Source: an uncultured Eubacteriales bacterium (lineage in GTDB: Bacteria > Bacillota > Clostridia > Oscillospirales > CAG-272). Taken from it: DNA of 58,108 bases. The notes below the pieces were generated by a model that was given only the letters and a program-made list of their open reading frames with translations, was not told the DNA's origin and searched no databases. Each line of letters begins with the position of its first letter. The stretch's first letter is position 1. Location: NCBI GenBank assembly GCA_963614875.1, contig CAVEFC010000004.1:1-58108 (forward strand). The letters are read 5' to 3'. Below are positions 1 through 58,108 of the stretch, in pieces. The translations under genes were made by a program, and so were the position numbers.

Positions 1-135
1 ACTTTTTTCGGGCTTTTTTCAGAATCTCTGTCCGGACACGCTTAAAAATTTTTTCAAAAGTGGGCTTTTGCCCGAATCCGTCCGTAAAAAACGGGCAGAT
101 TTTTAATCTGTTTTTAAGCGTGTGCAAACTTTTTT

Positions 136-393
136 TCATCTCCAAACCCGACCGCTTCTCTTATCAACAAGAACAATCCGCCCTTCTATTTCAAAGCCGG
201 CAAGCTCGCATAAGCAAAACAGCGTATGCAGCAATCTGCAAAATCTTTTGTGATCCTCTCGCTCAATATTTCTCAGAGCCTGATAAGCCGTCGGATCCGA
301 ATATCCTTCGGCATTTCGTCGGTGGTCGCATGTGACGGCCTTACCCGTCCCGCTGTCAAGATAGGTTAAATTATCATCGGTGCTTGTCATCAT
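136..393 (-). CDS. small conserved MGE protein, function unknown (85 aa)
   Basis: The ORF lies 21 nt downstream of nrdG on the same strand, with GAAAGGAG upstream. I recall the motif EGYSDPTAYQALRNI from Firmicute prophage small proteins but cannot name the family. Confidence 0.6.
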   Translation of the reverse strand: MMTSTDDNLTYLDSGTGKAVTCDHRRNAEGYSDPTAYQALRNIEREDHKRFCRLLHTLFCLCELAGFEIEGRIVLVDKRSGRVWR

Positions 394-414
394 AATAATA
401 CGGATACTCCTTTC

Positions 415-915
415 CTAAATTTGTTTCGGAACCGCCATACCTTTTTTCAGGCTTGCGGAAATATCAATAATTCTCTGGTTCCGGCTTCCTCTGAAAACCA
501 GATCAAGAGATCTCTCGCTTTGAACAAACGGACCGTCCACCAAAATATCAATACATTTCAGAAGCCCGTCGTTTTGTCTGTATAAGTCCTCAAAAAGATA
601 GCCGGTGTAACACCAGACCGACAGCCCCATACCGTGAGCTTTTTCGGCAATTATGCGGCACCTGTCGGATTGGCAGAACGGCTCGCCGCCGGACAACGTG
701 ATTCCGTCAATCCAATCTTTCCTTTTTGAAATATCATCAAGCAAAGAATCGATTTGCACACTCTTGCCTCCGACGAAAGAATGAGTCTGAGGATTGTGAC
801 AGCCGGGGCAATGATGCGGACATCCCTGCGTAAAAATTACATAACGGATACCGTCTCCGTCCACAATGGATTCCCGCTCAATCCCCGAAATACGTATCGA
901 CTTTATGCTTGACAC
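415..915 (-). CDS. nrdG: anaerobic ribonucleoside-triphosphate reductase activating protein (radical SAM)
   Basis: 166 aa with the CPHHCPGC cluster motif and GGEPF. GTG start with a GGAGGA RBS. It overlaps the nrdD 3' end by 38 nt. Confidence 0.9.
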   Translation of the reverse strand: MSSIKSIRISGIERESIVDGDGIRYVIFTQGCPHHCPGCHNPQTHSFVGGKSVQIDSLLDDISKRKDWIDGITLSGGEPFCQSDRCRIIAEKAHGMGLSVWCYTGYLFEDLYRQNDGLLKCIDILVDGPFVQSERSLDLVFRGSRNQRIIDISASLKKGMAVPKQI

Positions 916-2794
916 GGTCTTTTTCCTCCGCCCGTTTAGCGTCGTTCCATTTATCCAGCGTTCCGACTAAATATCCGGTAATACGGCGGATACGTTCGAA
1001 CGGAATACCATCTTCTCTTCGTCCGCACTGAGGGCACACGTCGCCTATGATCCCGTTATAGCCGCATACCGGATCGCGATCCACGGGGTGATTTATACTG
1101 CCGTAGCCTATACCGGCTTCTTTCATATGACGAACGACTTTTTCAAATGCGGCAAGATTTTTTGTCGGATCTCCGTCCAGTTCCACATATGAAATATGGC
1201 CGGCATTTGTCAGGGCGTGATACGGGGCTTCGATGTCGATTTTTCTGAGTGCCGGCAAACTGTAATAAACCGGGACATGAAAACTGTTTGTATAATACTC
1301 GCGGTCGGTCACGCCCGGAATAACGCCGTACCTCTCGCGGTCGGAGCGGAGAAACCGTCCGGCTAAGCTTTCGGCTGGCGTAGCCAGACATGTTATGTTC
1401 ATACCGAGCAGTCGGCTCAGCCTGTCGCAGTAATCGCGGATATAACCTACAATTTGCAGACCCAGTTTCTGAGAGGACTCATCTTCGCCGTGATGCTTGC
1501 CGTTAAGCGCGACAAGACACTCCGCCAGTCCGCAAAAGCCGATAGACAGCGTACCGTGCTTCAGCACTTCTCCCACTCGATCGTCCGGAGAAAGCTTTTC
1601 GGAATCCATCCATACACCCTCTCCCATAAGAAACGGAAAGTTGCGTACAAGCCTTGACTCCTGAATATAATACCGTGCCAGAAGCTGATCCAGTATCAGA
1701 TCAAGCATACTGTTCAACGATTTGAAGAATGCGAGCAAATCCCCTTTCGCCTCAATCGCGAGTCTCGGAAGGTTAACCGATGTAAAACTCAGATTTCCTC
1801 TGCCCGGCGCGATCTCACGTGTCGGGTCATACACGTTTCCCATAACGCGGGTACGACATCCCATATAAGCGACTTCCGTTTCCGGATGACCGGGCTTGTA
1901 ATACTGAAGATTGAACGGTGCGTCAATAAAAGCGAAGTTCGGAAACAATCTTTTTGCGCTGACTTTCATTGCCAGCCTGAACAGATCGTAATTTGGATCT
2001 TCCGGATTATAGTTTACCCCTTCTTTTACTCGGAATATCTGAATCGGAAAGATGGGGGTTTCTCCGTGACCAAGCCCCGCCTCTGTAGCAAGCAAAAGCT
2101 GTTCAATTGCCAATCTGCCCTCCCACGAAGTGTCCGTACCATAATTTATGGAACTGAACGGAACCTGCGCACCGGCGCGGGAATGCATCGTATTCAGATT
2201 ATGAATAAAGCCCTCCATCGCCTGATAAGTATCGCGGGTGGTTTTTCTTAAAGCATAATCCACAATCCATCTTTCGTTAAAGTCGTCATCCCGTCCGTGC
2301 AGATCTTCGCAAATCGAAACACCCTCTTTGTAATACTTATCGTATGTATACCTGACGCCTTCAGCCATAGCGTAATCAAAATCCACAATACTCTGACCTC
2401 CGTGCTGATCATTCTGATTCGACTGGATGGCAATAGCGGCAAGCGCGGCATATGAACCTATGCTCTTCGGCGCTCTCAGATGTCCGTGACCGGTGTTGAA
2501 CCCGTTTTTGAACAGCTTACGAAGCTTGATCTGCGTGCAGGTAGTTGTCCACGCATAAAAATCCAGATCGTGTATGTGAATCCAGCCGTCACGATGCAGC
2601 TTTGCGATTTTCGGATCGATCAGATAATCAAGATTATACTCCTTGGCTGTATTGGCGCCATATTGCAGCATAGCCCCCATAGGAGAATCACCGTTGATGT
2701 TGGCATTATCCCTTTTAAGATCGCTGTCTTTTGCTTGGAGAACGGTAATGTCATCAAAAATATTTTTTACCTTTTCTCCGAATTCTTCGTCCAT
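878..2794 (-). CDS. nrdD: anaerobic (class III) ribonucleoside-triphosphate reductase
   Basis: 638 aa. The C-terminal glycyl-radical motif RIRRITGYLVG is preceded by a Zn ribbon (CGYNG..CPQCG). NrdD-like sequence runs throughout. Confidence 0.92.
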   Translation of the reverse strand: MDEEFGEKVKNIFDDITVLQAKDSDLKRDNANINGDSPMGAMLQYGANTAKEYNLDYLIDPKIAKLHRDGWIHIHDLDFYAWTTTCTQIKLRKLFKNGFNTGHGHLRAPKSIGSYAALAAIAIQSNQNDQHGGQSIVDFDYAMAEGVRYTYDKYYKEGVSICEDLHGRDDDFNERWIVDYALRKTTRDTYQAMEGFIHNLNTMHSRAGAQVPFSSINYGTDTSWEGRLAIEQLLLATEAGLGHGETPIFPIQIFRVKEGVNYNPEDPNYDLFRLAMKVSAKRLFPNFAFIDAPFNLQYYKPGHPETEVAYMGCRTRVMGNVYDPTREIAPGRGNLSFTSVNLPRLAIEAKGDLLAFFKSLNSMLDLILDQLLARYYIQESRLVRNFPFLMGEGVWMDSEKLSPDDRVGEVLKHGTLSIGFCGLAECLVALNGKHHGEDESSQKLGLQIVGYIRDYCDRLSRLLGMNITCLATPAESLAGRFLRSDRERYGVIPGVTDREYYTNSFHVPVYYSLPALRKIDIEAPYHALTNAGHISYVELDGDPTKNLAAFEKVVRHMKEAGIGYGSINHPVDRDPVCGYNGIIGDVCPQCGRREDGIPFERIRRITGYLVGTLDKWNDAKRAEEKDRVKHKVDTYFGD

Positions 2795-2884
2795 ATAAAG
2801 TCCTCCTTAAATATTTCCTTGCATAAAAGAGCACCCTAAACTGCTTTTGCAATTCAGAGTGCTCTTGAAGTTTGTTTTCGATTT

Positions 2885-3115
2885 TTAGTAGTCCGGCTCA
2901 GTTATGTTGTCCCAAATTTCCGTCAATGATTTACCGCCGAAGAACTTAACATTCAGAACTTCGTCAACCGACCCAGCGGTCATCTCATCGTCGCCGCACC
3001 ACAGAGTGAACCTGTTCCGGGACAACGGATCGATGCCGCAAGAGCAGCCGTTATAGCCAAACACAATATGGCCGGTCAGCTTTGTAAGATAATCTTTAAC
3101 TTCTGTAATAGTCAT
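2885..3115 (-). CDS. hypothetical protein (76 aa)
   Basis: Its start overlaps the stop of the upstream gene (ATGA at 3112-3115). No recognisable motif. Confidence 0.6.
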   Translation of the reverse strand: MTITEVKDYLTKLTGHIVFGYNGCSCGIDPLSRNRFTLWCGDDEMTAGSVDEVLNVKFFGGKSLTEIWDNITEPDY

Positions 3116-4011
3116 AGAATATCACCATTTTCCTTTCGTTCTTTATCATTCAATTCTCGGATAGGTCTGTCAATCAGATTACCGGAGTCGTCATAAATAT
3201 AATCGTGGGCGTGTTCGCCGTGTTTACCGTATTTATGAGCTTTCGGATGACCGTGACCGTTGTTGCTGATCTGCTTTTTCTGCCTGCCCGATTCGTCATA
3301 GTAGTTGCGATCAATACCGCCGTTTTTGTTAGTGATTTGAGAAATGCTGTTTGGTTTTCCCGTCAACGAGGTATGGGCTACTTTAATTATACTCTTTCCG
3401 GCGGCATTTTTCAATCCGTCGCCATCAAAGCGGTCAAGCGGATAGGGCGGACCGTTTCGTACACCCCACTTTTGACCTTTGATTCCGTGGTGGGCAACAA
3501 CATTGTATCCGAGCCGCCCGCGAAGCTCCCAAAGAATATCTTCCACGGTTTTACGGGTCTTCGGCGCAAGCTTAATATACGCAGAATGTTCCTCGTACCA
3601 GTCGAATATCTCGCTCAAGTCACCTTTTTGCCAGCTGAAAGACCACCAATCGCATATCATCTCGATAATATAATTGTATGGCATCTCCAGTAGAAGCTCA
3701 CCTTCATCGGGGTCATCGTTGATGAGAACCCAATGTTGCCAATGATGAGGATTTCGATGAATATGCAAGAGCCACGCTCGGTTGAATACTTCCACAACAG
3801 CATAAGAGCGATTATTGCCATAGAAATAAGCATCATAGGCGTCATACTCATCCGGATCCGATTTTGATGCGTCGTGCTTAATCTCAACCGTTTCCCAATC
3901 GGGCATGTCCGCACGGTCAAACAAATCCGGCAGGTTGACTTGAAGCCAGATATAACCTTTACGGACATTATCCTTATGGGTTTTCAAGTAAGCGTCATAT
4001 TCTTTACTCAT
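3112..4011 (-). CDS. two-part phage protein: N-terminal His-rich domain (HRNPHHWQHW; DUF5662-like from memory) and C-terminal KGQKWG / His-rich tail
   Basis: 299 aa with an RBS GAAGG upstream. Motifs seen: IHRNPHHWQHW, HHGIKGQKWGVRNGPPYPL and GHGHPKAHKYGKHGEHAHDY. Confidence 0.7.
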   Translation of the reverse strand: MSKEYDAYLKTHKDNVRKGYIWLQVNLPDLFDRADMPDWETVEIKHDASKSDPDEYDAYDAYFYGNNRSYAVVEVFNRAWLLHIHRNPHHWQHWVLINDDPDEGELLLEMPYNYIIEMICDWWSFSWQKGDLSEIFDWYEEHSAYIKLAPKTRKTVEDILWELRGRLGYNVVAHHGIKGQKWGVRNGPPYPLDRFDGDGLKNAAGKSIIKVAHTSLTGKPNSISQITNKNGGIDRNYYDESGRQKKQISNNGHGHPKAHKYGKHGEHAHDYIYDDSGNLIDRPIRELNDKERKENGDIL

Positions 4012-4091
4012 CCGTATACCTTCTTTTCAAAAATATCACGCTTGTCCGAGTCGCGCCTGCTTGAGAATGCGATCGATTTCATACGATGTTT

Positions 4092-4193
4092 TTACTTTTT
4101 CGATTTTTTCTTGACATCATCATTATAGCAAAGTTGGTCGGCAATGTCAATTGCTTTCTTTTTCTCAATATCAAGAGTCATTTTTGGTCTCAT
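4092..4193 (-). CDS. very small ORF (33 aa), possibly the 5' part of a ~52-aa gene broken at an A6 run
   Basis: AAGGAGG lies 6 nt upstream of the ATG at 4193. The neighbouring frame continues plausibly (IEKVKTSYEIDRILKQARLGQA) to 4036. Confidence 0.35.
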   Translation of the reverse strand: MRPKMTLDIEKKKAIDIADQLCYNDDVKKKSKK

Positions 4194-4316
4194 CGGTCTC
4201 CTCCTTATGCTATCCGTAAAATCCGCAGAATAATTCTGATGGTAAGGGCGATGCAGATTGACGATGTGCAGGCAAATATCAAAACCGCAAACGCCTGTCC
4301 GAGCCTGTAACCCAGA

Positions 4317-4532
4317 TTATTTGTTTTCTTCGGTTCCTGATTGTTCATGGCTTGTGTCCTTTCTTTCAAAATAACGTCGGATATTATCGCAACGTCTTCG
4401 ATTTTTGCAATGGATAACCGTGTCGGTTATCGTGCTTTCAAAACCGCCGCAATAAATTTTTTGCGGCTTTTCGACATCCGGCTCAAAGTCCATACACTCC
4501 GAGCAGTAGTCTTTTACGTCAACGCGAATCAT
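4317..4532 (-). CDS. Cys-rich small protein (71 aa)
   Basis: The internal ATG at 4532 overlaps the helicase stop (ATGA at 4529-4532). The longer track ORF would run inside the helicase gene. Motifs CSEC...CGG...HC..RRC. Confidence 0.55.
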   Translation of the reverse strand: MIRVDVKDYCSECMDFEPDVEKPQKIYCGGFESTITDTVIHCKNRRRCDNIRRYFERKDTSHEQSGTEENK

Positions 4533-5788
4533 TTTGGGCTCCTTTCCGAAACGGCTTTGGTCTTGTAACTGCTGACATATTTTGTTTCGTTGAAATTTCG
4601 CTTTTCGGTCAATGCACGGCTGATTGCCAGATCGATACCGGAACGGGACTTCAGATGATAATAATATAAATCTTTGAACGGCGTATTCAGACGATCGATC
4701 CGTCCGGCAGATTGTTTCATAATTTTGTAGGAATAATTCTGCGAATAGAACACAATCGTGTCCGTGCTGATACAGTTCCATCCTTCCGCACCGGCGTTGT
4801 ATTGAACAAGGTATACCCAGCTCTTGCCTGTCGGAATCGGCTGATGCTTATGCCCGTTCCATTCCGCAACATCGACCTTGTCCCCGTAACAGAGATTTTT
4901 CAGAATATCAAGTTCGTAGTCGAAGTTGTAAAACACAATCATCTTCGGGTGCTTTTCAAACAGCTCCAGCAGGATCGTTTGCCGTGCTTCGTCTTCATTG
5001 ACAATGCGACGCCAGATATAACAGAGCTCGCTCGCCGTAGCAATAGGCTCGCATTTATACGGATTCCACCTTTTCCGGCTTACCTCCTTATACTTTGCAA
5101 TGTCATATGGCACATAAATATCTTCGTGATGGGAAAGCGTATCCCTTTTGAAATCCATATTCACAAGAATACTGTTTCTCAGCTTTATAAGCCGTCCGAC
5201 TCCCAAATATCTTTCCACCTTGGGATACTTTCCGTTTACCCATGTCATAACCATGTGCTCTTCCTTGAACGCGGTTCGATTCTTATAAAAACCGTTTGCC
5301 ACAAAGACGGGGATATAATCTTCCCATGTATCCCCGGGGGTTGCGGAAAGCAGAATCCATTCGTTTGCTTTGGCAATTTTCAGAAATGACTTTACCCATG
5401 CGCCGGATCCGACGACTCTTTGCTCGTCAAATATAAAGAAAGCGCCTTTGATGTCTTTGTATTTGCCGATGTTGTTCCACGAATCCACAACAACCCTGTT
5501 CTTATAGGCACTGACCTCCGGATGAACGGAAAGAAGAAAGGGCGAAAGCTCGCCCTCCCATTCCAAAGTGTCCCTTTTCCTTGCCGTTGTGATAATATAC
5601 AGGTCTTTTACATTGCAATCATCCATCGGCACGTATTCATCAGTGCCCAGCACTCCGCCGTTTTGCTTGTAGTAATAAGCCAACGCCGTTCTGGATTTTC
5701 CGCTGCCTACACCGCCGCAAAGGATACAGCCGTTTTTCATCCGATCTACCGCGTCGGTCTGGTAGTCCCGAAGAGATACTCCAGCCAT
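4529..5788 (-). CDS. SF2 (SNF2/DEAD-like) helicase
   Basis: Motif I GGVGSGKSRTA, motif II FIFDEQR, motif III LLSATPG, motif VI QSAGRIDRL. The ATG at 5788 overlaps the upstream stop (ATGA). Confidence 0.8.
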   Translation of the reverse strand: MAGVSLRDYQTDAVDRMKNGCILCGGVGSGKSRTALAYYYKQNGGVLGTDEYVPMDDCNVKDLYIITTARKRDTLEWEGELSPFLLSVHPEVSAYKNRVVVDSWNNIGKYKDIKGAFFIFDEQRVVGSGAWVKSFLKIAKANEWILLSATPGDTWEDYIPVFVANGFYKNRTAFKEEHMVMTWVNGKYPKVERYLGVGRLIKLRNSILVNMDFKRDTLSHHEDIYVPYDIAKYKEVSRKRWNPYKCEPIATASELCYIWRRIVNEDEARQTILLELFEKHPKMIVFYNFDYELDILKNLCYGDKVDVAEWNGHKHQPIPTGKSWVYLVQYNAGAEGWNCISTDTIVFYSQNYSYKIMKQSAGRIDRLNTPFKDLYYYHLKSRSGIDLAISRALTEKRNFNETKYVSSYKTKAVSERSPK

Positions 5789-6609
5789 CAATGTCCTCCG
5801 AATATCCGGCGCAGAACCCATACGTTCGAAAAGTACATCGGGGTAAACCAGTAGTTTTCTCTATTGTCGCCGTCCGTAATCGGCTCTGTAAGCGAGTCTC
5901 CGACTTTTACATAACCGGCAACTCCCAGAAGTGTAAGCTGAATATAACACATAAGTGCGGTGATCTCGTCAATGTCCTGAGCAGCAGCAAGAATATAAAG
6001 CTGATAGTTCAGATTAGCCTTTTCCAGCTGTTTTCTTATTGCGTGAATACCGGCAATCAAGGTTGCGCCGGCTCCGCAACAGGGGTCATTGATTAAAATA
6101 TATCCATCCCGTTCAACCTTCTGAACCGCATCGTCCGTCGATACACCCGCCATCAGCTCGCACACACTGTACGGGGTGAAAAACTGTCCGTTATGCGAAT
6201 CGCCGAAATCAAGGGACATAAATATACTGCCGAGAAAGTCCTGTTCGGGATTCTCCTCCAGAGCCAGAATTGTCTGTACAATCAGCTCCGGAAATATCTC
6301 CTGTTCCTGTTTGTTGTATTTCTTGATCGTTTTCAGATATAACGCTTCTCGCTTCTCTCGGTTTCCCGTGTCGAGAGGATTGGAAAGCGTGCAGGCGAAC
6401 ATAATTATAAAATCATGCCAGACATTCCACGCGCGATGGCGGCAGGTCAGCTGTCCGAACGCGTCCATAAAAGCCTTTCTCGGATCGGAACCCTTTTTCG
6501 GTTTTTTACCGGCGGGCTTTTTTGCGGTTGTGCTCTTTCTTTTTTTCTCTGGAGCGGCAGATTGAACCGTCTCCTCCGGCGCCGCCGCTTTCTTCTTTTC
6601 CTGTGACAT
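5788..6609 (-). CDS. N6-adenine DNA methyltransferase-like protein lacking catalytic motif IV; Lys-rich N-terminus
   Basis: 273 aa. Motif X-like FFTPYSVCELMA and motif I NDPCCGAGATLI are present. The protein ends about 35 aa after GDSL with no NPPY/F-type motif. Confidence 0.65.
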   Translation of the reverse strand: MSQEKKKAAAPEETVQSAAPEKKRKSTTAKKPAGKKPKKGSDPRKAFMDAFGQLTCRHRAWNVWHDFIIMFACTLSNPLDTGNREKREALYLKTIKKYNKQEQEIFPELIVQTILALEENPEQDFLGSIFMSLDFGDSHNGQFFTPYSVCELMAGVSTDDAVQKVERDGYILINDPCCGAGATLIAGIHAIRKQLEKANLNYQLYILAAAQDIDEITALMCYIQLTLLGVAGYVKVGDSLTEPITDGDNRENYWFTPMYFSNVWVLRRIFGGH

Positions 6610-6624
6610 GTTTTTTCTCCTTTC

Positions 6625-6873
6625 TCAATACTTGTATTTGGCTGCCAGATCCATCAGCTGTTCCACCTCGGACGGAAGCAACACAATATCAAACCAATCG
6701 TAGTCTTCAAAATAGTCGCCCGTATCGGTTCGTGTGGGAGACATCATAACCGTCGCATATATGGCTTCGGGGGAATTGTTCGGATACTCCACACTGATTT
6801 CCGCCGAAACCGCCTCGGAATATAAATCGCTCCGATCTTTCGTCAAATTCAACTTTGTCAATGTCAAAACCAA
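6625..6873 (-). CDS. acidic hypothetical protein (82 aa as tracked; true start uncertain)
   Basis: The acidic ORF is convincing, but its TTG start has no RBS. An RBS-served ATG at 6889 lies in the adjacent frame (see findings). Confidence 0.5.
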   Translation of the reverse strand: MVLTLTKLNLTKDRSDLYSEAVSAEISVEYPNNSPEAIYATVMMSPTRTDTGDYFEDYDWFDIVLLPSEVEQLMDLAAKYKY

Positions 6874-6988
6874 ATATAAATTCTTTCATGTTTTTATTTT
6901 TCTCCTTTCGGTGATAAAAAAAGAGACGGGCTGTTTCCTGTAGCCTTGGAACATTAACGGCAAACAATAGCCGTCACCCGCCTTTCGC

Positions 6989-7471
6989 TCATATAGATGC
7001 TTCCTCCGGTCCCTCGGTTTCCGCATACTTCTCCGCAAATTCATCCTCTTCGATGGTGACATACATGGTTTTAAGGTATGCCTTAACCCCCGTCTTACCG
7101 TTCACTTCCCAGTTATACGGGCGGATCGTCAGATCTACGTTGCGGATTTCGGCAAAGTCCAGAGCGCCTATGGATTCCTCGTCCAGAGAAGTCTGGGATC
7201 TGCGGGTAACCATAGTAACCTTGGGCGGAATATTATCGAAGCTGACCGCCACCTGAATATAATGACGCGGCGCCTCATCCTCATCACGAGGTGACAGAAC
7301 ACGGACATTCCATCCGTCATCTATAAGCTTCTGCGCCATATCCGGATTGTCGATTACCACGCAGAAATTGCGTGAACCGGCGCGGTTGTATTTGGATTCC
7401 TCTCCCTTGAAATTGCGGAATATAATCCGCGCGTTTTCGATGACAATATTGTCTAATACTTTGTAAGCCAT
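6989..7471 (-). CDS. putative single-stranded DNA-binding protein (phage type)
   Basis: 160 aa, sited immediately upstream (in transcription order) of the SF2 helicase block and downstream of the polymerase. It has an acidic C-terminal tail ([11 protein letters not shown]). The assignment rests on context and tail, not on a named motif. Confidence 0.4.
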
Positions 7472-7559
7472 AATTAAAATTTTCCTTTCAGATTTTGTTT
7501 TTTGTAGTGTCGGTTGCAGCCGAAAATATAAATGACCGCAACTGTAAAAATCGGGATTC

Positions 7560-10500
7560 TTATCTCACGTCAAACGGGGTAAACTCGTCTTCGTAAGGAT
7601 CTCCCGGCCCGAACCATGGCGGTGTGTCCTCCGAAACATACGGTTCCTCTGCCGTAAACCGCTCAAAATCGCCGTATTCGGACAGAGACTTCACCGCTTC
7701 GTCCACCATATTGTTGTAATATGTACGGTCAATATCTTCCTGCTTATTGAGCTGTTTGACCACTTCGGACTCAAGCCAGCGGAATCCCTTGGAACCAGTC
7801 GCTGCGGCATAGCCCTTCTCCTTGGTTTTCTTGTTCTCCGTTTCACGGAGCAGCACTCCCCCACCGCAGCCGGGCTTAATCGGGCAGAATTGACCGACCT
7901 TTCCGATGAAGTGATAGCTGTGACCATCGACAATGATTTTCTCAAGTTTTTCGAATTCCTGGCACTCCTTGCTCATCGGGTCTTCCAACTTGGAAATATC
8001 ACTAAGCTCCTTAAGCAGTTTGGCATACTGCTTTTCATAATCGCTCACATCCGGCAAGTCTTCATTCATATCGAGATACAGAGCCGAAGTCACGGATTTA
8101 GTTTCGCACATATCCTCAAACTCAATATTTTCTTTACTGAACAGCGTCTTGAATACATACGGAATCTGAAACTGTGTTCCGGTTGCAGTCCAATCGTAAG
8201 GGTGCTTTTTGTTTTCTTTGCAAATATCTTTTGCAGAGTCAATATATTCTTTTCCGTATAAGCCATAACACTTCTCCACGGTCGCATACCTTGCAATATA
8301 AACCGCGTCGTTGACCAGACACATTCTGTCATATGTGGCTTCGTGCTCGAAATTGTAGCCGTACAGTTTACCGTACTCGGTCACAAACCGAATAATTTCC
8401 GGAGTAGCGTCCGGAATTTTGATAGAGTCCGTCTTGATGTGCGCAACGGTAAATCCTTTGTCCTGAACTGCGTGTTTTAGATTGACCATAAACAAAGCCC
8501 CGCGCTTGGCAACAATATTATCTTTATTGCGCGTATCTCTGAACGGGTTCTCGAATCCCGCCGAAGTCAGTCCGTAAACCGAGTTGATTGCGATTTTCAG
8601 AGCCTGAGCCAGATCCGCCGCCGCATTTTCATCGGTCAGGTATTTTGCCAACGCACCGCCCAGCATCTTTTTCGCTTTATCAAAATCTTTATGCTTGATC
8701 GCGATACGAGCCTGAAGAAGTTCGTCAAACCGTTTTGTATATTCCGGTCCGAACAATTCTTCCGCCACAATGCTGCTCGGGTGCATGGATGCAATATCCA
8801 GCAGGGCAATATTACTGTACATACCGGGTTCGGCATATACATATCCCCCCTCGCCGACTTCCTCGCCGCGATAGACCGATTTTCCGTTTTCAAAAATATA
8901 ACCCGGAAAAATCGGACGATGATTTTTGTCAAACGCACAGAACTCGTCCGTATCCTCCAGACTCATGGCAAACGGCAGATCGGCATTCGGGTCAAATATC
9001 TGACTCTCATCCCCCATAAATCGATAATTGAACTGATCCTGTGGCTTTCGGTTGTTGCCGAATATAATTTTTGTAGTCAGGGAATTTGTCGTATCGTTTA
9101 CCGACATACCTGCCACGTCCGCCAGAATCTGACGAGCCGTAAAGTCAGCTTTTCGGGAATTGAAAGTTGCTTCGGTTGCGATAACGTCATTATCGCAGTA
9201 TTCGGCAACCTCAGTCCAACGTTCTTCCGGGACGGGCTTGTCCCAAGGAAGCCCGAGCTCCTGATGATGAATACCCAGCTCAATCTCAAATTTTTTAAGA
9301 GATTGTTTTTTGCTGGAGAAGTCATACACGTCCGTATAAGACGCGTTATAAGCTTCTCCGAAGAAGCAATTTGCGCTTCCGTTGATAATCCTTATCGAAA
9401 GATTAAAAAGCTGTTCGTTCGTATACCCCATCAATCTGGCGTAAAGAATGTGGTTATCATACCGGCGGCAGTTGAATCCCACAAGATTTGCCCGCATAAC
9501 GTTTTCCAGCTGTGCCGGCGTCGGATTGATCATACGGACTACGGGTTTATGGTTTGTCTGCAATTCACGAATATAATCAGACCAGCTGTCAAAGTCCGAT
9601 GGGGAATAATCCTCCGCATACTTCCAGTTCACAAGAAACAGGTTGGGAAATACCTCAACGTCATAAAACACAAATTTAGTGTCGTCATTCTGTATACCTG
9701 CGGATCTGTCGGCAGACTTGAACTGCATTTTATTTACAAGCTTGATACAGTAGTCCGCATGATGCGTACTGCTTGCAGCAAACGCCAGTACGGCGTTGCG
9801 CATATCGGTCACATCATACTTGAGATCGCTTGCATAAGCGTCCTCAAGAATTTTATAAATGAAGTCGATACTTGGCTTAGTAGCTGGGTGGTATTCTTTA
9901 TTAAGGTTTCGCTTGATTTTTGTCCTAAGCCCTTTCTCGCTCTTCACCCCTTCAAAATTTATCACAGGTTTTTCTCCTTTCAGTGGTAAACCCGAGTTGA
10001 TCGTTGCAATAGGTAAATCATTGCATTTTGTCAGCTTGCGTCGAAGCGAGCTTTTTCCGGTAAAGACCTTCACTTCGATATGATCGTCGTAAACCCGGCT
10101 GAGCTTTGACACGTCTCCGGCATAAATATAATGCAGATGAATACCCTGACCGCTTTTGCTGAGCTCCGCATAGGTCGGCGGCCATTTACTTGCTTCTTTG
10201 AGATTCAGCTCAAACGATTTATTACCGTCCTTATCCTGAATATCAAAGTCAATAACAATATGATTTTCCGGAACTTTGACATAGTGCAATCTTGACGTGG
10301 TAAGCTCGCCCAGCTTCGTCGTGACATCGTCCCATTTGACGGTGGGGGTCTCTTTTTCCGAAGCATACTGGGCGGGGCAATCGGCGCATTCTCGGTCAAA
10401 AATGGATTTTTGTTTTAAGAACTCAATCGTCTTATGGTCGGGCTCTGCTTTTTCGGATAAAGTCTGACCTTCAAACTTTTCTGTTCGGAAACCGGTGTAA

Positions 10501-11768
10501 TAACTGCGGACGCGAGTCCCGTCATCAAGATTGAACCTCTCTTTATAATCCCGGAAATAGTTTTTAAGTTCCTCCTTGAAAATTCTTTGTGAGAACGGGA
10601 AGGTAACTTTTGCCTCGTCGCAATAGGTTTTATACATCTCCCATGAGGCTTTGAGAGTTGTCCCGTCTTCTTTCTTAAAGACGTGGTAAGAATCAACAAT
10701 GAAGTTGTAGAAATCATTAGACGCACCGAGCATTGTAATGGGAATATAATCGTCATACCGACCGGGATTCTCCAGATAAACCTCCTGACAATGATATGCA
10801 ATGGCACCCAGCTCAAACTCAATCTGCTTTGTCACCGTCTTGTATTCCCTCGGACTCAGTTTATTTCCGGAAGGGGACACGTCAATCAGTCGTCTTATAA
10901 GACCGGATTTAGCGTCCGTAATCTTTACTGGTTTATTTGTGCCCATAAACAGAAAGCACTTAAAACGGTTTGCATAGGTCGATTTGAACTTTTCGTTTAC
11001 CGTCATAAGCTCATGAGAAACAAGGCTGTTCAAACGGGTATTGTCTTCAATCCGAGACAGATCGCCATCATGCTGAATCGCAACAAGGGGGTTTGTCTTG
11101 AACGCCTCCAGTGCAAAGGAGTTGCTTGAAGAGCCCAGTGCCTTGGCGTCGAAAACCGAGTAATAGCCATCAAAAAGCTGTTGCACAATATTGAGCACCG
11201 TCGATTTACCCGTGCCTGCCGCGCCGTACAGAACCATAAATTTCTGCAATTTCTTAGACTCTCCACATACTATCGAACCGATAGCCCATTCGATTTTTGT
11301 CCGTTCCTCTTCGGAATATAATGTGGACATAAGCCTGTCATATGCGTCGATGGTTCCTTGCTCCAGCGGATAGTTCAGCCTTTTGCTTGCATAGTCTTTT
11401 TTGTTTGTCGGCATATTTGAAAATATCAATTTCTCATCCAGCATATGAAACGAATCCCGCATCTGCTTCTGGCAGTATTTATGCCACGAATCGATCATTC
11501 CGGATTCCGAATCCCACATATGCAGAACTTTGATGCCTGCGTCGAAATGCGTGCGGTTTTCTTCCGCATACCTGTCGAGTTCTCTGTCGATAAGCTGGAG
11601 TGCGTCCTGCTCATCCGTAGACCACAGACCGCGTTCTTCCAGCCATATAGCATAAAAATCACCGCCTCTGATCATCAGGTCGGAGCTTTTCTTAATGATA
11701 AACTTCGGATAGATTTCTATTACGCCACGCTTTGTACTACGGGTTGAAATCATTAAAAAGTCGATCAT
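7560..11768 (-). CDS. fusion replicase: SF3 (D5/P4-type) helicase + prim-pol + family B DNA polymerase (1402 aa)
   Basis: Walker [10 protein letters not shown] (aa 182-190). Prim-pol motifs VIDFD (505-509) and GIHLHY (542-547). Exo I FYDVE (701-705), Exo II FNCRRYD, Exo III YCDND (857-861). Pol motif A DIASMHPS (991-998), motif [10 protein letters not shown] (1058-1066), motif C KTDS (1112-1115). Confidence 0.85.
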
Positions 11769-11777
11769 TGAGTCTGG

Positions 11778-12011
11778 TTAATCTCCTTCCGTATTTTTGA
11801 GCTCCTTAATCTCGGACTTGAGACTTTCGATTTTGTTCTGCATACTGCGGATCGCCATATTCTGAATAAGCATATGTGCGGATGCGGCAACCGCAAATAT
11901 CACTGTGCCGCGATTAAAAGATTTCTGATGCTTAAGTGCTTTACCAAATACACTTATAGCAGTCTCGGAGCAACGGAGGCTGCCGAAAATATAACGGATC
12001 ATTTCATCCAT
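11778..12011 (-). CDS. hypothetical protein (77 aa)
   Basis: The ORF has an AAAGGAG RBS and ends 10 nt upstream of the polymerase start. Confidence 0.55.
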   Translation of the reverse strand: MDEMIRYIFGSLRCSETAISVFGKALKHQKSFNRGTVIFAVAASAHMLIQNMAIRSMQNKIESLKSEIKELKNTEGD

Positions 12012-12049
12012 TTTGTTTTTTTTCTCCTTTCATTTGTTAACATCTCTTT

Positions 12050-12598
12050 TTACAGGATGCTGTCCAGATACCAGTTCATCTGCCACCAGATTTCAACCGA
12101 TCTCATATCGTATCTGCAGTGTTCAACCGTAAACAGACCGCCTTCGCCGTTTTGTTTGTATTTATGGTGCATGAATCGAAATATCACATCGTCCGTATAC
12201 CCCGCTTCAAATCGGGTATCGTTCATCGATTCTAATCCAAGGCTGACAATCATATTCCAAAACCATTGTCCCATTCGATTGCCCGCGTCAGGATCGGCCA
12301 TAATATGTTCCTCGCAACGAAAAGCCAATGCAATAAGCATTTCCAGCACACTACAAGGACGATCATCCAGATAACTGGCAATCATTGGACTCTCGTATTC
12401 TTTTTCATAGCCAAAACGATACCGGAGGTCTATTCCATCTTCGGCTCTGTTTCCGTCCATCGGCAATGTATATTGAAAAACAATATCATGCAGATGGCGC
12501 AGAAGCCTCTGATAAGATAGCCCCCTGATGTATCGTTTATCGCATACGAGCTGACACATCCATCTGAAGTATTCATCGTTCAGCTCTGATTTTGTCAT
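12050..12598 (-). CDS. conserved phage hypothetical protein (182 aa)
   Basis: RBS GGAGAG upstream. The amino-acid composition is typical of a real coding region. No recognised motif. Confidence 0.65.
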   Translation of the reverse strand: MTKSELNDEYFRWMCQLVCDKRYIRGLSYQRLLRHLHDIVFQYTLPMDGNRAEDGIDLRYRFGYEKEYESPMIASYLDDRPCSVLEMLIALAFRCEEHIMADPDAGNRMGQWFWNMIVSLGLESMNDTRFEAGYTDDVIFRFMHHKYKQNGEGGLFTVEHCRYDMRSVEIWWQMNWYLDSIL

Positions 12599-12611
12599 TT
12601 AATCTCTCCTG

Positions 12612-13193
12612 TCAATAGGTCGAGTCGTCCGTCACGTCGGCAAAAGAGCGATTATCCTTGCAGATTTCATAATCGCATCTCAGAATATCATTCCGGACGA
12701 AAACCGAATCGTCTTCATATTCTCCGAAATGTTCTGCAAAATCCTCGCCAACGGTGCCGGCAATATCCTCAACAACCTCGTCCTCCTCATCCGCAAGAAC
12801 CTCATCGCCGTCATAATAGACCAAGCTGATCTGCGTGTAGTCGTCTGACGTTCCGAACTCGTCGGGAGAAATGATATAAGGCTTGGCGGATGTGACTTTT
12901 TCTTTTTTCTTCTCCGTATTTTTTCTTCCGTGTTCCGCATAGTCGATATACCCCTCTTCCTGAAGCTTTGCGGCGTAATCGACAAAATCTGGTTTCAGTT
13001 TTGCAATATCTTCTTCATGTGTCTCGGTGGGGGTATCATTGTTATTGACCGCATCCCGTCTGGCAAAAACAGCTTTCACGGAATCAATCTCCTCCTGAGC
13101 AATCCGCTCGTATCTCTTCTTGAGAAGCAGCCATGTTGTGGCGGAACCGACAGTGGCTCCGGCAAGGAACATGGCAAAATTGGTTTTACTCAT
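12612..13193 (-). CDS. membrane-anchored acidic protein (193 aa from internal ATG)
   Basis: The ATG at 13193 overlaps the upstream gene end (GATTATGAGTAA). An N-terminal TM segment FAMFLAGATVGSATTWLLL is followed by a strongly acidic C-terminal half. Confidence 0.6.
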   Translation of the reverse strand: MSKTNFAMFLAGATVGSATTWLLLKKRYERIAQEEIDSVKAVFARRDAVNNNDTPTETHEEDIAKLKPDFVDYAAKLQEEGYIDYAEHGRKNTEKKKEKVTSAKPYIISPDEFGTSDDYTQISLVYYDGDEVLADEEDEVVEDIAGTVGEDFAEHFGEYEDDSVFVRNDILRCDYEICKDNRSFADVTDDSTY

Positions 13194-13356
13194 AATCTTC
13201 GTAGTCCTCCTTATCTGATTTGATTGTAACAACAGTAACGGCAAGACCTCCGAACAGCAGTGCCGCGCTCAGAAGAATCCCTCCTGTAATGTGTCTTTTG
13301 CGCCTGCTGTCGAGCATGGCATCAATAGTTGAAATAAAGTTATCCAGAATATTCAT
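13186..13356 (-). CDS. small membrane protein (56 aa)
   Basis: RBS GGAAGGAG precedes the ATG at 13356. One TM segment (GGILLSAALLFGGLAVTVV). Confidence 0.5.
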   Translation of the reverse strand: MNILDNFISTIDAMLDSRRKRHITGGILLSAALLFGGLAVTVVTIKSDKEDYEDYE

Positions 13357-13358
13357 GT

Positions 13359-13448
13359 TTACTCCTTCCCACCTGAAAGAACGGCAATTCCTCCGACAAG
13401 GCAAAGTCCTGCCATAGTGGAAAGTATGTATGAAAATAATGCTTTCAT
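13359..13448 (-). CDS. 29-aa hydrophobic peptide (MKALFSYILSTMAGLCLVGGIAVLSGGKE)
   Basis: Not in the ORF track because it is under 60 aa. GAAAGGAG lies 8 nt upstream of the ATG at 13448. Confidence 0.35.
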   Translation of the reverse strand: MKALFSYILSTMAGLCLVGGIAVLSGGKE

Positions 13449-13486
13449 TTTGTGTTCTCCTTTCAAAATATAATTAAAACGGTCTG

Positions 13487-14404
13487 TCACATCTTTTCCC
13501 AGATATTGCCCTCGACATTGAAATCAAGAAGCAATGCAGGTTCGTGACGGCCGTCAGAAGTTTCGCGTTCGACCTCGACAATGCGGAAATTCACGTAACC
13601 GTCCGGACCGTCTTTTGTCCATCCGACAATCTGGCCGGCCGGGGTACGCGGCAGATCGAGATCATCCAGCACTTCGTTCAGGAAAAGATGCCCGCGCGTC
13701 TGAAGCTTGTCGTTGGCAAACGCCTGCTGAGCTTTAAGAAACATGAGATTATAGTCCATAGTGTTCTCATAGCAACGGCTTCTGTTGTCAAAATAAACGG
13801 CATAGTCGCTCTGAAGATTCGGGTCGGTCACCATCACTGTTTTTTTTACTTTTTTCTCTTTGCCCGTTTCGGGATCGATTTCGACTTCTTCAAATTTTTT
13901 TGCCTTGATTCCGTACTTAAGCTCGGTATCAACCTGCTCCCCGAAACGCTCGACAACCCGCCCGCGATATTCTTTGAAGCTCTTGTCTATTGCGGCATAA
14001 GCCGCGCCCAGAGCCACATTGCGCTTACGCAAAATATTGTTTGACGCAAGAATACCCGTAATGGACAGCGAACCGAGAATAATGGCAGGGGCGTACAGCT
14101 TAGCCAGTTTAACGCCTGTCTGAGCATAAACCATGACAATATCTTTTTTGCCGTCTTCAGACGTATATGTCTGTCCGTTGATAGCTCCGGCTTCCATGCC
14201 TGTGTGAATCGTATCAAGGGTTTCTTTGCTTTCGCTTAGAATTTCTCCGATTTTGGTGGTTGCTTTGCAGGCAATAACCGCGCTCGCAACAGCACCTACA
14301 ACACCGGCTATAACAAAAATCTCCGGGCTGTGTTTTCTGAATTTCATAACGGCTTTGGATGTAAAGCCGCTTATGCTCTTCATGAATTTGGTTTTGTTTT
14401 TCAT
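13487..14404 (-). CDS. phage membrane protein, paralogue 1 of 3 (305 aa)
   Basis: Shares KHSPEI..TM..CKAT.K...TM..LRKRN.AL.AAYA...Y...V.E.FGE and a C-terminal G..VGW motif with 15931-16692 and 18194-19018. Confidence 0.75.
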   Translation of the reverse strand: MKNKTKFMKSISGFTSKAVMKFRKHSPEIFVIAGVVGAVASAVIACKATTKIGEILSESKETLDTIHTGMEAGAINGQTYTSEDGKKDIVMVYAQTGVKLAKLYAPAIILGSLSITGILASNNILRKRNVALGAAYAAIDKSFKEYRGRVVERFGEQVDTELKYGIKAKKFEEVEIDPETGKEKKVKKTVMVTDPNLQSDYAVYFDNRSRCYENTMDYNLMFLKAQQAFANDKLQTRGHLFLNEVLDDLDLPRTPAGQIVGWTKDGPDGYVNFRIVEVERETSDGRHEPALLLDFNVEGNIWEKM

Positions 14405-14421
14405 AATTTGTTTTCTCCTTT

Positions 14422-14688
14422 TCAGTTATTAGAATTGATTTCTGCACCGCAGGCAGCATATCCGGCTAAGTCGGCATAGCTATCGTCCGTAGCCGTGCCC
14501 GCCCTGATTCGTGCGATTTTAAGAAGTGCCATCATCATGGCAACATCGTTTGCTGTAAATTCAATGCCTTTGTAGACGCTCCAGAAGCCTGCGATAGCAG
14601 TGAAGTTATCTTCAGGAGAGCCGTATTCGTTCTCCCGATGACCGCATACACAGGCTTTTGCTTTATCGAGGGTCTCAGCTCTGTTCAT
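14422..14688 (-). CDS. conserved phage protein (88 aa; I believe the DUF6378-type family)
   Basis: Motifs R.NEYGSPEDNF..IA..W and MMALLKIARI......DSYADLAGYAA. RBS GAAAGGAG. Confidence 0.65.
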   Translation of the reverse strand: MNRAETLDKAKACVCGHRENEYGSPEDNFTAIAGFWSVYKGIEFTANDVAMMMALLKIARIRAGTATDDSYADLAGYAACGAEINSNN

Positions 14689-14701
14689 TGCGTTTCTCCT
14701 T

Positions 14702-15307
14702 TCAGTTCAGCGGAATGGCACGAGGCAGTTTCAGAATATAACCGTCTCGGACTCTTACTGCAGTAGCACCGCCGATGTTTTTCCAGCCATAGCGGTTCAT
14801 CGTGAAATTGTCGTTCGGAACACGGGCAAGATCATATAAATCGGATACGCTTACCGTTCCGTACTGGCTTATAATATCATTCATAGCGTCCAGTACCGCT
14901 TCCGCATCCCCGCGGGTATCAAACACAATATCATCATAATCGAGGGTATTTCGCCGATTACTCACGGCTCCGGCCCGAACACGATCAACATCCCATTCAT
15001 AATAGTTTTGATATGAGTATTTGGATGCCGTACCGTTCTTTTTGCGTCTGCCGGATTCTCCGTAAAGAAGCATATCGATGGCTGTGGTAACAATGTCGGA
15101 AATAGCCTTTTTAACGTTAGGCACAACAACCTCCATCAAAATATAACTCTTTACGTTGTTTGCATCTTCGGCAATAAACGCGTCTGTAAACTTTTTTATT
15201 TCGCCCTTTTTTCTGGTTTTTGCAGATCCGGCAATAACCGCTTCCACCTTTTTTTCCGGCTGCTGTTCTTTGCGGAACTTGTCGGAATTGGATTTGTAAT
15301 CTTCCAC
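14702..15307 (-). CDS. hypothetical protein (201 aa)
   Basis: GTG start with an AGGAGG RBS. No recognised motif. Confidence 0.65.
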   Translation of the reverse strand: MEDYKSNSDKFRKEQQPEKKVEAVIAGSAKTRKKGEIKKFTDAFIAEDANNVKSYILMEVVVPNVKKAISDIVTTAIDMLLYGESGRRKKNGTASKYSYQNYYEWDVDRVRAGAVSNRRNTLDYDDIVFDTRGDAEAVLDAMNDIISQYGTVSVSDLYDLARVPNDNFTMNRYGWKNIGGATAVRVRDGYILKLPRAIPLN

Positions 15308-15321
15308 TACGAACCTCCTTT

Positions 15322-15510
15322 TTATGCCGGAATCAGTTTTCCGGGAAGAGAGATTTTAGTGCTCGGCGTTAAACCGTTTTCTTTCTTGAAGCGATAGGTA
15401 AGATTACTTTTTGCCTTAGCTTCCGAGGGGGCAACGGTTGTTGCTTTCCATGAATGCAAAATAACATCGTCAAAGCGTAAAACAGGACCGTCATAGTAAT
15501 ACTGTTGCAT
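15322..15510 (-). CDS. hypothetical protein (62 aa)
   Basis: RBS GGAAAGGAG lies 7 nt upstream of the ATG. Confidence 0.5.
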   Translation of the reverse strand: MQQYYYDGPVLRFDDVILHSWKATTVAPSEAKAKSNLTYRFKKENGLTPSTKISLPGKLIPA

Positions 15511-15598
15511 AATTTTCTCCTTTCCAAATATAAAGAAAAAAGAGAAAGCACCTTGTTACAGGTACTCTCCCTTATCCGAACTTCTCAAATTCGCATTT

Positions 15599-15853
15599 TC
15601 AGTCGTCTTCAGCAACAACATCGTATTCGTCTACAACAATTGTTTGCTCCTTAGCAGCCATCTTCTTCTGTCTGAGCTGGGCTTTGATATTCGCGATGAC
15701 CGGCTTTGCTACGTATTTGTAGACCACTAAGCCTACAACCACGCTCAAGCCGACACCTACTGCAATCTTAACACCCTTGCTCATACCGGTGTTTTCGATA
15801 ACTTCTTCGGTAGTCTCCATAACCTCATTGTTCATAATTTCGTTGTTGTTCAT
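15599..15853 (-). CDS. small membrane protein (84 aa from internal ATG)
   Basis: AAGGAG RBS precedes the ATG at 15853. TM segment GVKIAVGVGLSVVVGLVVY and an acidic C-terminus. Confidence 0.55.
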   Translation of the reverse strand: MNNNEIMNNEVMETTEEVIENTGMSKGVKIAVGVGLSVVVGLVVYKYVAKPVIANIKAQLRQKKMAAKEQTIVVDEYDVVAEDD

Positions 15854-15896
15854 TGTAAAATCTCCTTTTTTAATATGTGAAATTGTGGAATGTTCT

Positions 15897-15926
15897 TCCA
15901 TTAAATAAATTGTATTTTTCGCGCGG
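15897..15926 (-). promoter_or_regulatory. conserved phage promoter-like element, variant B (CGCGCG-17-AATGGA)
   Basis: Minus strand CCGCGCGAAAAATACAATTTATTTAATGGA, upstream of 15599-15853. Confidence 0.45.
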
Positions 15927-15930
15927 ATGA

Positions 15931-16692
15931 TTACTGATAATCATAAACCGGCGCAATCTGGTAGTCGATCACAAGACAAGGCGTTCCGTTAGCGTCGAGC
16001 TGGGACGAAAAAGCAAGGTCGATATATCCTTTGTCAATATTCCAGCCGAGCATATCGCCCATTTTGGTACCGTCCAGTCCGAGTTCGTAATAAAACTCGT
16101 TCAGTGTAACATACATCTCGTCGCGCATCTGTCGGTTAAGATCGTTCATAACCCGAACAATTTTATCCCTGTCGGACTTGAAATATCTTCCGGATAGAAC
16201 ATCATAGCATATGGTGTTTCCGCCCTTCTCTGTGAGAATAACTTCACGGACAGGGTTCCGGATCATTTTCTCCTTTGACACGGAATCGCGGATCGCCTGC
16301 TCTTTTTTCTCCCCGATACTTTCGACCACCTTTTCCTGATACTCCCTCAAAGTAGATTCGGACAGGGTATAGGCGGTTGCCAGAGCCGCATTCCGACGCA
16401 GATTTGTCGAGCTTGCCCCGATCAAACAGATTACCGAAACCGTCCCGACTGCCGCCGCCGGAATATAACAGGGCCATGCGGTCTTGATAATTTCCTTTGG
16501 CTCAAGCCGATCGGTTTCAAGCTCGCTTTTCCTGTCTTCAAGTAAAATCAGAGCCTTGGGGGTTGCTTTTACTGCCATAATGGTAGTTGTAATCATACCG
16601 GCGATTCCGATTCCGGTGAGAATTTCCGGACTATGTTTTTTCATTGCCGTCCGTACACTTCTGGCAATGCCGGATAAACTTAGTTTAGCCAT
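15931..16692 (-). CDS. phage membrane protein, paralogue 2 of 3 (253 aa)
   Basis: KKHSPEIL..AVKATPKALILLE..CYIPAA..LRRNAALATAY...LNEFYYELGL..GDMLGW aligns with 18194-19018 along its full length. Confidence 0.75.
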   Translation of the reverse strand: MAKLSLSGIARSVRTAMKKHSPEILTGIGIAGMITTTIMAVKATPKALILLEDRKSELETDRLEPKEIIKTAWPCYIPAAAVGTVSVICLIGASSTNLRRNAALATAYTLSESTLREYQEKVVESIGEKKEQAIRDSVSKEKMIRNPVREVILTEKGGNTICYDVLSGRYFKSDRDKIVRVMNDLNRQMRDEMYVTLNEFYYELGLDGTKMGDMLGWNIDKGYIDLAFSSQLDANGTPCLVIDYQIAPVYDYQ

Positions 16693-16939
16693 GTTTTTTC
16701 TCCTTTCGATACTGTTTGAGATAACCAGCTCTGAAATATGTGGGTTTTATCTTGTAATTACTGTGATATGACCACACGTGAGGATAAAGTCTGCCCGTTA
16801 TTTTGCTGGCGATAATGTCTATAGCCGCATTTCTTAGATGCTTATATTTCAGAATCTTACTGAACATAAATATAATTCCGCCTATAAAACCGCAGACCGT
16901 CCCGATGCCTAAAATAACTGCTTTTTCAATTTTCAGCAT
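16685..16939 (-). CDS. small membrane protein (84 aa)
   Basis: RBS GAAAGGAG. N-terminal TM segment. Overlaps the downstream gene start by 8 nt. Confidence 0.55.
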   Translation of the reverse strand: MLKIEKAVILGIGTVCGFIGGIIFMFSKILKYKHLRNAAIDIIASKITGRLYPHVWSYHSNYKIKPTYFRAGYLKQYRKEKKHG

Positions 16940-16978
16940 TTTGCTTTTCTCCTTTCAAAAATATAATTGTTGTTATGT

Positions 16979-17602
16979 TTATTTATCGTTGCCTTTGCTA
17001 ATCAACTCACTGTACGGCAGAGTTTCAATCCAATCGCAGAGTGTATGCCACTCATCGAGCTTATGATTGCGGCGGGACTTATAAATATTAGCCAGAACCT
17101 CATAATTCAGCATCACCGTCCGGCGCTGGTTATAAGAGCTGGGAAGAAGCTGAATCATCTGCCACCACCAGTCTTTTTCATTTGACGATAAATAGCACAG
17201 TCTGGCATCGTTCAGATAATTGATAATACCCCTCAAGTGAAACATTGCAGCGTCCTGAAGATGCTCGCAAGAGAAGTCTGACTCTGTAAACTCCTTATCC
17301 GCAATCTTGTGCATCGTGGAACAGGAATTTGCAACCGTGCCCACTTTATAAGTATCAAACTCCTTCCACCAGTACAGCGGTGCTGTAATATCCAAATACA
17401 CAGTAATCATACGCATGAACTTGCGATGATCCGTACCGGCATTGCGGAGGCGAATCATCAGATGATAGTCGTTAGGGCCAATTATAAAACCGTCATACGT
17501 TCCGAATATACTGTCACTCTTCCCCCACGAATTCATGGGGTTCCGCATACCGCGGATGGTGTGTTCCCACCCCATTACTTCAGTGTTTTCAATTTTCAGC
17601 AT
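16979..17602 (-). CDS. ThyX-like (flavin-dependent thymidylate synthase fold) protein, non-canonical motif
   Basis: 207 aa. The layout DHRKFMR..ITV.LDITAPLYWWKEFDTYKVGTVANSCSTMH resembles the ThyX core, but the RHR..S..S.RY signature is not intact. Assigned from memory only. Confidence 0.4.
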   Translation of the reverse strand: MLKIENTEVMGWEHTIRGMRNPMNSWGKSDSIFGTYDGFIIGPNDYHLMIRLRNAGTDHRKFMRMITVYLDITAPLYWWKEFDTYKVGTVANSCSTMHKIADKEFTESDFSCEHLQDAAMFHLRGIINYLNDARLCYLSSNEKDWWWQMIQLLPSSYNQRRTVMLNYEVLANIYKSRRNHKLDEWHTLCDWIETLPYSELISKGNDK

Positions 17603-17626
17603 TTTGTTTTTTCTCCTTTCATGTTT

Positions 17627-17932
17627 TCAAATAAGTAATAAAAATAATTCTTCTGCTGTTTCGACTGCGGATTGAAATATAAAACTGCGAGCCTCATCTT
17701 CGCCATAGCAAGCATACATCGCCATATCAAACATAAAGTTTTCAATGGTAATAATCGGATCGTCAAGAGGATGATCCATAATTCGATTACAGATTTCATA
17801 CGCAGCCCATTGCTGATAAGATCTTTTCTTGAACTCGCGCTTATTCCATGAGAATGACGGGCTGAAAAGATACTTATCGGTATACTCGCGAATAATCGAC
17901 ACAGCCGTATCAACGTCATACATACCGCACAT
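17627..17932 (-). CDS. hypothetical protein (about 100 aa), probable paralogue of 19039-19359
   Basis: KKRSYQQWAAYEI here matches KKTSYSQWAVDEL in the other gene, and the lengths are similar. The ATG at 17923 has better RBS spacing than 17932. Confidence 0.55.
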   Translation of the reverse strand: MCGMYDVDTAVSIIREYTDKYLFSPSFSWNKREFKKRSYQQWAAYEICNRIMDHPLDDPIITIENFMFDMAMYACYGEDEARSFIFQSAVETAEELFLLLI

Positions 17933-17940
17933 CTCCGGAT

Positions 17941-17967
17941 AAAGAGAAAGAGCCCTTGTCAGGACTC
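17941..17967 (-). terminator. intrinsic terminator
   Basis: Minus strand GAGTCC-TGACAA-GGGCTC followed by TTTCTCTTT. The stop codon of 17959-18141 lies in the loop. Confidence 0.5.
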
Positions 17968-18141
17968 CTCCTCTTCGTCTTCATTTTCTTCGTTAAGTGC
18001 GGCAAGCTTTTCATCAACACATTCGTTGATTTTTTGATCCATTTGCCTGTCGTTTACCCAGTTGGCAAGCAACGTCATTGCTGCACCTCCTGCGGCGGCG
18101 ATAAGGCCAAGGATTTTAATCAGTTTACTATTGTTTTTCAT
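17959..18141 (-). CDS. small membrane protein (60 aa)
   Basis: Internal ATG at 18141 with a GGAGG RBS. The longer track ORF would overlap the upstream gene. TM segment ILGLIAAAGGAAMTLL and an acidic tail. Confidence 0.55.
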   Translation of the reverse strand: MKNNSKLIKILGLIAAAGGAAMTLLANWVNDRQMDQKINECVDEKLAALNEENEDEEEES

Positions 18142-18163
18142 AAAGCGAAACCTCCTTTTCGTT

Positions 18164-18192
18164 TTCATAAAGCAAGATGTATTTTTTGCGAA
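18164..18192 (-). promoter_or_regulatory. conserved phage promoter-like element, type A (TTCGCA-17-TATGAA)
   Basis: Minus strand TTCGCAAAAAATACATCTTGCTTTATGAA, upstream of 17959-18141. Confidence 0.5.
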
Positions 18193-18193
18193 C

Positions 18194-19018
18194 TTAGAGA
18201 TCTTCCATCCAGTCCGCAGTCGGTTCAAAGACCATGTCGATGACATAGATTTCCATACCATCTTCAAGAGTAATGCGATGATGGTTAAAGTCGATCCAGT
18301 AAATATCACCGTTACAGCTCGACCAACCGACCGCATCACCAAGGTCTGTCTTCTCAAGCCCCAAGAACTCGTAAAACTCATTCAAGGGAATTACACCCTT
18401 AAACATGAAATTACGATTGAGGTGGTACTCGGCTTCGATCACTTTTGCAATAGTCGTCTCAAAATATCTTTGAGAAAAGCTGTCGTAGAATGTCCGAGAA
18501 ATTTCCGGCTCCATCTCCTCACCAAAGTCCAATGTCGAATCGTACCATCCTCCGGACGCCGAAACGGTAATGTCTTTACACTTTTCTTTGACAAGAGAAT
18601 CCACGATCGCGTTGTGGGCTTCCTCGCCATACAGCTCTTTCAGCTTATCCTTATATCCCTTATAAGAACTCTGGACAAGTGCATAAGCACCGGTGAGAGC
18701 TGTCTGTTGACGCCCGTTCAAAGTATTTGCGCCCATAATGCAGGCGATTGTCGATACGCCGAACACTGCCGCCGGAATATAACATTTCCATGCCGACATA
18801 AATGCTTCTTTTTTTGTGTAGGCGTATGGATCTCCGTCATGATTTTTTCTGCTGTCGGACTGAATCAACATAACGGCTTTGGGGGTTGCTTTGACTGCTG
18901 CAATGGCAGTTACCACAACTCCTGCAGATGCTGCACAAGACAAAGCGACAGGGGAATATTTTCTGGCATATAGCCTCGCCTTATACAGCATTTTTTGAAT
19001 TGTTTGATTTTTGCTCAT
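18194..19018 (-). CDS. phage membrane protein, paralogue 3 of 3 (274 aa)
   Basis: See 15931-16692. RBS GAAAGGAG. Confidence 0.75.
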   Translation of the reverse strand: MSKNQTIQKMLYKARLYARKYSPVALSCAASAGVVVTAIAAVKATPKAVMLIQSDSRKNHDGDPYAYTKKEAFMSAWKCYIPAAVFGVSTIACIMGANTLNGRQQTALTGAYALVQSSYKGYKDKLKELYGEEAHNAIVDSLVKEKCKDITVSASGGWYDSTLDFGEEMEPEISRTFYDSFSQRYFETTIAKVIEAEYHLNRNFMFKGVIPLNEFYEFLGLEKTDLGDAVGWSSCNGDIYWIDFNHHRITLEDGMEIYVIDMVFEPTADWMEDL

Positions 19019-19038
19019 CGTTTTTCTCCTTTCATGTT

Positions 19039-19359
19039 TTACTTCATTGCTTGCAATAAATCCAAAATGTTTGCCGCCATTTCACAGGCGTAACAAAACA
19101 TAATGCGTGTTTTGGGATTTACCTTTGAATAGGCGGACATTTTTTTCATAAACTCCCGTGTCAATTCACTGAATTCATCCATAGATCCGCTTGTGCGTGG
19201 GTAAATCCGTTCGGCGATAAATTCTTTGAGCTCGTCGACAGCCCACTGTGAGTAACTCGTTTTTTTGTAATCCTCTGTCCATTTACTGAATAGTGGCGGC
19301 AGCCATGCATCCATTTGATACATATCATACAAGAGTAATTCAAATTGGTCGAGGCTCAT
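19039..19359 (-). CDS. hypothetical protein (106 aa), probable paralogue of 17627-17932
   Basis: RBS GAAAGGAG lies 6 nt upstream of the ATG. Confidence 0.6.
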   Translation of the reverse strand: MSLDQFELLLYDMYQMDAWLPPLFSKWTEDYKKTSYSQWAVDELKEFIAERIYPRTSGSMDEFSELTREFMKKMSAYSKVNPKTRIMFCYACEMAANILDLLQAMK

Positions 19360-19391
19360 GGTTTTCTCCTTTCATGCAAAATAAAAAGTAA

Positions 19392-19467
19392 GAGAGACTG
19401 TATCGGATTCGAACCGACGACCCCCACGGAAGTGTGGTGCTCTACCAACTGAGCTAACCCGTCTCTC
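19392..19467 (-). tRNA. tRNA-like gene, non-canonical (possible pseudo-tRNA; anticodon region resembles Gly-UCC)
   Basis: The reverse complement reads GAGAGACGGGTTAGCTCAGTTGGTAGAGCACCACACTTCCGTGGGGGTCGTCGGTTCGAATCCGATACAGTCTCTC. The D arm (GCTC AGTTGGTA GAGC) and T arm (GTCGG TTCGAAT CCGAT) are canonical. The anticodon arm is 3 nt short, and the acceptor helix is extended and imperfect. Confidence 0.45.
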
Positions 19468-19494
19468 ATAATAATCCTTGTAAATTTCGCGCGG
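19465..19494 (-). promoter_or_regulatory. conserved phage promoter-like element, variant B (CGCGCG-17-TATGAG)
   Basis: Minus strand CCGCGCGAAATTTACAAGGATTATTATGAG, abutting the tRNA-like gene. Confidence 0.45.
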
Positions 19495-19495
19495 T

Positions 19496-19523
19496 AAAAA
19501 GAAAGAGCCGTTGTTGGCGGCTC
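19496..19523 (-). terminator. intrinsic terminator, family copy 1
   Basis: Minus strand GAGCCG-CCAACAA-CGGCTC followed by TTTCTTTTT. Confidence 0.7.
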
Positions 19524-19529
19524 CTCCTC

Positions 19530-19745
19530 TTATAAACCAACGCTATTAAGAATTTTCATCAGCTCATCTTTGTCAAGATCAGCGTCTACATCCAAATGAA
19601 CATGCGTCTTTCCGTCAACGACTGTGGCATTAACCTCGTTCAAATTCAGTTTTACATCATAACCGAATTTCTTTTTGATCACCATGCTCGCCAATTTCGA
19701 GATAATACTCGTAGTGAATTTAGATCCGATTTTCATTTCATCCAT
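19530..19745 (-). CDS. hypothetical protein (71 aa from ATG)
   Basis: AAAGGAG lies directly upstream of the ATG at 19745. Followed by a terminator at 19496-19523. Confidence 0.55.
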   Translation of the reverse strand: MDEMKIGSKFTTSIISKLASMVIKKKFGYDVKLNLNEVNATVVDGKTHVHLDVDADLDKDELMKILNSVGL

Positions 19746-19778
19746 GCTCCTTTTTACTCCTTTCAATGTGCATTGATT

Positions 19779-19807
19779 TCCATAATAGGAATTGTAATTT
19801 TGGCGAA
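19779..19807 (-). promoter_or_regulatory. conserved phage promoter-like element, type A (TTCGCC-17-TATGGA)
   Basis: Minus strand TTCGCCAAAATTACAATTCCTATTATGGA, upstream of 19530-19745. Confidence 0.5.
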
Positions 19808-19833
19808 AAAAGAAAAAGCCGTTGTAAGCGGCT
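19806..19833 (-). terminator. intrinsic terminator, family copy 2
   Basis: Minus strand AGCCG-CTTACAA-CGGCT followed by TTTTCTTTTTT. Confidence 0.7.
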
Positions 19834-19840
19834 CAGTTCT

Positions 19841-19990
19841 CTAACAGATCCAGTTTTCTTTTGCAAAGAACAGCGGAATTGCGATAAATGCAAGAATCAC
19901 CAATGCCGTTCCGTCGCCGTCGATAAGCATGGGCACATACCCTGCTGCCAGCAATAAAATTGCATAAAGCTTATTCTTCAGTGTTTTCAT
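19841..19990 (-). CDS. 49-aa membrane peptide (MKTLKNKLYAILLLAAGYVPMLIDGDGTALVILAFIAIPLFFAKENWIC)
   Basis: Not in the ORF track. GAAGGAG lies 9 nt upstream. A promoter-like element lies upstream and a terminator downstream. Confidence 0.45.
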   Translation of the reverse strand: MKTLKNKLYAILLLAAGYVPMLIDGDGTALVILAFIAIPLFFAKENWIC

Positions 19991-20022
19991 AATTCAATAT
20001 CTCCTTCAAAATATACAGATCT

Positions 20023-20051
20023 TTCATAAAGGGAGATGTGTTTTGAGCGAA
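20023..20051 (-). promoter_or_regulatory. conserved phage promoter-like element, type A (TTCGCT-17-TATGAA)
   Basis: Minus strand TTCGCTCAAAACACATCTCCCTTTATGAA, upstream of 19841-19990. Confidence 0.5.
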
Positions 20052-20052
20052 A

Positions 20053-20412
20053 CTATATATCCCGTCTGTCAAAAACCGTTTCCCATCGCTCTTTGGGAAT
20101 AGGTTTCATCTTGAGTGCCCACATAATCTGGCGAACCGTCACAGTCGGGTAAAGCCCGTTTGTGCAAGTTCCCGCACGTCTTTCGAAATATTCTCGGAAT
20201 TCGGGATGCAAATATAAAGCGTCCGTAATCCACGGATCAATTTCACTCCACCAAGTACTCTTTGTTCCGACGTCAAATCTTTGCTGAATAACAGCCAATC
20301 CTTTTCTCTCAATTCTGTATAGGGTACAACTGTCATACACCGGATGATTGCAAATATAACGTTCTCCGTAAAGCGACAGATAAATAGTCGGCTTCCCGAA
20401 ATGATATCTCAT
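20053..20412 (-). CDS. conserved hypothetical protein (119 aa)
   Basis: GGAG RBS. The amino-acid composition is typical of a real coding region. No recognised motif. Confidence 0.6.
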   Translation of the reverse strand: MRYHFGKPTIYLSLYGERYICNHPVYDSCTLYRIERKGLAVIQQRFDVGTKSTWWSEIDPWITDALYLHPEFREYFERRAGTCTNGLYPTVTVRQIMWALKMKPIPKERWETVFDRRDI

Positions 20413-20425
20413 ATCAATTTACTCC

Positions 20426-20461
20426 AAAAAATAAAAGAAAAAGAGTCCTCGTCAGGACTCT
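20426..20461 (-). terminator. intrinsic terminator
   Basis: Minus strand AGAGTCC-TGACGA-GGACTCT followed by TTTTCTTTTATTTTTT. Confidence 0.7.
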
Positions 20462-20485
20462 TTCCCCTTTTGCCAATAATCTTAG

Positions 20486-20701
20486 TTAGTCGTCGCAGAC
20501 CTCTTCTTTGGTCGGATATAAGGCATCGTAATCCTCGTCTTTCTCGAAGCCATAGTGTTCCAGATCTACGGAGTGACCGCAGTGAGGACAGACAAGTGTG
20601 TCTTCCCATTCGTCCTCAAATTCCATGCGTTCTCCGCATTTACTGCAAATATACCGTCCCGTAAGCAGAGCTTCAATCTGCGCGTTGTTTAATAAGTTCA
20701 T
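20486..20701 (-). CDS. Zn-ribbon protein (71 aa)
   Basis: CSKCGERMEF...CPHCGHSV. AAGGAGG RBS. It has its own near-consensus promoter and a terminator. Confidence 0.6.
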   Translation of the reverse strand: MNLLNNAQIEALLTGRYICSKCGERMEFEDEWEDTLVCPHCGHSVDLEHYGFEKDEDYDALYPTKEEVCDD

Positions 20702-20737
20702 TGCAAATTACCTCCTTGATAATATGTGGCTATATTC

Positions 20738-20766
20738 ATTATAATCGCCATCAGTATTTTAATCAA
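20738..20766 (-). promoter_or_regulatory. near-consensus sigma-A promoter (TTGATT-17-TATAAT)
   Basis: On the minus strand, TTGATT is the reverse complement of 20761-20766, followed by a 17-nt spacer, then TATAAT (reverse complement of 20738-20743). It lies upstream of 20486-20701. Confidence 0.6.
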
Positions 20767-20822
20767 GAGATAAAAAGCACTTTTACATCTCTCATAATAG
20801 TCGTTGCAAATTACGTGAAGGG

Positions 20823-20860
20823 CAAAAACGAAGAGACCATGTTTTTCACACGATCTCTTC
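20823..20860 (-). terminator. intrinsic terminator
   Basis: Minus strand GAAGAGA...TCTCTTC followed by GTTTTTG. Confidence 0.5.
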
Positions 20861-20875
20861 ATTTTCGGAACCGGT

Positions 20876-21268
20876 TTACTTCTTAGTCGGTTTGAATCGA
20901 CTGAATAAACCTCTGAATGTCTGGGAAGTGAATGTCCCGTCCGTTTCGAATTTGAAACCTCGTCTCATCCAGATGCCGTAGAATATCAACGGCAATATCA
21001 GTTCGGCAGTGGCAATACCTACTCTGAAATATCGATCTTTGACTGCCTCCGCCAGTTGAGCAGCTTTGAAGTCCTGATCGGTTTTCTGATTTCCGATCTT
21101 CTCCAGATGCTCATCGGCATTCTTGTCCTCTTCGAGCTTCAGTTTGTACAGCTTTGTCAAACTGTCTACAGCCGAAGAATGTTCTTGGCTTCCGGATTCA
21201 AGAGTTCCCAAATATTCAATTTCGGCTCTGATCTCCTCTTCCAACAATCTTTTGTTTTCTTCACCCAT
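20876..21268 (-). CDS. coiled-coil plus C-terminal membrane segment protein (130 aa)
   Basis: RBS GAAAGGAG. Hydrophobic IATAELILPLIFYGIW near the C-terminus. Confidence 0.6.
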   Translation of the reverse strand: MGEENKRLLEEEIRAEIEYLGTLESGSQEHSSAVDSLTKLYKLKLEEDKNADEHLEKIGNQKTDQDFKAAQLAEAVKDRYFRVGIATAELILPLIFYGIWMRRGFKFETDGTFTSQTFRGLFSRFKPTKK

Positions 21269-21298
21269 ATTCGTTTTCTCCTTTCGTTATAATAGGGT

Positions 21299-21328
21299 TC
21301 CATAAAAGGAAGTGTTATTTTGGCGGAA
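21299..21328 (-). promoter_or_regulatory. conserved phage promoter-like element, type A (TTCCGC-18-TATGGA)
   Basis: Minus strand TTCCGCCAAAATAACACTTCCTTTTATGGA, upstream of 20876-21268. Confidence 0.45.
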
Positions 21329-21530
21329 GAAAGTTCTCCCGCTTCACTTCCAGCAAGACTGTTTTCCTCGATTCAAGGTTGCTGACGCTCTCTTTAATTT
21401 CAAGAAAAAGATAAGGACCGTCGGAATCGGACTTATCTATCCGCAAAACGCCGACAGCCTTTCTTCTTCGAAATATAAAAGAGAGTGCGATGCCAATTGC
21501 GATTCCTGTCGCCAGCAAAATAATTTCCAT
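21315..21530 (-). CDS. small membrane protein (71 aa from internal ATG)
   Basis: GGAAAGGAGGAG precedes the ATG at 21530. TM segment IILLATGIAIGIALSFIF. Confidence 0.5.
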   Translation of the reverse strand: MEIILLATGIAIGIALSFIFRRRKAVGVLRIDKSDSDGPYLFLEIKESVSNLESRKTVLLEVKRENFLPPK

Positions 21531-21645
21531 AAACTCCTCCTTTCCAAATTGTTTTCCCAAAATCTCCACCCGGGAATTTTTCCGAATACTAATTTACCAC
21601 ATCTTTCTGTTACCTCTGTCCGGTTTTTAATCTAAGTTAGAAAGA

Positions 21646-21676
21646 AAAAAAAAGAAAGAGCCGTTGTTAGCGGCTC
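21646..21676 (-). terminator. intrinsic terminator, family copy 3
   Basis: Minus strand GAGCCG-CTAACAA-CGGCTC followed by TTTCTTTTTTTTT. Confidence 0.7.
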
Positions 21677-21691
21677 AATCTCTTTCAGTAG

Positions 21692-21919
21692 TTACATCAC
21701 TTCTTTAATTGTCAGTTTTAACGCTTCCGCTGCTGCTTTTGCATCGTAAGTTTTAGCAAGTGACATTGCTCTATATCCATCTGCCATCAGATTAAACGCC
21801 TGTGCTTTTTGCGTTTGTCTAATACCGAGTGCAGCAGGTACAATAGACAACATCAAGATACCTCCTGATACTACAGCAAATGCCGTCGCATAGGTTAAAA
21901 CCTTGTTTTCTTTTTCCAT
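21692..21919 (-). CDS. small membrane protein (75 aa)
   Basis: RBS AAAGGAG. TM segment ATAFAVVSGGILMLSIVPAAL. Terminator downstream. Confidence 0.55.
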   Translation of the reverse strand: MEKENKVLTYATAFAVVSGGILMLSIVPAALGIRQTQKAQAFNLMADGYRAMSLAKTYDAKAAAEALKLTIKEVM

Positions 21920-21933
21920 GAAATATCACTCCT

Positions 21934-21962
21934 TTCATAAAGGAACCTGTTATTTCTGCGAA
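21934..21962 (-). promoter_or_regulatory. conserved phage promoter-like element, type A (TTCGCA-17-TATGAA)
   Basis: Minus strand TTCGCAGAAATAACAGGTTCCTTTATGAA, upstream of 21692-21919. Confidence 0.5.
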
Positions 21963-22156
21963 CTGTCATAGACAATCTTTTTTCTCAGATCCGACCATGA
22001 AATATAACGGTCTTTACGGCAGATCGGGCAATAAAATTTGTTCACCTTGCCACCGATGTCCGTAAGCTCGTTGCTATCGGCTTCGAGTCTGCTCTGGCAA
22101 TTCGGGCAGTTGAAGCGATAGACTTTCTTTACTGCGATATCTACAATTTTCATCAT
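21950..22156 (-). CDS. Zn-ribbon protein (68 aa)
   Basis: CPNCQSRLE...CPICRKD. Its start overlaps the upstream stop (ATGA). Confidence 0.55.
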   Translation of the reverse strand: MMKIVDIAVKKVYRFNCPNCQSRLEADSNELTDIGGKVNKFYCPICRKDRYISWSDLRKKIVYDSSQK

Positions 22157-22572
22157 TGTCTCTCCTTGCTCAGTAACCAGAAAAAGCGTCTGTACAAGTC
22201 GTAATATGTGTCCTTACAACAAGGGATTCCCGTTCTGGCTTTCAAATGATCGTATGAGATGCCCTCCGTTATGGCTTTCAGAATATAACAGGCGAGGGAC
22301 TCATCTGTTTCTTTGGCTACACGTTCTACCATTTCTATTCGTCTGGCGTAGAACAGCCTCTCGTCGACGTGCATGCTGATCGGGTCACGAAGTTTATTTG
22401 TTTTGCACGGCGGAACCGGATTGATTGCGGCGCTCGGAAAATAAATCAGCGAATTATACAGACGTTTCCATCGCGGGTATTGCAGACAGAAATGTTTCAG
22501 CTCGTAGTACCGATGCCTTTCAATCCAATATTGGTTTTTCTCGGACAGCTCCGGACGGATGGTTGTACTCAT
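22153..22572 (-). CDS. putative phage transcription activator (sigma region-4 / RinA-ArpU-like)
   Basis: 139 aa. The position after the lysogeny region, the N-terminal YYELKHFCLQYPRWK and a C-terminal HTH-like ITEGISYDHLKARTGIP fit this class. Weak similarity, from memory. Confidence 0.35.
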   Translation of the reverse strand: MSTTIRPELSEKNQYWIERHRYYELKHFCLQYPRWKRLYNSLIYFPSAAINPVPPCKTNKLRDPISMHVDERLFYARRIEMVERVAKETDESLACYILKAITEGISYDHLKARTGIPCCKDTYYDLYRRFFWLLSKERQ

Positions 22573-22820
22573 ACCCGCTCACCCCTCCAGACATAACCGG
22601 TTTCCTGATACAGCAGCTTTGGGGAAATATAAAAGTTGATTCGCCCGTACTTTGAATTCATTTCCTCAAGCTTAGTAACCAGTTTTCCGTTTCTTGTGGC
22701 TTTGCCTATCGGCAGCCAGCCGGACACAATGCCGGCTCTGACCCAGGACGTGTCCTTACCGTACACCCTTGCGGCGACGGTTACAGGTACAGATCCCGAT
22801 GCAAATGTTATTTCATTCAT
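22569..22820 (-). CDS. small DNA-binding (excisionase/HTH-like) protein
   Basis: AAAGGAGG precedes the ATG at 22820. The segment VTVAARVYGKDTSWVRAGIVSG resembles excisionase-type HTH proteins. Confidence 0.35.
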   Translation of the reverse strand: MNEITFASGSVPVTVAARVYGKDTSWVRAGIVSGWLPIGKATRNGKLVTKLEEMNSKYGRINFYISPKLLYQETGYVWRGERV

Positions 22821-22853
22821 TGGCGTTTGCCTCCTTTCAACCACTATTTTAGG

Positions 22854-23183
22854 TTAGGAACGGCTTCTTGTAAAAACAACCTCAGTGGAAATAACCTTCC
22901 AGCGGAACATCGTCATTTCGCAGGGATAATCCTCAAAGCCAAGAGTTTCGCTGGTGATAAGCCCCTCTATTACGCCAATGATAATATCGGCTTCATATTG
23001 CTTATACGGAAATATAAAATCGGGCAGCGCTCTGTGTATCGAATGACACTTTGTGCAGCGTAGTCTGCGGAGCAATACGTTCTTTTTATGACCGTATTTC
23101 GTCCGGACAAGTCTTTTCACGCTATCATAGTATTTAAGTGTACCTTTGCATTTGGGGCAGATTGATTCGTTGTCACTAATCAT
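22854..23183 (-). CDS. Zn-ribbon protein (109 aa), first gene of the leftward operon
   Basis: CPKCKG...CTKCH. Divergent from int across a 100-bp control region. Confidence 0.6.
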   Translation of the reverse strand: MISDNESICPKCKGTLKYYDSVKRLVRTKYGHKKNVLLRRLRCTKCHSIHRALPDFIFPYKQYEADIIIGVIEGLITSETLGFEDYPCEMTMFRWKVISTEVVFTRSRS

Positions 23184-23222
23184 AGGATCTCTCTTTTCTG
23201 ATAAAAAAGTTTGGTATAGGAG

Positions 23223-23251
23223 TTGACAAATCCTACATTATGATATATGAT
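23223..23251 (+). promoter_or_regulatory. sigma-A-type promoter for int (TTGACA-17-TATGAT)
   Basis: TTGACA at 23223-23228, a 17-nt spacer, TATGAT at 23246-23251. The spacer contains TCCTACAT, also found in the att-proximal repeats. The inverted repeat ATTGAT-5-ATCAAT at 23253-23269 follows. Confidence 0.55.
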
Positions 23252-23284
23252 TATTGATAGCAAATCAATAGGGGGTGATAAACA

Positions 23285-24517
23285 ATGCTTATAAAATGCC
23301 CCGAATGCGAATTACAGGTCAGTGACAAGGCTTCGACTTGTCCTCACTGCGGCTATCCTTTGCAGGCAAATATAAAACCGCGCAAACCCCGGAATAAGAA
23401 TAATAAACGAAGACGGTTGCCGAACGGCTTCGGACAGATAAGTGAAATCAAAAACCGAAATCTTCGTAATCCGTTTCGTGCAATGGTAAGCGTCGGGAAA
23501 GATATAAACGGCAGACCTATCTGCAAACCGTTGAAACCGGAATCATACTTTCCGACTTATAATGACGCATATGCAGCTCTTGTGGAATATAACAAGAATC
23601 CTTATGATCTGGGGGCATCTATTACCGTTAAAGAACTTTATGAAAAATGGTTCGTTGAATACGAAAAGAGCGTTAAAACCGGTGGTCCTATGACATACGC
23701 TTGGCAATATTGCTCGGCTGTATACGATATGAGAGTAAAAGACATTCGTGCCCGTCACATCAAAGGGTGCATCGACGAAGGAACCGTGACAGTCAAAGGG
23801 CGAACACAAACTCCGAACGCCCTTATGAAAAAGCAAATCAAATCGTTGTTTAATATCATGCTGGACTACGCTCTCGAATATGAGATCGTTGACCGAAACT
23901 ATTCTCGCACATTCAGTCTCAGCGATGAAACGGTCAAAGAGCTTGATATGGTTAAAAATGAGCACATTCCGTTTACAAATGAAGAAATGGATTTGCTTTG
24001 GGCGCATGCCGATGATAAAATGCTGGTAGATATCATTCTTATACAGTGCTACTCCGGCTGGCGTCCAAGAGAACTCAGTTTAATTGAGTTACAAAATACA
24101 GATCTTGAGAATTGGATTTTCAAAGGCGGCATGAAAACCGATGCCGGCACGGATAGAGTTGTCCCGATACATTCTAAAATTCGTTATCTGGTTGAACGAA
24201 AATATAAAGAGGCACAGAAGCTCGGTAGCCCGTACCTTTTCAATTATTCAAATCTGAACTCCAGAAGCAATTCCACTTTTCTGTCATATTCCAGATATCA
24301 AAAAGCTTTCGATATGATCAAAACCGAGTTAAATCTGAATCCTGAACACCGCCCGCACGATGGTCGCAAACACTTTATCACTATGGCTAAAAAATACGGT
24401 GTTGACGAGTATGCCATTAAATATATGGTGGGGCATCAGATCTCCGACATCACGGAAAAAGTTTATACACAGAGAGAATTTGAGTGGCTTAAAGATGAAA
24501 TCGAAAAAATAAAATAG
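23285..24517 (+). CDS. int: tyrosine site-specific integrase with N-terminal Zn ribbon
   Basis: 410 aa. N-terminal CPECE...CPHCG. C-terminal catalytic signature ...HRPHDGRKHF...MVGHQ...KVYTQ (R-H-R-Y type). Confidence 0.9.
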   Translation: MLIKCPECELQVSDKASTCPHCGYPLQANIKPRKPRNKNNKRRRLPNGFGQISEIKNRNLRNPFRAMVSVGKDINGRPICKPLKPESYFPTYNDAYAALVEYNKNPYDLGASITVKELYEKWFVEYEKSVKTGGPMTYAWQYCSAVYDMRVKDIRARHIKGCIDEGTVTVKGRTQTPNALMKKQIKSLFNIMLDYALEYEIVDRNYSRTFSLSDETVKELDMVKNEHIPFTNEEMDLLWAHADDKMLVDIILIQCYSGWRPRELSLIELQNTDLENWIFKGGMKTDAGTDRVVPIHSKIRYLVERKYKEAQKLGSPYLFNYSNLNSRSNSTFLSYSRYQKAFDMIKTELNLNPEHRPHDGRKHFITMAKKYGVDEYAIKYMVGHQISDITEKVYTQREFEWLKDEIEKIK

Positions 24518-24597
24518 ATTGCACAAAAAAAAAGAAAAGCCTCCTCGAAGGGAGAACGCCAATTAAGGCGCTCGCCGCAACAAGAAGGCAAAATATA

Positions 24598-24656
24598 AAT
24601 GTAGGAATATACTGTGTATAAGTAGTGTAGGAATAATGCACGAGTTACCTACATTT
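24598..24656. repeat. att-proximal repeats (putative integrase arm sites)
   Basis: AAATGTAGG (24598-24606) and CCTACATTT (24648-24656) are inverted. GTAGGAATA occurs directly repeated twice in between. Confidence 0.4.
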
Positions 24657-24730
24657 CTCGACATTCATCTACTTTTAACTACCCTAAAAACAGTGTAAAT
24701 ACAGGGTTTTAGAAGCACGTATATGCAAGA

Positions 24731-24888
24731 TACTTTTCTTTGAAAAGAAAAGTAGGCAAAAGAAACTTCGGTTAAATTGTTTTGTGCAAAGTTTATAATA
24801 CCTGCATAGACAGGACTTATAAAAAAGCAAAAGAAACTTCAATTATCGGCGACGATATACAGATTTTTCAATGCCTGCGCAGACGGAT
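24731..24888 (+). repeat. hairpin plus about 2 copies of the 71-74-bp GCAAAAGAA...CTGCGCAGACGG repeat family
   Basis: A perfect 10-bp stem TACTTTTCTT/AAGAAAAGTA lies at 24731-24753. Units start at 24756 and 24827. The same family occurs at 50785-51090. Confidence 0.8.
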
Positions 24889-25027
24889 GAGGCGTGCCCT
24901 CTCACCCGACTTCGTCGGGAGCTCTCCCAAAGGGCGAGCCTGAAAACAAGCACACCCCCATAAAACCTCCCTCCGCACGTTTTAATCACAACAAAAAATT
25001 TTATTTATTATAAAGGAAGAAAAAATT

Positions 25028-26152
25028 ATGTACACAAATCAGCATCCTGAAATTCAGCCCGATACGCTCAACGAAATTCTTGCCCTTCGTCCCGAAGGCG
25101 CGGAAAACTGCAAAAAAACCGTTTCTGATCTTCACGACCGTATGAAAGGTGCGGTTATAGGAAGATTTGCCGGCTGCGTTCTCGGTATACCCGTAGAGCT
25201 TTACAAAATGTCGGATATGCAGGCGCTCGCTATGGAATGCAATATGCAGTATCCGCCCGTTGATTATTGGACAGGAACCGATCATCCCGAAAAAATTCAC
25301 TATCAGGTAAACAACAGAACCGAATATATTCTTGAAAATATAAACAAGGTTCCGGTTGATGACGACATAACCTATACCATTCTCAATCTGCTTCTTCTCG
25401 AAAAATACGGAAAAGGCTACACGGTAGACGATGCCGGCAAGTTCTGGCTCGATTATCTTCCCTATGCCTGCACCGCGGAAAGCGAAGCGCTTATGCAGCT
25501 TCGTGCGGGAACAAAGGCAGAAAGCGCGGCAAACTTCAACAATTATGTTGAATGGATAGGCGCAGCCATCAGAGCGGACGCTTTCGGATATGCGGAAGCC
25601 GGCGATCCCGAAGCCGCCGCAAAGCTTTCTTATCCGGACGCTTATCTTACCCATCGTCAGAACGGTATTTACGGTGAAATGTTCTGTGCGGCAACCGTTG
25701 CGGCAGCTTTCACGGCAGAAACTCCTCTCGACGCGGTAAAAGAAGGTATGAAGCAGATCCCGAAGGAATCCGAGCTTTATAAAGAGCTTGAATGGGCGTT
25801 CTCCTGCGAAGAAAAGGTTACAAACTATATCCGTGCGCGTCAGCTTCTTGACGAGCATTTCCCCAAAATGCACCCCGTTCATACAATAAACAATATGTGC
25901 GCTATCGTTTTCGCGCTTATGCTCGGCGGAAAGGATTATACAAAATGCATAGGCAACTGCGTTGCGATAGGTCTTGATAACGACTGTACGGGCGCGACCG
26001 TCGGCAGTATCGTCGGCGCCTGCATAGGCTTCAAAAACATTCCTGAGCATTGGTACAAGAACTTCAACAACACCGTTATGACATATATAAACGAGCATCC
26101 CGCCCTCGCCCTTGACGACGTTATCGACAGATTCGTAAAGCTCAACGGCTGA
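25028..26152 (+). CDS. ADP-ribosylglycohydrolase family protein
   Basis: 374 aa. Motifs GAVIGRFAGCVLGIPVE, VDDDITYT and GLDNDCTGATVGSIVGA are typical of the ARH/DraG family. Confidence 0.85.
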   Translation: MYTNQHPEIQPDTLNEILALRPEGAENCKKTVSDLHDRMKGAVIGRFAGCVLGIPVELYKMSDMQALAMECNMQYPPVDYWTGTDHPEKIHYQVNNRTEYILENINKVPVDDDITYTILNLLLLEKYGKGYTVDDAGKFWLDYLPYACTAESEALMQLRAGTKAESAANFNNYVEWIGAAIRADAFGYAEAGDPEAAAKLSYPDAYLTHRQNGIYGEMFCAATVAAAFTAETPLDAVKEGMKQIPKESELYKELEWAFSCEEKVTNYIRARQLLDEHFPKMHPVHTINNMCAIVFALMLGGKDYTKCIGNCVAIGLDNDCTGATVGSIVGACIGFKNIPEHWYKNFNNTVMTYINEHPALALDDVIDRFVKLNG

Positions 26153-26164
26153 TAAAACAAAAAA

Positions 26165-26182
26165 TCTCCGCTCGCGCGGAGA
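26165..26182. terminator. bidirectional intrinsic terminator
   Basis: TCTCCGC-TCGC-GCGGAGA is flanked by an A-run and a T-run, between convergent genes. Confidence 0.7.
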
Positions 26183-26195
26183 TTTTTTTATTTTG

Positions 26196-26885
26196 TTAAT
26201 CCGTTACGGCTATTTTCTTTTCGGCATATACGGCGCCGATTATACCGATAAAATATCCCGCGACGCACAAAACGCTTTCATAAATCACGGTTCCGGCAAT
26301 ACTGCTTGAAAAATCGGAGAAAATTATTCCGCAGAGCGTTGTTATCAGCCACGCCGAATATGCCGTAATCAGCGGAAATCCGATTCCGCGAAGAGATATA
26401 TAGGGCTTTTCAAATGTCGGCACAGTCTTATGCGCACGATAAAATATCCGTGTTGCGAAAGCTAAAACAATTGCGACAATATATCTTGCGGCGTTTTCAA
26501 GCGCGCACAAAGCGTCGGAATACAGATAAGTTTCAATAAGCGAATCGCTTATGTCGTTTCGCAGCAAAAGCAAAGTTATCGCAAACGATATCATCGGCAT
26601 AAGTGCTGCCAAAAGCACGCCCGTGACGGACAAAACCACTGCATCTCCGCATCTTGCCTGCATAACAATCCACACCGAAATTCCGACGAAGAAAAAAAGT
26701 GAAGCGTAAAGGAAAATATATTTTGCGTTATAAAAAAGCTGAATAAGAAAATCAAGCCCCCGCGGAAGATAATAATAATTTTTCTGCAGGACGGCAAACA
26801 GCACCGTAAACAAAACCGTTCCCAAAAGCGGAACTACAAGCTCCCACAATATTATACGGGAAAGTTTAAGCTTTCTTTTCTCCAA
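26196..26885 (-). CDS. polytopic membrane protein, unknown function
   Basis: About 6 hydrophobic segments. The TTG at 26885 has an AAAGGAA RBS. The track start at 26930 (GTG) is an alternative. Confidence 0.6.
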   Translation of the reverse strand: MEKRKLKLSRIILWELVVPLLGTVLFTVLFAVLQKNYYYLPRGLDFLIQLFYNAKYIFLYASLFFFVGISVWIVMQARCGDAVVLSVTGVLLAALMPMISFAITLLLLRNDISDSLIETYLYSDALCALENAARYIVAIVLAFATRIFYRAHKTVPTFEKPYISLRGIGFPLITAYSAWLITTLCGIIFSDFSSSIAGTVIYESVLCVAGYFIGIIGAVYAEKKIAVTD

Positions 26886-26980
26886 AATACAGTTCCTTTC
26901 AAGAATGTGATTATACAATAAATATATCACATTATTATACAGATAAAAACTTTATTTTGTAAATTTTTCAGACAATAAAA

Positions 26981-27002
26981 ACAGCTCCCCGAAGGGAGCT
27001 GT
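26981..27002. terminator. intrinsic terminator downstream of the SLH protein gene
   Basis: ACAGCTCCC-CGAA-GGGAGCTGT with flanking A and T runs. Confidence 0.75.
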
Positions 27003-27031
27003 TTTTATATCTTTAGTAGGAATACTATTGA

Positions 27032-30000
27032 TTACTTATCACCGAGAATTGTATTGGAAAGAACACAATATGTGCCGTCAACTACGATGTACTCGAAGTA
27101 GATAGCGGGAGCCGACTGCTGGTAACCAAATTGATACTTAAGAGAGTATGTGTAGGCGGGAGAATTAGCAAAGCCCCAGAACTGACCATCATAATTCTTT
27201 GTTACAACAGAAGCCTTGTAGTCTTCGAGAGCCTGTTTAGCTTTGTCGAGAGTCTCCTTTGCTGCTGCCTTGGCTGCAACATACTGTTTGTCAATAGCGT
27301 TATAAGCTTCCTCAGCCTTTGTTATAGCTGCCTTCTTTGTCTGTATATTGCTTGCAACTACAGAAGGAGTCATAAGCGATACTGCCGTAGAATCGCCGGC
27401 TTTCTTGAAGTTGCCATCAAAGTCAACATAGAAGAATGCCCACTTGAAGGATGATGCATCAACTTCCTTGCCGTCGATCTTAGCCTTAACGCCGCCGTTG
27501 GCATCTGTGGATGTGATGTAGCCAACCTCTGTAGCAACGCCGGTCGATACGATCTTACCGTCCTTATTTACTACATAATAGCCGGCAGGCATGCCTGTGC
27601 TTACGGAAGTAGCGAATGCAGCTTCTGCATATGTAGAATATGTGCGATAGATAGAACCGAAGGTTTCGCCCGAAGGAACAGTTGTGGCTACGTATGTGGA
27701 TTTAACCACTACTTCTTTGCCGAGCTCTGTAATTTCAAGAGTTGAACCTGCTTTGCCGAGGTAAACCGTTACGGTTTCTTCGGGCTTGGTTGTGTCGTCG
27801 TCCTTCTTGATGCCGTCTGTGTATTCACCGATAACCGTAAGCGCCTTAAGGATCTTATTGTTGTCGGATGTTGTGGAGTAAACCTGTTCGTATGTTACGA
27901 AGAGATCCTTGCTGTCCTTAATGAACGAAGCAAGAGTTGTTGTTGTGCCGTCGAGGTTGCCCGTTGCGGGGTTAGGAGTCATAACGATAACCGTAGCGTC
28001 GCCGAATGCATAGTATGTTGTGCCGTCGAACTTAACTTCATATTCACCGTAAGGATATACTTTGCTGTCGCTTACGATGTCAAGTTCTCTTGCGGTAACG
28101 GTGTTAACCTTTGCAAGGTCTTCGCTTGTAACCGTTTCAACCTTCCATTCAACGTCGTAATCGGGCTCGCTCTTTGTTACGGTAACAACAGGATTGCCGT
28201 TAGCGTCATATTTCTTAACGCTTGAAGATGTGTTTACTCTGTAAAGATAGTTACCGAGTACTTTGTACTCTGTAGGTACGCCGTAACCGTCCGTTGTCTT
28301 GCTTTCCCATTCAGTTATTTCAGCCTTTGAGGTAACCTTTATCGGAGCTCCGTTTTCGTCCGATACTATAATGTATGTCTTTATTTCGCCCGTCATTGCA
28401 TGTGCGGCAGTAAGAGTGATCTTAGCATCCGCAACGTACCATTTCTTTATAAACTTGGACGTGCCCGCAGACTTCTCATAGTAAGGATCCTTGGCAACCT
28501 TAACAGTGACCGTCTTGGTATCGATTATTTTTCCTTCCTTTAAAGCTGCAACTGCTTCTTTTTCATACTTTGCAACCTCAGCGCTGATATCGCCGAGATA
28601 GATGTAGCCGCTGTAAGAGCTCCAGTTGTCTGCAGGAGAATCTGTAGATCTCTTGAATGCATATCTACCCTTGTGATTATAATGTTCACTTGAGAAGCCG
28701 CAGTTACCAGCAGCAATATCAACTCCGTCAACGCGTTTTACTGCATACGGGAGAGATATATGATCTGTTTTTACAAAGCCCTCAGATGTTACATTCTTAT
28801 ATGCATCAGCATCATACTTAAGAACATACTGACCTGAAGCATCATCAAGAATAGAAACGTAAACAAGGTCGTGCGGGTTTACATACGTCTTGCTTGTTTC
28901 ATCCTGCGGATGATATGCGTTTTCGTTTGTAGCAAATATTCTGTTGTACATGCCAACATTTGTTATATCCCAAAGAACGGATGCGCTTGCTCTTACTTCG
29001 TAAGTCTTAACGCCAGTAGAACCGGGATGAGAAATTACAGAGTCAAGATATTTATACTGAGGACCTTCTTCATTATAACTTGTCTGGTCCTGAATTGTTA
29101 CGCTTGCGTTACCAGTCCGGTTCCAGCCGTTGTTTGCAGTACCTGTATCTGATTTTACTTCAAATACAGCTCTTTCAAAACGTCCGCTTGCAATGATACC
29201 GTCAAGAAGCTGTACCATATATCCATATGCTACATTTGTACGTACATTGTTCTTGTTTGCAACAACATTTTCAAAGAATACTTTCTTGTCAAATGTCTGA
29301 ACATCGTCATATTTTGCAAATGTATCAAGAATCTGACCAAGAGTTACTTCTTCGTATGTCTTCTTTGCGGCTGCATAATCATCAGGATATGCGATTGTTG
29401 TGAGAAGATTGCCTTTTTCATCTTTCTTCTGAACATAATTTCCGTCTGCATCCTTTACATATGCACCAGCTGCATCTTTTTCATAGTCAGGCATCTTACC
29501 AGTCGGCCATTTTCCCTGAGCAACTTCATAGTTATACAATATGCACCAGCCAACAGTATTTTTGCTTATAGCTGTTTCAAAATCAACAACAGTATCATCA
29601 AGCTGTTTGTCAAGTGCTGCAAGAGTTTTGCCATATATAGCATTCATATCTGCTGCCGTAGCTTTGAGAGCTGTGAGAAGGTTTCTTGTATATGCAACCA
29701 AGTTACCATTCATCTCTGTTACGCTCAAGTTCCAAGTGGTCTGGCCTTTGTCAACCTTTGCAGGATCACACTCAGGGATTTCATAAACCCATGTGTGATT
29801 TGCCTTTGAATACTTTTCAGCATCAAAGCCAAGAGTTGTAAGCGCATCTCTTATTGTAATGCTATCGTTAGTCCAAGGAGCATTTACGCCGCCGCTATCA
29901 ACAGTCTCTTGATTGAGAACTCTTGTTGAACCAAAACGAGCTACATAGCAGAATCTTGCGTCGAGTGCATTATCAAAATAATGAACGCCGCCGCCTTCGT

Positions 30001-32032
30001 ATTCATTTGTAACTGCGAGTGTTACGTTGAATGTATTGTCACCTGTTTCGCTCTTTTCAACCTTAACTATAAAGCCATTAGCTGTTGCGTTTTCAGCTGT
30101 TGTATCTTTTACATAAACAACAACGTTTGCTGCGTCGCCTGTAAGAGAGCTGTCAAGGTCGCCTGCGAGAACGTACTTAACTGCCTTGTTGTAAACGATA
30201 CCCTTGAATTCTTCTGCATCAAGTACGTCGTTTACTGTGCCGGTTGTTTTGATATCAAGGAAGGAAGTCCAAGCCTTAGAATCAACTGTAGCCGTAGCCT
30301 TAAGACCTTCAACTGTATAAGTAATCTTTACTGTAGCAGGTCTGTTAGCATATGTTTCGTCTCCATTTTCGTCCTTTGCAGGAACGGGAATGTAAACGGT
30401 CTTTGTTTCTTCAGCGTTGCCGATAGTAGCAACTGTTGCTGTGTAATACTTCTTGCCGCCGATTGTCTTGAAGCCGGATGTATCAACAGCTACGATAACG
30501 CCTGCAGAAACTGTGCCGATCTGGATAGTTATGTATGTTTTATCGGAAGCATTACCGTAAGTGCTAAGAGTAACCTTATCGTCATCAAAGGATACTGTGG
30601 GAGTTGATGTGAACTTCTTTGTCTTAGCAACAACAGCTATATCATAATAACCGTCTGCGTCGATATCATAGAATTCAACTCTTGCGCCACCGTTAGCAAC
30701 GTTCGGTATAGCAGCCTTTGTCTGTGCTGCTGTAAGCATTGTGAATGTGCTATCATAAACAACGAGCTCTTCTGCACCAAGTGTATTGAGGTTGTTTACG
30801 ATTGTGTATTCAACAGCGCTTTCAGAGCCGCCCTTAAATACGAGCTTGTTTCCGGAGAAAGAAATTTCATATGTGTATTTCTTTTCGCCGTTAACTTCGT
30901 ATGTAGCGGATGTGTAAGATGTAGGAAGTTGAGGTGTTGCATCTGCGTTGCCGGCTTTATTGGCGAACTTAGGATAATCACCAACAGTCTTTATTGTTCC
31001 GTCATAGTTGTATGTATGAGCGGGGCCTGCTGCTGCAACAAGAATTGTGTCAGAAACAGCCTTTGTGCTTCCGGAGAAGAGAGTTACTGCAACGTTTTTG
31101 CCGTCTTTTCTTGAAAGCTGGAAGATTGTTTCGTTCTGAATGTAGTCACCAAGATTGAACTTGTCGTCCGAAGCAAGGTCACGTGTTGCACTAAGTCCGA
31201 GAGATACGCGAACGAGTCTTTCGAGTTCGTCTGTATCAAGAACAACTTCTTCGCCCGCTTCACCTGTGCTTGTTATTGTTTCAACTGTTACAGTAGAAGA
31301 TGTGATAAGAGTTTCCTTAATCATATCAACTGCTTTAACTCTTACGAGGTCTGCAGAAGTGTTAACTCTGCCAAAGTTCTTGCCAAGGTTTTCGCCCTTC
31401 TTTGTAAGGCAAGGAACATCGTCAGAAGTATTGCCCCAGTTGAGGATCGTTGCGAGGAGGTATGCAGCCTCGCCATAAGAAAGCTCATAATTGGGGTTTA
31501 CAGTATTAACATTAGACATAAATGTCGTGTCGAATGCATGGCAGAATTTGTTTGCCGTATACATCCAGTTATACTGCCACTGATCGCCGTTCTCGGGAAC
31601 GTCGTTCTGGAAGCCCATAAGTCTTACGATAATAACACTTGCTTCAGCAAGAGTTATTGTAGCATTGGGTCTGAAGTTGCCGTCACCGTCACCGGCAATC
31701 AGATTACGCTGATATGCATAGCATATAGCTGCTCTGTGCGCCTTATCGGTATCAGCCTGGTCTTTGAAAACTACCGTGTCAGCAAGGACACCGTTTTCAT
31801 CCCACCACTCAGTGTTTACCCAAGTGCTGTCGATCTTAGCGATCATAAGAGCGAATTCAGCTCTTGTGACCTTTTCTTCTGCTTTAAGGCCAACGTCAGC
31901 AACGCCGATGTTCTTGAGATAAGAAACGGCACTGTTGTACCAAGTAGCCTTAGCTGCAGAAACGCTTGCAAACGCGCCGATTACCATTGTAAGAGCGAGC
32001 ACGAGTGCAAGAATTCTTGAGATGTTTTTCAT
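27032..32032 (-). CDS. very large cell-surface protein with N-terminal signal peptide and three SLH domains (1666 aa)
   Basis: ATG at 32032 with an AGGAGG RBS. Signal peptide MKNISRILALVLALTMVIGAFASVSA. SLH-like segments follow (..VTRAEFALMIAKI.., ..NFRPNATITLAEASVIIVRLMG.., ..LSYGEAAYLLATILN), then a long Thr/Val/Lys-rich beta-type region. Confidence 0.85.
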   Translation of the reverse strand: MKNISRILALVLALTMVIGAFASVSAAKATWYNSAVSYLKNIGVADVGLKAEEKVTRAEFALMIAKIDSTWVNTEWWDENGVLADTVVFKDQADTDKAHRAAICYAYQRNLIAGDGDGNFRPNATITLAEASVIIVRLMGFQNDVPENGDQWQYNWMYTANKFCHAFDTTFMSNVNTVNPNYELSYGEAAYLLATILNWGNTSDDVPCLTKKGENLGKNFGRVNTSADLVRVKAVDMIKETLITSSTVTVETITSTGEAGEEVVLDTDELERLVRVSLGLSATRDLASDDKFNLGDYIQNETIFQLSRKDGKNVAVTLFSGSTKAVSDTILVAAAGPAHTYNYDGTIKTVGDYPKFANKAGNADATPQLPTSYTSATYEVNGEKKYTYEISFSGNKLVFKGGSESAVEYTIVNNLNTLGAEELVVYDSTFTMLTAAQTKAAIPNVANGGARVEFYDIDADGYYDIAVVAKTKKFTSTPTVSFDDDKVTLSTYGNASDKTYITIQIGTVSAGVIVAVDTSGFKTIGGKKYYTATVATIGNAEETKTVYIPVPAKDENGDETYANRPATVKITYTVEGLKATATVDSKAWTSFLDIKTTGTVNDVLDAEEFKGIVYNKAVKYVLAGDLDSSLTGDAANVVVYVKDTTAENATANGFIVKVEKSETGDNTFNVTLAVTNEYEGGGVHYFDNALDARFCYVARFGSTRVLNQETVDSGGVNAPWTNDSITIRDALTTLGFDAEKYSKANHTWVYEIPECDPAKVDKGQTTWNLSVTEMNGNLVAYTRNLLTALKATAADMNAIYGKTLAALDKQLDDTVVDFETAISKNTVGWCILYNYEVAQGKWPTGKMPDYEKDAAGAYVKDADGNYVQKKDEKGNLLTTIAYPDDYAAAKKTYEEVTLGQILDTFAKYDDVQTFDKKVFFENVVANKNNVRTNVAYGYMVQLLDGIIASGRFERAVFEVKSDTGTANNGWNRTGNASVTIQDQTSYNEEGPQYKYLDSVISHPGSTGVKTYEVRASASVLWDITNVGMYNRIFATNENAYHPQDETSKTYVNPHDLVYVSILDDASGQYVLKYDADAYKNVTSEGFVKTDHISLPYAVKRVDGVDIAAGNCGFSSEHYNHKGRYAFKRSTDSPADNWSSYSGYIYLGDISAEVAKYEKEAVAALKEGKIIDTKTVTVKVAKDPYYEKSAGTSKFIKKWYVADAKITLTAAHAMTGEIKTYIIVSDENGAPIKVTSKAEITEWESKTTDGYGVPTEYKVLGNYLYRVNTSSSVKKYDANGNPVVTVTKSEPDYDVEWKVETVTSEDLAKVNTVTARELDIVSDSKVYPYGEYEVKFDGTTYYAFGDATVIVMTPNPATGNLDGTTTTLASFIKDSKDLFVTYEQVYSTTSDNNKILKALTVIGEYTDGIKKDDDTTKPEETVTVYLGKAGSTLEITELGKEVVVKSTYVATTVPSGETFGSIYRTYSTYAEAAFATSVSTGMPAGYYVVNKDGKIVSTGVATEVGYITSTDANGGVKAKIDGKEVDASSFKWAFFYVDFDGNFKKAGDSTAVSLMTPSVVASNIQTKKAAITKAEEAYNAIDKQYVAAKAAAKETLDKAKQALEDYKASVVTKNYDGQFWGFANSPAYTYSLKYQFGYQQSAPAIYFEYIVVDGTYCVLSNTILGDK

Positions 32033-32422
32033 AGTATTCCTCCTATATTTTTTAGGTGCGTTGGGGGATAATCCTCCCCCGGTAGCTATCCTAGCATTGT
32101 AATAATACAAAATTGCAGCATTTATTTCAAGAGGTTCGCGCGTTTTGTAATAAAACTGTAATATTTCGCGGACAATTTTGCTTTCCTTTAATATAATACG
32201 ATACAATCGCGACAAAATCAAGCGCTTCGGCTCATCTGTAACACAACTGAAACATTGCCCCGCGCCGCGCATTTGCCGCAACGGGCAAAGAAAAAATTTA
32301 ACCCCCTGTCTGCCGGATGCGGCAGACAGGGGGGGGTTGCGGTTTTTATATACTCGGAAGTATCCGATAATTTTCACTTCAGCAATTTATATGAAAATCT
32401 ATATTATCCGCTTTTGCGGGGT

Positions 32423-33994
32423 TTATTTTGCGAAATCAACTGCGCGGCTTTCGCGTATAACGTTGATCTTTATCTGTCCCGGATATTCAAGCTCTTCTTC
32501 GATCTTCTTTACGATATCTCTTGCGACAACTATCATCTGATCGTCGTTTACCTGTTCGGGTTTTACCATTATGCGAACTTCTCTGCCCGCCTGAACGGCA
32601 TAGGATTTTTCAACGCCGGGGAAGCTGTTTGCTATTTCTTCGAGCTTTTCAAGACGTTTTATATAGCTGTCAAGATCTTCTCTGCGTGCGCCCGGTCTTG
32701 CCGCGGAAACTGCGTCGGCTGCGGAAATAAGCACCGCGATGACCGTTCTCGGTTCAACGTCGCCGTGATGAGCCTCGATAGCGTGGATAACGTCCTTGTT
32801 TTCTTTGAATTTGCGTGCGATTTCAACGCCGAGCTGAACGTGAGAGCCTTCAACCTCCTGCGTGAGCGCCTTGCCGATATCGTGCAGAAGTCCCGCGCGT
32901 CTTGCAAGTACGGGGTCCGCGCCGATTTCGCTCGCCATAATTCCCGCGATATAGGCGACCTCCGTGGAGTGACTGAGTACGTTCTGACCGTAGCTTGTAC
33001 GGTATTTCAGGCGTCCGAGCAGCTTGATTATTTCGGGAGAAAGCCCGTTTACACCGGTTTCGAGCGCCGCGTTTTCGCCCGCCGCCTTGATGGACGCTTC
33101 AACTTCCTTGCGGGCTTTTTCAACCGTTTCCTCAATGCGCGCCGGATGAATACGTCCGTCGGCAATAAGTCTTTCAAGGGTAAGCCTTGCGACCTCTCTT
33201 CTTATCGGATCGAAGCAGGAAAGCGTTATTGCCTCCGGCGTGTCGTCGATTATAAGGTCGCAGCCCGTAAGGGTTTCTATCTTGTGGATGTTTCTTCCCT
33301 CTCTGCCTATGATTCTTCCCTTCATTTCGTCGCTGGGCAGCGGAACAACGGACACCGTCGTTTCCGAAACCTGTTCGGAAGAAAGTCTCTGAATGGCAAG
33401 GGAAATAATGTTCTTTGCCTTTGTGTCGGCTTCCTCGCGCAGATCGCTTTCGATCTGATTGAGTCTGACCGCGGCTTCTCTTTTCGCGTCGGCTTCTATG
33501 CTTGCGACAAGCTCCGCCTTTGCGGTTTCGGCTGTGTAGCCGGAAATTTCTTCGAGCTTTGCCGTCTGAGCGGCTATCGTTTCCTCGATTTTTTCTTTCA
33601 GTCTTTCGACTTCCTTTGTCTTTTTGTTTAATGCCTCGTCTTTGCGTTCGTAATTTTCGATCTTCTTTTCAAGCGCTTCTTCCTTTGCCAGCGCTCTGTT
33701 TTCAAGCCTGATTATTTCCTGACGGCGCTCCTTGTTTTCGCGCTCGGCTTCGGTCTTGGCACGGAGAATATCTTCCTTCGCTTCGACGATCATCTCTTTT
33801 TTCTTTGCCTCCGCATCCTTTGCGGCTTCTTCGGTAATGCGTTTGGCTTCGCTCTTTGCGGAGTTTATAAACGCTTTTGCTTTTTCGGTTTTCTTCCTTG
33901 TGACAAGCATCAGAGCAAAGAAAACCGCAAGCCCGACTGCCAAGCCGATTGCGGCGGCTATAAGACAATTTGTCAGATTGCTTAAATTACTCAA
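32423..33994 (-). CDS. rny: ribonuclease Y
   Basis: 523 aa. N-terminal TM segment, coiled coil, KH domain (IGREGRNI) and HD domain (LLHDIGKA). Confidence 0.93.
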
Positions 33995-34235
33995 ATTATT
34001 TTCGCACCTCCTTGCAGTGTTATTTTATTAATATATGTAAGCGATATCAATGAATCAGATCCGGTTTGACTGATAAAAACGCATTTTTATCACTATACAG
34101 ATGTTATTATACATTATATTATTGTTTCCTGTCAAGCGATTTTGCATATATTGAACAAATTTAATTTGAGTTTTTCGGACATTTTGCGCCAAAAAAGCTC
34201 ACGCAGACGCGTGAGCTCTCCGAAAATCCGTCGTA

Positions 34236-34709
34236 TCAGAGCTTTTCGTCGTCGGGATCGACGGGCGAAACGCGGTTTTTTACGCTTGACATAACTATCG
34301 ACGTTCTCGTCGACGAAACACCCTTTACGCGTTTCAGATCGTCGAGCAGCTTTTCAAGCGATTTTGTGCTGTCCGTGCATACTTTAAGAAGAAAGTCGCT
34401 GTTGCCGGTGACGACATGGCACTCCATTACCTCCGGATGCGCGGCGGCAAATTCGTCCATAGCGCCGGTAGCGCTCACAACGGGAAGATAGTCCGTGCTT
34501 ACGTCGATAAACGCAAGAAGATCTCTTCCTATTTTTGACGGATCGAGTATTACGGTGTAGCTTTTTATTATTCCGGTGGATTCGAGTCGCTTGATGCGCT
34601 CTATCACCGCGGACACCGACATATTTATCCGCGCGCCTATCGCGGATGCGTTCATTCTGGAATTTTCGCTCAGACAAGCAAGTATTTTCTTGTCCACACT
34701 GTCAAGCAT
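34236..34709 (-). CDS. Lrp/AsnC family transcriptional regulator
   Basis: 157 aa. N-terminal HTH (LDSVDKKILACLSENSRMNASAIGARINMSVSAVIERIKRLE) plus a RAM-like C-terminal domain. Confidence 0.88.
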   Translation of the reverse strand: MLDSVDKKILACLSENSRMNASAIGARINMSVSAVIERIKRLESTGIIKSYTVILDPSKIGRDLLAFIDVSTDYLPVVSATGAMDEFAAAHPEVMECHVVTGNSDFLLKVCTDSTKSLEKLLDDLKRVKGVSSTRTSIVMSSVKNRVSPVDPDDEKL

Positions 34710-34871
34710 TTGCTTTCCTCCTCAACTTTCAACGTAAATTTCACTCTTATATTGAATTCTACCATTATTTTTAACGGAAGTAAAGAGGTTTTTCCGAAAA
34801 ATAATTGAAACTTGCTCCGCGCAGTGATATAATATTGGCATAATACGATAAAAAAGCAGGTAAGCTACCCT

Positions 34872-36131
34872 ATGTTCGACAAAAATAAATTTTCCGAAAA
34901 GATAAAGCCCGCGCTTTCCGCAATGTATTCCGACGTGGAAGCGGCGGCAAAACGCTATACGGACGCCGTTGGAGCGTTTTTTGCGCTTTACGGCGAAACC
35001 GACGATTTTTCGGTATTTTCCGTTGCGGGAAGAAGCGAAATATGCGGAAACCACACCGATCACAATCACGGTCAGGTTGTGGCTGCGTCAATAGATCTCG
35101 ATATAATCGCCGTTGCGAAAAAAACAGACGGCACCCTCATCAGAGTGCAGAGCGAAGGCTTTGATCCGAACAGAGTCGATATTTCGACGCTCGAGCCGCA
35201 GGAAAACGAAAAATTCCGTTCGTCGTCGCTTATCCGCGGCGTCTGCGACGGAATTATAAAAAACGGCGGAAAAGCCGGAGGCTTCTGCGCCTACACAACG
35301 TCAAAAATACTCAAGGGCAGCGGACTTTCGTCGTCCGCCGCGTTTGAGGATATGATAGGCACGATAGAAAATTACCTTTACAACGACGGAAAATTCGACT
35401 TCACGCAGATATCGGTGATATCGCAGTACGCCGAAAACAGATTTTTCGGCAAGCCCTGCGGACTTATGGATCAGATGGCGTGCGCGGCGGGCGGCTTTGT
35501 TCATATAGACTTTGCCGATCCGAAAAATCCCGTAACGGAAAGAATAGAATTTTCGCCCGAAAAATACGGCTATTCGCTTTACATAGTAAACACGGGCGGA
35601 AGCCACGCCGATCTCAACGACGATTACGCCTCCGTTCCCGCGGAAATGAAGGCTGTGGCAGGATTTTTCGGCAAAGAGGTGCTTTGCGGAATAACCGAAG
35701 AAAAGCTTATTGAAAACGCAAAAGCAATAAGAGAGGCACTCGGCGACAGGGCTCTTCTGCGCGCACTCCATTTCGTGCGCGAAAACGAAAGAGTAAAACG
35801 GATATCCTCATACATAGCGTCGGGCGACATAAAAGGCTTTTTGTCCGTGATAAACGAATCAGGACGTTCCTCCGCCATGCTTTTGCAGAATTATTACTCC
35901 GTAAAAGCGCCGTCTGAGCAAGGCATAGGTCTTGCCTGCGCGATAGCGGAAAGCGTTATGGACGGGGACGGCGCGTGTCGCGTTCACGGCGGAGGCTTTG
36001 CCGGCACGGCGCAGGTGTTTGTTCCGGAGGCTAAAGAAGCGGCATTTGTCCGCGCCGTCGAATGTGCGTTCGGCGCAGGCTGTGCAACAAAACTCAGAAT
36101 TCGCCCGATGGGCGCGGTAAAGGTGTACTGA
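34872..36131 (+). CDS. galactokinase-family GHMP sugar kinase
   Basis: Galactokinase-like signature GRSEICGNHTDHNHG, GHMP motif GSGLSSSAAFE and C-terminal RVHGGGFAGT. Confidence 0.85.
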   Translation: MFDKNKFSEKIKPALSAMYSDVEAAAKRYTDAVGAFFALYGETDDFSVFSVAGRSEICGNHTDHNHGQVVAASIDLDIIAVAKKTDGTLIRVQSEGFDPNRVDISTLEPQENEKFRSSSLIRGVCDGIIKNGGKAGGFCAYTTSKILKGSGLSSSAAFEDMIGTIENYLYNDGKFDFTQISVISQYAENRFFGKPCGLMDQMACAAGGFVHIDFADPKNPVTERIEFSPEKYGYSLYIVNTGGSHADLNDDYASVPAEMKAVAGFFGKEVLCGITEEKLIENAKAIREALGDRALLRALHFVRENERVKRISSYIASGDIKGFLSVINESGRSSAMLLQNYYSVKAPSEQGIGLACAIAESVMDGDGACRVHGGGFAGTAQVFVPEAKEAAFVRAVECAFGAGCATKLRIRPMGAVKVY

Positions 36132-36580
36132 TGTCAGACAAAAGGAAAAACGGGCAGTCCCTGCCCGAAAAACCGGCGAAAAAGCCGATAAATTACAGAA
36201 AGCTGCTTGCGCTTGTCGGCGCGGTGATACTTTCAACCGTCATTTATTTCGGGCTGACCGAGCTTTCGGTCAGACTTTCCGAAAAAGCCGGCGAGCAGAT
36301 ATACATTCCCGTAATAGAAATATACACGGCAGTCGCGGCGCTGCTTGCCTGCGCGACGGTCATAATAAACGCGGGTATGAGCCGCGACGCCGATCCGGTC
36401 GAACTTGATCTTCCGGATTCGTGGAGTGCCGAAAGAAAAGCGGCGTTTCTTCTCAGCGTTCCGAAGCGCAGAAAAGCCGTAAAGGTGCTTTCGCTTATAA
36501 TGATCGCCGTGATTTTCCCGCTCTTCTGCGAGATCGCGTCGTGGTGGATCGAAGCTGTGATAAAGGGGTTTTCGTCTTGA
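36131..36580 (+). CDS. membrane protein, unknown function (149 aa)
   Basis: The ATG at 36131 overlaps the kinase stop (ATGA pattern). Three or four hydrophobic segments. Confidence 0.6.
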   Translation: MSDKRKNGQSLPEKPAKKPINYRKLLALVGAVILSTVIYFGLTELSVRLSEKAGEQIYIPVIEIYTAVAALLACATVIINAGMSRDADPVELDLPDSWSAERKAAFLLSVPKRRKAVKVLSLIMIAVIFPLFCEIASWWIEAVIKGFSS

Positions 36581-37350
36581 AGGCATATTCTCTTTTTTCG
36601 GGATCGTCGGGCAACTGCTTTTTTGTACATACCGAAAGCACGCGTCTTCTCATAGATTGCGGCGTAAGCGCGAAATGCGCCGAAAAAGCCTTGCAATCGC
36701 TTGGTTTTTCGCTTTCGGACATAAACGCGATACTTGTCACGCACGAGCATATCGATCATACAAAGGGACTTGAAGTGATAGCAAAAAACTATCATATTCC
36801 CACGCATATGGAGGAGCTTTCCGCGCGCGCGCTGATAAAGGATCCGTCCTGTGCGCTGCTGCGCGAGCTGTATCTTTATCGCGGAGATTTTGAAATAAAG
36901 GTCGGCGATATTTCCGTCCGCGCCTTTGCCACTCCGCACGACAGCGCCGCCTCCGTAGGCTATACGCTCGAATCGGGCGATGTAAAAATAGGCTTTGCAA
37001 CGGATATGGGCTGTATAATGCCGTCCGTGCGCGAGGCGCTTTCGGGGTGCAGAGCGTCGGTTATAGAAGCAAATCACGACGTGAATATGCTGAGGTGCGG
37101 ACCTTATCCGTATCCGCTGAAACAACGCGTGCTTTCCGACCGCGGCCATCTGTCAAACGACGCGTCGGCAGAGCTTGTATATTCCCTTGCGGAAAGCGGA
37201 ACGACCGGCTTTCTGCTCGGACATCTCTCAAAGGAAAACAACACTCCGACGCTTGCGCTCGGCACGGTAAGAGCCGCGCTCGGCGAAAATTCCGGCGTGA
37301 CGGTGTCGGCGGCAGCTCCCGCCGAAATTTCGGAGCTTATAATAAAATGA
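36577..37350 (+). CDS. MBL-fold metallo-hydrolase (YycJ/WalJ-like)
   Basis: The TTG at 36577 overlaps the upstream stop. Motifs VTHEHIDHTKG, ATPHD and GHLS. Confidence 0.85.
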   Translation: MKAYSLFSGSSGNCFFVHTESTRLLIDCGVSAKCAEKALQSLGFSLSDINAILVTHEHIDHTKGLEVIAKNYHIPTHMEELSARALIKDPSCALLRELYLYRGDFEIKVGDISVRAFATPHDSAASVGYTLESGDVKIGFATDMGCIMPSVREALSGCRASVIEANHDVNMLRCGPYPYPLKQRVLSDRGHLSNDASAELVYSLAESGTTGFLLGHLSKENNTPTLALGTVRAALGENSGVTVSAAAPAEISELIIK

Positions 37351-37829
37351 CAACGATAAATCTTATTTATGTAGGCAACATCAGGGAAAATTATCTTCTT
37401 GCGGCGGCTGCGGAATACGAAAAACGCCTTTCGGCGTATTGCAGACTCGTCTGCACCGAGCTGCGCGAGGAAAAGCTCCCCGACGAGCCGTCGCAGGCGC
37501 AGATAGACGCCGCGATAAAAAAAGAGGGCGAGAGAATTCTCGCCGTTCTGCCGCAGAAAAGCAAAAAAATCGCGCTCTGCGTCGAAGGAAAGCAGATTTC
37601 CTCCGAGGAGCTTTCCGCAATGATAAAGGACGCGGAAAACGCGGGCTTTTCACAGCTTTCGTTTATAATCGGCGGAGCGTTCGGGCTTTCGCCGGAGGTG
37701 AAAAGCGCGTGCGATTTCAGGCTTTCGCTTTCAAAAATGACCTTTACGCACCGTATGGCGCGCGTGCTTCTGCTCGAACAGATATATCGCGCGGAAAACA
37801 TAGCGGCAGGCGGAAAATATCACAAATAA
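37347..37829 (+). CDS. rlmH: 23S rRNA (pseudouridine1915-N3)-methyltransferase RlmH
   Basis: 160 aa SPOUT protein with the ending IIGGAFGLS...LSLSKMTFTHRMARVLLLEQIYRA. The ATG overlaps the upstream stop. Confidence 0.9.
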   Translation: MTTINLIYVGNIRENYLLAAAAEYEKRLSAYCRLVCTELREEKLPDEPSQAQIDAAIKKEGERILAVLPQKSKKIALCVEGKQISSEELSAMIKDAENAGFSQLSFIIGGAFGLSPEVKSACDFRLSLSKMTFTHRMARVLLLEQIYRAENIAAGGKYHK

Positions 37830-37842
37830 AGGACTTCTTTTT

Positions 37843-39771
37843 ATGGAATATCTTGCAGGAACGGCGGACGTAGCCGTAATAGGAGCGGGACACGCCGGCG
37901 TCGAAGCCGCGCTTGCCTGCGCCAGACTCGGCTGCGACACCGTGCTTTTCACAATATCAAACGACGCTGTGGCAAATATGCCGTGCAACCCATCGATAGG
38001 TGGCACGGGAAAAGGTCAGCTTGTGTTTGAAATAGACGCCCTCGGCGGAGAAATGGGCAGAGCCGCCGACAAAGTTATGCTTCAGGACAGGGTTCTCAAT
38101 TCAAGCAAGGGGCCTGCGGTACAGTCTAAGCGTATTCAGGCGGACAGACGGCTTTATCAGAGCGTGATGAAGAAAACCATCGAACACACGGACAAGCTCC
38201 GTCTTGTTCAGGCGGAAATCCGCGAAATCCGCACCGAAGAAAAAAACGGTATGCCCTCGGTCTGCTCGGTGGTGACAAGGCTTTCCGGCGTATGGAACGT
38301 AAAAGCCGCCGTTGTCTGCTCCGGAACTTATCTCGATTCGCGCGTTATCATAGGCGAGGTTATGTATTCGTCCGGACCTGACGGAATGCACGCCGCGGTC
38401 GGACTTACGGATTCGCTGAAAAAGCTCGGACTGCGCTTCCTGCGCTTCAAAACAGGCACTCCGCCGCGTCTTGACGCAAGAAGCATCGATTTTTCCGTGC
38501 TGGAACGTCAGGACGGCGAAAAAATAATGAAGCCGTACAGCGCGGATACAGATCCCGCCGCGCTTTTGTCGCGTCCTAATCTTCCCTGCTATATTGCATA
38601 CACAAACGAAGAAACCCACCGCATAATAAGGGAAAATATTCACCGTTCTCCGCTTTACAGCGGCGAAATAAAGGGCATCGGCCCGCGCTATTGCCCCAGC
38701 ATTGAGGATAAGGTCGTTCGTTTTCCCGACAAAACGCGACACCAGCTGTTTGTCGAGCCCACGGGCGACGGCACGGGAGAAATGTATCTGCAGGGATTTT
38801 CCTCGTCTATGCCGGCGGATGTTCAGCTTATGATGCTCCGCTCGATGAAGGGCTTTGAGCACGCGGAAACGATGCGCAACGCCTACGCCATAGAATATGA
38901 CTGCATAGATCCGACGCAGCTTTCCCATACACTGAAATTCAAAGCCGTGGACGGACTTTTCGGCGCAGGACAGTTCAACGGCACCTCCGGCTATGAGGAG
39001 GCTGCCGCTCAGGGACTTGTCGCCGGAATAAACGCGGCGCTGTGGGTAAAAGGCAAGGAAATGATAACCCTTCCCCGCCACAGCTCGTATATCGGCACGC
39101 TTATAGACGATCTTGTCGTAAAAGGCACAAACGAGCCTTACAGAATGATGACCTCGCGTTCCGAATTCCGTCTGCTTCTCCGTCAGGACAACGCGGACAG
39201 ACGTCTTACCGAGATCGGACACAGAATCGGGCTTATAAGCGAGGAAAGATACGAAAAATTCAAGGAAAAGCAGGCGCTTATCGACAAAGAGGAGGAACGG
39301 CTGAGCCGCACGGTGCTTTCTCCCACGCCGGAACTCAACGCAATTCTCGAAAGCGCCGGAGAAACGCCCGTAAAAACAGGTCTGCGCCTTGCCGAAGCGA
39401 TAAGACGTCCGACAGTGACGTACAAAATGCTCGCTCCCGTGGACAAAGACCGTCCAATTCTTCCCGATGAAGTCGTTTTCACGGCGGTGACCGACATAAA
39501 ATACGACGGCTACATCAAAAAACAGCTTGCGGAAGCCGAAAAATTCGAAAAGCTCGAAAAACGTCTGCTCCCCGACGGCACGGATTTTGCGCGCATAAGA
39601 GGTTTAAGCACGGAAGCGGCGCAGAAGCTGAATCTTCACAAGCCGAAAAGCATCGGCGAAGCGTCAAGAATTTCCGGCGTAAGCCCCGCGGATATCGCCG
39701 TGCTGCTCATTTATCTCGATTCGATATCGGGCGACAGGCGCAGACATACAAAGCAAGAGGACGAAAAATGA
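37843..39771 (+). CDS. mnmG: tRNA uridine 5-carboxymethylaminomethyl modification enzyme MnmG (GidA)
   Basis: 642 aa. FAD motif VIGAGHAGVEAA and GidA-type sequence throughout. Confidence 0.95.
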   Translation: MEYLAGTADVAVIGAGHAGVEAALACARLGCDTVLFTISNDAVANMPCNPSIGGTGKGQLVFEIDALGGEMGRAADKVMLQDRVLNSSKGPAVQSKRIQADRRLYQSVMKKTIEHTDKLRLVQAEIREIRTEEKNGMPSVCSVVTRLSGVWNVKAAVVCSGTYLDSRVIIGEVMYSSGPDGMHAAVGLTDSLKKLGLRFLRFKTGTPPRLDARSIDFSVLERQDGEKIMKPYSADTDPAALLSRPNLPCYIAYTNEETHRIIRENIHRSPLYSGEIKGIGPRYCPSIEDKVVRFPDKTRHQLFVEPTGDGTGEMYLQGFSSSMPADVQLMMLRSMKGFEHAETMRNAYAIEYDCIDPTQLSHTLKFKAVDGLFGAGQFNGTSGYEEAAAQGLVAGINAALWVKGKEMITLPRHSSYIGTLIDDLVVKGTNEPYRMMTSRSEFRLLLRQDNADRRLTEIGHRIGLISEERYEKFKEKQALIDKEEERLSRTVLSPTPELNAILESAGETPVKTGLRLAEAIRRPTVTYKMLAPVDKDRPILPDEVVFTAVTDIKYDGYIKKQLAEAEKFEKLEKRLLPDGTDFARIRGLSTEAAQKLNLHKPKSIGEASRISGVSPADIAVLLIYLDSISGDRRRHTKQEDEK

Positions 39772-40511
39772 ATTACGACACCTTCTCCGCCGCGCTTGAA
39801 CAAACGTTCGTAATAAACGGATTGTCCTTGCGGTTGCAGGAAAATCAAAGGGAACAATTGTTCGACGCCACAAATCTGATACTTGAAAAAAACAAGGTTA
39901 TGAACCTTACCGCAATATGCTCGGAAAACGAATTTATTTCGCGCCACTGGGCAGATGCGCTCACCGCCGCCGGATTTATTCCGGACAGCGCTTCCTTGCT
40001 CGACGTCGGAACGGGCGGCGGAATTCTCGCGCTGGCTTATGCGATCGTCCGCCCCGACATATCCGTGCTTGCGATGGATTCCACAGCGAAAAAAACCGAT
40101 TTCGTTGCGGAATGTGCGTCCGCCATCGGACTGAAAAACCTGAAAGTCGTATCGGGGCGCGCCGAAGAGCTTTCAAAGGACAAAAAATACCGCGGACAAT
40201 CTGACGTCGTGACGGCTCGCGCCGTCGCCGCAATGCCCGTGCTTTCCGAGCTTTGTCTGCCGTTTGTCCGCACGGGCGGAATTTTCTGCGCTCTCAAAGG
40301 CAAAAACGGCGCGGATGAGCTTTCCGCATCTCTTTCCGCAATAAAAACGCTCGGCGGAAAAGTTTCGGAGGATAAATTCATTCAGCTCAAAGAAATCACG
40401 CCCGAAGGAATCATATCGTCCGACAGACACATTCTGATTATAGAAAAAATTTCAAAAACCTCGGATATTTATCCGCGAAGATACGCGCAAATAACCAAAA
40501 ATCCGCTCTGA
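39768..40511 (+). CDS. rsmG: 16S rRNA (guanine527-N7)-methyltransferase RsmG (GidB)
   Basis: 247 aa. SAM motif LLDVGTGGGILAL. Overlaps the mnmG stop by 4 nt. Confidence 0.92.
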   Translation: MNYDTFSAALEQTFVINGLSLRLQENQREQLFDATNLILEKNKVMNLTAICSENEFISRHWADALTAAGFIPDSASLLDVGTGGGILALAYAIVRPDISVLAMDSTAKKTDFVAECASAIGLKNLKVVSGRAEELSKDKKYRGQSDVVTARAVAAMPVLSELCLPFVRTGGIFCALKGKNGADELSASLSAIKTLGGKVSEDKFIQLKEITPEGIISSDRHILIIEKISKTSDIYPRRYAQITKNPL

Positions 40512-40619
40512 TACGGCGGTCGCTTCAACATATCGGCACGAAAAACAACGCTTCGACGGCGTGTTTTTCGTGTTTTTTGTTTTTATCCGTGATATTATCA
40601 GCATATGGAGGTGATACGA

Positions 40620-41192
40620 ATGGACAAGCCTTCGCGCGAAAATAAAGCCGGCTCGGATATTGCTCTCCCTTCCGAAGCACGAGATGTACGGCTTATAAAG
40701 CTCTCAGACATTTATCCCGACCCCCTCCGAAAGCCGGGAAAATATGACAGCTCGGAGCTTTGCGTTATCGCGCGGGGATTTTTGCGGCACGGAATCGGAT
40801 TTCCGATAACCGCCGCCGAAATACCTGAGCTTAAAAACAAGTTTATGCTTATTTCGGGTGAGAAAATCTTCCGTGCCGCGCTTATTGCCGGTCTGAAACG
40901 GCTTCCGTGCATAATTTCCGATGAATATCCGCGTCGCTTGCCGGAGCGTCGCACATCGGAAGAACCGCCGGAAAAGCCGTGCGTCGTCCCGGCTCCCGTA
41001 AACGCTTCGGTCGGTGCCTCTCCGCCGCCCAAAAGCAAAATAGCGATAAAGGATCCCCGTTTTTTCTTCAATTCCGTCTATCACGCGGTAGACCTGATGA
41101 AGCAGAGCGGAATTCCCGTATCTTGCGGAACGCGGGACGACGACGGGCAAACCGTTCTGATCATCACCGTACCCAAATCTCCTCCTATATAG
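40620..41192 (+). CDS. ParB N-terminal-domain protein (Noc/Spo0J paralogue) with degenerate arginine patch
   Basis: 190 aa from the ATG served by GGAGGTG. ISGEKIFRAALIAGLKRLPCII stands where canonical ParB has GERRWRAA. No clear HTH follows. Confidence 0.65.
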   Translation: MDKPSRENKAGSDIALPSEARDVRLIKLSDIYPDPLRKPGKYDSSELCVIARGFLRHGIGFPITAAEIPELKNKFMLISGEKIFRAALIAGLKRLPCIISDEYPRRLPERRTSEEPPEKPCVVPAPVNASVGASPPPKSKIAIKDPRFFFNSVYHAVDLMKQSGIPVSCGTRDDDGQTVLIITVPKSPPI

Positions 41193-41205
41193 CGTAAGGC
41201 AGAAA

Positions 41206-41221
41206 TGTTCCACGTGGAACC
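41206..41221. promoter_or_regulatory. parS site 1 (TGTTCCACGTGGAACC)
   Basis: 15 of 16 positions match the Firmicute parS consensus TGTTNCACGTGAAACA. The central 12-mer is a perfect palindrome. Confidence 0.8.
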
Positions 41222-41241
41222 GCGGCGCAGGCAAAGCGTAG

Positions 41242-41257
41242 CGTTCCACGTGGAACA
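41242..41257. promoter_or_regulatory. parS site 2 (CGTTCCACGTGGAACA)
   Basis: This is the mirror copy. Together with site 1 it forms an 18-bp perfect inverted repeat (41203-41220 / 41243-41260) followed by a T-run. Confidence 0.8.
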
Positions 41258-41370
41258 TTTTTCTTTTTATCTTTTTCGCCTGTCATATGTTTTTCCCGAT
41301 TATACTTGACTTTAAGCCGTCGCGGTGATATAATTTTTACATTACCCGAAAACGCAAAGGAGCAGCGCCT

Positions 41371-42132
41371 ATGGCGAAAATAATATCGTTTGCAAATCAG
41401 AAGGGCGGCGTGGGAAAAACAACGTCAGCCATAAATATCGCCGCAGGCACGGGACTCAAGGGCAAAAAAACGCTCTTGCTCGACTGCGATCCTCAGGGCA
41501 ACGCGTCAAGCGGCGTCGGAATAAGAAAATCGCGCACGGGAGCAACGACCTACGACATACTGATAGGCAGAGCGCGCGCGGAAGACGCGATAATAAAAAC
41601 CGATTTTGAAAATCTTTTTGTGCTTCCGTCAAGTATGCCGCTCGCGGCGGCGGAGCTTGAGCTTGCCGCCCTCGAAAACCGTGCTTTCAGGCTGAAAAAT
41701 GCGCTCGAAAGCGTAAAAAACGATTATGATTACATTTTTATAGACTGTCCGCCCTCGCTCGGAATGCTTACGATAAACGCGCTGACGGCAAGCGACGGCG
41801 TTATCGTGCCGATGCAATGCGAATATTTTTCGCTCGAAGGGCTTACGCAGATACTCTCAACCGTAAAGCAGGTAAAAAGACTGTATAATCCGCAGCTTTC
41901 GCTCACGGGAATTCTCATAACAATGCACAACGGAAGGCTGAATCTTTCCGTTCAGGTGCTTGACGAGCTGAAAAAGCATTATGCGGACAAGCTGTTTTCC
42001 ACGCCCGTGTCGCGCAATGTAAGACTTTGCGAGGCGCCGAGCTTCGGAATGCCGATACAGTATTACGATAAATATTCAAAGGGAAGCTCCGCTTACGACG
42101 ATATCGTGAAAGAGCTTCTCGAAAGGACATAG
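41371..42132 (+). CDS. soj: chromosome partitioning ATPase ParA/Soj
   Basis: 253 aa. Deviant Walker A NQKGGVGKTT. Confidence 0.93.
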   Translation: MAKIISFANQKGGVGKTTSAINIAAGTGLKGKKTLLLDCDPQGNASSGVGIRKSRTGATTYDILIGRARAEDAIIKTDFENLFVLPSSMPLAAAELELAALENRAFRLKNALESVKNDYDYIFIDCPPSLGMLTINALTASDGVIVPMQCEYFSLEGLTQILSTVKQVKRLYNPQLSLTGILITMHNGRLNLSVQVLDELKKHYADKLFSTPVSRNVRLCEAPSFGMPIQYYDKYSKGSSAYDDIVKELLERT

Positions 42133-42146
42133 AAAGGGGAGATCAC

Positions 42147-43013
42147 ATGGCAAAACCAAAGCTGACCGGACTCGGCAGAGGGCTTGACGCCATTCTTGTT
42201 GACAGCGATTATTCGTCGGGCGACAGCATCACTTCGGTGAGAATAAACGACGTTGAGCCGAACAAAAATCAGCCGCGAAAGCTTTTTCAGCAGGAAGAGC
42301 TCGAAGCCCTGTCGGATTCAATAATAAAATACGGGGTAATTTCTCCGATAACGGTAAGACAGGCAGGGGACAGATACATTATCATCGCGGGAGAAAGACG
42401 CTGGCGCGCCGCAAGAATGGCGGGACTTTCCGAAATTCCGGTGATAATAATCAGCGCCGACGATAAAAAAGCCGCGGAAATAGCGCTTGTCGAAAACATT
42501 CAGCGCTCGGATCTCAATCCCGTGGAGGAGGCGCAGGCGTATGCCGCGCTTATAGAGCAGTACGGACTTACGCAGGAAGAAGTCGCGGGACAGATAGGGA
42601 AGAGCCGCAGCTCCGTAACAAACTCTCTCAGACTTCTCGAGCTTCCGGACGCGGCGCTCGCATTGCTTGCGGCAGGGAAGCTTTCCGCAGGTCACGCGAA
42701 GGTGCTTCTGGGAATAAAGGACGCAAAAAAGCTTGCGGAAGCCGCGCAGAAGGTGGTTGACGGCGAGCTTTCCGTAAGAGAAACGGAAAAGCTTGTAAAA
42801 CAGCTCTGCGCTCCGCCCAAGCCCGAAAAGGAACTCCCGCCGATAGATTACACAAGAGCGCTTGAAACAGCTGTTCAGGATAAAATCGGTAGGACAGTAA
42901 AAATTAAACAAAACGGCGCAAAAAGCAGTATAACGATAGGCTTTTCGGACAACAATGACCTTGAAGTCGTGCTTCGTTTGCTTTGCGGCGATGATTTTGT
43001 AAATTCTCTTTAA
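42147..43013 (+). CDS. spo0J: chromosome partitioning protein ParB/Spo0J
   Basis: 288 aa. Canonical IIAGERRWRAARMAG box, an HTH (LTQEEVAGQIGKSRSSVTNSLRLL) and a C-terminal dimerisation region. Confidence 0.93.
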   Translation: MAKPKLTGLGRGLDAILVDSDYSSGDSITSVRINDVEPNKNQPRKLFQQEELEALSDSIIKYGVISPITVRQAGDRYIIIAGERRWRAARMAGLSEIPVIIISADDKKAAEIALVENIQRSDLNPVEEAQAYAALIEQYGLTQEEVAGQIGKSRSSVTNSLRLLELPDAALALLAAGKLSAGHAKVLLGIKDAKKLAEAAQKVVDGELSVRETEKLVKQLCAPPKPEKELPPIDYTRALETAVQDKIGRTVKIKQNGAKSSITIGFSDNNDLEVVLRLLCGDDFVNSL

Positions 43014-43034
43014 CAAAGAAAGGATACAGATAAA

Positions 43035-44315
43035 ATGCTTGATATCAGACTTATAAAGGAAAATCCGCAGAACGTTATAGACCGTCTTCGCGCGAAGGGC
43101 AGGGAAGCCGAAGCCGACATTTACCGCGTTATAGAGCTTGACGCAAAGCGTCGCGAGCTTATCGCGTCCAGCGAAGCGCTCAAAGCGGAGCAGAACAAAA
43201 CCACAAAGCTTGTTCCCGTCTACAAAAAAGAGGGAAAGGATTGCGCGCCCATATTTGCTCAGATGAAGGAGCTCGGCGCAAAGGTAAAGGAGCAGGAGGA
43301 GGAGCTTAAGCAGGTTGAAACCGAATACAATTCGATTATGCTTTCGTTCCCGAACCTGCCCGATCCCGACGTTGTTCCCGGCGGAAAAGAAAACAATCAG
43401 CCTCTTTATTACTTCGGCGAGCCGAGAAAATTCGACTTCGAGCCAAAAAATCACGTCGATCTTTGCACAAATCTCGGACTTATCGACTATCCGCGCGGCG
43501 TAAAGCTCTCCGGAAACGGCTTCTGGATATATCGCGGAATGGGCGCAAGGCTTGAATGGGCGCTGCTCAACTACTTTATCGACACGCACCTCAGCCACGG
43601 CTTTGAGCTTGTTCTCGTGCCGCATATGCTCGGCTACGAATGCGGACTTACCGCAGGTCAGTTCCCGAAATTCGAGGACGAGGTTTACTGGCTCGACGTC
43701 GCCGAGGACGAACGCCGTCGTTTTATGCTCCCCACAGCCGAAACGGCACTCGTTTCGCTCCACCGCGACGAAATTCTGAAGGAATCCGAGCTTCCCAAAA
43801 AATATATCAGCTACACGCCGTGCTTCCGCAGAGAAGCCGGCAGCTATCGCGCAGACGAGCGCGGAATGGTTCGCGGACATCAGTTCAACAAGGTTGAAAT
43901 GGTTCAGTACACGCTTCCCGAGGACAGCGACAGAGCCTTTGAAGAGCTTGTTTCCTGCGCGGAAGGGCTTGTAAAGGGACTCGGCTTCCATTTCCGTACA
44001 GTAAAGCTTGCGGCAGGCGACTGCTCGGCGTCAATGGCGCGCACCTACGATATAGAAATTCAGATCCCCTCGATGAACGGCTATAAAGAGGTCAGCTCCG
44101 TTTCCAACGCGCGCGACTATCAGGCGCGTCGCGGAGCTATCCGTTTCAAACGCGAGGACAGCGGAAAGATAGAATTCTGCCACACGCTCAACGGCTCGGG
44201 ACTTGCCACAAGCCGTATTCTTCCCGCGCTTGTTGAACAGAATCAGAACGCCGACGGCAGCGTAACCGTTCCCGAAGTTCTCCGCAAGTATGTGGGAACA
44301 GACAGAATAGGCTGA
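43035..44315 (+). CDS. serS: seryl-tRNA synthetase
   Basis: 426 aa. N-terminal coiled-coil arm and class II motifs (..FRREAGS.., ..GSGLATSR..). Confidence 0.95.
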   Translation: MLDIRLIKENPQNVIDRLRAKGREAEADIYRVIELDAKRRELIASSEALKAEQNKTTKLVPVYKKEGKDCAPIFAQMKELGAKVKEQEEELKQVETEYNSIMLSFPNLPDPDVVPGGKENNQPLYYFGEPRKFDFEPKNHVDLCTNLGLIDYPRGVKLSGNGFWIYRGMGARLEWALLNYFIDTHLSHGFELVLVPHMLGYECGLTAGQFPKFEDEVYWLDVAEDERRRFMLPTAETALVSLHRDEILKESELPKKYISYTPCFRREAGSYRADERGMVRGHQFNKVEMVQYTLPEDSDRAFEELVSCAEGLVKGLGFHFRTVKLAAGDCSASMARTYDIEIQIPSMNGYKEVSSVSNARDYQARRGAIRFKREDSGKIEFCHTLNGSGLATSRILPALVEQNQNADGSVTVPEVLRKYVGTDRIG

Positions 44316-44316
44316 T

Positions 44317-44808
44317 ATGGGCGGATTTTCTGAATTATTCGATTCGGTAAGGACGTCCGGCGACGTAAAGATTACCTTCCGGTTCGTTTTGTGGGCGCTT
44401 ATTTTCGGCGTTATAATATCGTGGATAATAATTATCTATAACAGAAAAATAATCGGCGCTTTTGTCCGCGCGATAATTTCGTCGGGCGCGACATCACGGG
44501 AAACGGCAAAAACCTTGGTCGAAATAGAGCAGGAGCATAACGTCAGCGCGATTTCGCATTACAGACGCTCCGCCGCGCTGCAGAGAATTGTATTTATCGC
44601 GGACGAAGGCGGACATTCTCAGGAAAGCGACAAAAAGAAGCGCTCCGTGACGGTTGACGAAAACACGCGCTTCTACATTCCGGAGGATATGCTTTTCCGC
44701 GCAGAAAAGCAGTACGGGGAAGAGGAGCACGGCGTGCTTTCGATAGTGCTCGGAACGGTGGCGATAATAATTGCCGGCGTTATAATAACTTATATTTCAC
44801 TGACATAA
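44317..44808 (+). CDS. membrane protein, unknown function (163 aa)
   Basis: Two TM segments, one at each end. Starts 1 nt after the serS stop. Confidence 0.6.
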   Translation: MGGFSELFDSVRTSGDVKITFRFVLWALIFGVIISWIIIIYNRKIIGAFVRAIISSGATSRETAKTLVEIEQEHNVSAISHYRRSAALQRIVFIADEGGHSQESDKKKRSVTVDENTRFYIPEDMLFRAEKQYGEEEHGVLSIVLGTVAIIIAGVIITYISLT

Positions 44809-44906
44809 AAACTGCGTGTATCTTCTCCGCGGAAGCGGGGGAGATACGCTTTTCCCGCACCCGTCGGCGCAAAATACGAAAAAAGGCGGTTTTTTTCACG
44901 AAAACC

Positions 44907-44934
44907 TTGAATTGTGGGATTTTTGTGGTATACT
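44907..44934 (+). promoter_or_regulatory. promoter for the pheST leader (TTGAAT-16-TGgTATACT)
   Basis: TTGAAT at 44907-44912, TATACT at 44929-44934, with an extended -10 TG. Confidence 0.6.
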
Positions 44935-44940
44935 GATAAG

Positions 44941-45208
44941 GTAAATATCATTATAAAAGGCTGTGATGAAGCGGCTTTTTGCGTATAAACGGTTACAGAG
45001 AGCGTCCGACGAGGCTGAAAGCGGCGCACCGCGACGCAGATTATGCCTTTCGCTTCGGAGCTTTTTCCGTGAAAACAAAAGTAGCGGAAAACGGCTTGTC
45101 CCCGTTAAAAGACTTACAAAGCGTCCGCCGTAAAGGCGGAAATCGTGGGTGGTACCGCGGAGCTTGCTGCTTCGTCCCTTTTTTGTGGGGCGGAGCTTAT
45201 TTTTTTTG
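44941..45208 (+). promoter_or_regulatory. T-box riboswitch leader (Phe specifier) with terminator
   Basis: AGAGAG box, UUC-containing loop region (CCTTTCGCTTCGG), T-box sequence AATCGTGGGTGGTACCGCGG at 45141-45160, and terminator GCTTCGTCCC/GGGGCGGAGC (45169-45196) plus a U-run. It lies directly upstream of pheS. Confidence 0.88.
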
Positions 45209-45239
45209 CAAACGTAAATATTTTGAAAGGACTTTTTAT

Positions 45240-46250
45240 ATGAAAGAACTACTTGAAAAAATCAGGCAGGACGCGCTTTCCGCGCTGAACGGCGACGAAA
45301 GCTCGGAATCCATCAGAATCCGTTTTCTCGGTAAAAAGGGCGAGCTTACCTCCGTGCTTCGCGGAATGGGCGCCGTCGCTCCCGAGGACAGACCGAAAAT
45401 GGGACAGCTTGTAAACGAAGTAAGAGAAAAAATCGAAGCGGCGATCGCCGAAAAGGCGGAGCGCGAAAAGAAAGCCGCGCTCGACGCCAGACTGAAGGCG
45501 GAAAAAATCGACGTTACCGTTCCCGGAGACGACCTTTCTACCGGAAAGCGTCATCCGCTGGCGCAGACAGAGGCGCTTATCCGCGAAATTTTCATAGGAA
45601 TGGGCTTTTCGGTTGTCGAAGGTCCGGAGGTGGAATACGATTACTACAACTTTGAAGCGCTCAATCTGCCGAAAAATCATCCGGCGCGCGACACTCAGGA
45701 TACATTCTATATAACCGACAACATTCTGCTCCGTTCGCAGACCTCTCCCGTTCAGGTAAGAACGATGGAGAACACAAAGCCTCCGATAAGAGTTATTTCC
45801 CCCGGCAGAGTTTACCGTGCCGATCCCGCCGACGCAACCCATTCGCCGATATTCCATCAGTGCGAGGGACTTGTCGTTGACAAGGGAATAACAATGGGCG
45901 ATCTCAAGGGCGTGCTTGAGCTTTTCGCAAAGAAAATGTTCGGCGAGGATACGAAAATCCGTTTCCGTCCGCATCATTTCCCGTTCACAGAGCCTTCCGC
46001 CGAAGTCGATGTTTCCTGCTGGGAATGCGGCGGCAAGGGCTGCCGTCTGTGCAAGGGCGAGGGCTGGATAGAAATTCTCGGCGCGGGAATGGTTCATCCG
46101 TTCGTGCTTTCAAACTGCGGCATAGACCCCGAGGTTTATTCCGGTTTCGCTTTCGGAATGGGCATTGAAAGAGTTGCTCTTTGCCGGCTCGGTATAGACG
46201 ATATGCGTATGCTCTACGAAAACGACGTGAGATTCCTTTCTCAATTCTGA
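45240..46250 (+). CDS. pheS: phenylalanyl-tRNA synthetase alpha subunit
   Basis: 336 aa from the ATG at 45240. The track ORF extends artificially into the T-box leader. PheS motifs (..[12 protein letters not shown].., ..GAGMVHP..). Confidence 0.95.
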
Positions 46251-46267
46251 TAAGGAGGATTTAACAG

Positions 46268-48697
46268 ATGATACTTTCACTCAATTGGCTTCGCGATTTC
46301 ATCGACGTAAGCGATATAGACATAAAAACCTTCTGCGAGGATATGACGGTTTCCGGCTCAAAGGTGGAAACCTATGAGCAGCTCGGAAAGGAAATCGAAA
46401 ACGTCCGCGTGGGACTTATAACAAAAATAGAGCAGCACCCCGACGCCGAAAGGCTCGTTATCTGTCAGGTCGATATCGGCGGCAGAAATCTTCAGATAGT
46501 GACCGCCGCAAAGAACGTATTCGAGGGCGCGCTTGTTCCCGTTGCAATTTCTCCTTCGGGAGAAAAAATCGTTGCAAAGCTTGCTCACGGCGTTGAAATA
46601 AAAACAAGCAAGCTTCGCGGCGCGGCAAGCGAAGGAATGTTCTGCTCGATAGAAGAGCTCGGACTCGATCTTCATGATATGCCCGGCGCTCCGACGGACG
46701 GAATTCTCATTCTCAACGAAAATTATCCCTGCAAGCCCGGCGACGACATAACAGACGTTCTTCATATGAACGACACGGCTGTCGAATTTGAAATAACGCC
46801 CAACCGTCCCGACTGTCTTTCCGTAATAGGTCTGGCAAGGGAAGCCGCGGCAACCTTCAGGCGTCAGGCAAATATCCCCGCTCCGAAGGTAAAAGGCTCG
46901 GATGGCGACGTGCGCGACTATATAAGCGTATCGGTTGACAGCAAAAAATGCTCGCGCTACTGTGCAAGAGTCGTAAAAAACGTAAAGATTGCGCCTTCGC
47001 CGCTGTGGCTTCGCATGCGTCTGCGCGCGGCAGGTGTAAGACCGATAAACAATATCGTTGATATAACAAACTACGTTATGATAGAATACGGTCAGCCGAT
47101 GCACGCGTTCGACTATTCCTGCCTTGACGGAAACCGTATAGTTGTACGCGAGGCAGGCGACGGAGAAATTTTCCGCACGCTTGACAGTCAGGAAAGAGCG
47201 CTTACTCCCGATATGCTTGTCATTGCAGACAAGGATCGCCCCGTCGGTATTGCCGGCGTTATGGGCGGCGAAAACAGCGAAATCACGGACTCAACGGCTA
47301 CGGTTGTATTTGAATCCGCCTGCTTTGACGGCGCTTCCGTCCGTATCACAGCGAAAAAGCTCGGTATGAGAACCGAAAGCTCCGCACGCTTTGAAAAAGG
47401 TCTTGACTGCGAAAACTGTATGCCCGCTCTTCAGCGCGCATGCGAGCTTGTCGAGCTTCTCGGCGCAGGCGAGGTCGTAGGCGGCGCGGTGGACGTTTAC
47501 CCCGAAAAGAAACCCGTTTACACCGTTCCCTTCGAACCCGAAAGAATAAACCGTTTCCTCGGCATATTCCTTTCTCCCGACAGTATGAAGGATATCCTCC
47601 GTTCGCTTTGCTTTGAAATCGAGGACGGCAAGGTTATAGTTCCGTCCTTCCGTGACGACGTCCGCTGTATGAACGACGTGGCGGAGGAGGTTGTCCGTAT
47701 TTACGGCTACAACGAAATAGCTTCAAGCTCCATCGTTGCGCAGATGACTCAGGGCGGACTTCCCAAGGACGTCAAATTCCGCGAAGGACTTTCCGATCAT
47801 CTCTGTGCGCTCGGACTTGACGAAATATGCACGTTTACCTTTATTCCCGCAAGAATTTATACAAAATCGGGAATGGCGGAGGACGATCCGAGAAGAAAAT
47901 CGGTTGAAATATCAAACCCGTTCGGCGAAGATACAAAAACTCTCCGCACAACGTCCGTGCCGTCAATGCTCGAAACGCTTGAGCTCAACTACAACAGATC
48001 AAACCCCTCGGCTTCGCTTTTTGAAATGGCTAAGGTTTTCATTCCCAGAGAGGGAATTGTGACAAACACTCACGGTCTTGAAGGCTCTCTTCCCGACGAG
48101 AGAATCAAGGTAACGGTAGGATTTTACGGCGCAGGCTCGTTTTCGCGCATAAAGGGAATTTGCGAGGAAATTCTTCGCTATGCGGGAATAAGCAGCGCAA
48201 AATATGTCGCCGTATCGACGGATCCCGCCTTCCATCCCGGACGCTGCGCAAGCATCGTTCTTCCGGACGGAACAAACCTCGGCACATTCGGAGAAATTCA
48301 TCCCGTAACGCTTGAAAATTACACGTTTTCGTGTCCCGTCTATGTTGCGGAGCTCGACCTCGGATATATCTGGGAGCACGCAAAGCTTGAAAAGAGCTAC
48401 AAGCCTCTGCCCAAGTTCCCCGCCGTCAGCCGCGACTTTTCGCTTGTCTGCGACGAGGACGTTGAGGTCGGCACGCTTGAAGAAGCGATGTCATCCTGCG
48501 GCGTAAAAATTCTCGAAAGCATCACGCTTTTCGACATTTACAGAGGAAGTCAGCTTCCCGAAGGCAAAAAAAGCGTAAGCTTTTCCGTAATGCTCCGTTC
48601 CGCCGATCACACTCTGACCGTTGAAGAAGCGGACAAAGCCACCAAAAAAATACTCGGCGCGCTTGAGCATAAGCTCGGCGTAACAATCCGTTCGTAA
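46268..48697 (+). CDS. pheT: phenylalanyl-tRNA synthetase beta subunit
   Basis: 809 aa. N-terminal tRNA-binding OB domain, B3/4, B5 and FDX-ACB regions in the usual order. Confidence 0.95.
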   Translation: MILSLNWLRDFIDVSDIDIKTFCEDMTVSGSKVETYEQLGKEIENVRVGLITKIEQHPDAERLVICQVDIGGRNLQIVTAAKNVFEGALVPVAISPSGEKIVAKLAHGVEIKTSKLRGAASEGMFCSIEELGLDLHDMPGAPTDGILILNENYPCKPGDDITDVLHMNDTAVEFEITPNRPDCLSVIGLAREAAATFRRQANIPAPKVKGSDGDVRDYISVSVDSKKCSRYCARVVKNVKIAPSPLWLRMRLRAAGVRPINNIVDITNYVMIEYGQPMHAFDYSCLDGNRIVVREAGDGEIFRTLDSQERALTPDMLVIADKDRPVGIAGVMGGENSEITDSTATVVFESACFDGASVRITAKKLGMRTESSARFEKGLDCENCMPALQRACELVELLGAGEVVGGAVDVYPEKKPVYTVPFEPERINRFLGIFLSPDSMKDILRSLCFEIEDGKVIVPSFRDDVRCMNDVAEEVVRIYGYNEIASSSIVAQMTQGGLPKDVKFREGLSDHLCALGLDEICTFTFIPARIYTKSGMAEDDPRRKSVEISNPFGEDTKTLRTTSVPSMLETLELNYNRSNPSASLFEMAKVFIPREGIVTNTHGLEGSLPDERIKVTVGFYGAGSFSRIKGICEEILRYAGISSAKYVAVSTDPAFHPGRCASIVLPDGTNLGTFGEIHPVTLENYTFSCPVYVAELDLGYIWEHAKLEKSYKPLPKFPAVSRDFSLVCDEDVEVGTLEEAMSSCGVKILESITLFDIYRGSQLPEGKKSVSFSVMLRSADHTLTVEEADKATKKILGALEHKLGVTIRS

Positions 48698-48712
48698 AAG
48701 GAGGGTTTTACA

Positions 48713-49267
48713 ATGTATTATGACATAGAAATTGCGGGACTTCGGCGCAGACTTCCGCTTTGCCCCCTGAATGATTCGCTTTATATCGGCGCTTTTGTAA
48801 TGTTCGGCGATGTTGAGCTGACAAAAGCCGCCGCAACCGAGCTTCTTAAGCTCGCGCCCGAGCACGACATAATGATAACCGCCGAAAGCAAGGGAATTCC
48901 GCTTGTTTACGAAATGGCGCGTCAGTCCGGCGTAAACAATTATCTTCTCGCAAGAAAAACGCCGAAGCTTTATATGCGCGACATCTTCTCGATAGAAGTA
49001 AAATCAATAACTCACGCCACCTCCCAGACGCTTTACCTCGACGGCAACGACGTCACGGCTATGAAAGGCAAAAGGGTTCTCATCGTTGACGACGTTATAA
49101 GCACGGGCGAATCGCTTCACGCCCTTGAAGAGCTTGTCGCAAAAGCCGGCGGAAACACTGTCGGAAGGCTTTGCGTTCTTGCCGAAGGCGATGCCGCAAA
49201 GCGCGACGATATCAGATTTCTTCAGGTGCTTCCTCTGTTCAATGCAGACGGTACGGCAATAAAGTAA
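48713..49267 (+). CDS. phosphoribosyltransferase family protein (adenine PRT-like)
   Basis: 184 aa. PRPP-binding motif VLIVDDVISTGESL. Confidence 0.8.
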   Translation: MYYDIEIAGLRRRLPLCPLNDSLYIGAFVMFGDVELTKAAATELLKLAPEHDIMITAESKGIPLVYEMARQSGVNNYLLARKTPKLYMRDIFSIEVKSITHATSQTLYLDGNDVTAMKGKRVLIVDDVISTGESLHALEELVAKAGGNTVGRLCVLAEGDAAKRDDIRFLQVLPLFNADGTAIK

Positions 49268-49274
49268 AAACCGA

Positions 49275-49300
49275 AAGCCACCCGAGAGGGTGGCTTTTGA
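49275..49300 (+). terminator. intrinsic terminator
   Basis: AAGCCACCC-GAGA-GGGTGGCTT followed by TTTGA. Confidence 0.7.
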
Positions 49301-49326
49301 ACTGAAAATTAAAATATTTAATAAAT

Positions 49327-49360
49327 TTGTATCGAAAATCGCGGCAATGTATGATATAAT
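49327..49360 (+). promoter_or_regulatory. candidate promoter for pepV (TTGTAT-17-TATGAT, overlapping TATAAT)
   Basis: TTGTAT at 49327-49332, TATGAT at 49350-49355 and TATAAT at 49355-49360. Confidence 0.45.
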
Positions 49361-49395
49361 AATAAAAAACGAATTTATAGGGAAGGAGAACCTCT

Positions 49396-50784
49396 ATGAA
49401 CGCAGAAATATATAATTATGTAGACGCCAATCTTACGAAAATGATAGGCACTCTTTCGGAGCTTGTGGCGATTCCGAGTGTAAAAGGCAAGGCTGTGCCC
49501 GGAAAGCCCTATGGCGAAGAATGTGCGAAAGTGCTTGATAAAATGCTTAATATTGCGTCATCGTTCGGATTCAAAGCCGAAAATCACAAAAACAGAGTCG
49601 GTACGATAGATCTTTATCCGGAGGGCGAGCCTTCGCTCGGAATACTTTGTCATCTTGACGTTGTTCCTGCCGGCGAAGGCTGGAAAACTCCCCCGTTTTC
49701 AATGTTTATGTCGGGCGGAAAGCTTTACGGCAGAGGCACAATGGACGACAAAGGTCCTGCCGTTTGCGTGCTTTATGCAATGAAAGCCATAAAGGACTGC
49801 GGAATAAAGCTTTCAAAAAACGTGCGTTTTATTGTCGGCACGGACGAAGAAAACGGCTCATCGGATCTTGAATGGTACAAAAAGCAGGCAAAGCTTCCTC
49901 CGAACGTATTCACTCCGGACGGAAGCTATCCCGTTATAAATATAGAAAAGGGTATGATCCGCGGCGAAGTATCCGCAAAATGCTCCGTCGGAGGAACAAA
50001 ATCGGTGCTTTCGGCGTCGGGCGGCACGGTTATAAACGCCGTTCCGGAAAGCGCCTGCGCCACCGTTGTCGGTTTTTCGGATATTGAGCTTACGCTCGCC
50101 GCAAAAAACGCAGGGATAGGTCAGCTTGTCACCTTCGGAAAGGACGGCGACAAAACCGTGATAACCGTAAAGGGAAAGAGCGCTCACGCCTCGACTCCGG
50201 CAGATGGCATAAATGCCGTAACGGGACTTTGCTCTATGCTCGGCAGGCTTTACGGCGACGATGATTCCACCGTTATGTTCCGCAATCTTTCCTCGCTTTT
50301 CCCCTTCGGCGAAACGGACGGAAAGTCGCTTAAAATCGCCGCCTCCGACGAAAGATCCGGCACGCTTACGGAAGTTTTGAGTATTCTTTCGTACTCAAAG
50401 GGCGTGCTTGCGGGCAAGTTCGACATACGTTTTCCGCTCTGCCGCTCCGTTGAAAAAGTAAAGACGGGGCTTGAAAAGGCTTTTGCCGCAAAAAATATGG
50501 AGCTTTCCGATTTTTCCGGCGTCGAGCCTCACGAGACCTCCGCCGATTCGGATTTTGTAAAAACGCTGAACAAGGTTTATGAAGATATAACCGGCGCGCG
50601 CAGCGGATGCATAGCCATCGGCGGCGGCACTTATGTTCACGATATTGAAGGCGGCGTTGCTTTCGGCGCGGAATTTCCCGGCGAGGACTGCAAAATTCAT
50701 TCCGTCGGCGAATTTATTTCCGTCGAACGTATGAAGCAAAACACCAAAATCTTCGCGGAAGCCATAATCCGTCTCTGCAAATAA
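49396..50784 (+). CDS. pepV: M20-family dipeptidase (PepV/Sapep type)
   Basis: 462 aa. Motifs HLDVVPAG, GRGTMDDKGP and GTDEENGS. Confidence 0.85.
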   Translation: MNAEIYNYVDANLTKMIGTLSELVAIPSVKGKAVPGKPYGEECAKVLDKMLNIASSFGFKAENHKNRVGTIDLYPEGEPSLGILCHLDVVPAGEGWKTPPFSMFMSGGKLYGRGTMDDKGPAVCVLYAMKAIKDCGIKLSKNVRFIVGTDEENGSSDLEWYKKQAKLPPNVFTPDGSYPVINIEKGMIRGEVSAKCSVGGTKSVLSASGGTVINAVPESACATVVGFSDIELTLAAKNAGIGQLVTFGKDGDKTVITVKGKSAHASTPADGINAVTGLCSMLGRLYGDDDSTVMFRNLSSLFPFGETDGKSLKIAASDERSGTLTEVLSILSYSKGVLAGKFDIRFPLCRSVEKVKTGLEKAFAAKNMELSDFSGVEPHETSADSDFVKTLNKVYEDITGARSGCIAIGGGTYVHDIEGGVAFGAEFPGEDCKIHSVGEFISVERMKQNTKIFAEAIIRLCK

Positions 50785-51090
50785 CCTACTTTTCTTCGAC
50801 CGTACTTTTCTTCGAGAAGAAAAGTAGGCAAAAGAAGCTTCGGTTATCGGGAATGATATACAGATTTTTTAGTATCTGCGCAGACGGAGCTTATTAAAAA
50901 AGCAAAAGAAACTTCAATTATCGGCGATGATGTACAGATTTTTTAGTATCTGCGCAGACGGAGCTTATTAAAAAAGCAAAAGATGCTTCAATTATCGGCG
51001 ATGATGTACAGATTTTTTAGTATCTGTGCAGACGGGGCTTATTAAAAAAGCAAAAGAAACTTTAGTTATCGGGGACGATATACAGAATTC
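50785..51090 (+). repeat. hairpin plus 3.5 tandem copies of a 74-bp repeat
   Basis: CCTACTTTTCTTCGA occurs twice, with the inverted GAAGAAAAGTAGG (50785-50828). Units start at 50828, 50902, 50976 and 51050, an exact 74-nt period. Each carries the palindromes ATCGGCGAT and TCTGCGCAGA. Confidence 0.9.
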
Positions 51091-51248
51091 TATAAAGCCT
51101 CTCACTTTGGTAAATGCTTAATATCTTTTGTCTTTCCGTCCTCAAAATTCAACAAAAAAGCCACCTCGAAGGGTAGCTATCAATAAGACAGTATAAGAAC
51201 ATTTACTGACATAGGGTAGCTGCCGTACAGGGTGCGACAAGATAAATT

Positions 51249-51286
51249 GGCGATACTTGGTTTTCACAACTAGGTATCGCCTTTTT
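51249..51286 (+). terminator. orphan hairpin plus T-run upstream of tnpV
   Basis: GGCGATAC...GTATCGCC (51249-51256 / 51274-51281) followed by TTTTT. No protein gene lies upstream of it. Confidence 0.4.
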
Positions 51287-51329
51287 CTATCTTTAATGAT
51301 TTTTCATACTATGATTGGAGGAACAAATA

Positions 51330-51680
51330 ATGCAGGAACTTACTTATATTCGTTGTGGTGATTACTATATTCCCGATATTTGCTTGCCGGAAGAAAACAG
51401 GCCTATTGGTCGGTGGGGTCGGATGCACAGAGATTATATCAAGGAGCATAACCCCATCCGTTTCAACGATCTGTGTCTTAGCGGCGAACTGTGGACTTAT
51501 CTGGCTAACTTGAACGAACAGGCACAGAGCCGCCTTGAACTTATCATCGAGCAGAAGAAAGCTGCTGGGGGCGTGACAGAGGACATGAAAGCAGCTAACC
51601 AAATAGCATGGGTAGGAGCTATGATCAGCATCCGCAATCGTGCAGAGGAAATTGTGAAAAACGAACTGATTTATAATTGA
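51330..51680 (+). CDS. tnpV: TnpV-family transposon-encoded protein
   Basis: ATG at 51330 with a GGAGGAAC RBS. The pattern MQELTYIRCGDYYIPDI.LPEE..PIG.WG......YIKEH....F..L...G.L..YL..LNEQA...L......GVTE..KA..Q..WV......IRN.AEEIV..ELIY matches my memory of the TnpV family. Confidence 0.75.
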   Translation: MQELTYIRCGDYYIPDICLPEENRPIGRWGRMHRDYIKEHNPIRFNDLCLSGELWTYLANLNEQAQSRLELIIEQKKAAGGVTEDMKAANQIAWVGAMISIRNRAEEIVKNELIYN

Positions 51681-51687
51681 TACCGCA

Positions 51688-51730
51688 GAGGAGCTTGTGT
51701 TCAAGGTGGCACAAGCCCCTCTTTTTCTTT
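51688..51730 (+). terminator. intrinsic terminator after tnpV
   Basis: GAGGAGCTTGTG / CACAAGCCCCTC stem followed by TTTTTCTTTC. Confidence 0.65.
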
Positions 51731-51764
51731 CTGCGTAGGCGAAAAACAAGTTCATGCAAACCTA

Positions 51765-51793
51765 TTGAAAAATTCATGATTTCGTGATATAAT
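51765..51793 (+). promoter_or_regulatory. near-consensus sigma-A promoter of the R-M operon (TTGAAA-17-TATAAT)
   Basis: TTGAAA at 51765-51770, a 17-nt spacer, TATAAT at 51788-51793. Confidence 0.7.
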
Positions 51794-51820
51794 AATTGCT
51801 GATGTAAGGAGGGACTTGCT

Positions 51821-52048
51821 ATGGCTGTAACCTATAAAAAGTTATTTCACCTGCTGATCGACAAAGGCATGACCAATGCCGAATTGATGGAGAAAGCAGG
51901 CTTTAGCGCCAATATTATTACCCGCATCAAGCGTGACAATTACATTTCTCTCAACAGTATTGAGAGGATTTGCAAAACTTTCAACTGCGGCGTTGACGAT
52001 ATTCTGGATTTTATACCTGATATAAAGGAGAACGAAAACAATGATTGA
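51821..52048 (+). CDS. XRE-family HTH protein (possible controller of the R-M operon)
   Basis: 75 aa. HTH GMTNAELMEKAGFSANIITRIKRDN. AGGAGGG RBS. Overlaps the hsdM start by 8 nt. Confidence 0.8.
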   Translation: MAVTYKKLFHLLIDKGMTNAELMEKAGFSANIITRIKRDNYISLNSIERICKTFNCGVDDILDFIPDIKENENND

Positions 52049-53606
52049 TACAAAGAAAGAACAAGAGCGTGACGAGCTGCACCGTGCGATATGGGCAATC
52101 GCTGATGAGCTCCGTGGTGCCGTGGACGGCTGGGATTTCAAGAACTATGTCCTTGGCACGATGTTTTACAGATATATCTCCGAAAATCTGACCAATTACA
52201 TTAACTCCGGTGAGCAGGATGCCGGTAATACTGATTTTGATTATGCAAAAATGTCCGATGCCGAAGCAGAGGAAGCCCGTGAGGGGCTTGTTGAAGAAAA
52301 AGGCTTTTTTATTCTGCCGTCTGAACTGTTCTGCAATGTCAACCGCAGAGTAGACAATGACGAAAATCTGAATGAGACCTTGGAGCGTGTGTTCAACCAT
52401 ATCGGAGCATCCGCAAAAGGTTCTTCCTCTGAAAGCAGCTTCGCCGGACTGTTTGATGATTTTGATGTGAACAGCAACAAACTTGGCTCTACCGTTGCAA
52501 AGAGAAATGAACGCCTTGCAAAACTTCTGCATGGTGTAGCCGATATGAACCTTGGCGATGTAAAAGACCATGACATTGATGCCTTTGGCGATGCCTACGA
52601 ATATCTGATGACCATGTACGCATCGGGAGCAGGAAAATCCGGCGGTGAGTTCTTTACCCCTGCTGATGTTTCCGAATTGCTCACCAGACTCGGCACGGTG
52701 GACAAGACTGAAATCAATAAAGTCTATGACCCTGCGTGTGGCTCCGGTTCTCTGCTTCTGAAAGCAGAAAAGGTTCTTGGCAAGGATGCCGTCAGAAATG
52801 GTTTCTACGGACAGGAAATCAACATCACTACTTACAACCTCTGCCGTATCAATATGTTCCTGCATGATGTTGGCTTTGATAAGTTTGACATTGCCTGTGA
52901 GGACACACTGATCGCACCGCAGCATTGGGACGATGAACCGTTTGAGCTGATCGTTTCCAACCCTCCCTATTCCCTCAAGTGGGCTGGCGATGATAACCCT
53001 CTGCTGATTAACGATCCTCGTTTTTCTCCGGCTGGCGTTCTCGCACCGAAGTCTAAAGCCGACCTTGCCTTTATCATGCACTCCCTTTCGTGGCTGGCAA
53101 CAGGCGGCACAGCAGCGATCGTTTGCTTCCCCTGTATTATGTACCGTGGCGGTGCAGAGCAGAAAATCAGAAAGTATCTGATTGATAACAACTATATCGA
53201 CTGCATCATCCAGTTGCCGAGCAATCTGTTCTTTGGAACGTCTATTGCGACCTGTATTATGGTTCTGAAGAAAGGCAAACCTGACAACAAGACCCTGTTT
53301 ATTGACGCTTCCGGCGAGTGCATCAAAGTCACGAACAACAATAAGCTGACTCAGGAAAACATTGACCGTATTGTTTCCACCTTTGCCGCCCGTGCCGAGG
53401 AGCCGCATTTCTCTCATCTGGCAAGTTATGAGGAAATCGAGGGTAATGATTATAACCTCTCCGTTTCCACCTATGTGGAAGCCGAGGATACCAGAGAGAA
53501 AATCGACATTGTAAAGCTCAATGCTGAAATTGAGGAAATTGTCGCCCGTGAACAGGTTCTCCGTGACGAAATAGCGAAGATCATCGCAGAAATCGAGGTG
53601 GAATGA
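52041..53606 (+). CDS. hsdM: type I restriction-modification system methyltransferase subunit
   Basis: 521 aa. N-terminal HsdM domain, FFTPADV, motif I VYDPACGSGSLL and motif IV VSNPPYSLKW. Confidence 0.93.
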   Translation: MIDTKKEQERDELHRAIWAIADELRGAVDGWDFKNYVLGTMFYRYISENLTNYINSGEQDAGNTDFDYAKMSDAEAEEAREGLVEEKGFFILPSELFCNVNRRVDNDENLNETLERVFNHIGASAKGSSSESSFAGLFDDFDVNSNKLGSTVAKRNERLAKLLHGVADMNLGDVKDHDIDAFGDAYEYLMTMYASGAGKSGGEFFTPADVSELLTRLGTVDKTEINKVYDPACGSGSLLLKAEKVLGKDAVRNGFYGQEINITTYNLCRINMFLHDVGFDKFDIACEDTLIAPQHWDDEPFELIVSNPPYSLKWAGDDNPLLINDPRFSPAGVLAPKSKADLAFIMHSLSWLATGGTAAIVCFPCIMYRGGAEQKIRKYLIDNNYIDCIIQLPSNLFFGTSIATCIMVLKKGKPDNKTLFIDASGECIKVTNNNKLTQENIDRIVSTFAARAEEPHFSHLASYEEIEGNDYNLSVSTYVEAEDTREKIDIVKLNAEIEEIVAREQVLRDEIAKIIAEIEVE

Positions 53607-54682
53607 TGAAGAAGGACAAGCGTGAAATCAGCATCGTTCGTTCTTCCGCTGCGGAATATCTGACATTTGTTGCCTCCACAGGTGCAGACGAAAAAAGCAT
53701 AGAGATGCGTTACGAGGACGAAAACATCTGGCTGACGCAAAAAATGATGGCTGCTTTGTATGATGTGGATGTACGAACCATCAACGACCATATTAAAAAA
53801 ATATATTCTGATTCAGAATTGGAACAATCGGCAACTATCCGAAAATATCGGATAGTTCAAACGGAAGGTTCCCGTGAGGTTGCCCGTGAAGTAAACCATT
53901 ATAATCTGCAAATGATTATTTCGGTTGGCTTCAAGGTGAATAACGAGCGAGCGGTGCAGTTCAGAAAATGGGCCAACCGTATTGTAAAAGATTACACCAT
54001 TCAAGGCTGGGTTATGGATGATGACCGTCTGAAAAATGGCGGAACAGTGCTGACAAAAGAATATTTTGAAAAGCAGCTGGAGAAAATCCGTGAGATTCGT
54101 CTTTCGGAGCGAAAATTCTACCAGAAAATCACCGATATTTATGCCACAGCTCTGGACTATGACCCTTCCGCAGCGGCTACAAAACGCTTTTTTGCAGCGG
54201 TGCAAAATAAATTGCACTACAGTGTTCATGGGCAAACAGCAGCCGAGGTTATCTACACCCGAGCAGATGCAGAAAAGGAACACATGGGGCTTACCACATG
54301 GGACGGCTCGCCAAAAAGTAAAATTCATGCCTACGATGTTGTGGTAGCGAAAAACTACTTGACCGAAAAGGAGCTTTCCCAGCTGGGACGCATTGTTTCG
54401 GCATATCTGGATCTGGCAGAAGCACAGGCAGAGCGGCACATTCCGATGACAATGGCAGATTGGGAGAAGCGGCTCGATGGCTTTCTCACCGTGTGGGACA
54501 GAGAGGTTTTGCAGGATGCTGGAAAGGTATCCGCGGAGCTTGCCAAGGCTCACGCCCTGAGCGAGTTTGAAAAATATCGCATCGTGCAGGATCAGCTGTA
54601 TCAAAGCGACTTCGACAGGATGTTGCTGGAAGCAGATTCACATACAAAAGAGCTGCCGGAAGCGAAGGATGGCGGTGAATAA
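53603..54682 (+). CDS. rhuM: RhuM-family protein
   Basis: 359 aa. The N-terminal region with IVQTEGSREVAREVNHYNLQMIISVGFKVNNERAVQFRKWAN and the rest match the RhuM family as I recall it. Its ATG overlaps the hsdM stop. Confidence 0.8.
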   Translation: MMKKDKREISIVRSSAAEYLTFVASTGADEKSIEMRYEDENIWLTQKMMAALYDVDVRTINDHIKKIYSDSELEQSATIRKYRIVQTEGSREVAREVNHYNLQMIISVGFKVNNERAVQFRKWANRIVKDYTIQGWVMDDDRLKNGGTVLTKEYFEKQLEKIREIRLSERKFYQKITDIYATALDYDPSAAATKRFFAAVQNKLHYSVHGQTAAEVIYTRADAEKEHMGLTTWDGSPKSKIHAYDVVVAKNYLTEKELSQLGRIVSAYLDLAEAQAERHIPMTMADWEKRLDGFLTVWDREVLQDAGKVSAELAKAHALSEFEKYRIVQDQLYQSDFDRMLLEADSHTKELPEAKDGGE

Positions 54683-54881
54683 ACTTTATGAGATTATCTG
54701 CTGTTTTGTCAAAACCGCCCAATAAGGAATACGTTCAAATTGATGCCTTTTTGCAAAAAAAGCCGGTAAAGTAGGCCAAAAGGTCGATATTTCAACCGGA
54801 ACGGTCGCCCTGAACTATTTTTGCGTTTCATGCGGGGATATAAGGACTTTTTGGTCAAGCCCCAAACTCACATGCATTTTT

Positions 54882-55478
54882 GTGAGTAAGAATCTAATCA
54901 GTGTTGATTGTGTTTTGACCTGCGGATGCGGCGCTTCCATACCAGTATGGTTTTTGATAGAGAGCAAAAATGATATAACAGGTCAAGCTCCTACTATACG
55001 CATATTGAAGAAAAGTGTAAAACTATCCGATGTGGTTCGGATCAACGACAATCGCTATGGGGAGTTTACTCCGCTATTAGACAAAGCTATGCAGGCATAT
55101 ACCGACGGATTAGGAGCAGGTGCAGTTGTATATCTGAGAAAAATTTTCGAAAAAATCACGGTGAAAGCAGCGAAAGCAGTCAATATCGAGTATGCTCAAT
55201 ATAAAGGCGGAAGCCCAAAGAACTTTTCTGATCTGCTAAAAAAGGTGGATGAAAAATGTTCTATAATCCCAAAAGAATTCTCCGCAAACGGGTATAAACT
55301 GTTTCGAGAATTGAGCGGTGTCGTCCATGGAGAATATGATGAAGAAGCAGGATTGAAGAATTTCGAAGCCCTACATAGGCTTGTAATAGGAATCCTTGAA
55401 AATGTAATCAATCATAAAGAGTTATTGGATGCTATTACTGTGCTTGGTTGGAACGAAGAAAGAGGTGAAGATAAATGA
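54882..55478 (+). CDS. Zn-ribbon / DUF4145-like protein; 5' end apparently disrupted (in-frame coding sequence continues upstream to 54744)
   Basis: The tracked GTG start has no RBS. The upstream in-frame sequence encodes ...FCVSCGDIRTFW... An ATG at 54743 sits in a frame offset by one nucleotide, ahead of an A7 run (54755-54761). The C-terminal part (YLRKIFEKI....FRELSGVVHGEYDE) resembles DUF4145, from memory. Confidence 0.6.
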   Translation: MSKNLISVDCVLTCGCGASIPVWFLIESKNDITGQAPTIRILKKSVKLSDVVRINDNRYGEFTPLLDKAMQAYTDGLGAGAVVYLRKIFEKITVKAAKAVNIEYAQYKGGSPKNFSDLLKKVDEKCSIIPKEFSANGYKLFRELSGVVHGEYDEEAGLKNFEALHRLVIGILENVINHKELLDAITVLGWNEERGEDK

Positions 55479-56596
55479 GCCGATTGGATGAACTGATTCA
55501 GCAATACTGCCCAGATGGGGTGGAGTATAGAAAACTTGAAGATTGCTGTACAGTTCTTGATAAAAAAAGGAAACCCGTTACAAAAGCGGCAAGAGAAGCA
55601 GGCGAATATCCGTATTATGGTGCAAACGGCATTCAGGATTATGTTTCAGATTATATTTTTGATGGCACGTTTGTTCTTGTCGGAGAAGATGGAAGCGTAA
55701 TTACAAAAGCAGGAACGCCAGTTGTAACATGGGCAGAGGGGAAAATATGGGTGAACAATCACGCTCATATCATTGAAGGAACTGACGGTGTCCTCCTTCG
55801 ATATCTGTTTCATTATATACAGACTATCGATGTAACCCCTTTAATTCATGGCAATATACCCAAGTTGACAGGTGGAGATTTTAGAGCATTACAGATCCCC
55901 GTCCCCCCTCTGCCTGTGCAGAGTGAAATTGTCCGGATTCTGGACAATTTCACGGAGCTTACAGCGGAACTTACAGCGAGGAAGAAACAGTATGAATTTT
56001 ATCGGGATAAGCTGCTGACCTTCGGCGATGTCCGAGGGGGGGCGACAAGTGATGTTGCGTGGAGGACGCTCGCTGAAATTGCAGAAATTTCAACCGGTTC
56101 AAGCAACACGGATGATGCGGTTGAGGGTGGTTGCTACACGTTTTTTGTCCGTTCTCAGCAGCCTCTTGCTAAGAATGAATACGAGTACGACGAAGAAGCA
56201 ATTATCACAGCAGGAGATGGAGTAGGCGTTGGAAAGGTATTTCACTATATCAATGGGAAATATGCTCTCCATCAAAGAGCCTATAGAATTCATCCGGCAA
56301 CAGATGCGCTTTTTGGTAAGTATCTGTATCACTATTTTGTTGCTAATTTTCCGAAATACATTGCACAGCAGATGTTTCAAGGTTCAGTACCGTCGATCCG
56401 CAGACCGATGCTCAACAAGTTCCAGGTTGCAATTCCGTCACTTGATGTTCAAAAACGGCTTGCTGAGGTTCTCGACAACTTCGATGCCATCTGCTCTGAT
56501 CTGAAAATCGGTCTGCCTGCCGAGATTGAAGCAAGACAAAAGCAGTATGAGTTCTATCGTGATAAGTTGCTGACATTTGAGAAAGCTGGAGTGTAA
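55475..56596 (+). CDS. hsdS: type I restriction-modification system specificity subunit
   Basis: 373 aa. Two target-recognition domains are separated by the conserved helices RKKQYEFYRDKLLTF and RQKQYEFYRDKLLTF. Confidence 0.92.
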   Translation: MSRLDELIQQYCPDGVEYRKLEDCCTVLDKKRKPVTKAAREAGEYPYYGANGIQDYVSDYIFDGTFVLVGEDGSVITKAGTPVVTWAEGKIWVNNHAHIIEGTDGVLLRYLFHYIQTIDVTPLIHGNIPKLTGGDFRALQIPVPPLPVQSEIVRILDNFTELTAELTARKKQYEFYRDKLLTFGDVRGGATSDVAWRTLAEIAEISTGSSNTDDAVEGGCYTFFVRSQQPLAKNEYEYDEEAIITAGDGVGVGKVFHYINGKYALHQRAYRIHPATDALFGKYLYHYFVANFPKYIAQQMFQGSVPSIRRPMLNKFQVAIPSLDVQKRLAEVLDNFDAICSDLKIGLPAEIEARQKQYEFYRDKLLTFEKAGV

Positions 56597-56610
56597 CTGG
56601 GGGATAAATA

Positions 56611-57567
56611 ATGGGGCGAGTGAATTATAGCGTGACCACATCGCTTTTGATGCGAGTCGGTAACTCAAAGGTAATCCAAAAATGTTACGATGAAAAAACG
56701 ATTCAGTTTGGCTGTGCGGCGAATTGGCTTGACTATGCACTGAAATGCAAAAATCAAGCTGTTGGTGACTATTATGAATGCGTTTTTGCTCATATACCAA
56801 AAGGCGATGCAAGGGTTAATTCCATTACCGATATTCATGGCAAGCCGATGGGCGATCATTTGCTGATTCTGGAAAACCAGCGTGATGGGTCTTCCTTGCT
56901 TCGCCTGATTCCAACGATTCTTATGCCGACAATTTGTTTCTTTTCCTTCAATGTTCAAAGGATACGGAAACAAATGGATAAAAAAGGAGAAGCCACCAAA
57001 TGGTTTGCTTTCGACTTGGATGCATATCGGGAAGATATGGAATATCAAGACGATGCGAGTTTCTTGTTTATCTCTGACCCCGTATCCTTTTTTCAAGACT
57101 TAAAAGAATCGATTCCTATTTCGGTTGAAAAGAATAAGAAAAATCTCACATCGAGAAGATTCTATTCAGGGTTTAATCCGCAAGAGCCGTTTATTTTTCG
57201 TGATGTTGATTACCACCATTATACTGATGACCGTCCTTTCTTTGATTATCAGGACAACCGAGAAGAGCTGTTTTGGAAATTACCAAAATACGAACAACAG
57301 TCAGAACTAAGAATCGCTATCTCTCACTTGAACTTTGTACAAACTTATGACCCTTCATTGGAATATGATTATAACAAAAATAAGCTTGATGTATTTCTTC
57401 CTCACTTTCAAGAGTATGCAATGATTGTCCCAGCGAATAAAGCACATTCATTGTATTTCGGTGGATTTGACACGGATTGTCATACAAATGATTTTGCGGT
57501 ACTTAAACTGACAATGAAGGATATTCAAGACAACATAAAAGTTAATAGTGGGAAACTAATCATTTAG
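56611..57567 (+). CDS. uncharacterised 318-aa protein between hsdS and hsdR
   Basis: Gaps of 14 nt to hsdS and 11 nt to hsdR. No Walker A, HTH or nuclease signature that I can recognise. Locally AT-rich. Confidence 0.7.
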   Translation: MGRVNYSVTTSLLMRVGNSKVIQKCYDEKTIQFGCAANWLDYALKCKNQAVGDYYECVFAHIPKGDARVNSITDIHGKPMGDHLLILENQRDGSSLLRLIPTILMPTICFFSFNVQRIRKQMDKKGEATKWFAFDLDAYREDMEYQDDASFLFISDPVSFFQDLKESIPISVEKNKKNLTSRRFYSGFNPQEPFIFRDVDYHHYTDDRPFFDYQDNREELFWKLPKYEQQSELRIAISHLNFVQTYDPSLEYDYNKNKLDVFLPHFQEYAMIVPANKAHSLYFGGFDTDCHTNDFAVLKLTMKDIQDNIKVNSGKLII

Positions 57568-57578
57568 GAGGTCAAGCC

Positions 57579-58108
57579 ATGTCCTTTTTCAATATAGTCG
57601 CACAGACAAGAGAAAATACGGTGGTGACGGAGTATGAGCCTGTTTCCAAACGCAGCGACAGCTTTCAGAGCGAAGCCGCTCTTGAAAAGGAGTTCATCCG
57701 GCTGCTGACCACGCAAGGGTACGAGTATCTTACCCTCCATGACGAAAACAGTCTGATCACCAACCTCAGACGGCAGTTGGAGCTTTTGAACGATTACACC
57801 TTTACCGACAGCGAGTGGAAGCGTTTCTTCACGGAAACGCTTGCCAACGCCAACGAAGGCATCGTTGAGAAAAGCCGTACCATCCAGACTGACCATGTAA
57901 AGGTACTCCGCAGGGATGATGGACCTTCCAAGAATATTCAGCTCATAGACAAAAAGAACATTCACAATAACCGCTTACAGGTTATCAACCAGTATGAGGA
58001 AACCGAGGGCAAGCATGACACTCGCTATGATGTGTCTATCCTTGTCAACGGTCTGCCCCTTGTCCATGTGGAACTGAAACGCCGTGGCGTTGCAATCCGT
58101 GAAGCCTT
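57579..58108 (+). CDS. hsdR: type I restriction enzyme R subunit, N-terminal fragment (continues beyond the window)
   Basis: ATG at 57579 after an AGGAGG RBS, open to the window end. The translation MSFFNIVAQTRENTVVTEYEP...SEAALEKEFIRLL...YDVSILVNGLPLVHVELKRRGVAIREA is the typical HsdR N-terminal nuclease region. Confidence 0.88.
   Translation, partial: MSFFNIVAQTRENTVVTEYEPVSKRSDSFQSEAALEKEFIRLLTTQGYEYLTLHDENSLITNLRRQLELLNDYTFTDSEWKRFFTETLANANEGIVEKSRTIQTDHVKVLRRDDGPSKNIQLIDKKNIHNNRLQVINQYEETEGKHDTRYDVSILVNGLPLVHVELKRRGVAIREA

Follow-up and report, generated by a model that had tools for sequence, protein, structure and literature searches.

A GP55-like helicase–primase–family B polymerase gene in a probable Oengus-like prophage of a gut Clostridia bacterium

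Does a single open reading frame combining helicase, primase and family B DNA polymerase (PolB) encode an unusual one-chain replisome, and to what kind of integrated element does it belong? Both questions are raised by the gene at 7560..11768 (minus strand) in 58,108 nt of DNA from an uncultured Eubacteriales bacterium (GCA_963614875.1 CAVEFC010000004.1:1-58108), a stretch that is referred to as the window throughout. The data described below indicate with high confidence that the product of the gene is the replicative enzyme of a temperate, FP_oengus-like siphophage that resides as a prophage in the chromosome of a gut Clostridia bacterium, and that this enzyme is a member of the HelPrimPolB / GP55-like family.

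Domain organisation of the replicase

The gene is one ORF of 1402 aa plus stop, without internal stop codons. The phage family profile phrog_4210 matches aa 2-1380 of the 1402-aa protein (2056 bits), and a BLASTP alignment to the phage 1706 protein GP55 spans aa 19-1367 (39% identity, E 0). Together with the alignment to the FP_oengus protein, the ORF check and these matches identify a “four-in-one” replicase of the HelPrimPolB / GP55-like type. An SF3/D5-type helicase (DUF5906) is followed by a PrimPol-type AEP, a four-helix domain and a PolB with 3'-5' exonuclease. That one chain unites helicase (SF3), prim-pol-type AEP and an entire exonuclease-bearing PolB had been proposed in the initial annotation; motifs, profiles and folds confirm this assignment, and a sequence check located every motif at its earlier reported position. 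Conservation was evaluated in an alignment of nine family members, covering hosts of six bacterial genera and one oral-metagenome phage, and in a wider set of 43 representatives of 50%-identity clusters. As the motif residues are invariant in the former and, in the latter, either invariant or conserved to 90% or more, the matches are not attributable to chance. In a Pfam scan of the whole protein the DUF5906 helicase core was the only model to reach its cut-off, and when the full-length sequence by itself was searched against the PDB, nothing better than a marginal Pol II match was obtained (E 0.09); family profiles were needed.

GP55 of Lactococcus phage 1706 (Fremauxvirus) serves as the functional reference. 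It shows the same order of SF3 helicase, PriS-like AEP, alpha-helical domain (aHD) and PolB with exonuclease, and a 2025 biochemical study (Zhang et al., NAR, PMC12205980), to which all GP55 activities quoted here refer, describes helicase, primase, polymerase and exonuclease activity. All seven GP55 residues tested by mutagenesis are kept in the replicase, as K188, D509, Y651, F663, D703, E705 and D991. Conversely, the replicase is 85 aa longer than GP55, with four insertions in the PolB half. These clade-specific insertions are found at approximately aa 717-737, 917-948, 1163-1190 and 1235-1278.

The N-terminal helicase module (aa 1-440; 10449..11768, minus strand), delimited as the equivalent of GP55 residues 1-439 and by PDB profile matches, comprises a conserved N-terminal region (aa 1 to ~150) and an SF3/D5-type NTPase core. 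The core (aa 180-293; 10890..11231, minus strand) matches Pfam DUF5906 over profile positions 1-114 of 114 (E 1.6e-12) and carries the Walker A motif GAAGTGKS at aa 182-189 (G182-T190, K188). K188, D234, the sensor-1 residue N278 and R292/R293 are invariant in the nine-member alignment, and the helicase family profile retrieves the SF3/D5-type primase-helicases 7OLA (E 1.3e-6) and NrS-1 6K9C (E 8e-5) from the PDB. The P-loop core, the DUF5906 and PDB profile matches and the conserved residues assign the module to the D5-like SF3 helicases. K188 aligns with GP55 K189, and the K189A variant of GP55 displayed no helicase activity; loss of residues 1-439 abolished dimerisation and most of the strand displacement (PMC12205980). 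That the helicase is located N-terminal to the primase had been singled out as atypical. The order holds, and it is indeed atypical: Kazlauskas et al. 2016 (PMC4889955) found the reverse arrangement, with the primase ahead of the helicase, in 94% of fusions.

The PriS-like / PrimPol-type AEP primase domain (aa ~470-600; 9969..10361, minus strand) contains VIDFD at aa 505-509 and GIHLHY at aa 542-547. Motif I is represented by D507/D509 and motif II by S539-G-x-G-x-H544-x-H546, while E565 is invariant; D507, D509, H544 and E565 are all invariant in the 43 diverse cluster representatives. An AlphaFold model of aa 441-690 (mean pLDDT 93.8) was compared with the PDB by Foldseek. All ten significant matches correspond to pRN1 ORF904 or the NrS-1 PrimPol (E 5e-5 to 5e-4), and the next match follows at E 0.4. 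The fold, motif I (DxD), motif II (sGxGxHxH) and the third acidic residue place the domain in the PrimPol clade. On the level of sequence profiles, the isolated domain scored 14.2 bits (E 0.06) against Pfam Prim-Pol (PF09250), below the gathering cut-off of 22.8; weak matches to PF09250 were seen in 7 of the 9 family members. The family profile of AEP plus aHD revealed no credible sequence relative in the PDB, with a lactococcin immunity protein as best match (E 0.07). The assignment of the AEP is therefore based on motifs, predicted fold and GP55 mutagenesis. D507 and D509 align with the equally numbered motif I aspartates of GP55, and D509A resulted in loss of primase activity; the GP55 AEP domain is described as making RNA only (PMC12205980). 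The adjoining aHD (aa ~610-685; 9714..9941, minus strand) is predicted to consist of four helices at aa 611-622, 630-646, 654-665 and 671-680 in the AlphaFold model. Its residues Y651 and F663 correspond to Y655 and F667 of GP55, mutations of which abolished priming, the aHD being essential for priming in GP55 (PMC12205980).

The PolB part begins with the 3'-5' exonuclease subdomain (aa ~695-880; 9129..9686, minus strand), identified by invariant Exo residues and the GP55 alignment. The sequences FYDVEVF (701-707), GFNCRRYDN (764-772) and YCDNDV (857-862) provide Exo I (D703/E705), Exo II (N766/Y770/D771) and Exo III (Y857/D861), all conserved in the family. The counterparts of D703 and E705 in GP55 are D712 and E714, mutation of which abolishes exonuclease activity (PMC12205980). 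In the polymerase subdomain (aa ~950-1230; 8079..8921, minus strand), assigned by family profile and fold neighbours, motif A (D991-x-x-S-M-H-P) lies in the ten-residue stretch at 989-998, motif B (K1058-x3-N-S-x-Y-G) reads KIAINSVYG at 1058-1066, and motif C (H-I-K1112-T-D1114-S) reads KTDS at 1112-1115. The PolB family profile matches E. coli Pol II in the PDB across motifs A to C (E 1.8e-7), as well as archaeal PolB and Pol alpha. A predicted model of aa 691-1402 (pLDDT 90.4) gave a Foldseek top 50 composed entirely of family B enzymes, namely 9N/KOD/Tgo, Pol alpha, Pol II and the ASFV polymerase (E 1e-13 to 3e-11); no phi29-type polymerase was among these 50. Exo I-III, motifs A-C and the primer-dependent fold neighbours place the enzyme with the RNA/DNA-primed PolBs.

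Prophage setting

Among annotated proteins of the phage collection, the replicase is most closely related to the FP_oengus “helicase/polymerase” (AUV56521.1; Oengusvirus), with 59% identity over 100% of the length; the insertions at ~aa 717-737 and 1235-1278 are absent from the FP_oengus protein. The neighbours of the replicase match phage protein families in PHROG and Pfam profile searches. A phage ssDNA-binding protein is encoded in the same operon direction (6989..7471, minus strand; Pfam Phage_ssDNA_bind, E 1.6e-59; phrog_4787) and is a homologue of orf66 of phage 1706. An SF2-type DNA helicase (4529..5821, minus strand; phrog_62 DNA helicase, E 3e-65) shares 65% identity with the FP_oengus helicase and 38% with orf67 of phage 1706. 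Both phage 1706 and the prophage carry the phage SSB and SF2 helicase downstream of the replicase. The end of the prophage is defined by a tyrosine integrase with N-terminal zinc ribbon (23285..24517, plus strand; Pfam Phage_integrase PF00589, E 1.6e-12), 47% identical to the FP_oengus integrase. Downstream of it, from ~25 kb, host genes are found (RNase Y, galactokinase and an SLH-domain protein).

Eleven window proteins have FP_oengus matches in conserved order, the integrase (47%) and the SF2 helicase (65%) being the outermost. FP_oengus itself is temperate, a siphophage with tyrosine integrase (PMC5883640), and the element is identified as an Oengus-like temperate siphophage by its early and replication module, which is colinear and bounded by a tyrosine integrase. 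As the neighbours are only 24-65% identical to their FP_oengus counterparts, the phage differs from FP_oengus in species or genus; the presence of NrdD/NrdG is another difference. Judging from the gene order of FP_oengus, genes for terminase, portal, capsid, tail and a YonO-like RNA polymerase would lie beyond window coordinate 1. The window covers one arm of the element, ~24.5 kb, with neither the structural genes nor the second attachment site in view, and this would also be compatible with a decaying remnant whose intact replicase no longer serves phage replication. Such decay is improbable, as the 4.2-kb ORF is uninterrupted and retains every catalytic residue, the neighbours are intact and syntenic with an active phage, and close relatives reside on contigs of 54-60 kb, which is about the size of a phage genome.

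The initial annotation had likened the locus to self-synthesising elements such as pipolins and casposons more than to typical temperate phages, and integration, an own PolB and a recombinase at the end are features that such an element would share. This likeness is not upheld, and membership in such a group is very unlikely. The recombinase is a tyrosine integrase with 47% identity to that of a siphophage, it is part of the eleven colinear genes, and the surrounding genes match phage protein families. For casposons, the PF00589 integrase at 23285-24517 speaks against membership, and no Cas1 was detected among the window ORFs scanned, the far end of the element lying beyond the window. For pipolins, the separate AEP domain and the absence of phi29-type polymerases from the top 50 folds led us to reject membership. 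piPolB resembles the replicase in being a PolB that is carried by an integrated mobile element and allows DNA to be synthesised de novo. In piPolB, priming takes place at the PolB active site, and the enzyme represents a separate PolB group linked to protein-primed enzymes (Redrejo-Rodriguez et al. 2017, PMC5695915). The replicase differs by its separate AEP domain for priming, the priming site corresponding to D509 in GP55 (D509A, PMC12205980), by a PolB whose fold neighbours are RNA/DNA-primed, and by its setting in a tailed-phage prophage. Moreover, the HelPrimPolB group has been placed in a PolEpsilonN-like clade (PMC7544198).

Motif C, mechanism and family context

Motif C had been noted to read KTDS rather than DTDS, which is correct for positions 1112-1115. 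The first Asp is indeed missing, and the closest AEP folds, the NrS-1 and pRN1 prim-pols, do polymerise DNA; the PolB could accordingly be a dead relic, with DNA synthesis carried out by the AEP as in phage NrS-1. This scenario has very little probability. GP55, whose motif C reads VKTDS, is described as an efficient polymerase, and synthesis is abolished by D949A or deletion of PolB whereas its AEP makes RNA only (PMC12205980). D949, the GP55 residue required for polymerase activity in that study, aligns with D991 of the replicase. In addition, KTDS is found in 9/9 family members, 120/120 close homologues and at least 90% of the distant representatives, and K-T-D-S is thus invariant or nearly so family-wide, alongside D991 of motif A and motif B. 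The joint conservation of KTDS, D991 and motif B across the family indicates purifying selection on the active site. A MotifC and KxY divergent from those of other PolBs is a noted trait of the HelPrimPolB group (PMC7544198), and the replicase shares the divergent MotifC. An inactive PolB on account of KTDS was hence rejected, the motif being common to active GP55 and conserved across the family.

With the PolB regarded as functional, homology to GP55 suggests the following mechanism. The duplex would be unwound by the SF3 helicase module at the N-terminus, which in GP55 also mediates dimerisation and confers strand displacement. On the single strand exposed in this way, the AEP domain with the adjoining aHD would synthesise short RNA primers de novo, and the RNA-primed-type PolB would extend these primers and proofread with its own 3'-5' exonuclease. 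Replication may be supported by the neighbouring phage SSB, the SF2 helicase and the NrdD/NrdG ribonucleotide reductase. The GP55 helicase uses UTP/dTTP and the GP55 primase prefers a GTP start (PMC12205980). For the replicase, we infer enzymatic activities, nucleotide preferences and oligomeric state only by homology to GP55 (39% identity).

The proposed fusion was considered unusual in the initial annotation, a view that does not survive the database and literature search: this exact fusion is a common, already characterised phage replicase family. A first report, on gp55 of Lactococcus phage 1706, appeared in NAR 2016 (PMC4889955), and in 2020 the HelPrimPolB group was named for PolBs with N-terminal SF3 helicase and PrimPol domain, prevalent in metagenomes (Kazlauskas et al., NAR, PMC7544198). 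The GP55 biochemistry of 2025 followed. A literature search for the HelPrimPolB name and newer work on GP55 returned nothing beyond PMC4889955, PMC7544198 and PMC12205980. The replicase, with its fused SF3 helicase and PrimPol and its divergent MotifC, is a further member of the HelPrimPolB group from a gut prophage.

The full-length fusion is carried by 252 deposited phage genomes, cultured phages included; 305 species-representative bacterial genomes encode a relative, and the family comprises hundreds of 50%-identity protein clusters. The ORF is likewise continuous throughout the 120 best homologues from metagenomes and genomes (1344-1407 aa, 99-100% coverage) and in all of the 80 best bacterial genome loci, including the complete genomes AP018533 and Hungatella hathewayi. 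A broken copy in Clostridium leptum DSM 753 was considered and rejected: its ORF is intact (1383 aa, 89% identity), and the low rank was a scoring artefact. Joining of separate helicase-primase and polymerase genes by an assembly or frameshift artefact, raised as a possibility by the initial annotation and without support found here, has a negligible probability given the same continuous ORF in these 252 phage genomes, 120/120 homologues and 80/80 loci and the purification of GP55 as a single polypeptide (PMC12205980). Isolated phages, complete bacterial genomes and hundreds of independent assemblies all contain this uninterrupted ORF, and the replicase fusion does not result from an assembly artefact. 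The few homologue source names noted read “hypothetical protein”.

Several named systems are informative for comparison. The host of the replicase is a gut Clostridia bacterium and the phage temperate, GP55 being derived from a lactococcal phage. The actinobacteriophage “DNA primase/polymerase” proteins (Arthrobacter, Gordonia, Streptomyces cluster BI, Curtobacterium and Rhodococcus) are full-length homologues with 42-50% identity and identical catalytic residues, albeit from a different host phylum and lacking the acidic PF-type C-terminal tail (see below). This actinobacteriophage group shares ancestry with FP_oengus and lactococcal phages (bioRxiv 10.1101/842583). The NrS-1 primase-polymerase and pRN1 ORF904 are the closest solved folds for the AEP, NrS-1 also for the helicase. 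In these enzymes, unlike in the replicase, the AEP precedes the helicase and itself acts as the DNA polymerase, there is no PolB, and a helix-bundle domain takes the place of the aHD.

The C-terminal tail and significance

The replicase ends in an acidic tail that is predicted to be disordered (aa 1383-1402; 7563..7622, minus strand), with pLDDT values of 31-39 over the last ~20 residues. In this region the replicase is unlike GP55, as its final 14 residues belong to an acidic tail terminating in TPFDVR. TPFDVR forms the C-terminal end of 104 of the 120 close homologues, and the FP_oengus protein also ends in FDVR. Related clades show an acidic run followed by [ILV]PF at the C-terminus. Of 137 full-length cluster representatives, 26 have an acidic run followed by [ILVMT]PF at most 4 residues from the end, as do 34 of 79 genome loci. 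GP55, the sole characterised family member, has no acidic PF-type tail. The C-terminal tip of E. coli SSB reads DDDIPF, and the last ten residues of the replicase were compared with this tip. On the basis of this comparison, the disordered acidic tail is tentatively proposed as a docking peptide that imitates the bacterial SSB C-terminal tip, an idea we regard as possible but rather doubtful. If true, the tail could plug the one-chain replicase into host SSB-interacting partners or the phage ssDNA-binding protein, and an SSB-tip-like tail would represent an undescribed layer of the family mechanism, present in part of the family.

In summary, the replicase is an ordinary prophage gene of a large, known phage family that is very common in gut Clostridia prophages and actinobacteriophages. 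Its discovery value is small, since the architecture, the unusual domain order and the divergent motif C have all been published and one family member has been characterised biochemically. For annotation, such genes can be named GP55-like helicase-primase-PolB replicases. For enzymology, the gut clade offers natural variants (PolB-half insertions, acidic PF-type tail) that could be compared with GP55 when such enzymes are developed for primer-free DNA amplification.

Reading frame, motifs and relation to GP55

The replicase is encoded by one uninterrupted reading frame of 1402 codons with zero internal stops (7560–11768, − strand), as the initial annotation had proposed, and all motif positions given there match the translation. 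The helicase Walker A motif GAAGTGKS (aa 182–189) is followed by the motifs VIDFD (aa 505–509) and GIHLHY (aa 542–547) of the PrimPol-type primase (AEP). The family B DNA polymerase (PolB) carries the exonuclease motifs FYDVEVF (aa 701), GFNCRRYDN (aa 764) and YCDNDV (aa 857) as well as the polymerase motifs [10 protein letters not shown] (aa 989), KIAINSVYG (aa 1058) and KTDS (aa 1112–1115). The start codon is supported by residues D3 and F4, which are invariant among the homologues of a nine-member alignment. Across primase–helicase fusions, the primase is found N-terminally in 94% of cases (PMC4889955).

The PHROG “DNA polymerase” profile phrog_4210 (length 1304) matches aa 2–1380 with 2056 bits, and GP55 (orf55) of Lactococcus phage 1706 aligns from aa 19 to 1367 with 39% identity (E 0). 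The fusion in GP55 was already on record in 2016 (Kazlauskas et al., PMC4889955). Kazlauskas et al. (2020) named this PolB group HelPrimPolB, assigned it to the PolEpsilonN-like clade as a divergent member, and pointed out that its MotifC and KxY differ profoundly (PMC7544198). GP55 was purified by Zhang et al. (2025). Their paper (PMC12205980) describes a UTP- or dTTP-dependent helicase (abolished in K189A) and RNA priming with a preference for a GTP start and for 5′-CCAAC-3′ (abolished in D509A), which requires Y655 and F667 of an alpha-helical domain (aHD). It further describes DNA polymerase activity (abolished in D949A) and a 3′–5′ exonuclease (abolished in D712A/E714A). GP55 also displaces strands, forms dimers and replicates ssM13 DNA de novo. 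Each of the mutant-tested residues is kept in the replicase, as K188, D509, Y651, F663, D991, D703 and E705. Motif C reads KTDS in the replicase and VKTDS in GP55. The motif noted in the initial annotation is thus present but not peculiar to this gene, since GP55 and the homologues share it: all nine aligned members and 120/120 close homologues have K-T-D-S without change, as do almost all distant representatives.

Domain folds and distribution of the family

Within the replicase, Pfam detects the helicase core alone (DUF5906, aa 180–293, E 1.6e-12), and a family alignment was therefore built from nine members, covering deposited phages of Faecalibacterium, Lactococcus, Arthrobacter, Gordonia, Curtobacterium and Streptomyces plus an oral siphovirus. 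This alignment was cut into per-domain profiles for searches against the PDB. The helicase profile retrieved SF3/D5-type primase-helicases (7OLA, E 1.3e-6; NrS-1 6K9C, E 8e-5), and the PolB profile E. coli Pol II (E 1.8e-7) together with archaeal PolBs and Pol alpha. For the AEP profile, no relative was found in the PDB by sequence; Pfam Prim-Pol matched this domain below threshold (E 0.06), a result seen in 7/9 family members. An AlphaFold model of aa 441–690, based on 43 diverse homologues, reached a mean pLDDT of 93.8. Foldseek gave ten significant matches for this model (E 5e-5 to 5e-4; the next at E 0.4), every one a prim-pol domain from pRN1 ORF904 or phage NrS-1. After the AEP, the model places a fourth domain of four helices (aa 611–680), the counterpart of the aHD described for GP55. 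The PolB model (aa 691–1402, pLDDT 90.4) had RNA/DNA-primed family B polymerases throughout its top 50 neighbours (E 1e-13 to 3e-11), among them 9N/KOD/Tgo, Pol alpha, Pol II and ASFV. Profile matches and predicted folds hence bear out the proposed combination of helicase, AEP and PolB in one chain.

Matches occur in 257 phage records, at full length in 252, and are usually annotated as “DNA primase/polymerase” (Arthrobacter 95, Gordonia 55, Streptomyces 54, Lactococcus 13). The closest annotated phage relative is the “helicase/polymerase” of Faecalibacterium phage FP_oengus (59%). A search of 5.8 billion proteins returned at least 8000 matches, the best 120 of which are 81–92% identical, 1344–1407 aa long and derived from independent assemblies. 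With aa 1–1200 as query, 572 clusters of 50% identity were matched at E ≤ 1e-30, and among the best 150 of these 137 representatives are at least 1200 aa long. Relatives are also encoded in 305 species-representative bacterial genomes. The best 80 of these are essentially full length (61–92% identity) and come mainly from Lachnospiraceae, Oscillospiraceae, Ruminococcus and Christensenellaceae, with complete genomes and Clostridium leptum DSM 753 (intact 1383-aa ORF) among them. An assembly-made fusion is ruled out by these hundreds of independent intact copies in phages, genomes and assemblies. As the family is both common and already characterised, the replicase is a known type of phage protein, the outcome that the initial annotation had named as counting against its proposal.

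In Streptomyces phage Bing (NC_042106), the match is split into two pieces across 6.7 kb (36238–42983), separated by three genes annotated as “hypothetical protein”, which suggests that an intein, intron or homing endonuclease interrupts the replicase gene of this phage.

Prophage context

Eleven window proteins match FP_oengus with their order kept, starting with the integrase (47%) and ending with the SF2 helicase (65%). FP_oengus, a temperate siphophage that encodes a tyrosine integrase, is often found in human gut viromes (PMC5883640). Lactococcal 1706-like phages and an actinobacteriophage supercluster have a common ancestry with it (bioRxiv 10.1101/842583). Downstream of the replicase, all on the − strand, lie a phage ssDNA-binding protein (SSB; 6989–7471), an N6-adenine DNA methylase-like protein (5788–6609; Pfam N6_Mtase, E 5.8e-11; phrog_5696), the SF2 DNA helicase (4529–5821), a DUF5662 protein (3112–4011), the anaerobic ribonucleotide reductase NrdD (878–2794; Pfam E 2.7e-200) and an NrdG-type radical-SAM activase (415–915). 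NrdD and NrdG had no match within the first 36.4 kb of FP_oengus. The methylase-like gene sits between SSB and helicase, its end overlapping the helicase start by 34 nt, and tblastn found no counterpart in FP_oengus or phage 1706.

Upstream, small early genes (−) extend from 11778 to about 23200. They include a paralogous pair of phrog_2152 (unknown function) at 13487–14404 and 15931–16692 (−), 1.5 kb apart; both have FP_oengus counterparts, and the former also matches Pfam DUF6353. A phage-borne tRNA (19395–19463, −; Rfam, 37.7 bits) may be degenerate or unusual: ARAGORN assigns no anticodon, and the best anticodon-stem pairing (CCAC/GTGG) leaves a loop of 6 nt (ACTTCC) instead of 7.

The end of the prophage is marked by a tyrosine integrase with N-terminal zinc ribbon (23285–24517, +), and the attachment site is expected at about 24.5–25.0 kb. 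Beyond it follow an ADP-ribosylglycohydrolase (25028–26152, +), a 1781-aa SLH-domain protein that is likely of host origin (27032–32377, −; its remaining length mostly without other Pfam match), and the host genes for RNase Y (32423–33994, −) and galactokinase (34872–36131, +). The G+C content is higher past about 36 kb. Given the colinearity with FP_oengus and the neighbouring genes, the window comprises host flank together with a single arm (about 24.5 kb) of an Oengus-like prophage in its integrated state. The initial annotation was right to call the element integrating, but not in likening it more to pipolins or casposons than to temperate phages.

Insertions, C-terminal tail and proposed mode of action

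Compared to GP55 and actinophage homologues, the PolB half carries four clade-specific insertions: aa 717–737 (9558–9620), aa 917–948 (8925–9020; low model confidence), aa 1163–1190 (8199–8282) and aa 1235–1278 (7935–8066). The first and fourth are absent from the FP_oengus replicase, and in a loose motif search just about 10 of the 120 closest homologues had the first.

The C-terminal tail (aa 1383–1402; 7563–7622) is acidic, predicted to be disordered (pLDDT 31–39) and terminates in ...[10 protein letters not shown]; TPFDVR is the terminus of 104/120 close homologues. Other gut clades show an acidic run and then [ILVMT]PF, at the terminus or at most 4 residues from the end (26/137 representatives and 34/79 genome loci), with [ILV]PF examples such as SDELPF, EEAVPF and DEEIPFN. 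GP55 and the actinophage proteins of the nine-member alignment lack such a tail. The acidic run with PF ending resembles the C-terminal tip of bacterial SSB. This SSB-tip-like tail is the sole lead with any novelty and is speculative; the GP55 paper mentions neither tail nor SSB (PMC12205980).

To the observed architecture, folds, conserved catalytic residues and genomic context, a mode of action may be added by analogy with GP55. The N-terminal SF3 module would unwind DNA and self-associate, AEP and aHD would make short RNA primers, and PolB would extend these and proofread. The primase and polymerase sites would be separate; in GP55, they can cooperate in trans within a dimer (PMC12205980).

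Follow-up and report, generated by a model that had tools for sequence, protein, structure and literature searches.

New immune mechanisms have repeatedly been discovered among the accessory genes that lie inside restriction-modification (R-M) operons and BREX operons, with PrrC, BrxU, TgvAB and the HEC/PDC series as examples. The gene for PrrC occupies the slot between hsdS and hsdR (PMC12707154), and PrrC is reported to be embedded almost exclusively in type I loci (bioRxiv 10.1101/2024.01.29.577857). Candidates of this kind have been collected by guilt-by-embedding (Payne et al. 2024), in which an uncharacterised gene is sought that is nested on the same strand in a type I R-M, BREX, DISARM or Hma system, recurs in more than five independent systems, and is not a mobility or housekeeping gene. 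The DUF2971 and AbiGi proteins, which are predicted to be ADP-ribosyltransferase (ART)-like, are also relevant here. Aristaios, a DUF2971 protein, is a single-gene lactococcal abortive-infection (Abi) system for which the Abi phenotype has been shown (PMC11381338, PMC13064643), and it blocks phage transcription.

The stretch of DNA analysed here (the window, 58,108 nt) ends in a type I R-M operon on the + strand that contains an uncharacterised gene, called X below (56611-57567, + strand, ATG start, TAG stop, 318 aa). An earlier, sequence-only reading had placed X 14 nt after the end of hsdS (56596) and 11 nt before the hsdR ATG (57579), and this layout was borne out. The hsdS-X spacer (56597-56610) carries a GGGGGA ribosome-binding site and, at 14 nt, is too short to hold a promoter or a terminator, while the 11-nt X-hsdR spacer (57568-57578) carries AGGAGG. 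Upstream of X, hsdS (55475-56596, +) encodes the type I specificity subunit (Pfam Methylase_S 1e-44, PADLOC Specificity_I 2.6e-101). Downstream, the window includes only the 5' part of hsdR (57579-58108, +; Pfam HSDR_N 7e-33, PADLOC REase_I 2e-48), the gene for the type I restriction/motor subunit, which continues past the window end; at locus L019, a full-length 1037-aa HsdR homologue is encoded downstream of a 97%-identical X. Because EcoR124_C is present in the HsdRs encoded at homologous loci, the R-M system is classed as type IC-like, as is EcoprrI. X thus lies in the same hsdS-hsdR slot of a type IC-like operon as prrC, in agreement with the earlier reading (PMC12707154).

The rest of the operon is also on the + strand. 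The type I methyltransferase gene hsdM (52041-53606; N6_Mtase 7e-112, HsdM_N 7e-19, MTase_I 9e-129) is preceded by a Cro/C1-type HTH gene (51821-52048; HTH_26 5e-17) that overlaps its start by 8 nt and is the probable operon controller. The best sigma70-like promoter match of the region (51765-51793, +; TTGAAA-17-TATAAT with an extended -10) is the putative operon promoter. No + strand terminator was found from this promoter-like site to the window end, which fits a single transcript running HTH-hsdM-RhuM-198aa-hsdS-X-hsdR. Given the short gaps and the lack of an intervening terminator, co-transcription of X with the type I genes on its strand is almost certain, as had been proposed. Two more embedded genes, overlooked in the earlier reading, lie between hsdM and hsdS. 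One is a RhuM-family gene corresponding to the PADLOC candidate PDC-S05 (53603-54682, +; Virulence_RhuM 3e-111, PDC-S05 4e-153), and its presence indicates that the operon has gathered embedded cargo. The other is an uncharacterised 198-aa ORF (54882-55478, +; GC 39.5%) that overlaps the hsdS start by 4 nt; it gave zero family matches in Pfam, PADLOC, NCBIfam and PHROGs and is found at the equivalent position in a sister contig. The claim that X is AT-richer than its neighbours proved correct, with a GC content of 38.2% for X versus 44.5% for hsdS and 49.1% for the hsdR fragment (hsdM 47.5%, window 46.2%).

X is a real gene under purifying selection. Its dN/dS against the L019 copy is about 0.26, conserved residues in distant homologues are encoded by different codons in 52-57% of cases, and the ORFs of the family are intact across 19-97% identity. 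Homologues were found in 31 close clusters, and in 126 clusters in total, among 1.8 billion representatives, with uncultured Firmicutes and Bacteroidales of the gut and rumen as the main sources. A profile built from 70 family sequences added only two more members (P0146 and P0156) from a word-indexed protein collection. By tblastn, zero relatives were detected in 72,556 plasmids and 50,697 phages, and a pattern scan of IMG/VR found none. The family is rare and unnamed, and it is present in many unrelated bacteria.

Searches of the family libraries Pfam, PADLOC (E <= 0.1), NCBIfam and PHROGs with X returned zero matches. To this extent the earlier statement that X lacks any family signature held, as it did for the Walker A motif ([GA]xxxxGK[ST]), which is absent from X and present in 1% of 93 members; there was also no P-loop Pfam match. 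The statement needs a small correction for Rx4-6H strings, of which X has two (R197..H202/203 and R234..H239). The His is conserved in neither, so they are not HEPN motifs and a HEPN reading was rejected. Likewise rejected were a PD-(D/E)xK reading (the sole PD..ExK-like string in X lacks conservation, and the fold searches gave no match) and a membrane protein (the maximum hydropathy of 1.62 falls over predicted core beta-strands). Neither Pfam nor NCBIfam gave X a match to a transposase, integrase or other mobility family or to a housekeeping family.

Structural searches were similarly silent. Sequence matches of X in the PDB were limited to designed SAKe propellers (E 2e-4 over residues 195-280), which were judged spurious, and the family profile had zero matches in the PDB. 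Two confident AlphaFold models were available, an AF2 model of X (pLDDT 85.5, pTM 0.85) and a model of the compact homologue P0132 (pLDDT 91). Foldseek returned nothing at E <= 1e-3 for the X model against PDB and BFVD or for the P0132 model against PDB. Entries for DarT (7omv/7omx, TM 0.18-0.27) and Tpt1 in the X search were dismissed as noise; they were not repeated by the P0132 model, which gave class II aaRS at noise level and no ART. The relatives of P0132 carry no Pfam annotation and therefore provide no bridge from the X family to DUF2971.

What the family does have is a set of about 13 near-invariant residues. Among 93 sequences of 19-97% identity, Y201 and R234 are present in all 93, K223, Q230 and E232 in 92, P106 in 91, E56 in 90, D53 and C109 in 89, C35 in 88, and R/K15 in 87; G52 (in G52-D53) and Y227 complete the set. 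These residues suggest that X is an enzyme. For the NAD-binding/catalytic triad that ARTs cluster in a cleft (a strand 1 H/R, either Y or S-x-S, and [QE]-x-E), the conserved candidates were R/K15 (87/93), C109..S112, Y201 (93/93) and Q230-x-E232 (92/93), all known from sequence alone.

The proposed link between X and the DUF2971/AbiGi group comes from three sources: Pfam, the PADLOC model PDC-S31, and hhalign. In Pfam, three distant family members weakly match DUF2971 (E 0.03-0.09), with the matches ending on the K..Q.E.R motif; X itself has no DUF2971 match, and the best family member reaches 14.6 bits (E 0.09) versus a gathering score of 22. In PADLOC, one of 70 members matches PDC-S31, the family that matches a genuine BREX-embedded DUF2971, at E 6e-4, which is the top PADLOC match of any member. 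Finally, hhalign comparisons of X-family with DUF2971 profiles gave alignment-dependent scores of 25-34 (E 5e-4 to 1e-2, probability 4-31%), versus null scores of 12-14 +/- 2.5 when columns were shuffled and 21-23 when the alignment was reversed; unrelated proteins, with AbiGi removed, reached no more than 22. The positive control, DUF2971 versus AbiGi, itself scored only 27.4. The X family scored only 15-22 against AbiGi, and single-sequence DUF2971 templates aligned with the motif block alone or with nothing. No AbiGi (PF10899) match was found in Pfam or PADLOC for X or the 70 members. Of the DUF2971 hallmarks YHYT, lND..E, sqW..Y and K...F..E.E.R, the last alone is clearly mirrored in X, by K223..Y227..Q230.E232.R234; D53xxE56 and C109-F are possible counterparts of others, and YHYT and W..Y are absent. 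Taken together, these weak signals, all of them sub-threshold, suggest that X may be a remote relative of the DUF2971/AbiGi group. The DUF2971 profile itself reached no ART in the PDB, only spurious GABA-receptor matches, and the ART assignment of that group thus rests on the bioinformatic literature only. An ART fold was not detected for either of the two models by Foldseek at E <= 1e-3; AbiGi and DUF2971 are reported to be likewise silent in Foldseek (PMC13064643, PMC12522546).

Genomic context provided a further line of evidence. About 40 loci were sampled, of which 33 were informative and non-redundant. In 17 of these, X has the hsdS-hsdR slot of a type IC-like R-M operon, and in four it separates the methyltransferase gene from the helicase-nuclease gene of a split type IIG/ISP-like R-M system. 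The partners in those four are an MTase of the Eco57I/MmeI type and a T5orf172+ResIII protein, which correspond to the C- and N-terminal halves of the single PADLOC model REase_MTase_IIG. One locus, representing a cluster of 96 sequences, has the gene inside type 1 BREX, 4 nt upstream of pglZ, and this BREX-embedded member stands beside a DUF2971 gene. Another seven adjoin AbiGi+HNH, Abi_C, AbiU2+SIR2, PDC-S28 or Gabija; in two Bacteroidales loci (L016, L017) AbiGi is the immediate downstream neighbor. Some members are free-standing behind XRE regulators. Overall, a defense context was found at 29/33 loci and embedding in modification-based systems at 22/33, with four (L015, L040, L045/47, L071) having no defense context. 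The neighborhoods are thus not random with respect to R-M or defense loci, and the distribution points to a strong defense link for the family. In the type I and split type IIG/ISP-like loci the gene shares the strand of its neighbors, with most of the gaps to them falling within -4 to +45 nt, and members of the close clade (>= 47% identity) nearly always directly adjoin an SF2 motor gene.

X does not co-diverge with HsdR. Pairwise identities of the two proteins are uncorrelated (Mantel r 0.08; 1500 of 5000 permutations gave a value at least as high as observed), and co-evolution was rejected on this basis. For example, X is 100% identical between loci L031 and L032, where the HsdRs are 81% identical, and 38% identical between L019 and L035, where the HsdRs are 80% identical. 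In most pairs X shows 31-56% identity versus 49-82% for HsdR and so evolves much faster. X therefore behaves as an exchangeable cassette, and the Mantel result speaks for a cassette that acts autonomously rather than for a latent effector obligately bound to HsdR. SF2-motor adjacency in the close clade could nevertheless reflect functional dependence on the motor rather than autonomy.

We consider it reasonably probable that X is an autonomous or semi-autonomous embedded effector of the abortive-infection type, a possible distant relative of DUF2971/AbiGi housed in a type IC-like R-M operon. According to this model, X would have been inserted as an AT-rich cassette into the operon and be co-transcribed there, as one instance of a family that recurs beside Abi genes and in immune operons of the DNA-modification kind (type I R-M, split type IIG/ISP-like R-M and BREX). 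The protein is predicted to be soluble and compact, an alpha/beta enzyme-like protein with a putative active site formed by a basic residue on strand 1 (R/K15), D53/E56, C35, C109 and Y201 together with the strand K223-x3-Y227-x2-Q230-x-E232-x-R234. We infer that it serves in defense and may use NAD-dependent ADP-ribosylation, acting independently or semi-independently of HsdR to give a second protective layer against phages that escape restriction. X is thus a strong candidate for an extra anti-phage component, embedded genes being an already known phenomenon. The earlier description of a previously undescribed defense component accordingly applies to the family and not to the concept, for which PrrC and other embedded genes are precedents (bioRxiv 10.1101/2024.01.29.577857).

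The sequence-only reading had gone further and proposed a PrrC-like second-line effector, triggered when phage anti-restriction proteins attack the R-M complex. In this model X would be held silent on a type I or other motor-containing restriction complex and be unleashed as a toxic effector when Ocr, ArdA or Stp-like proteins disable that complex. We regard this as unlikely. The shared hsdS-hsdR slot speaks for it, as does the position of X in the close clade, where it immediately precedes the motor/nuclease gene in two unrelated R-M architectures (type I and split IIG/ISP) or else follows the PDC-S28 helicase. The gaps are usually short, suggesting translational coupling, and a single gene with no obvious antitoxin would fit control by a host complex. 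However, the family includes members that have no R-M system as partner (before pglZ in BREX, beside AbiGi/Abi_C, behind XRE regulators), whereas PrrC is reported to be embedded almost exclusively in type I loci, and X does not co-diverge with HsdR, an identical X standing beside 81%-identical HsdRs. Nor is X a relative of PrrC, as the earlier reading had recognised: it has neither a PADLOC PrrC match nor an NTPase domain, and none of 70 family members matches the PrrC models at E <= 0.05. A more elaborate version, which we consider quite doubtful, would make X a latent ADP-ribosyltransferase-like guardian toxin with a fold unlike solved structures, docking on SF2-motor complexes (HsdR, split type ISP, PDC-S28) as well as on BREX and fired by anti-restriction proteins. 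If true, X would be a chemically distinct PrrC analogue operating across several unrelated immune machines.

Another improbable reading makes X no independent effector but a non-lethal subunit, accessory or regulatory, of BREX-type and ATP-dependent restriction machines, with a possible influence on their assembly, translocation, target range or restriction alleviation. The tight, recurrent slot between modification/specificity and motor genes (before pglZ in BREX) and co-transcription with those genes are what such a subunit would show, but most type I systems work without one. Moreover, the evolution of X is much faster than, and decoupled from, that of HsdR, the family also occurs away from any such machine, and the invariant polar cluster looks catalytic rather than scaffold-like.

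Another view, that X is selfish or neutral cargo (a mobile-element gene or decaying insert) hitch-hiking in exchanged R-M operons, appears distinctly improbable. Its low GC content, the cassette-like exchange, the TnpV and recombinase genes near X in several loci, and the few loci that have no defense neighbors are all consistent with cargo. Purifying selection on ORFs that stay intact in distant relatives, a conserved putative active site, the lack of any transposase/integrase family match, the lack of homologues on sequenced plasmids, phages and IMG/VR contigs, and same-strand embedding in three unrelated immune architectures all argue against it. Finally, a modification-dependent (type IV-like) or other nuclease that adds to type I restriction by targeting modified phage DNA, like TgvAB, BrxU or RloF, would fill the role most often documented for genes nested in type I and BREX loci (PMC11411939; bioRxiv 10.1101/2024.01.29.577857) and could draw on the conserved acidic and basic residues of X, but it is very improbable given that no DUF262, DUF1524, HNH, PD-(D/E)xK, GIY-YIG or Mrr signature or Pfam match was found in X, that its lone PD..ExK-like string varies among homologues, and that neither confident model retrieved a nuclease fold in Foldseek.

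The X family has no library entry and no solved or viral structural relative, and yet its embedding is about as clean as could be wished for, spanning three unrelated kinds of modification-based system. X is compact, organised as a single gene, and offers obvious residues to mutate, and would therefore be cheap to test. Should it protect against phage, defense catalogues would gain a system, mostly for under-sampled gut and rumen anaerobes, and the distant DUF2971/AbiGi branch would gain experimental footing. It would also provide a second natural case, after PrrC, for asking whether embedded effectors monitor the health of the restriction complex that hosts them.

How, then, does X compare with the systems it most resembles? 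With PrrC of E. coli EcoprrI (type IC) it shares the organisation as a single same-strand gene between hsdS and hsdR and, plausibly, a second-line role. It differs in having neither the ABC-type NTPase nor the Walker A motif of PrrC and in belonging to a family that is not confined to type I loci. With 17 type I, four split IIG/ISP and one BREX loci, X fits the operational definition of the guilt-by-embedding PDCs and HECs (Payne et al. 2024), but it is not among the 145 PDCs or the HECs (PADLOC v2 is empty for it), likely because the family is rare and mostly from uncultured bacteria. With AbiGi of the lactococcal AbiG system it shares a P-x-x-C-F strand and an E-x-E-W-R-type motif, whereas AbiGi works with AbiGii, which is absent at the X locus; the AbiGi proteins encoded at L016 and L017 are separate proteins, neighbors of the X family. 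A further resemblance is to DUF2971 (PF11185). Here X differs in having no YHYT, ND or W..Y hallmarks, in its own invariants (FxC...GDxxEC, two Cys, and a Q replacing the first E), and in falling under the Pfam gathering score; homology is not statistically established. On the other hand, DUF2971 is the best, though sub-threshold, match of the X family in Pfam, PADLOC and hhalign, and its proteins have a similar size (~250-320 aa) and single-gene organisation. Like DUF2971, the X family is BREX- and R-M-embedded and paired with Abi_C (PMC12522546). The order of motifs also appears to correspond, from a strand 1 with H/R/K through D-x-x-E, a P/x-x-x-C-F strand and V-x-Y to the final K-x3-[FY]-x2-[EQ]-x-E-x-R.

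Gene calling placed the 318-aa gene, here called X, exactly where the sequence-only reading had put it (56611-57567, + strand, ATG to TAG), and the 14-nt gap after hsdS (55475-56596, +; Pfam Methylase_S 1e-44, PADLOC Specificity_I 2.6e-101) and the 11-nt gap before hsdR (ATG at 57579, +; HSDR_N 7e-33, REase_I 2e-48) were both recovered, with Shine-Dalgarno-like sequences in each spacer. The AT-richness attributed to X is also real: its GC content is 38.2%, versus 44.5% for hsdS, 47.5% for hsdM and 49.1% for hsdR. X is a genuine gene. Its homologues form 31 close clusters and a total of 126 at E <= 1e-3 in a set of 1.84 billion representatives. A 97.7%-identical copy (locus L019) shows 12 synonymous and 10 non-synonymous codon differences from X (dN/dS roughly 0.26), and in homologues of 50-56% identity over half of the residues that are conserved are encoded by different codons.

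The operon reads HTH_26, hsdM, RhuM/PDC-S05, a 198-aa ORF, hsdS, X and hsdR. It is preceded by the best sigma70-like promoter of the region (51765-51793, +; 11/12 matches, extended -10), and no + strand terminator was detected between this promoter and the end of the window. The leading gene (51821-52048, +) encodes a 75-aa Cro/C1-type HTH protein, overlaps the start of hsdM (52041-53606, +) by 8 nt, and is probably the controller or repressor of the entire R-M-plus-cargo operon. Between hsdM and hsdS lies a RhuM-family gene (53603-54682, +; Pfam 3e-111) overlapping the hsdM stop by 4 nt; it corresponds to PADLOC PDC-S05 (4e-153), one of the phage-defence candidates of Payne et al. (bioRxiv 10.1101/2024.01.29.577857). 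It is followed by a second uncharacterised ORF (54882-55478, +), which starts with GTG, encodes 198 aa, overlaps the hsdS start by 4 nt, has a GC content as low as that of X (39.5%), and occupies the identical position in the sister contig L068. This ORF had no match in Pfam, PADLOC or NCBIfam and gave only noise in PHROGs; possibly it is a further embedded defence candidate that the catalogues lack. With the RhuM gene also embedded, the total for this operon rises from one embedded gene to three. Immediately before the operon lies a TnpV gene (51315-51680) bracketed by two terminator-like hairpins (region 51249-51716), and two terminators 3' of this gene precede the operon promoter. TnpV is likewise a neighbour of the split type IIG loci bearing the homologue P0031 (L003-L006), and in L068 the island comes after the housekeeping genes SerRS, PheRS and M20 peptidase. 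The TnpV gene and the L068 flanks suggest a mobile-element boundary.

Loci encoding family members were gathered by exact-protein look-ups and by scanning genome and metagenome collections for patterns; neighbouring genes were called and then labelled with phmmer references, Pfam and PADLOC, giving 33 non-redundant loci with informative flanks. Type I R-M operons account for 17 of them (the window, L019, L001, L007, L010, L012, L020-22, L025, L028, L030-32, L035, L036 and L042), with the family gene following hsdS or another embedded gene and preceding an hsdR whose product contains an EcoR124_C domain. Two of these operons encode, 5' of the main copy, a further paralogue that has diverged strongly (L031:5173-5928 and L036:7614-8324; E 3e-11 and 6e-6 against the HMM of the family), and thus have two family members each. 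Four loci (L003, L034, L037 and L041) are apparently split type IIG/ISP-like systems in which the family gene separates an Eco57I/MmeI-type methyltransferase from a 965-973-aa T5orf172+ResIII protein (itself split into two ORFs in L037). The two flanking genes match a single PADLOC REase_MTase_IIG model, one its C-terminal part (863-1359) and the other its N-terminal part (152-800). At L003:7826-13776, for example, a small protein resembling MmeI_Mtase and a 509-aa methyltransferase of Eco57I type match the C-terminal part of that model (PDLC03626), and a 963-aa T5orf172(GIY-YIG-like)+ResIII protein matches its N-terminal part; the system is carried on a relaxase/integrase element. One locus, standing for a cluster of 96 sequences, is a type 1 BREX operon with four embedded genes (L053:1-14452): a bona fide DUF2971/PDC-S31 gene between brxC and pglX, then genes for a 584-aa protein (weak DUF4365) and an SLFN_AlbA_2+HATPase_c_4+wHTH protein, and finally the family member, 4 nt upstream of pglZ. 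In embedded loci the family gene and its flanking genes share one strand, with gaps mostly of -4 to +45 nt.

Other defence genes adjoin the family gene in seven loci: a PDC-S28 helicase with DUF3800 and Gabija (L011), a PDC-S28-like helicase with HEPN_AbiU2 and SIR2_2 (L014), AbiGi and HNH_5 (L016 and L017), Gabija carried by the Tn7-like cargo of a Paenibacillus isolate (L050), a DUF2971 on an integrase island (L052), and Abi_C on an ArdC element (L070). In the two Bacteroidales MAGs (L016:10007-12524 and L017:~10001-11673), AbiGi (Pfam 4e-36, PADLOC 2e-55) directly follows the family member and AbiGii is absent; in L016 an HNH_5 protein comes after AbiGi, and the whole group borders a polysaccharide-biosynthesis cluster. 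Family member, AbiGi and HNH_5 may form a distinct three-gene system. Only four loci (L015, L040, L045/47 and L071) have no defence neighbour, two of them behind XRE-type regulators. Family members are thus nested in modification-based immune operons at 22/33 loci and found in a defence context at 29/33, and are clearly not randomly distributed. The hosts are mainly uncultured gut or rumen Oscillospiraceae, Clostridiales and Bacteroidales, and also include Bacillus and Paenibacillus; no relative was found on 72,556 plasmids, in 50,697 phage records or in IMG/VR.

Searches with X and 70 diverse relatives gave no match at meaningful thresholds in Pfam, PADLOC v2, NCBIfam or PHROGs, and the X-family profile matched no PDB sequence; a PDB match of X as a single sequence to designed SAKe proteins was judged spurious. 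AlphaFold2 models of X (pLDDT 85.5, pTM 0.85) and of its compact 243-aa homologue P0132 (pLDDT 91.3, pTM 0.88) are confident, and Foldseek found nothing at E <= 1e-3 for X in PDB or BFVD or for P0132 in PDB. The earlier impression that X bears no familiar signature holds for Walker A, HNH and GIY-YIG, and CxxC motifs and transmembrane segments are absent as well. It needs correcting for Rx4-6H, two strings of which do occur, but neither is conserved in the family, nor is the lone PD..ExK-like string. What is conserved, across 93 aligned full-length members sharing 19-97% identity with X, is a different set: Y201 and R234 (93/93), K223, Q230 and E232 (92/93), P106 (91/93), E56 (90/93), D53, C109 and F33 (89/93), C35 (88/93), R/K15 in the first beta-strand (87/93) and Y227 (86/93). 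This near-invariant set is retained in the compact subfamily, whose homology to the X family is beyond doubt (hhalign probability 99.8%, E 5e-28). For a soluble alpha/beta protein, such a cluster of conserved residues (charged, aromatic and Cys) is indicative of an enzyme or of a specific ligand-binding site, not of a scaffold.

The best-supported reading is that X, embedded and co-transcribed, would add a second layer of anti-phage protection as an effector of the abortive-infection type that arrived as a cassette and can work in several genomic contexts. The sequence-only reading had cast X as a candidate guardian akin to PrrC, the anticodon nuclease embedded in an E. coli type IC R-M locus. 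Its slot makes this model attractive, as does the counterpoint that the close clade of X almost always adjoins an SF2 motor gene, but the model is weakened by the non-R-M contexts of the family and by the lack of co-divergence with HsdR. Across 12 type I loci, pairwise identities of X (0.31-1.00) and HsdR (0.49-0.82) are uncorrelated (Mantel r 0.08, reached or exceeded in 1500/5000 permutations): L031 and L032 have identical X and 81%-identical HsdR, while L019 and L035 have 38%-identical X and 80%-identical HsdR. In a DNA comparison of the window with L019, identity is 97.7% for X and 91% for the start of hsdR, but the 3' halves of hsdS are unrelated; this and the L031/L032 pair indicate recent recombination or exchange around X within type I operons. 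Decoupling from HsdR, together with low GC, shows that X moves as an exchangeable module within one type IC-like R-M lineage and is not co-evolving with a fixed partner. We regard the guardian model as improbable. A non-lethal accessory-subunit role, against which the decoupling from HsdR stands, is less likely, and functionless cargo, against which the purifying selection and the near-invariant residues stand, slightly less so. That X is a type IV-like nuclease is very unlikely, given the absence of nuclease signatures and of a fold match.

A possible affiliation of X came from DUF2971 and AbiGi, Abi proteins predicted to be ADP-ribosyltransferase (ART)-like. Three distant family members give marginal matches to Pfam DUF2971 (E 0.03-0.09, and 3.3 for a fourth), the end of the model falling on their K..Y..Q.E.R block, and the best PADLOC match of any member is to PDC-S31 (E 6e-4), which also matches the genuine BREX-embedded DUF2971. 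With DUF2971 profiles made from annotated plasmid genes, hhalign scored the X family at 33-34 against a 14-sequence local alignment (E 5-7e-4, probability 27-31%) and at 25-27 against a 12-sequence alignment (E 6e-3 to 1e-2, probability 4-7%). Column shuffles scored 12-14 +/- 2.5, the reversed alignment 21-23, and unrelated single proteins at most 22 after removal of AbiGi, itself the top "unrelated" scorer (26.6); the positive control, DUF2971 versus AbiGi, reached only 27.4, and these two are treated as related in the literature (PMC12522546). The picture is coherent, but all statistical links of the X family to this group are sub-threshold. Foldseek was negative for an ART fold, and the DUF2971 profile reaches no solved ART by sequence. 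We lean slightly towards true homology; ART-type chemistry is rather less likely than not. Of the genuine plasmid DUF2971 genes used as controls, one adjoins QatD of a Qat system (L060, Agrobacterium pAt), one a restriction endonuclease (L061, Yersinia plasmid) and one an 'abortive infection family protein' (L058, E. albertii plasmid), neighbours that fit a role of DUF2971 itself in defence.

Most genes found inside operons of Hma, BREX, DISARM and type I R-M have been established to be defence systems, in a study that also put out 145 PDC models in PADLOC (Payne et al., bioRxiv 10.1101/2024.01.29.577857). Nested in defence operons yet matched by no PADLOC v2 model, X fits this guilt-by-embedding definition but is uncatalogued, probably owing to its rarity and near-confinement to uncultured anaerobes. 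The embedding phenomenon itself will not surprise a specialist; X is an unusually clean, small and testable candidate, with confident models that lack a structural relative. The gene family is new to the catalogues, and the biological principle is already established. The family may form a new branch of the DUF2971/AbiGi group, with which it has in common a block order (a first strand with H/R/K, then P-x-x-C-F, then [EQ]-x-E-x-R) and an ecology of BREX embedding and Abi_C pairing (partly from PMC12522546).
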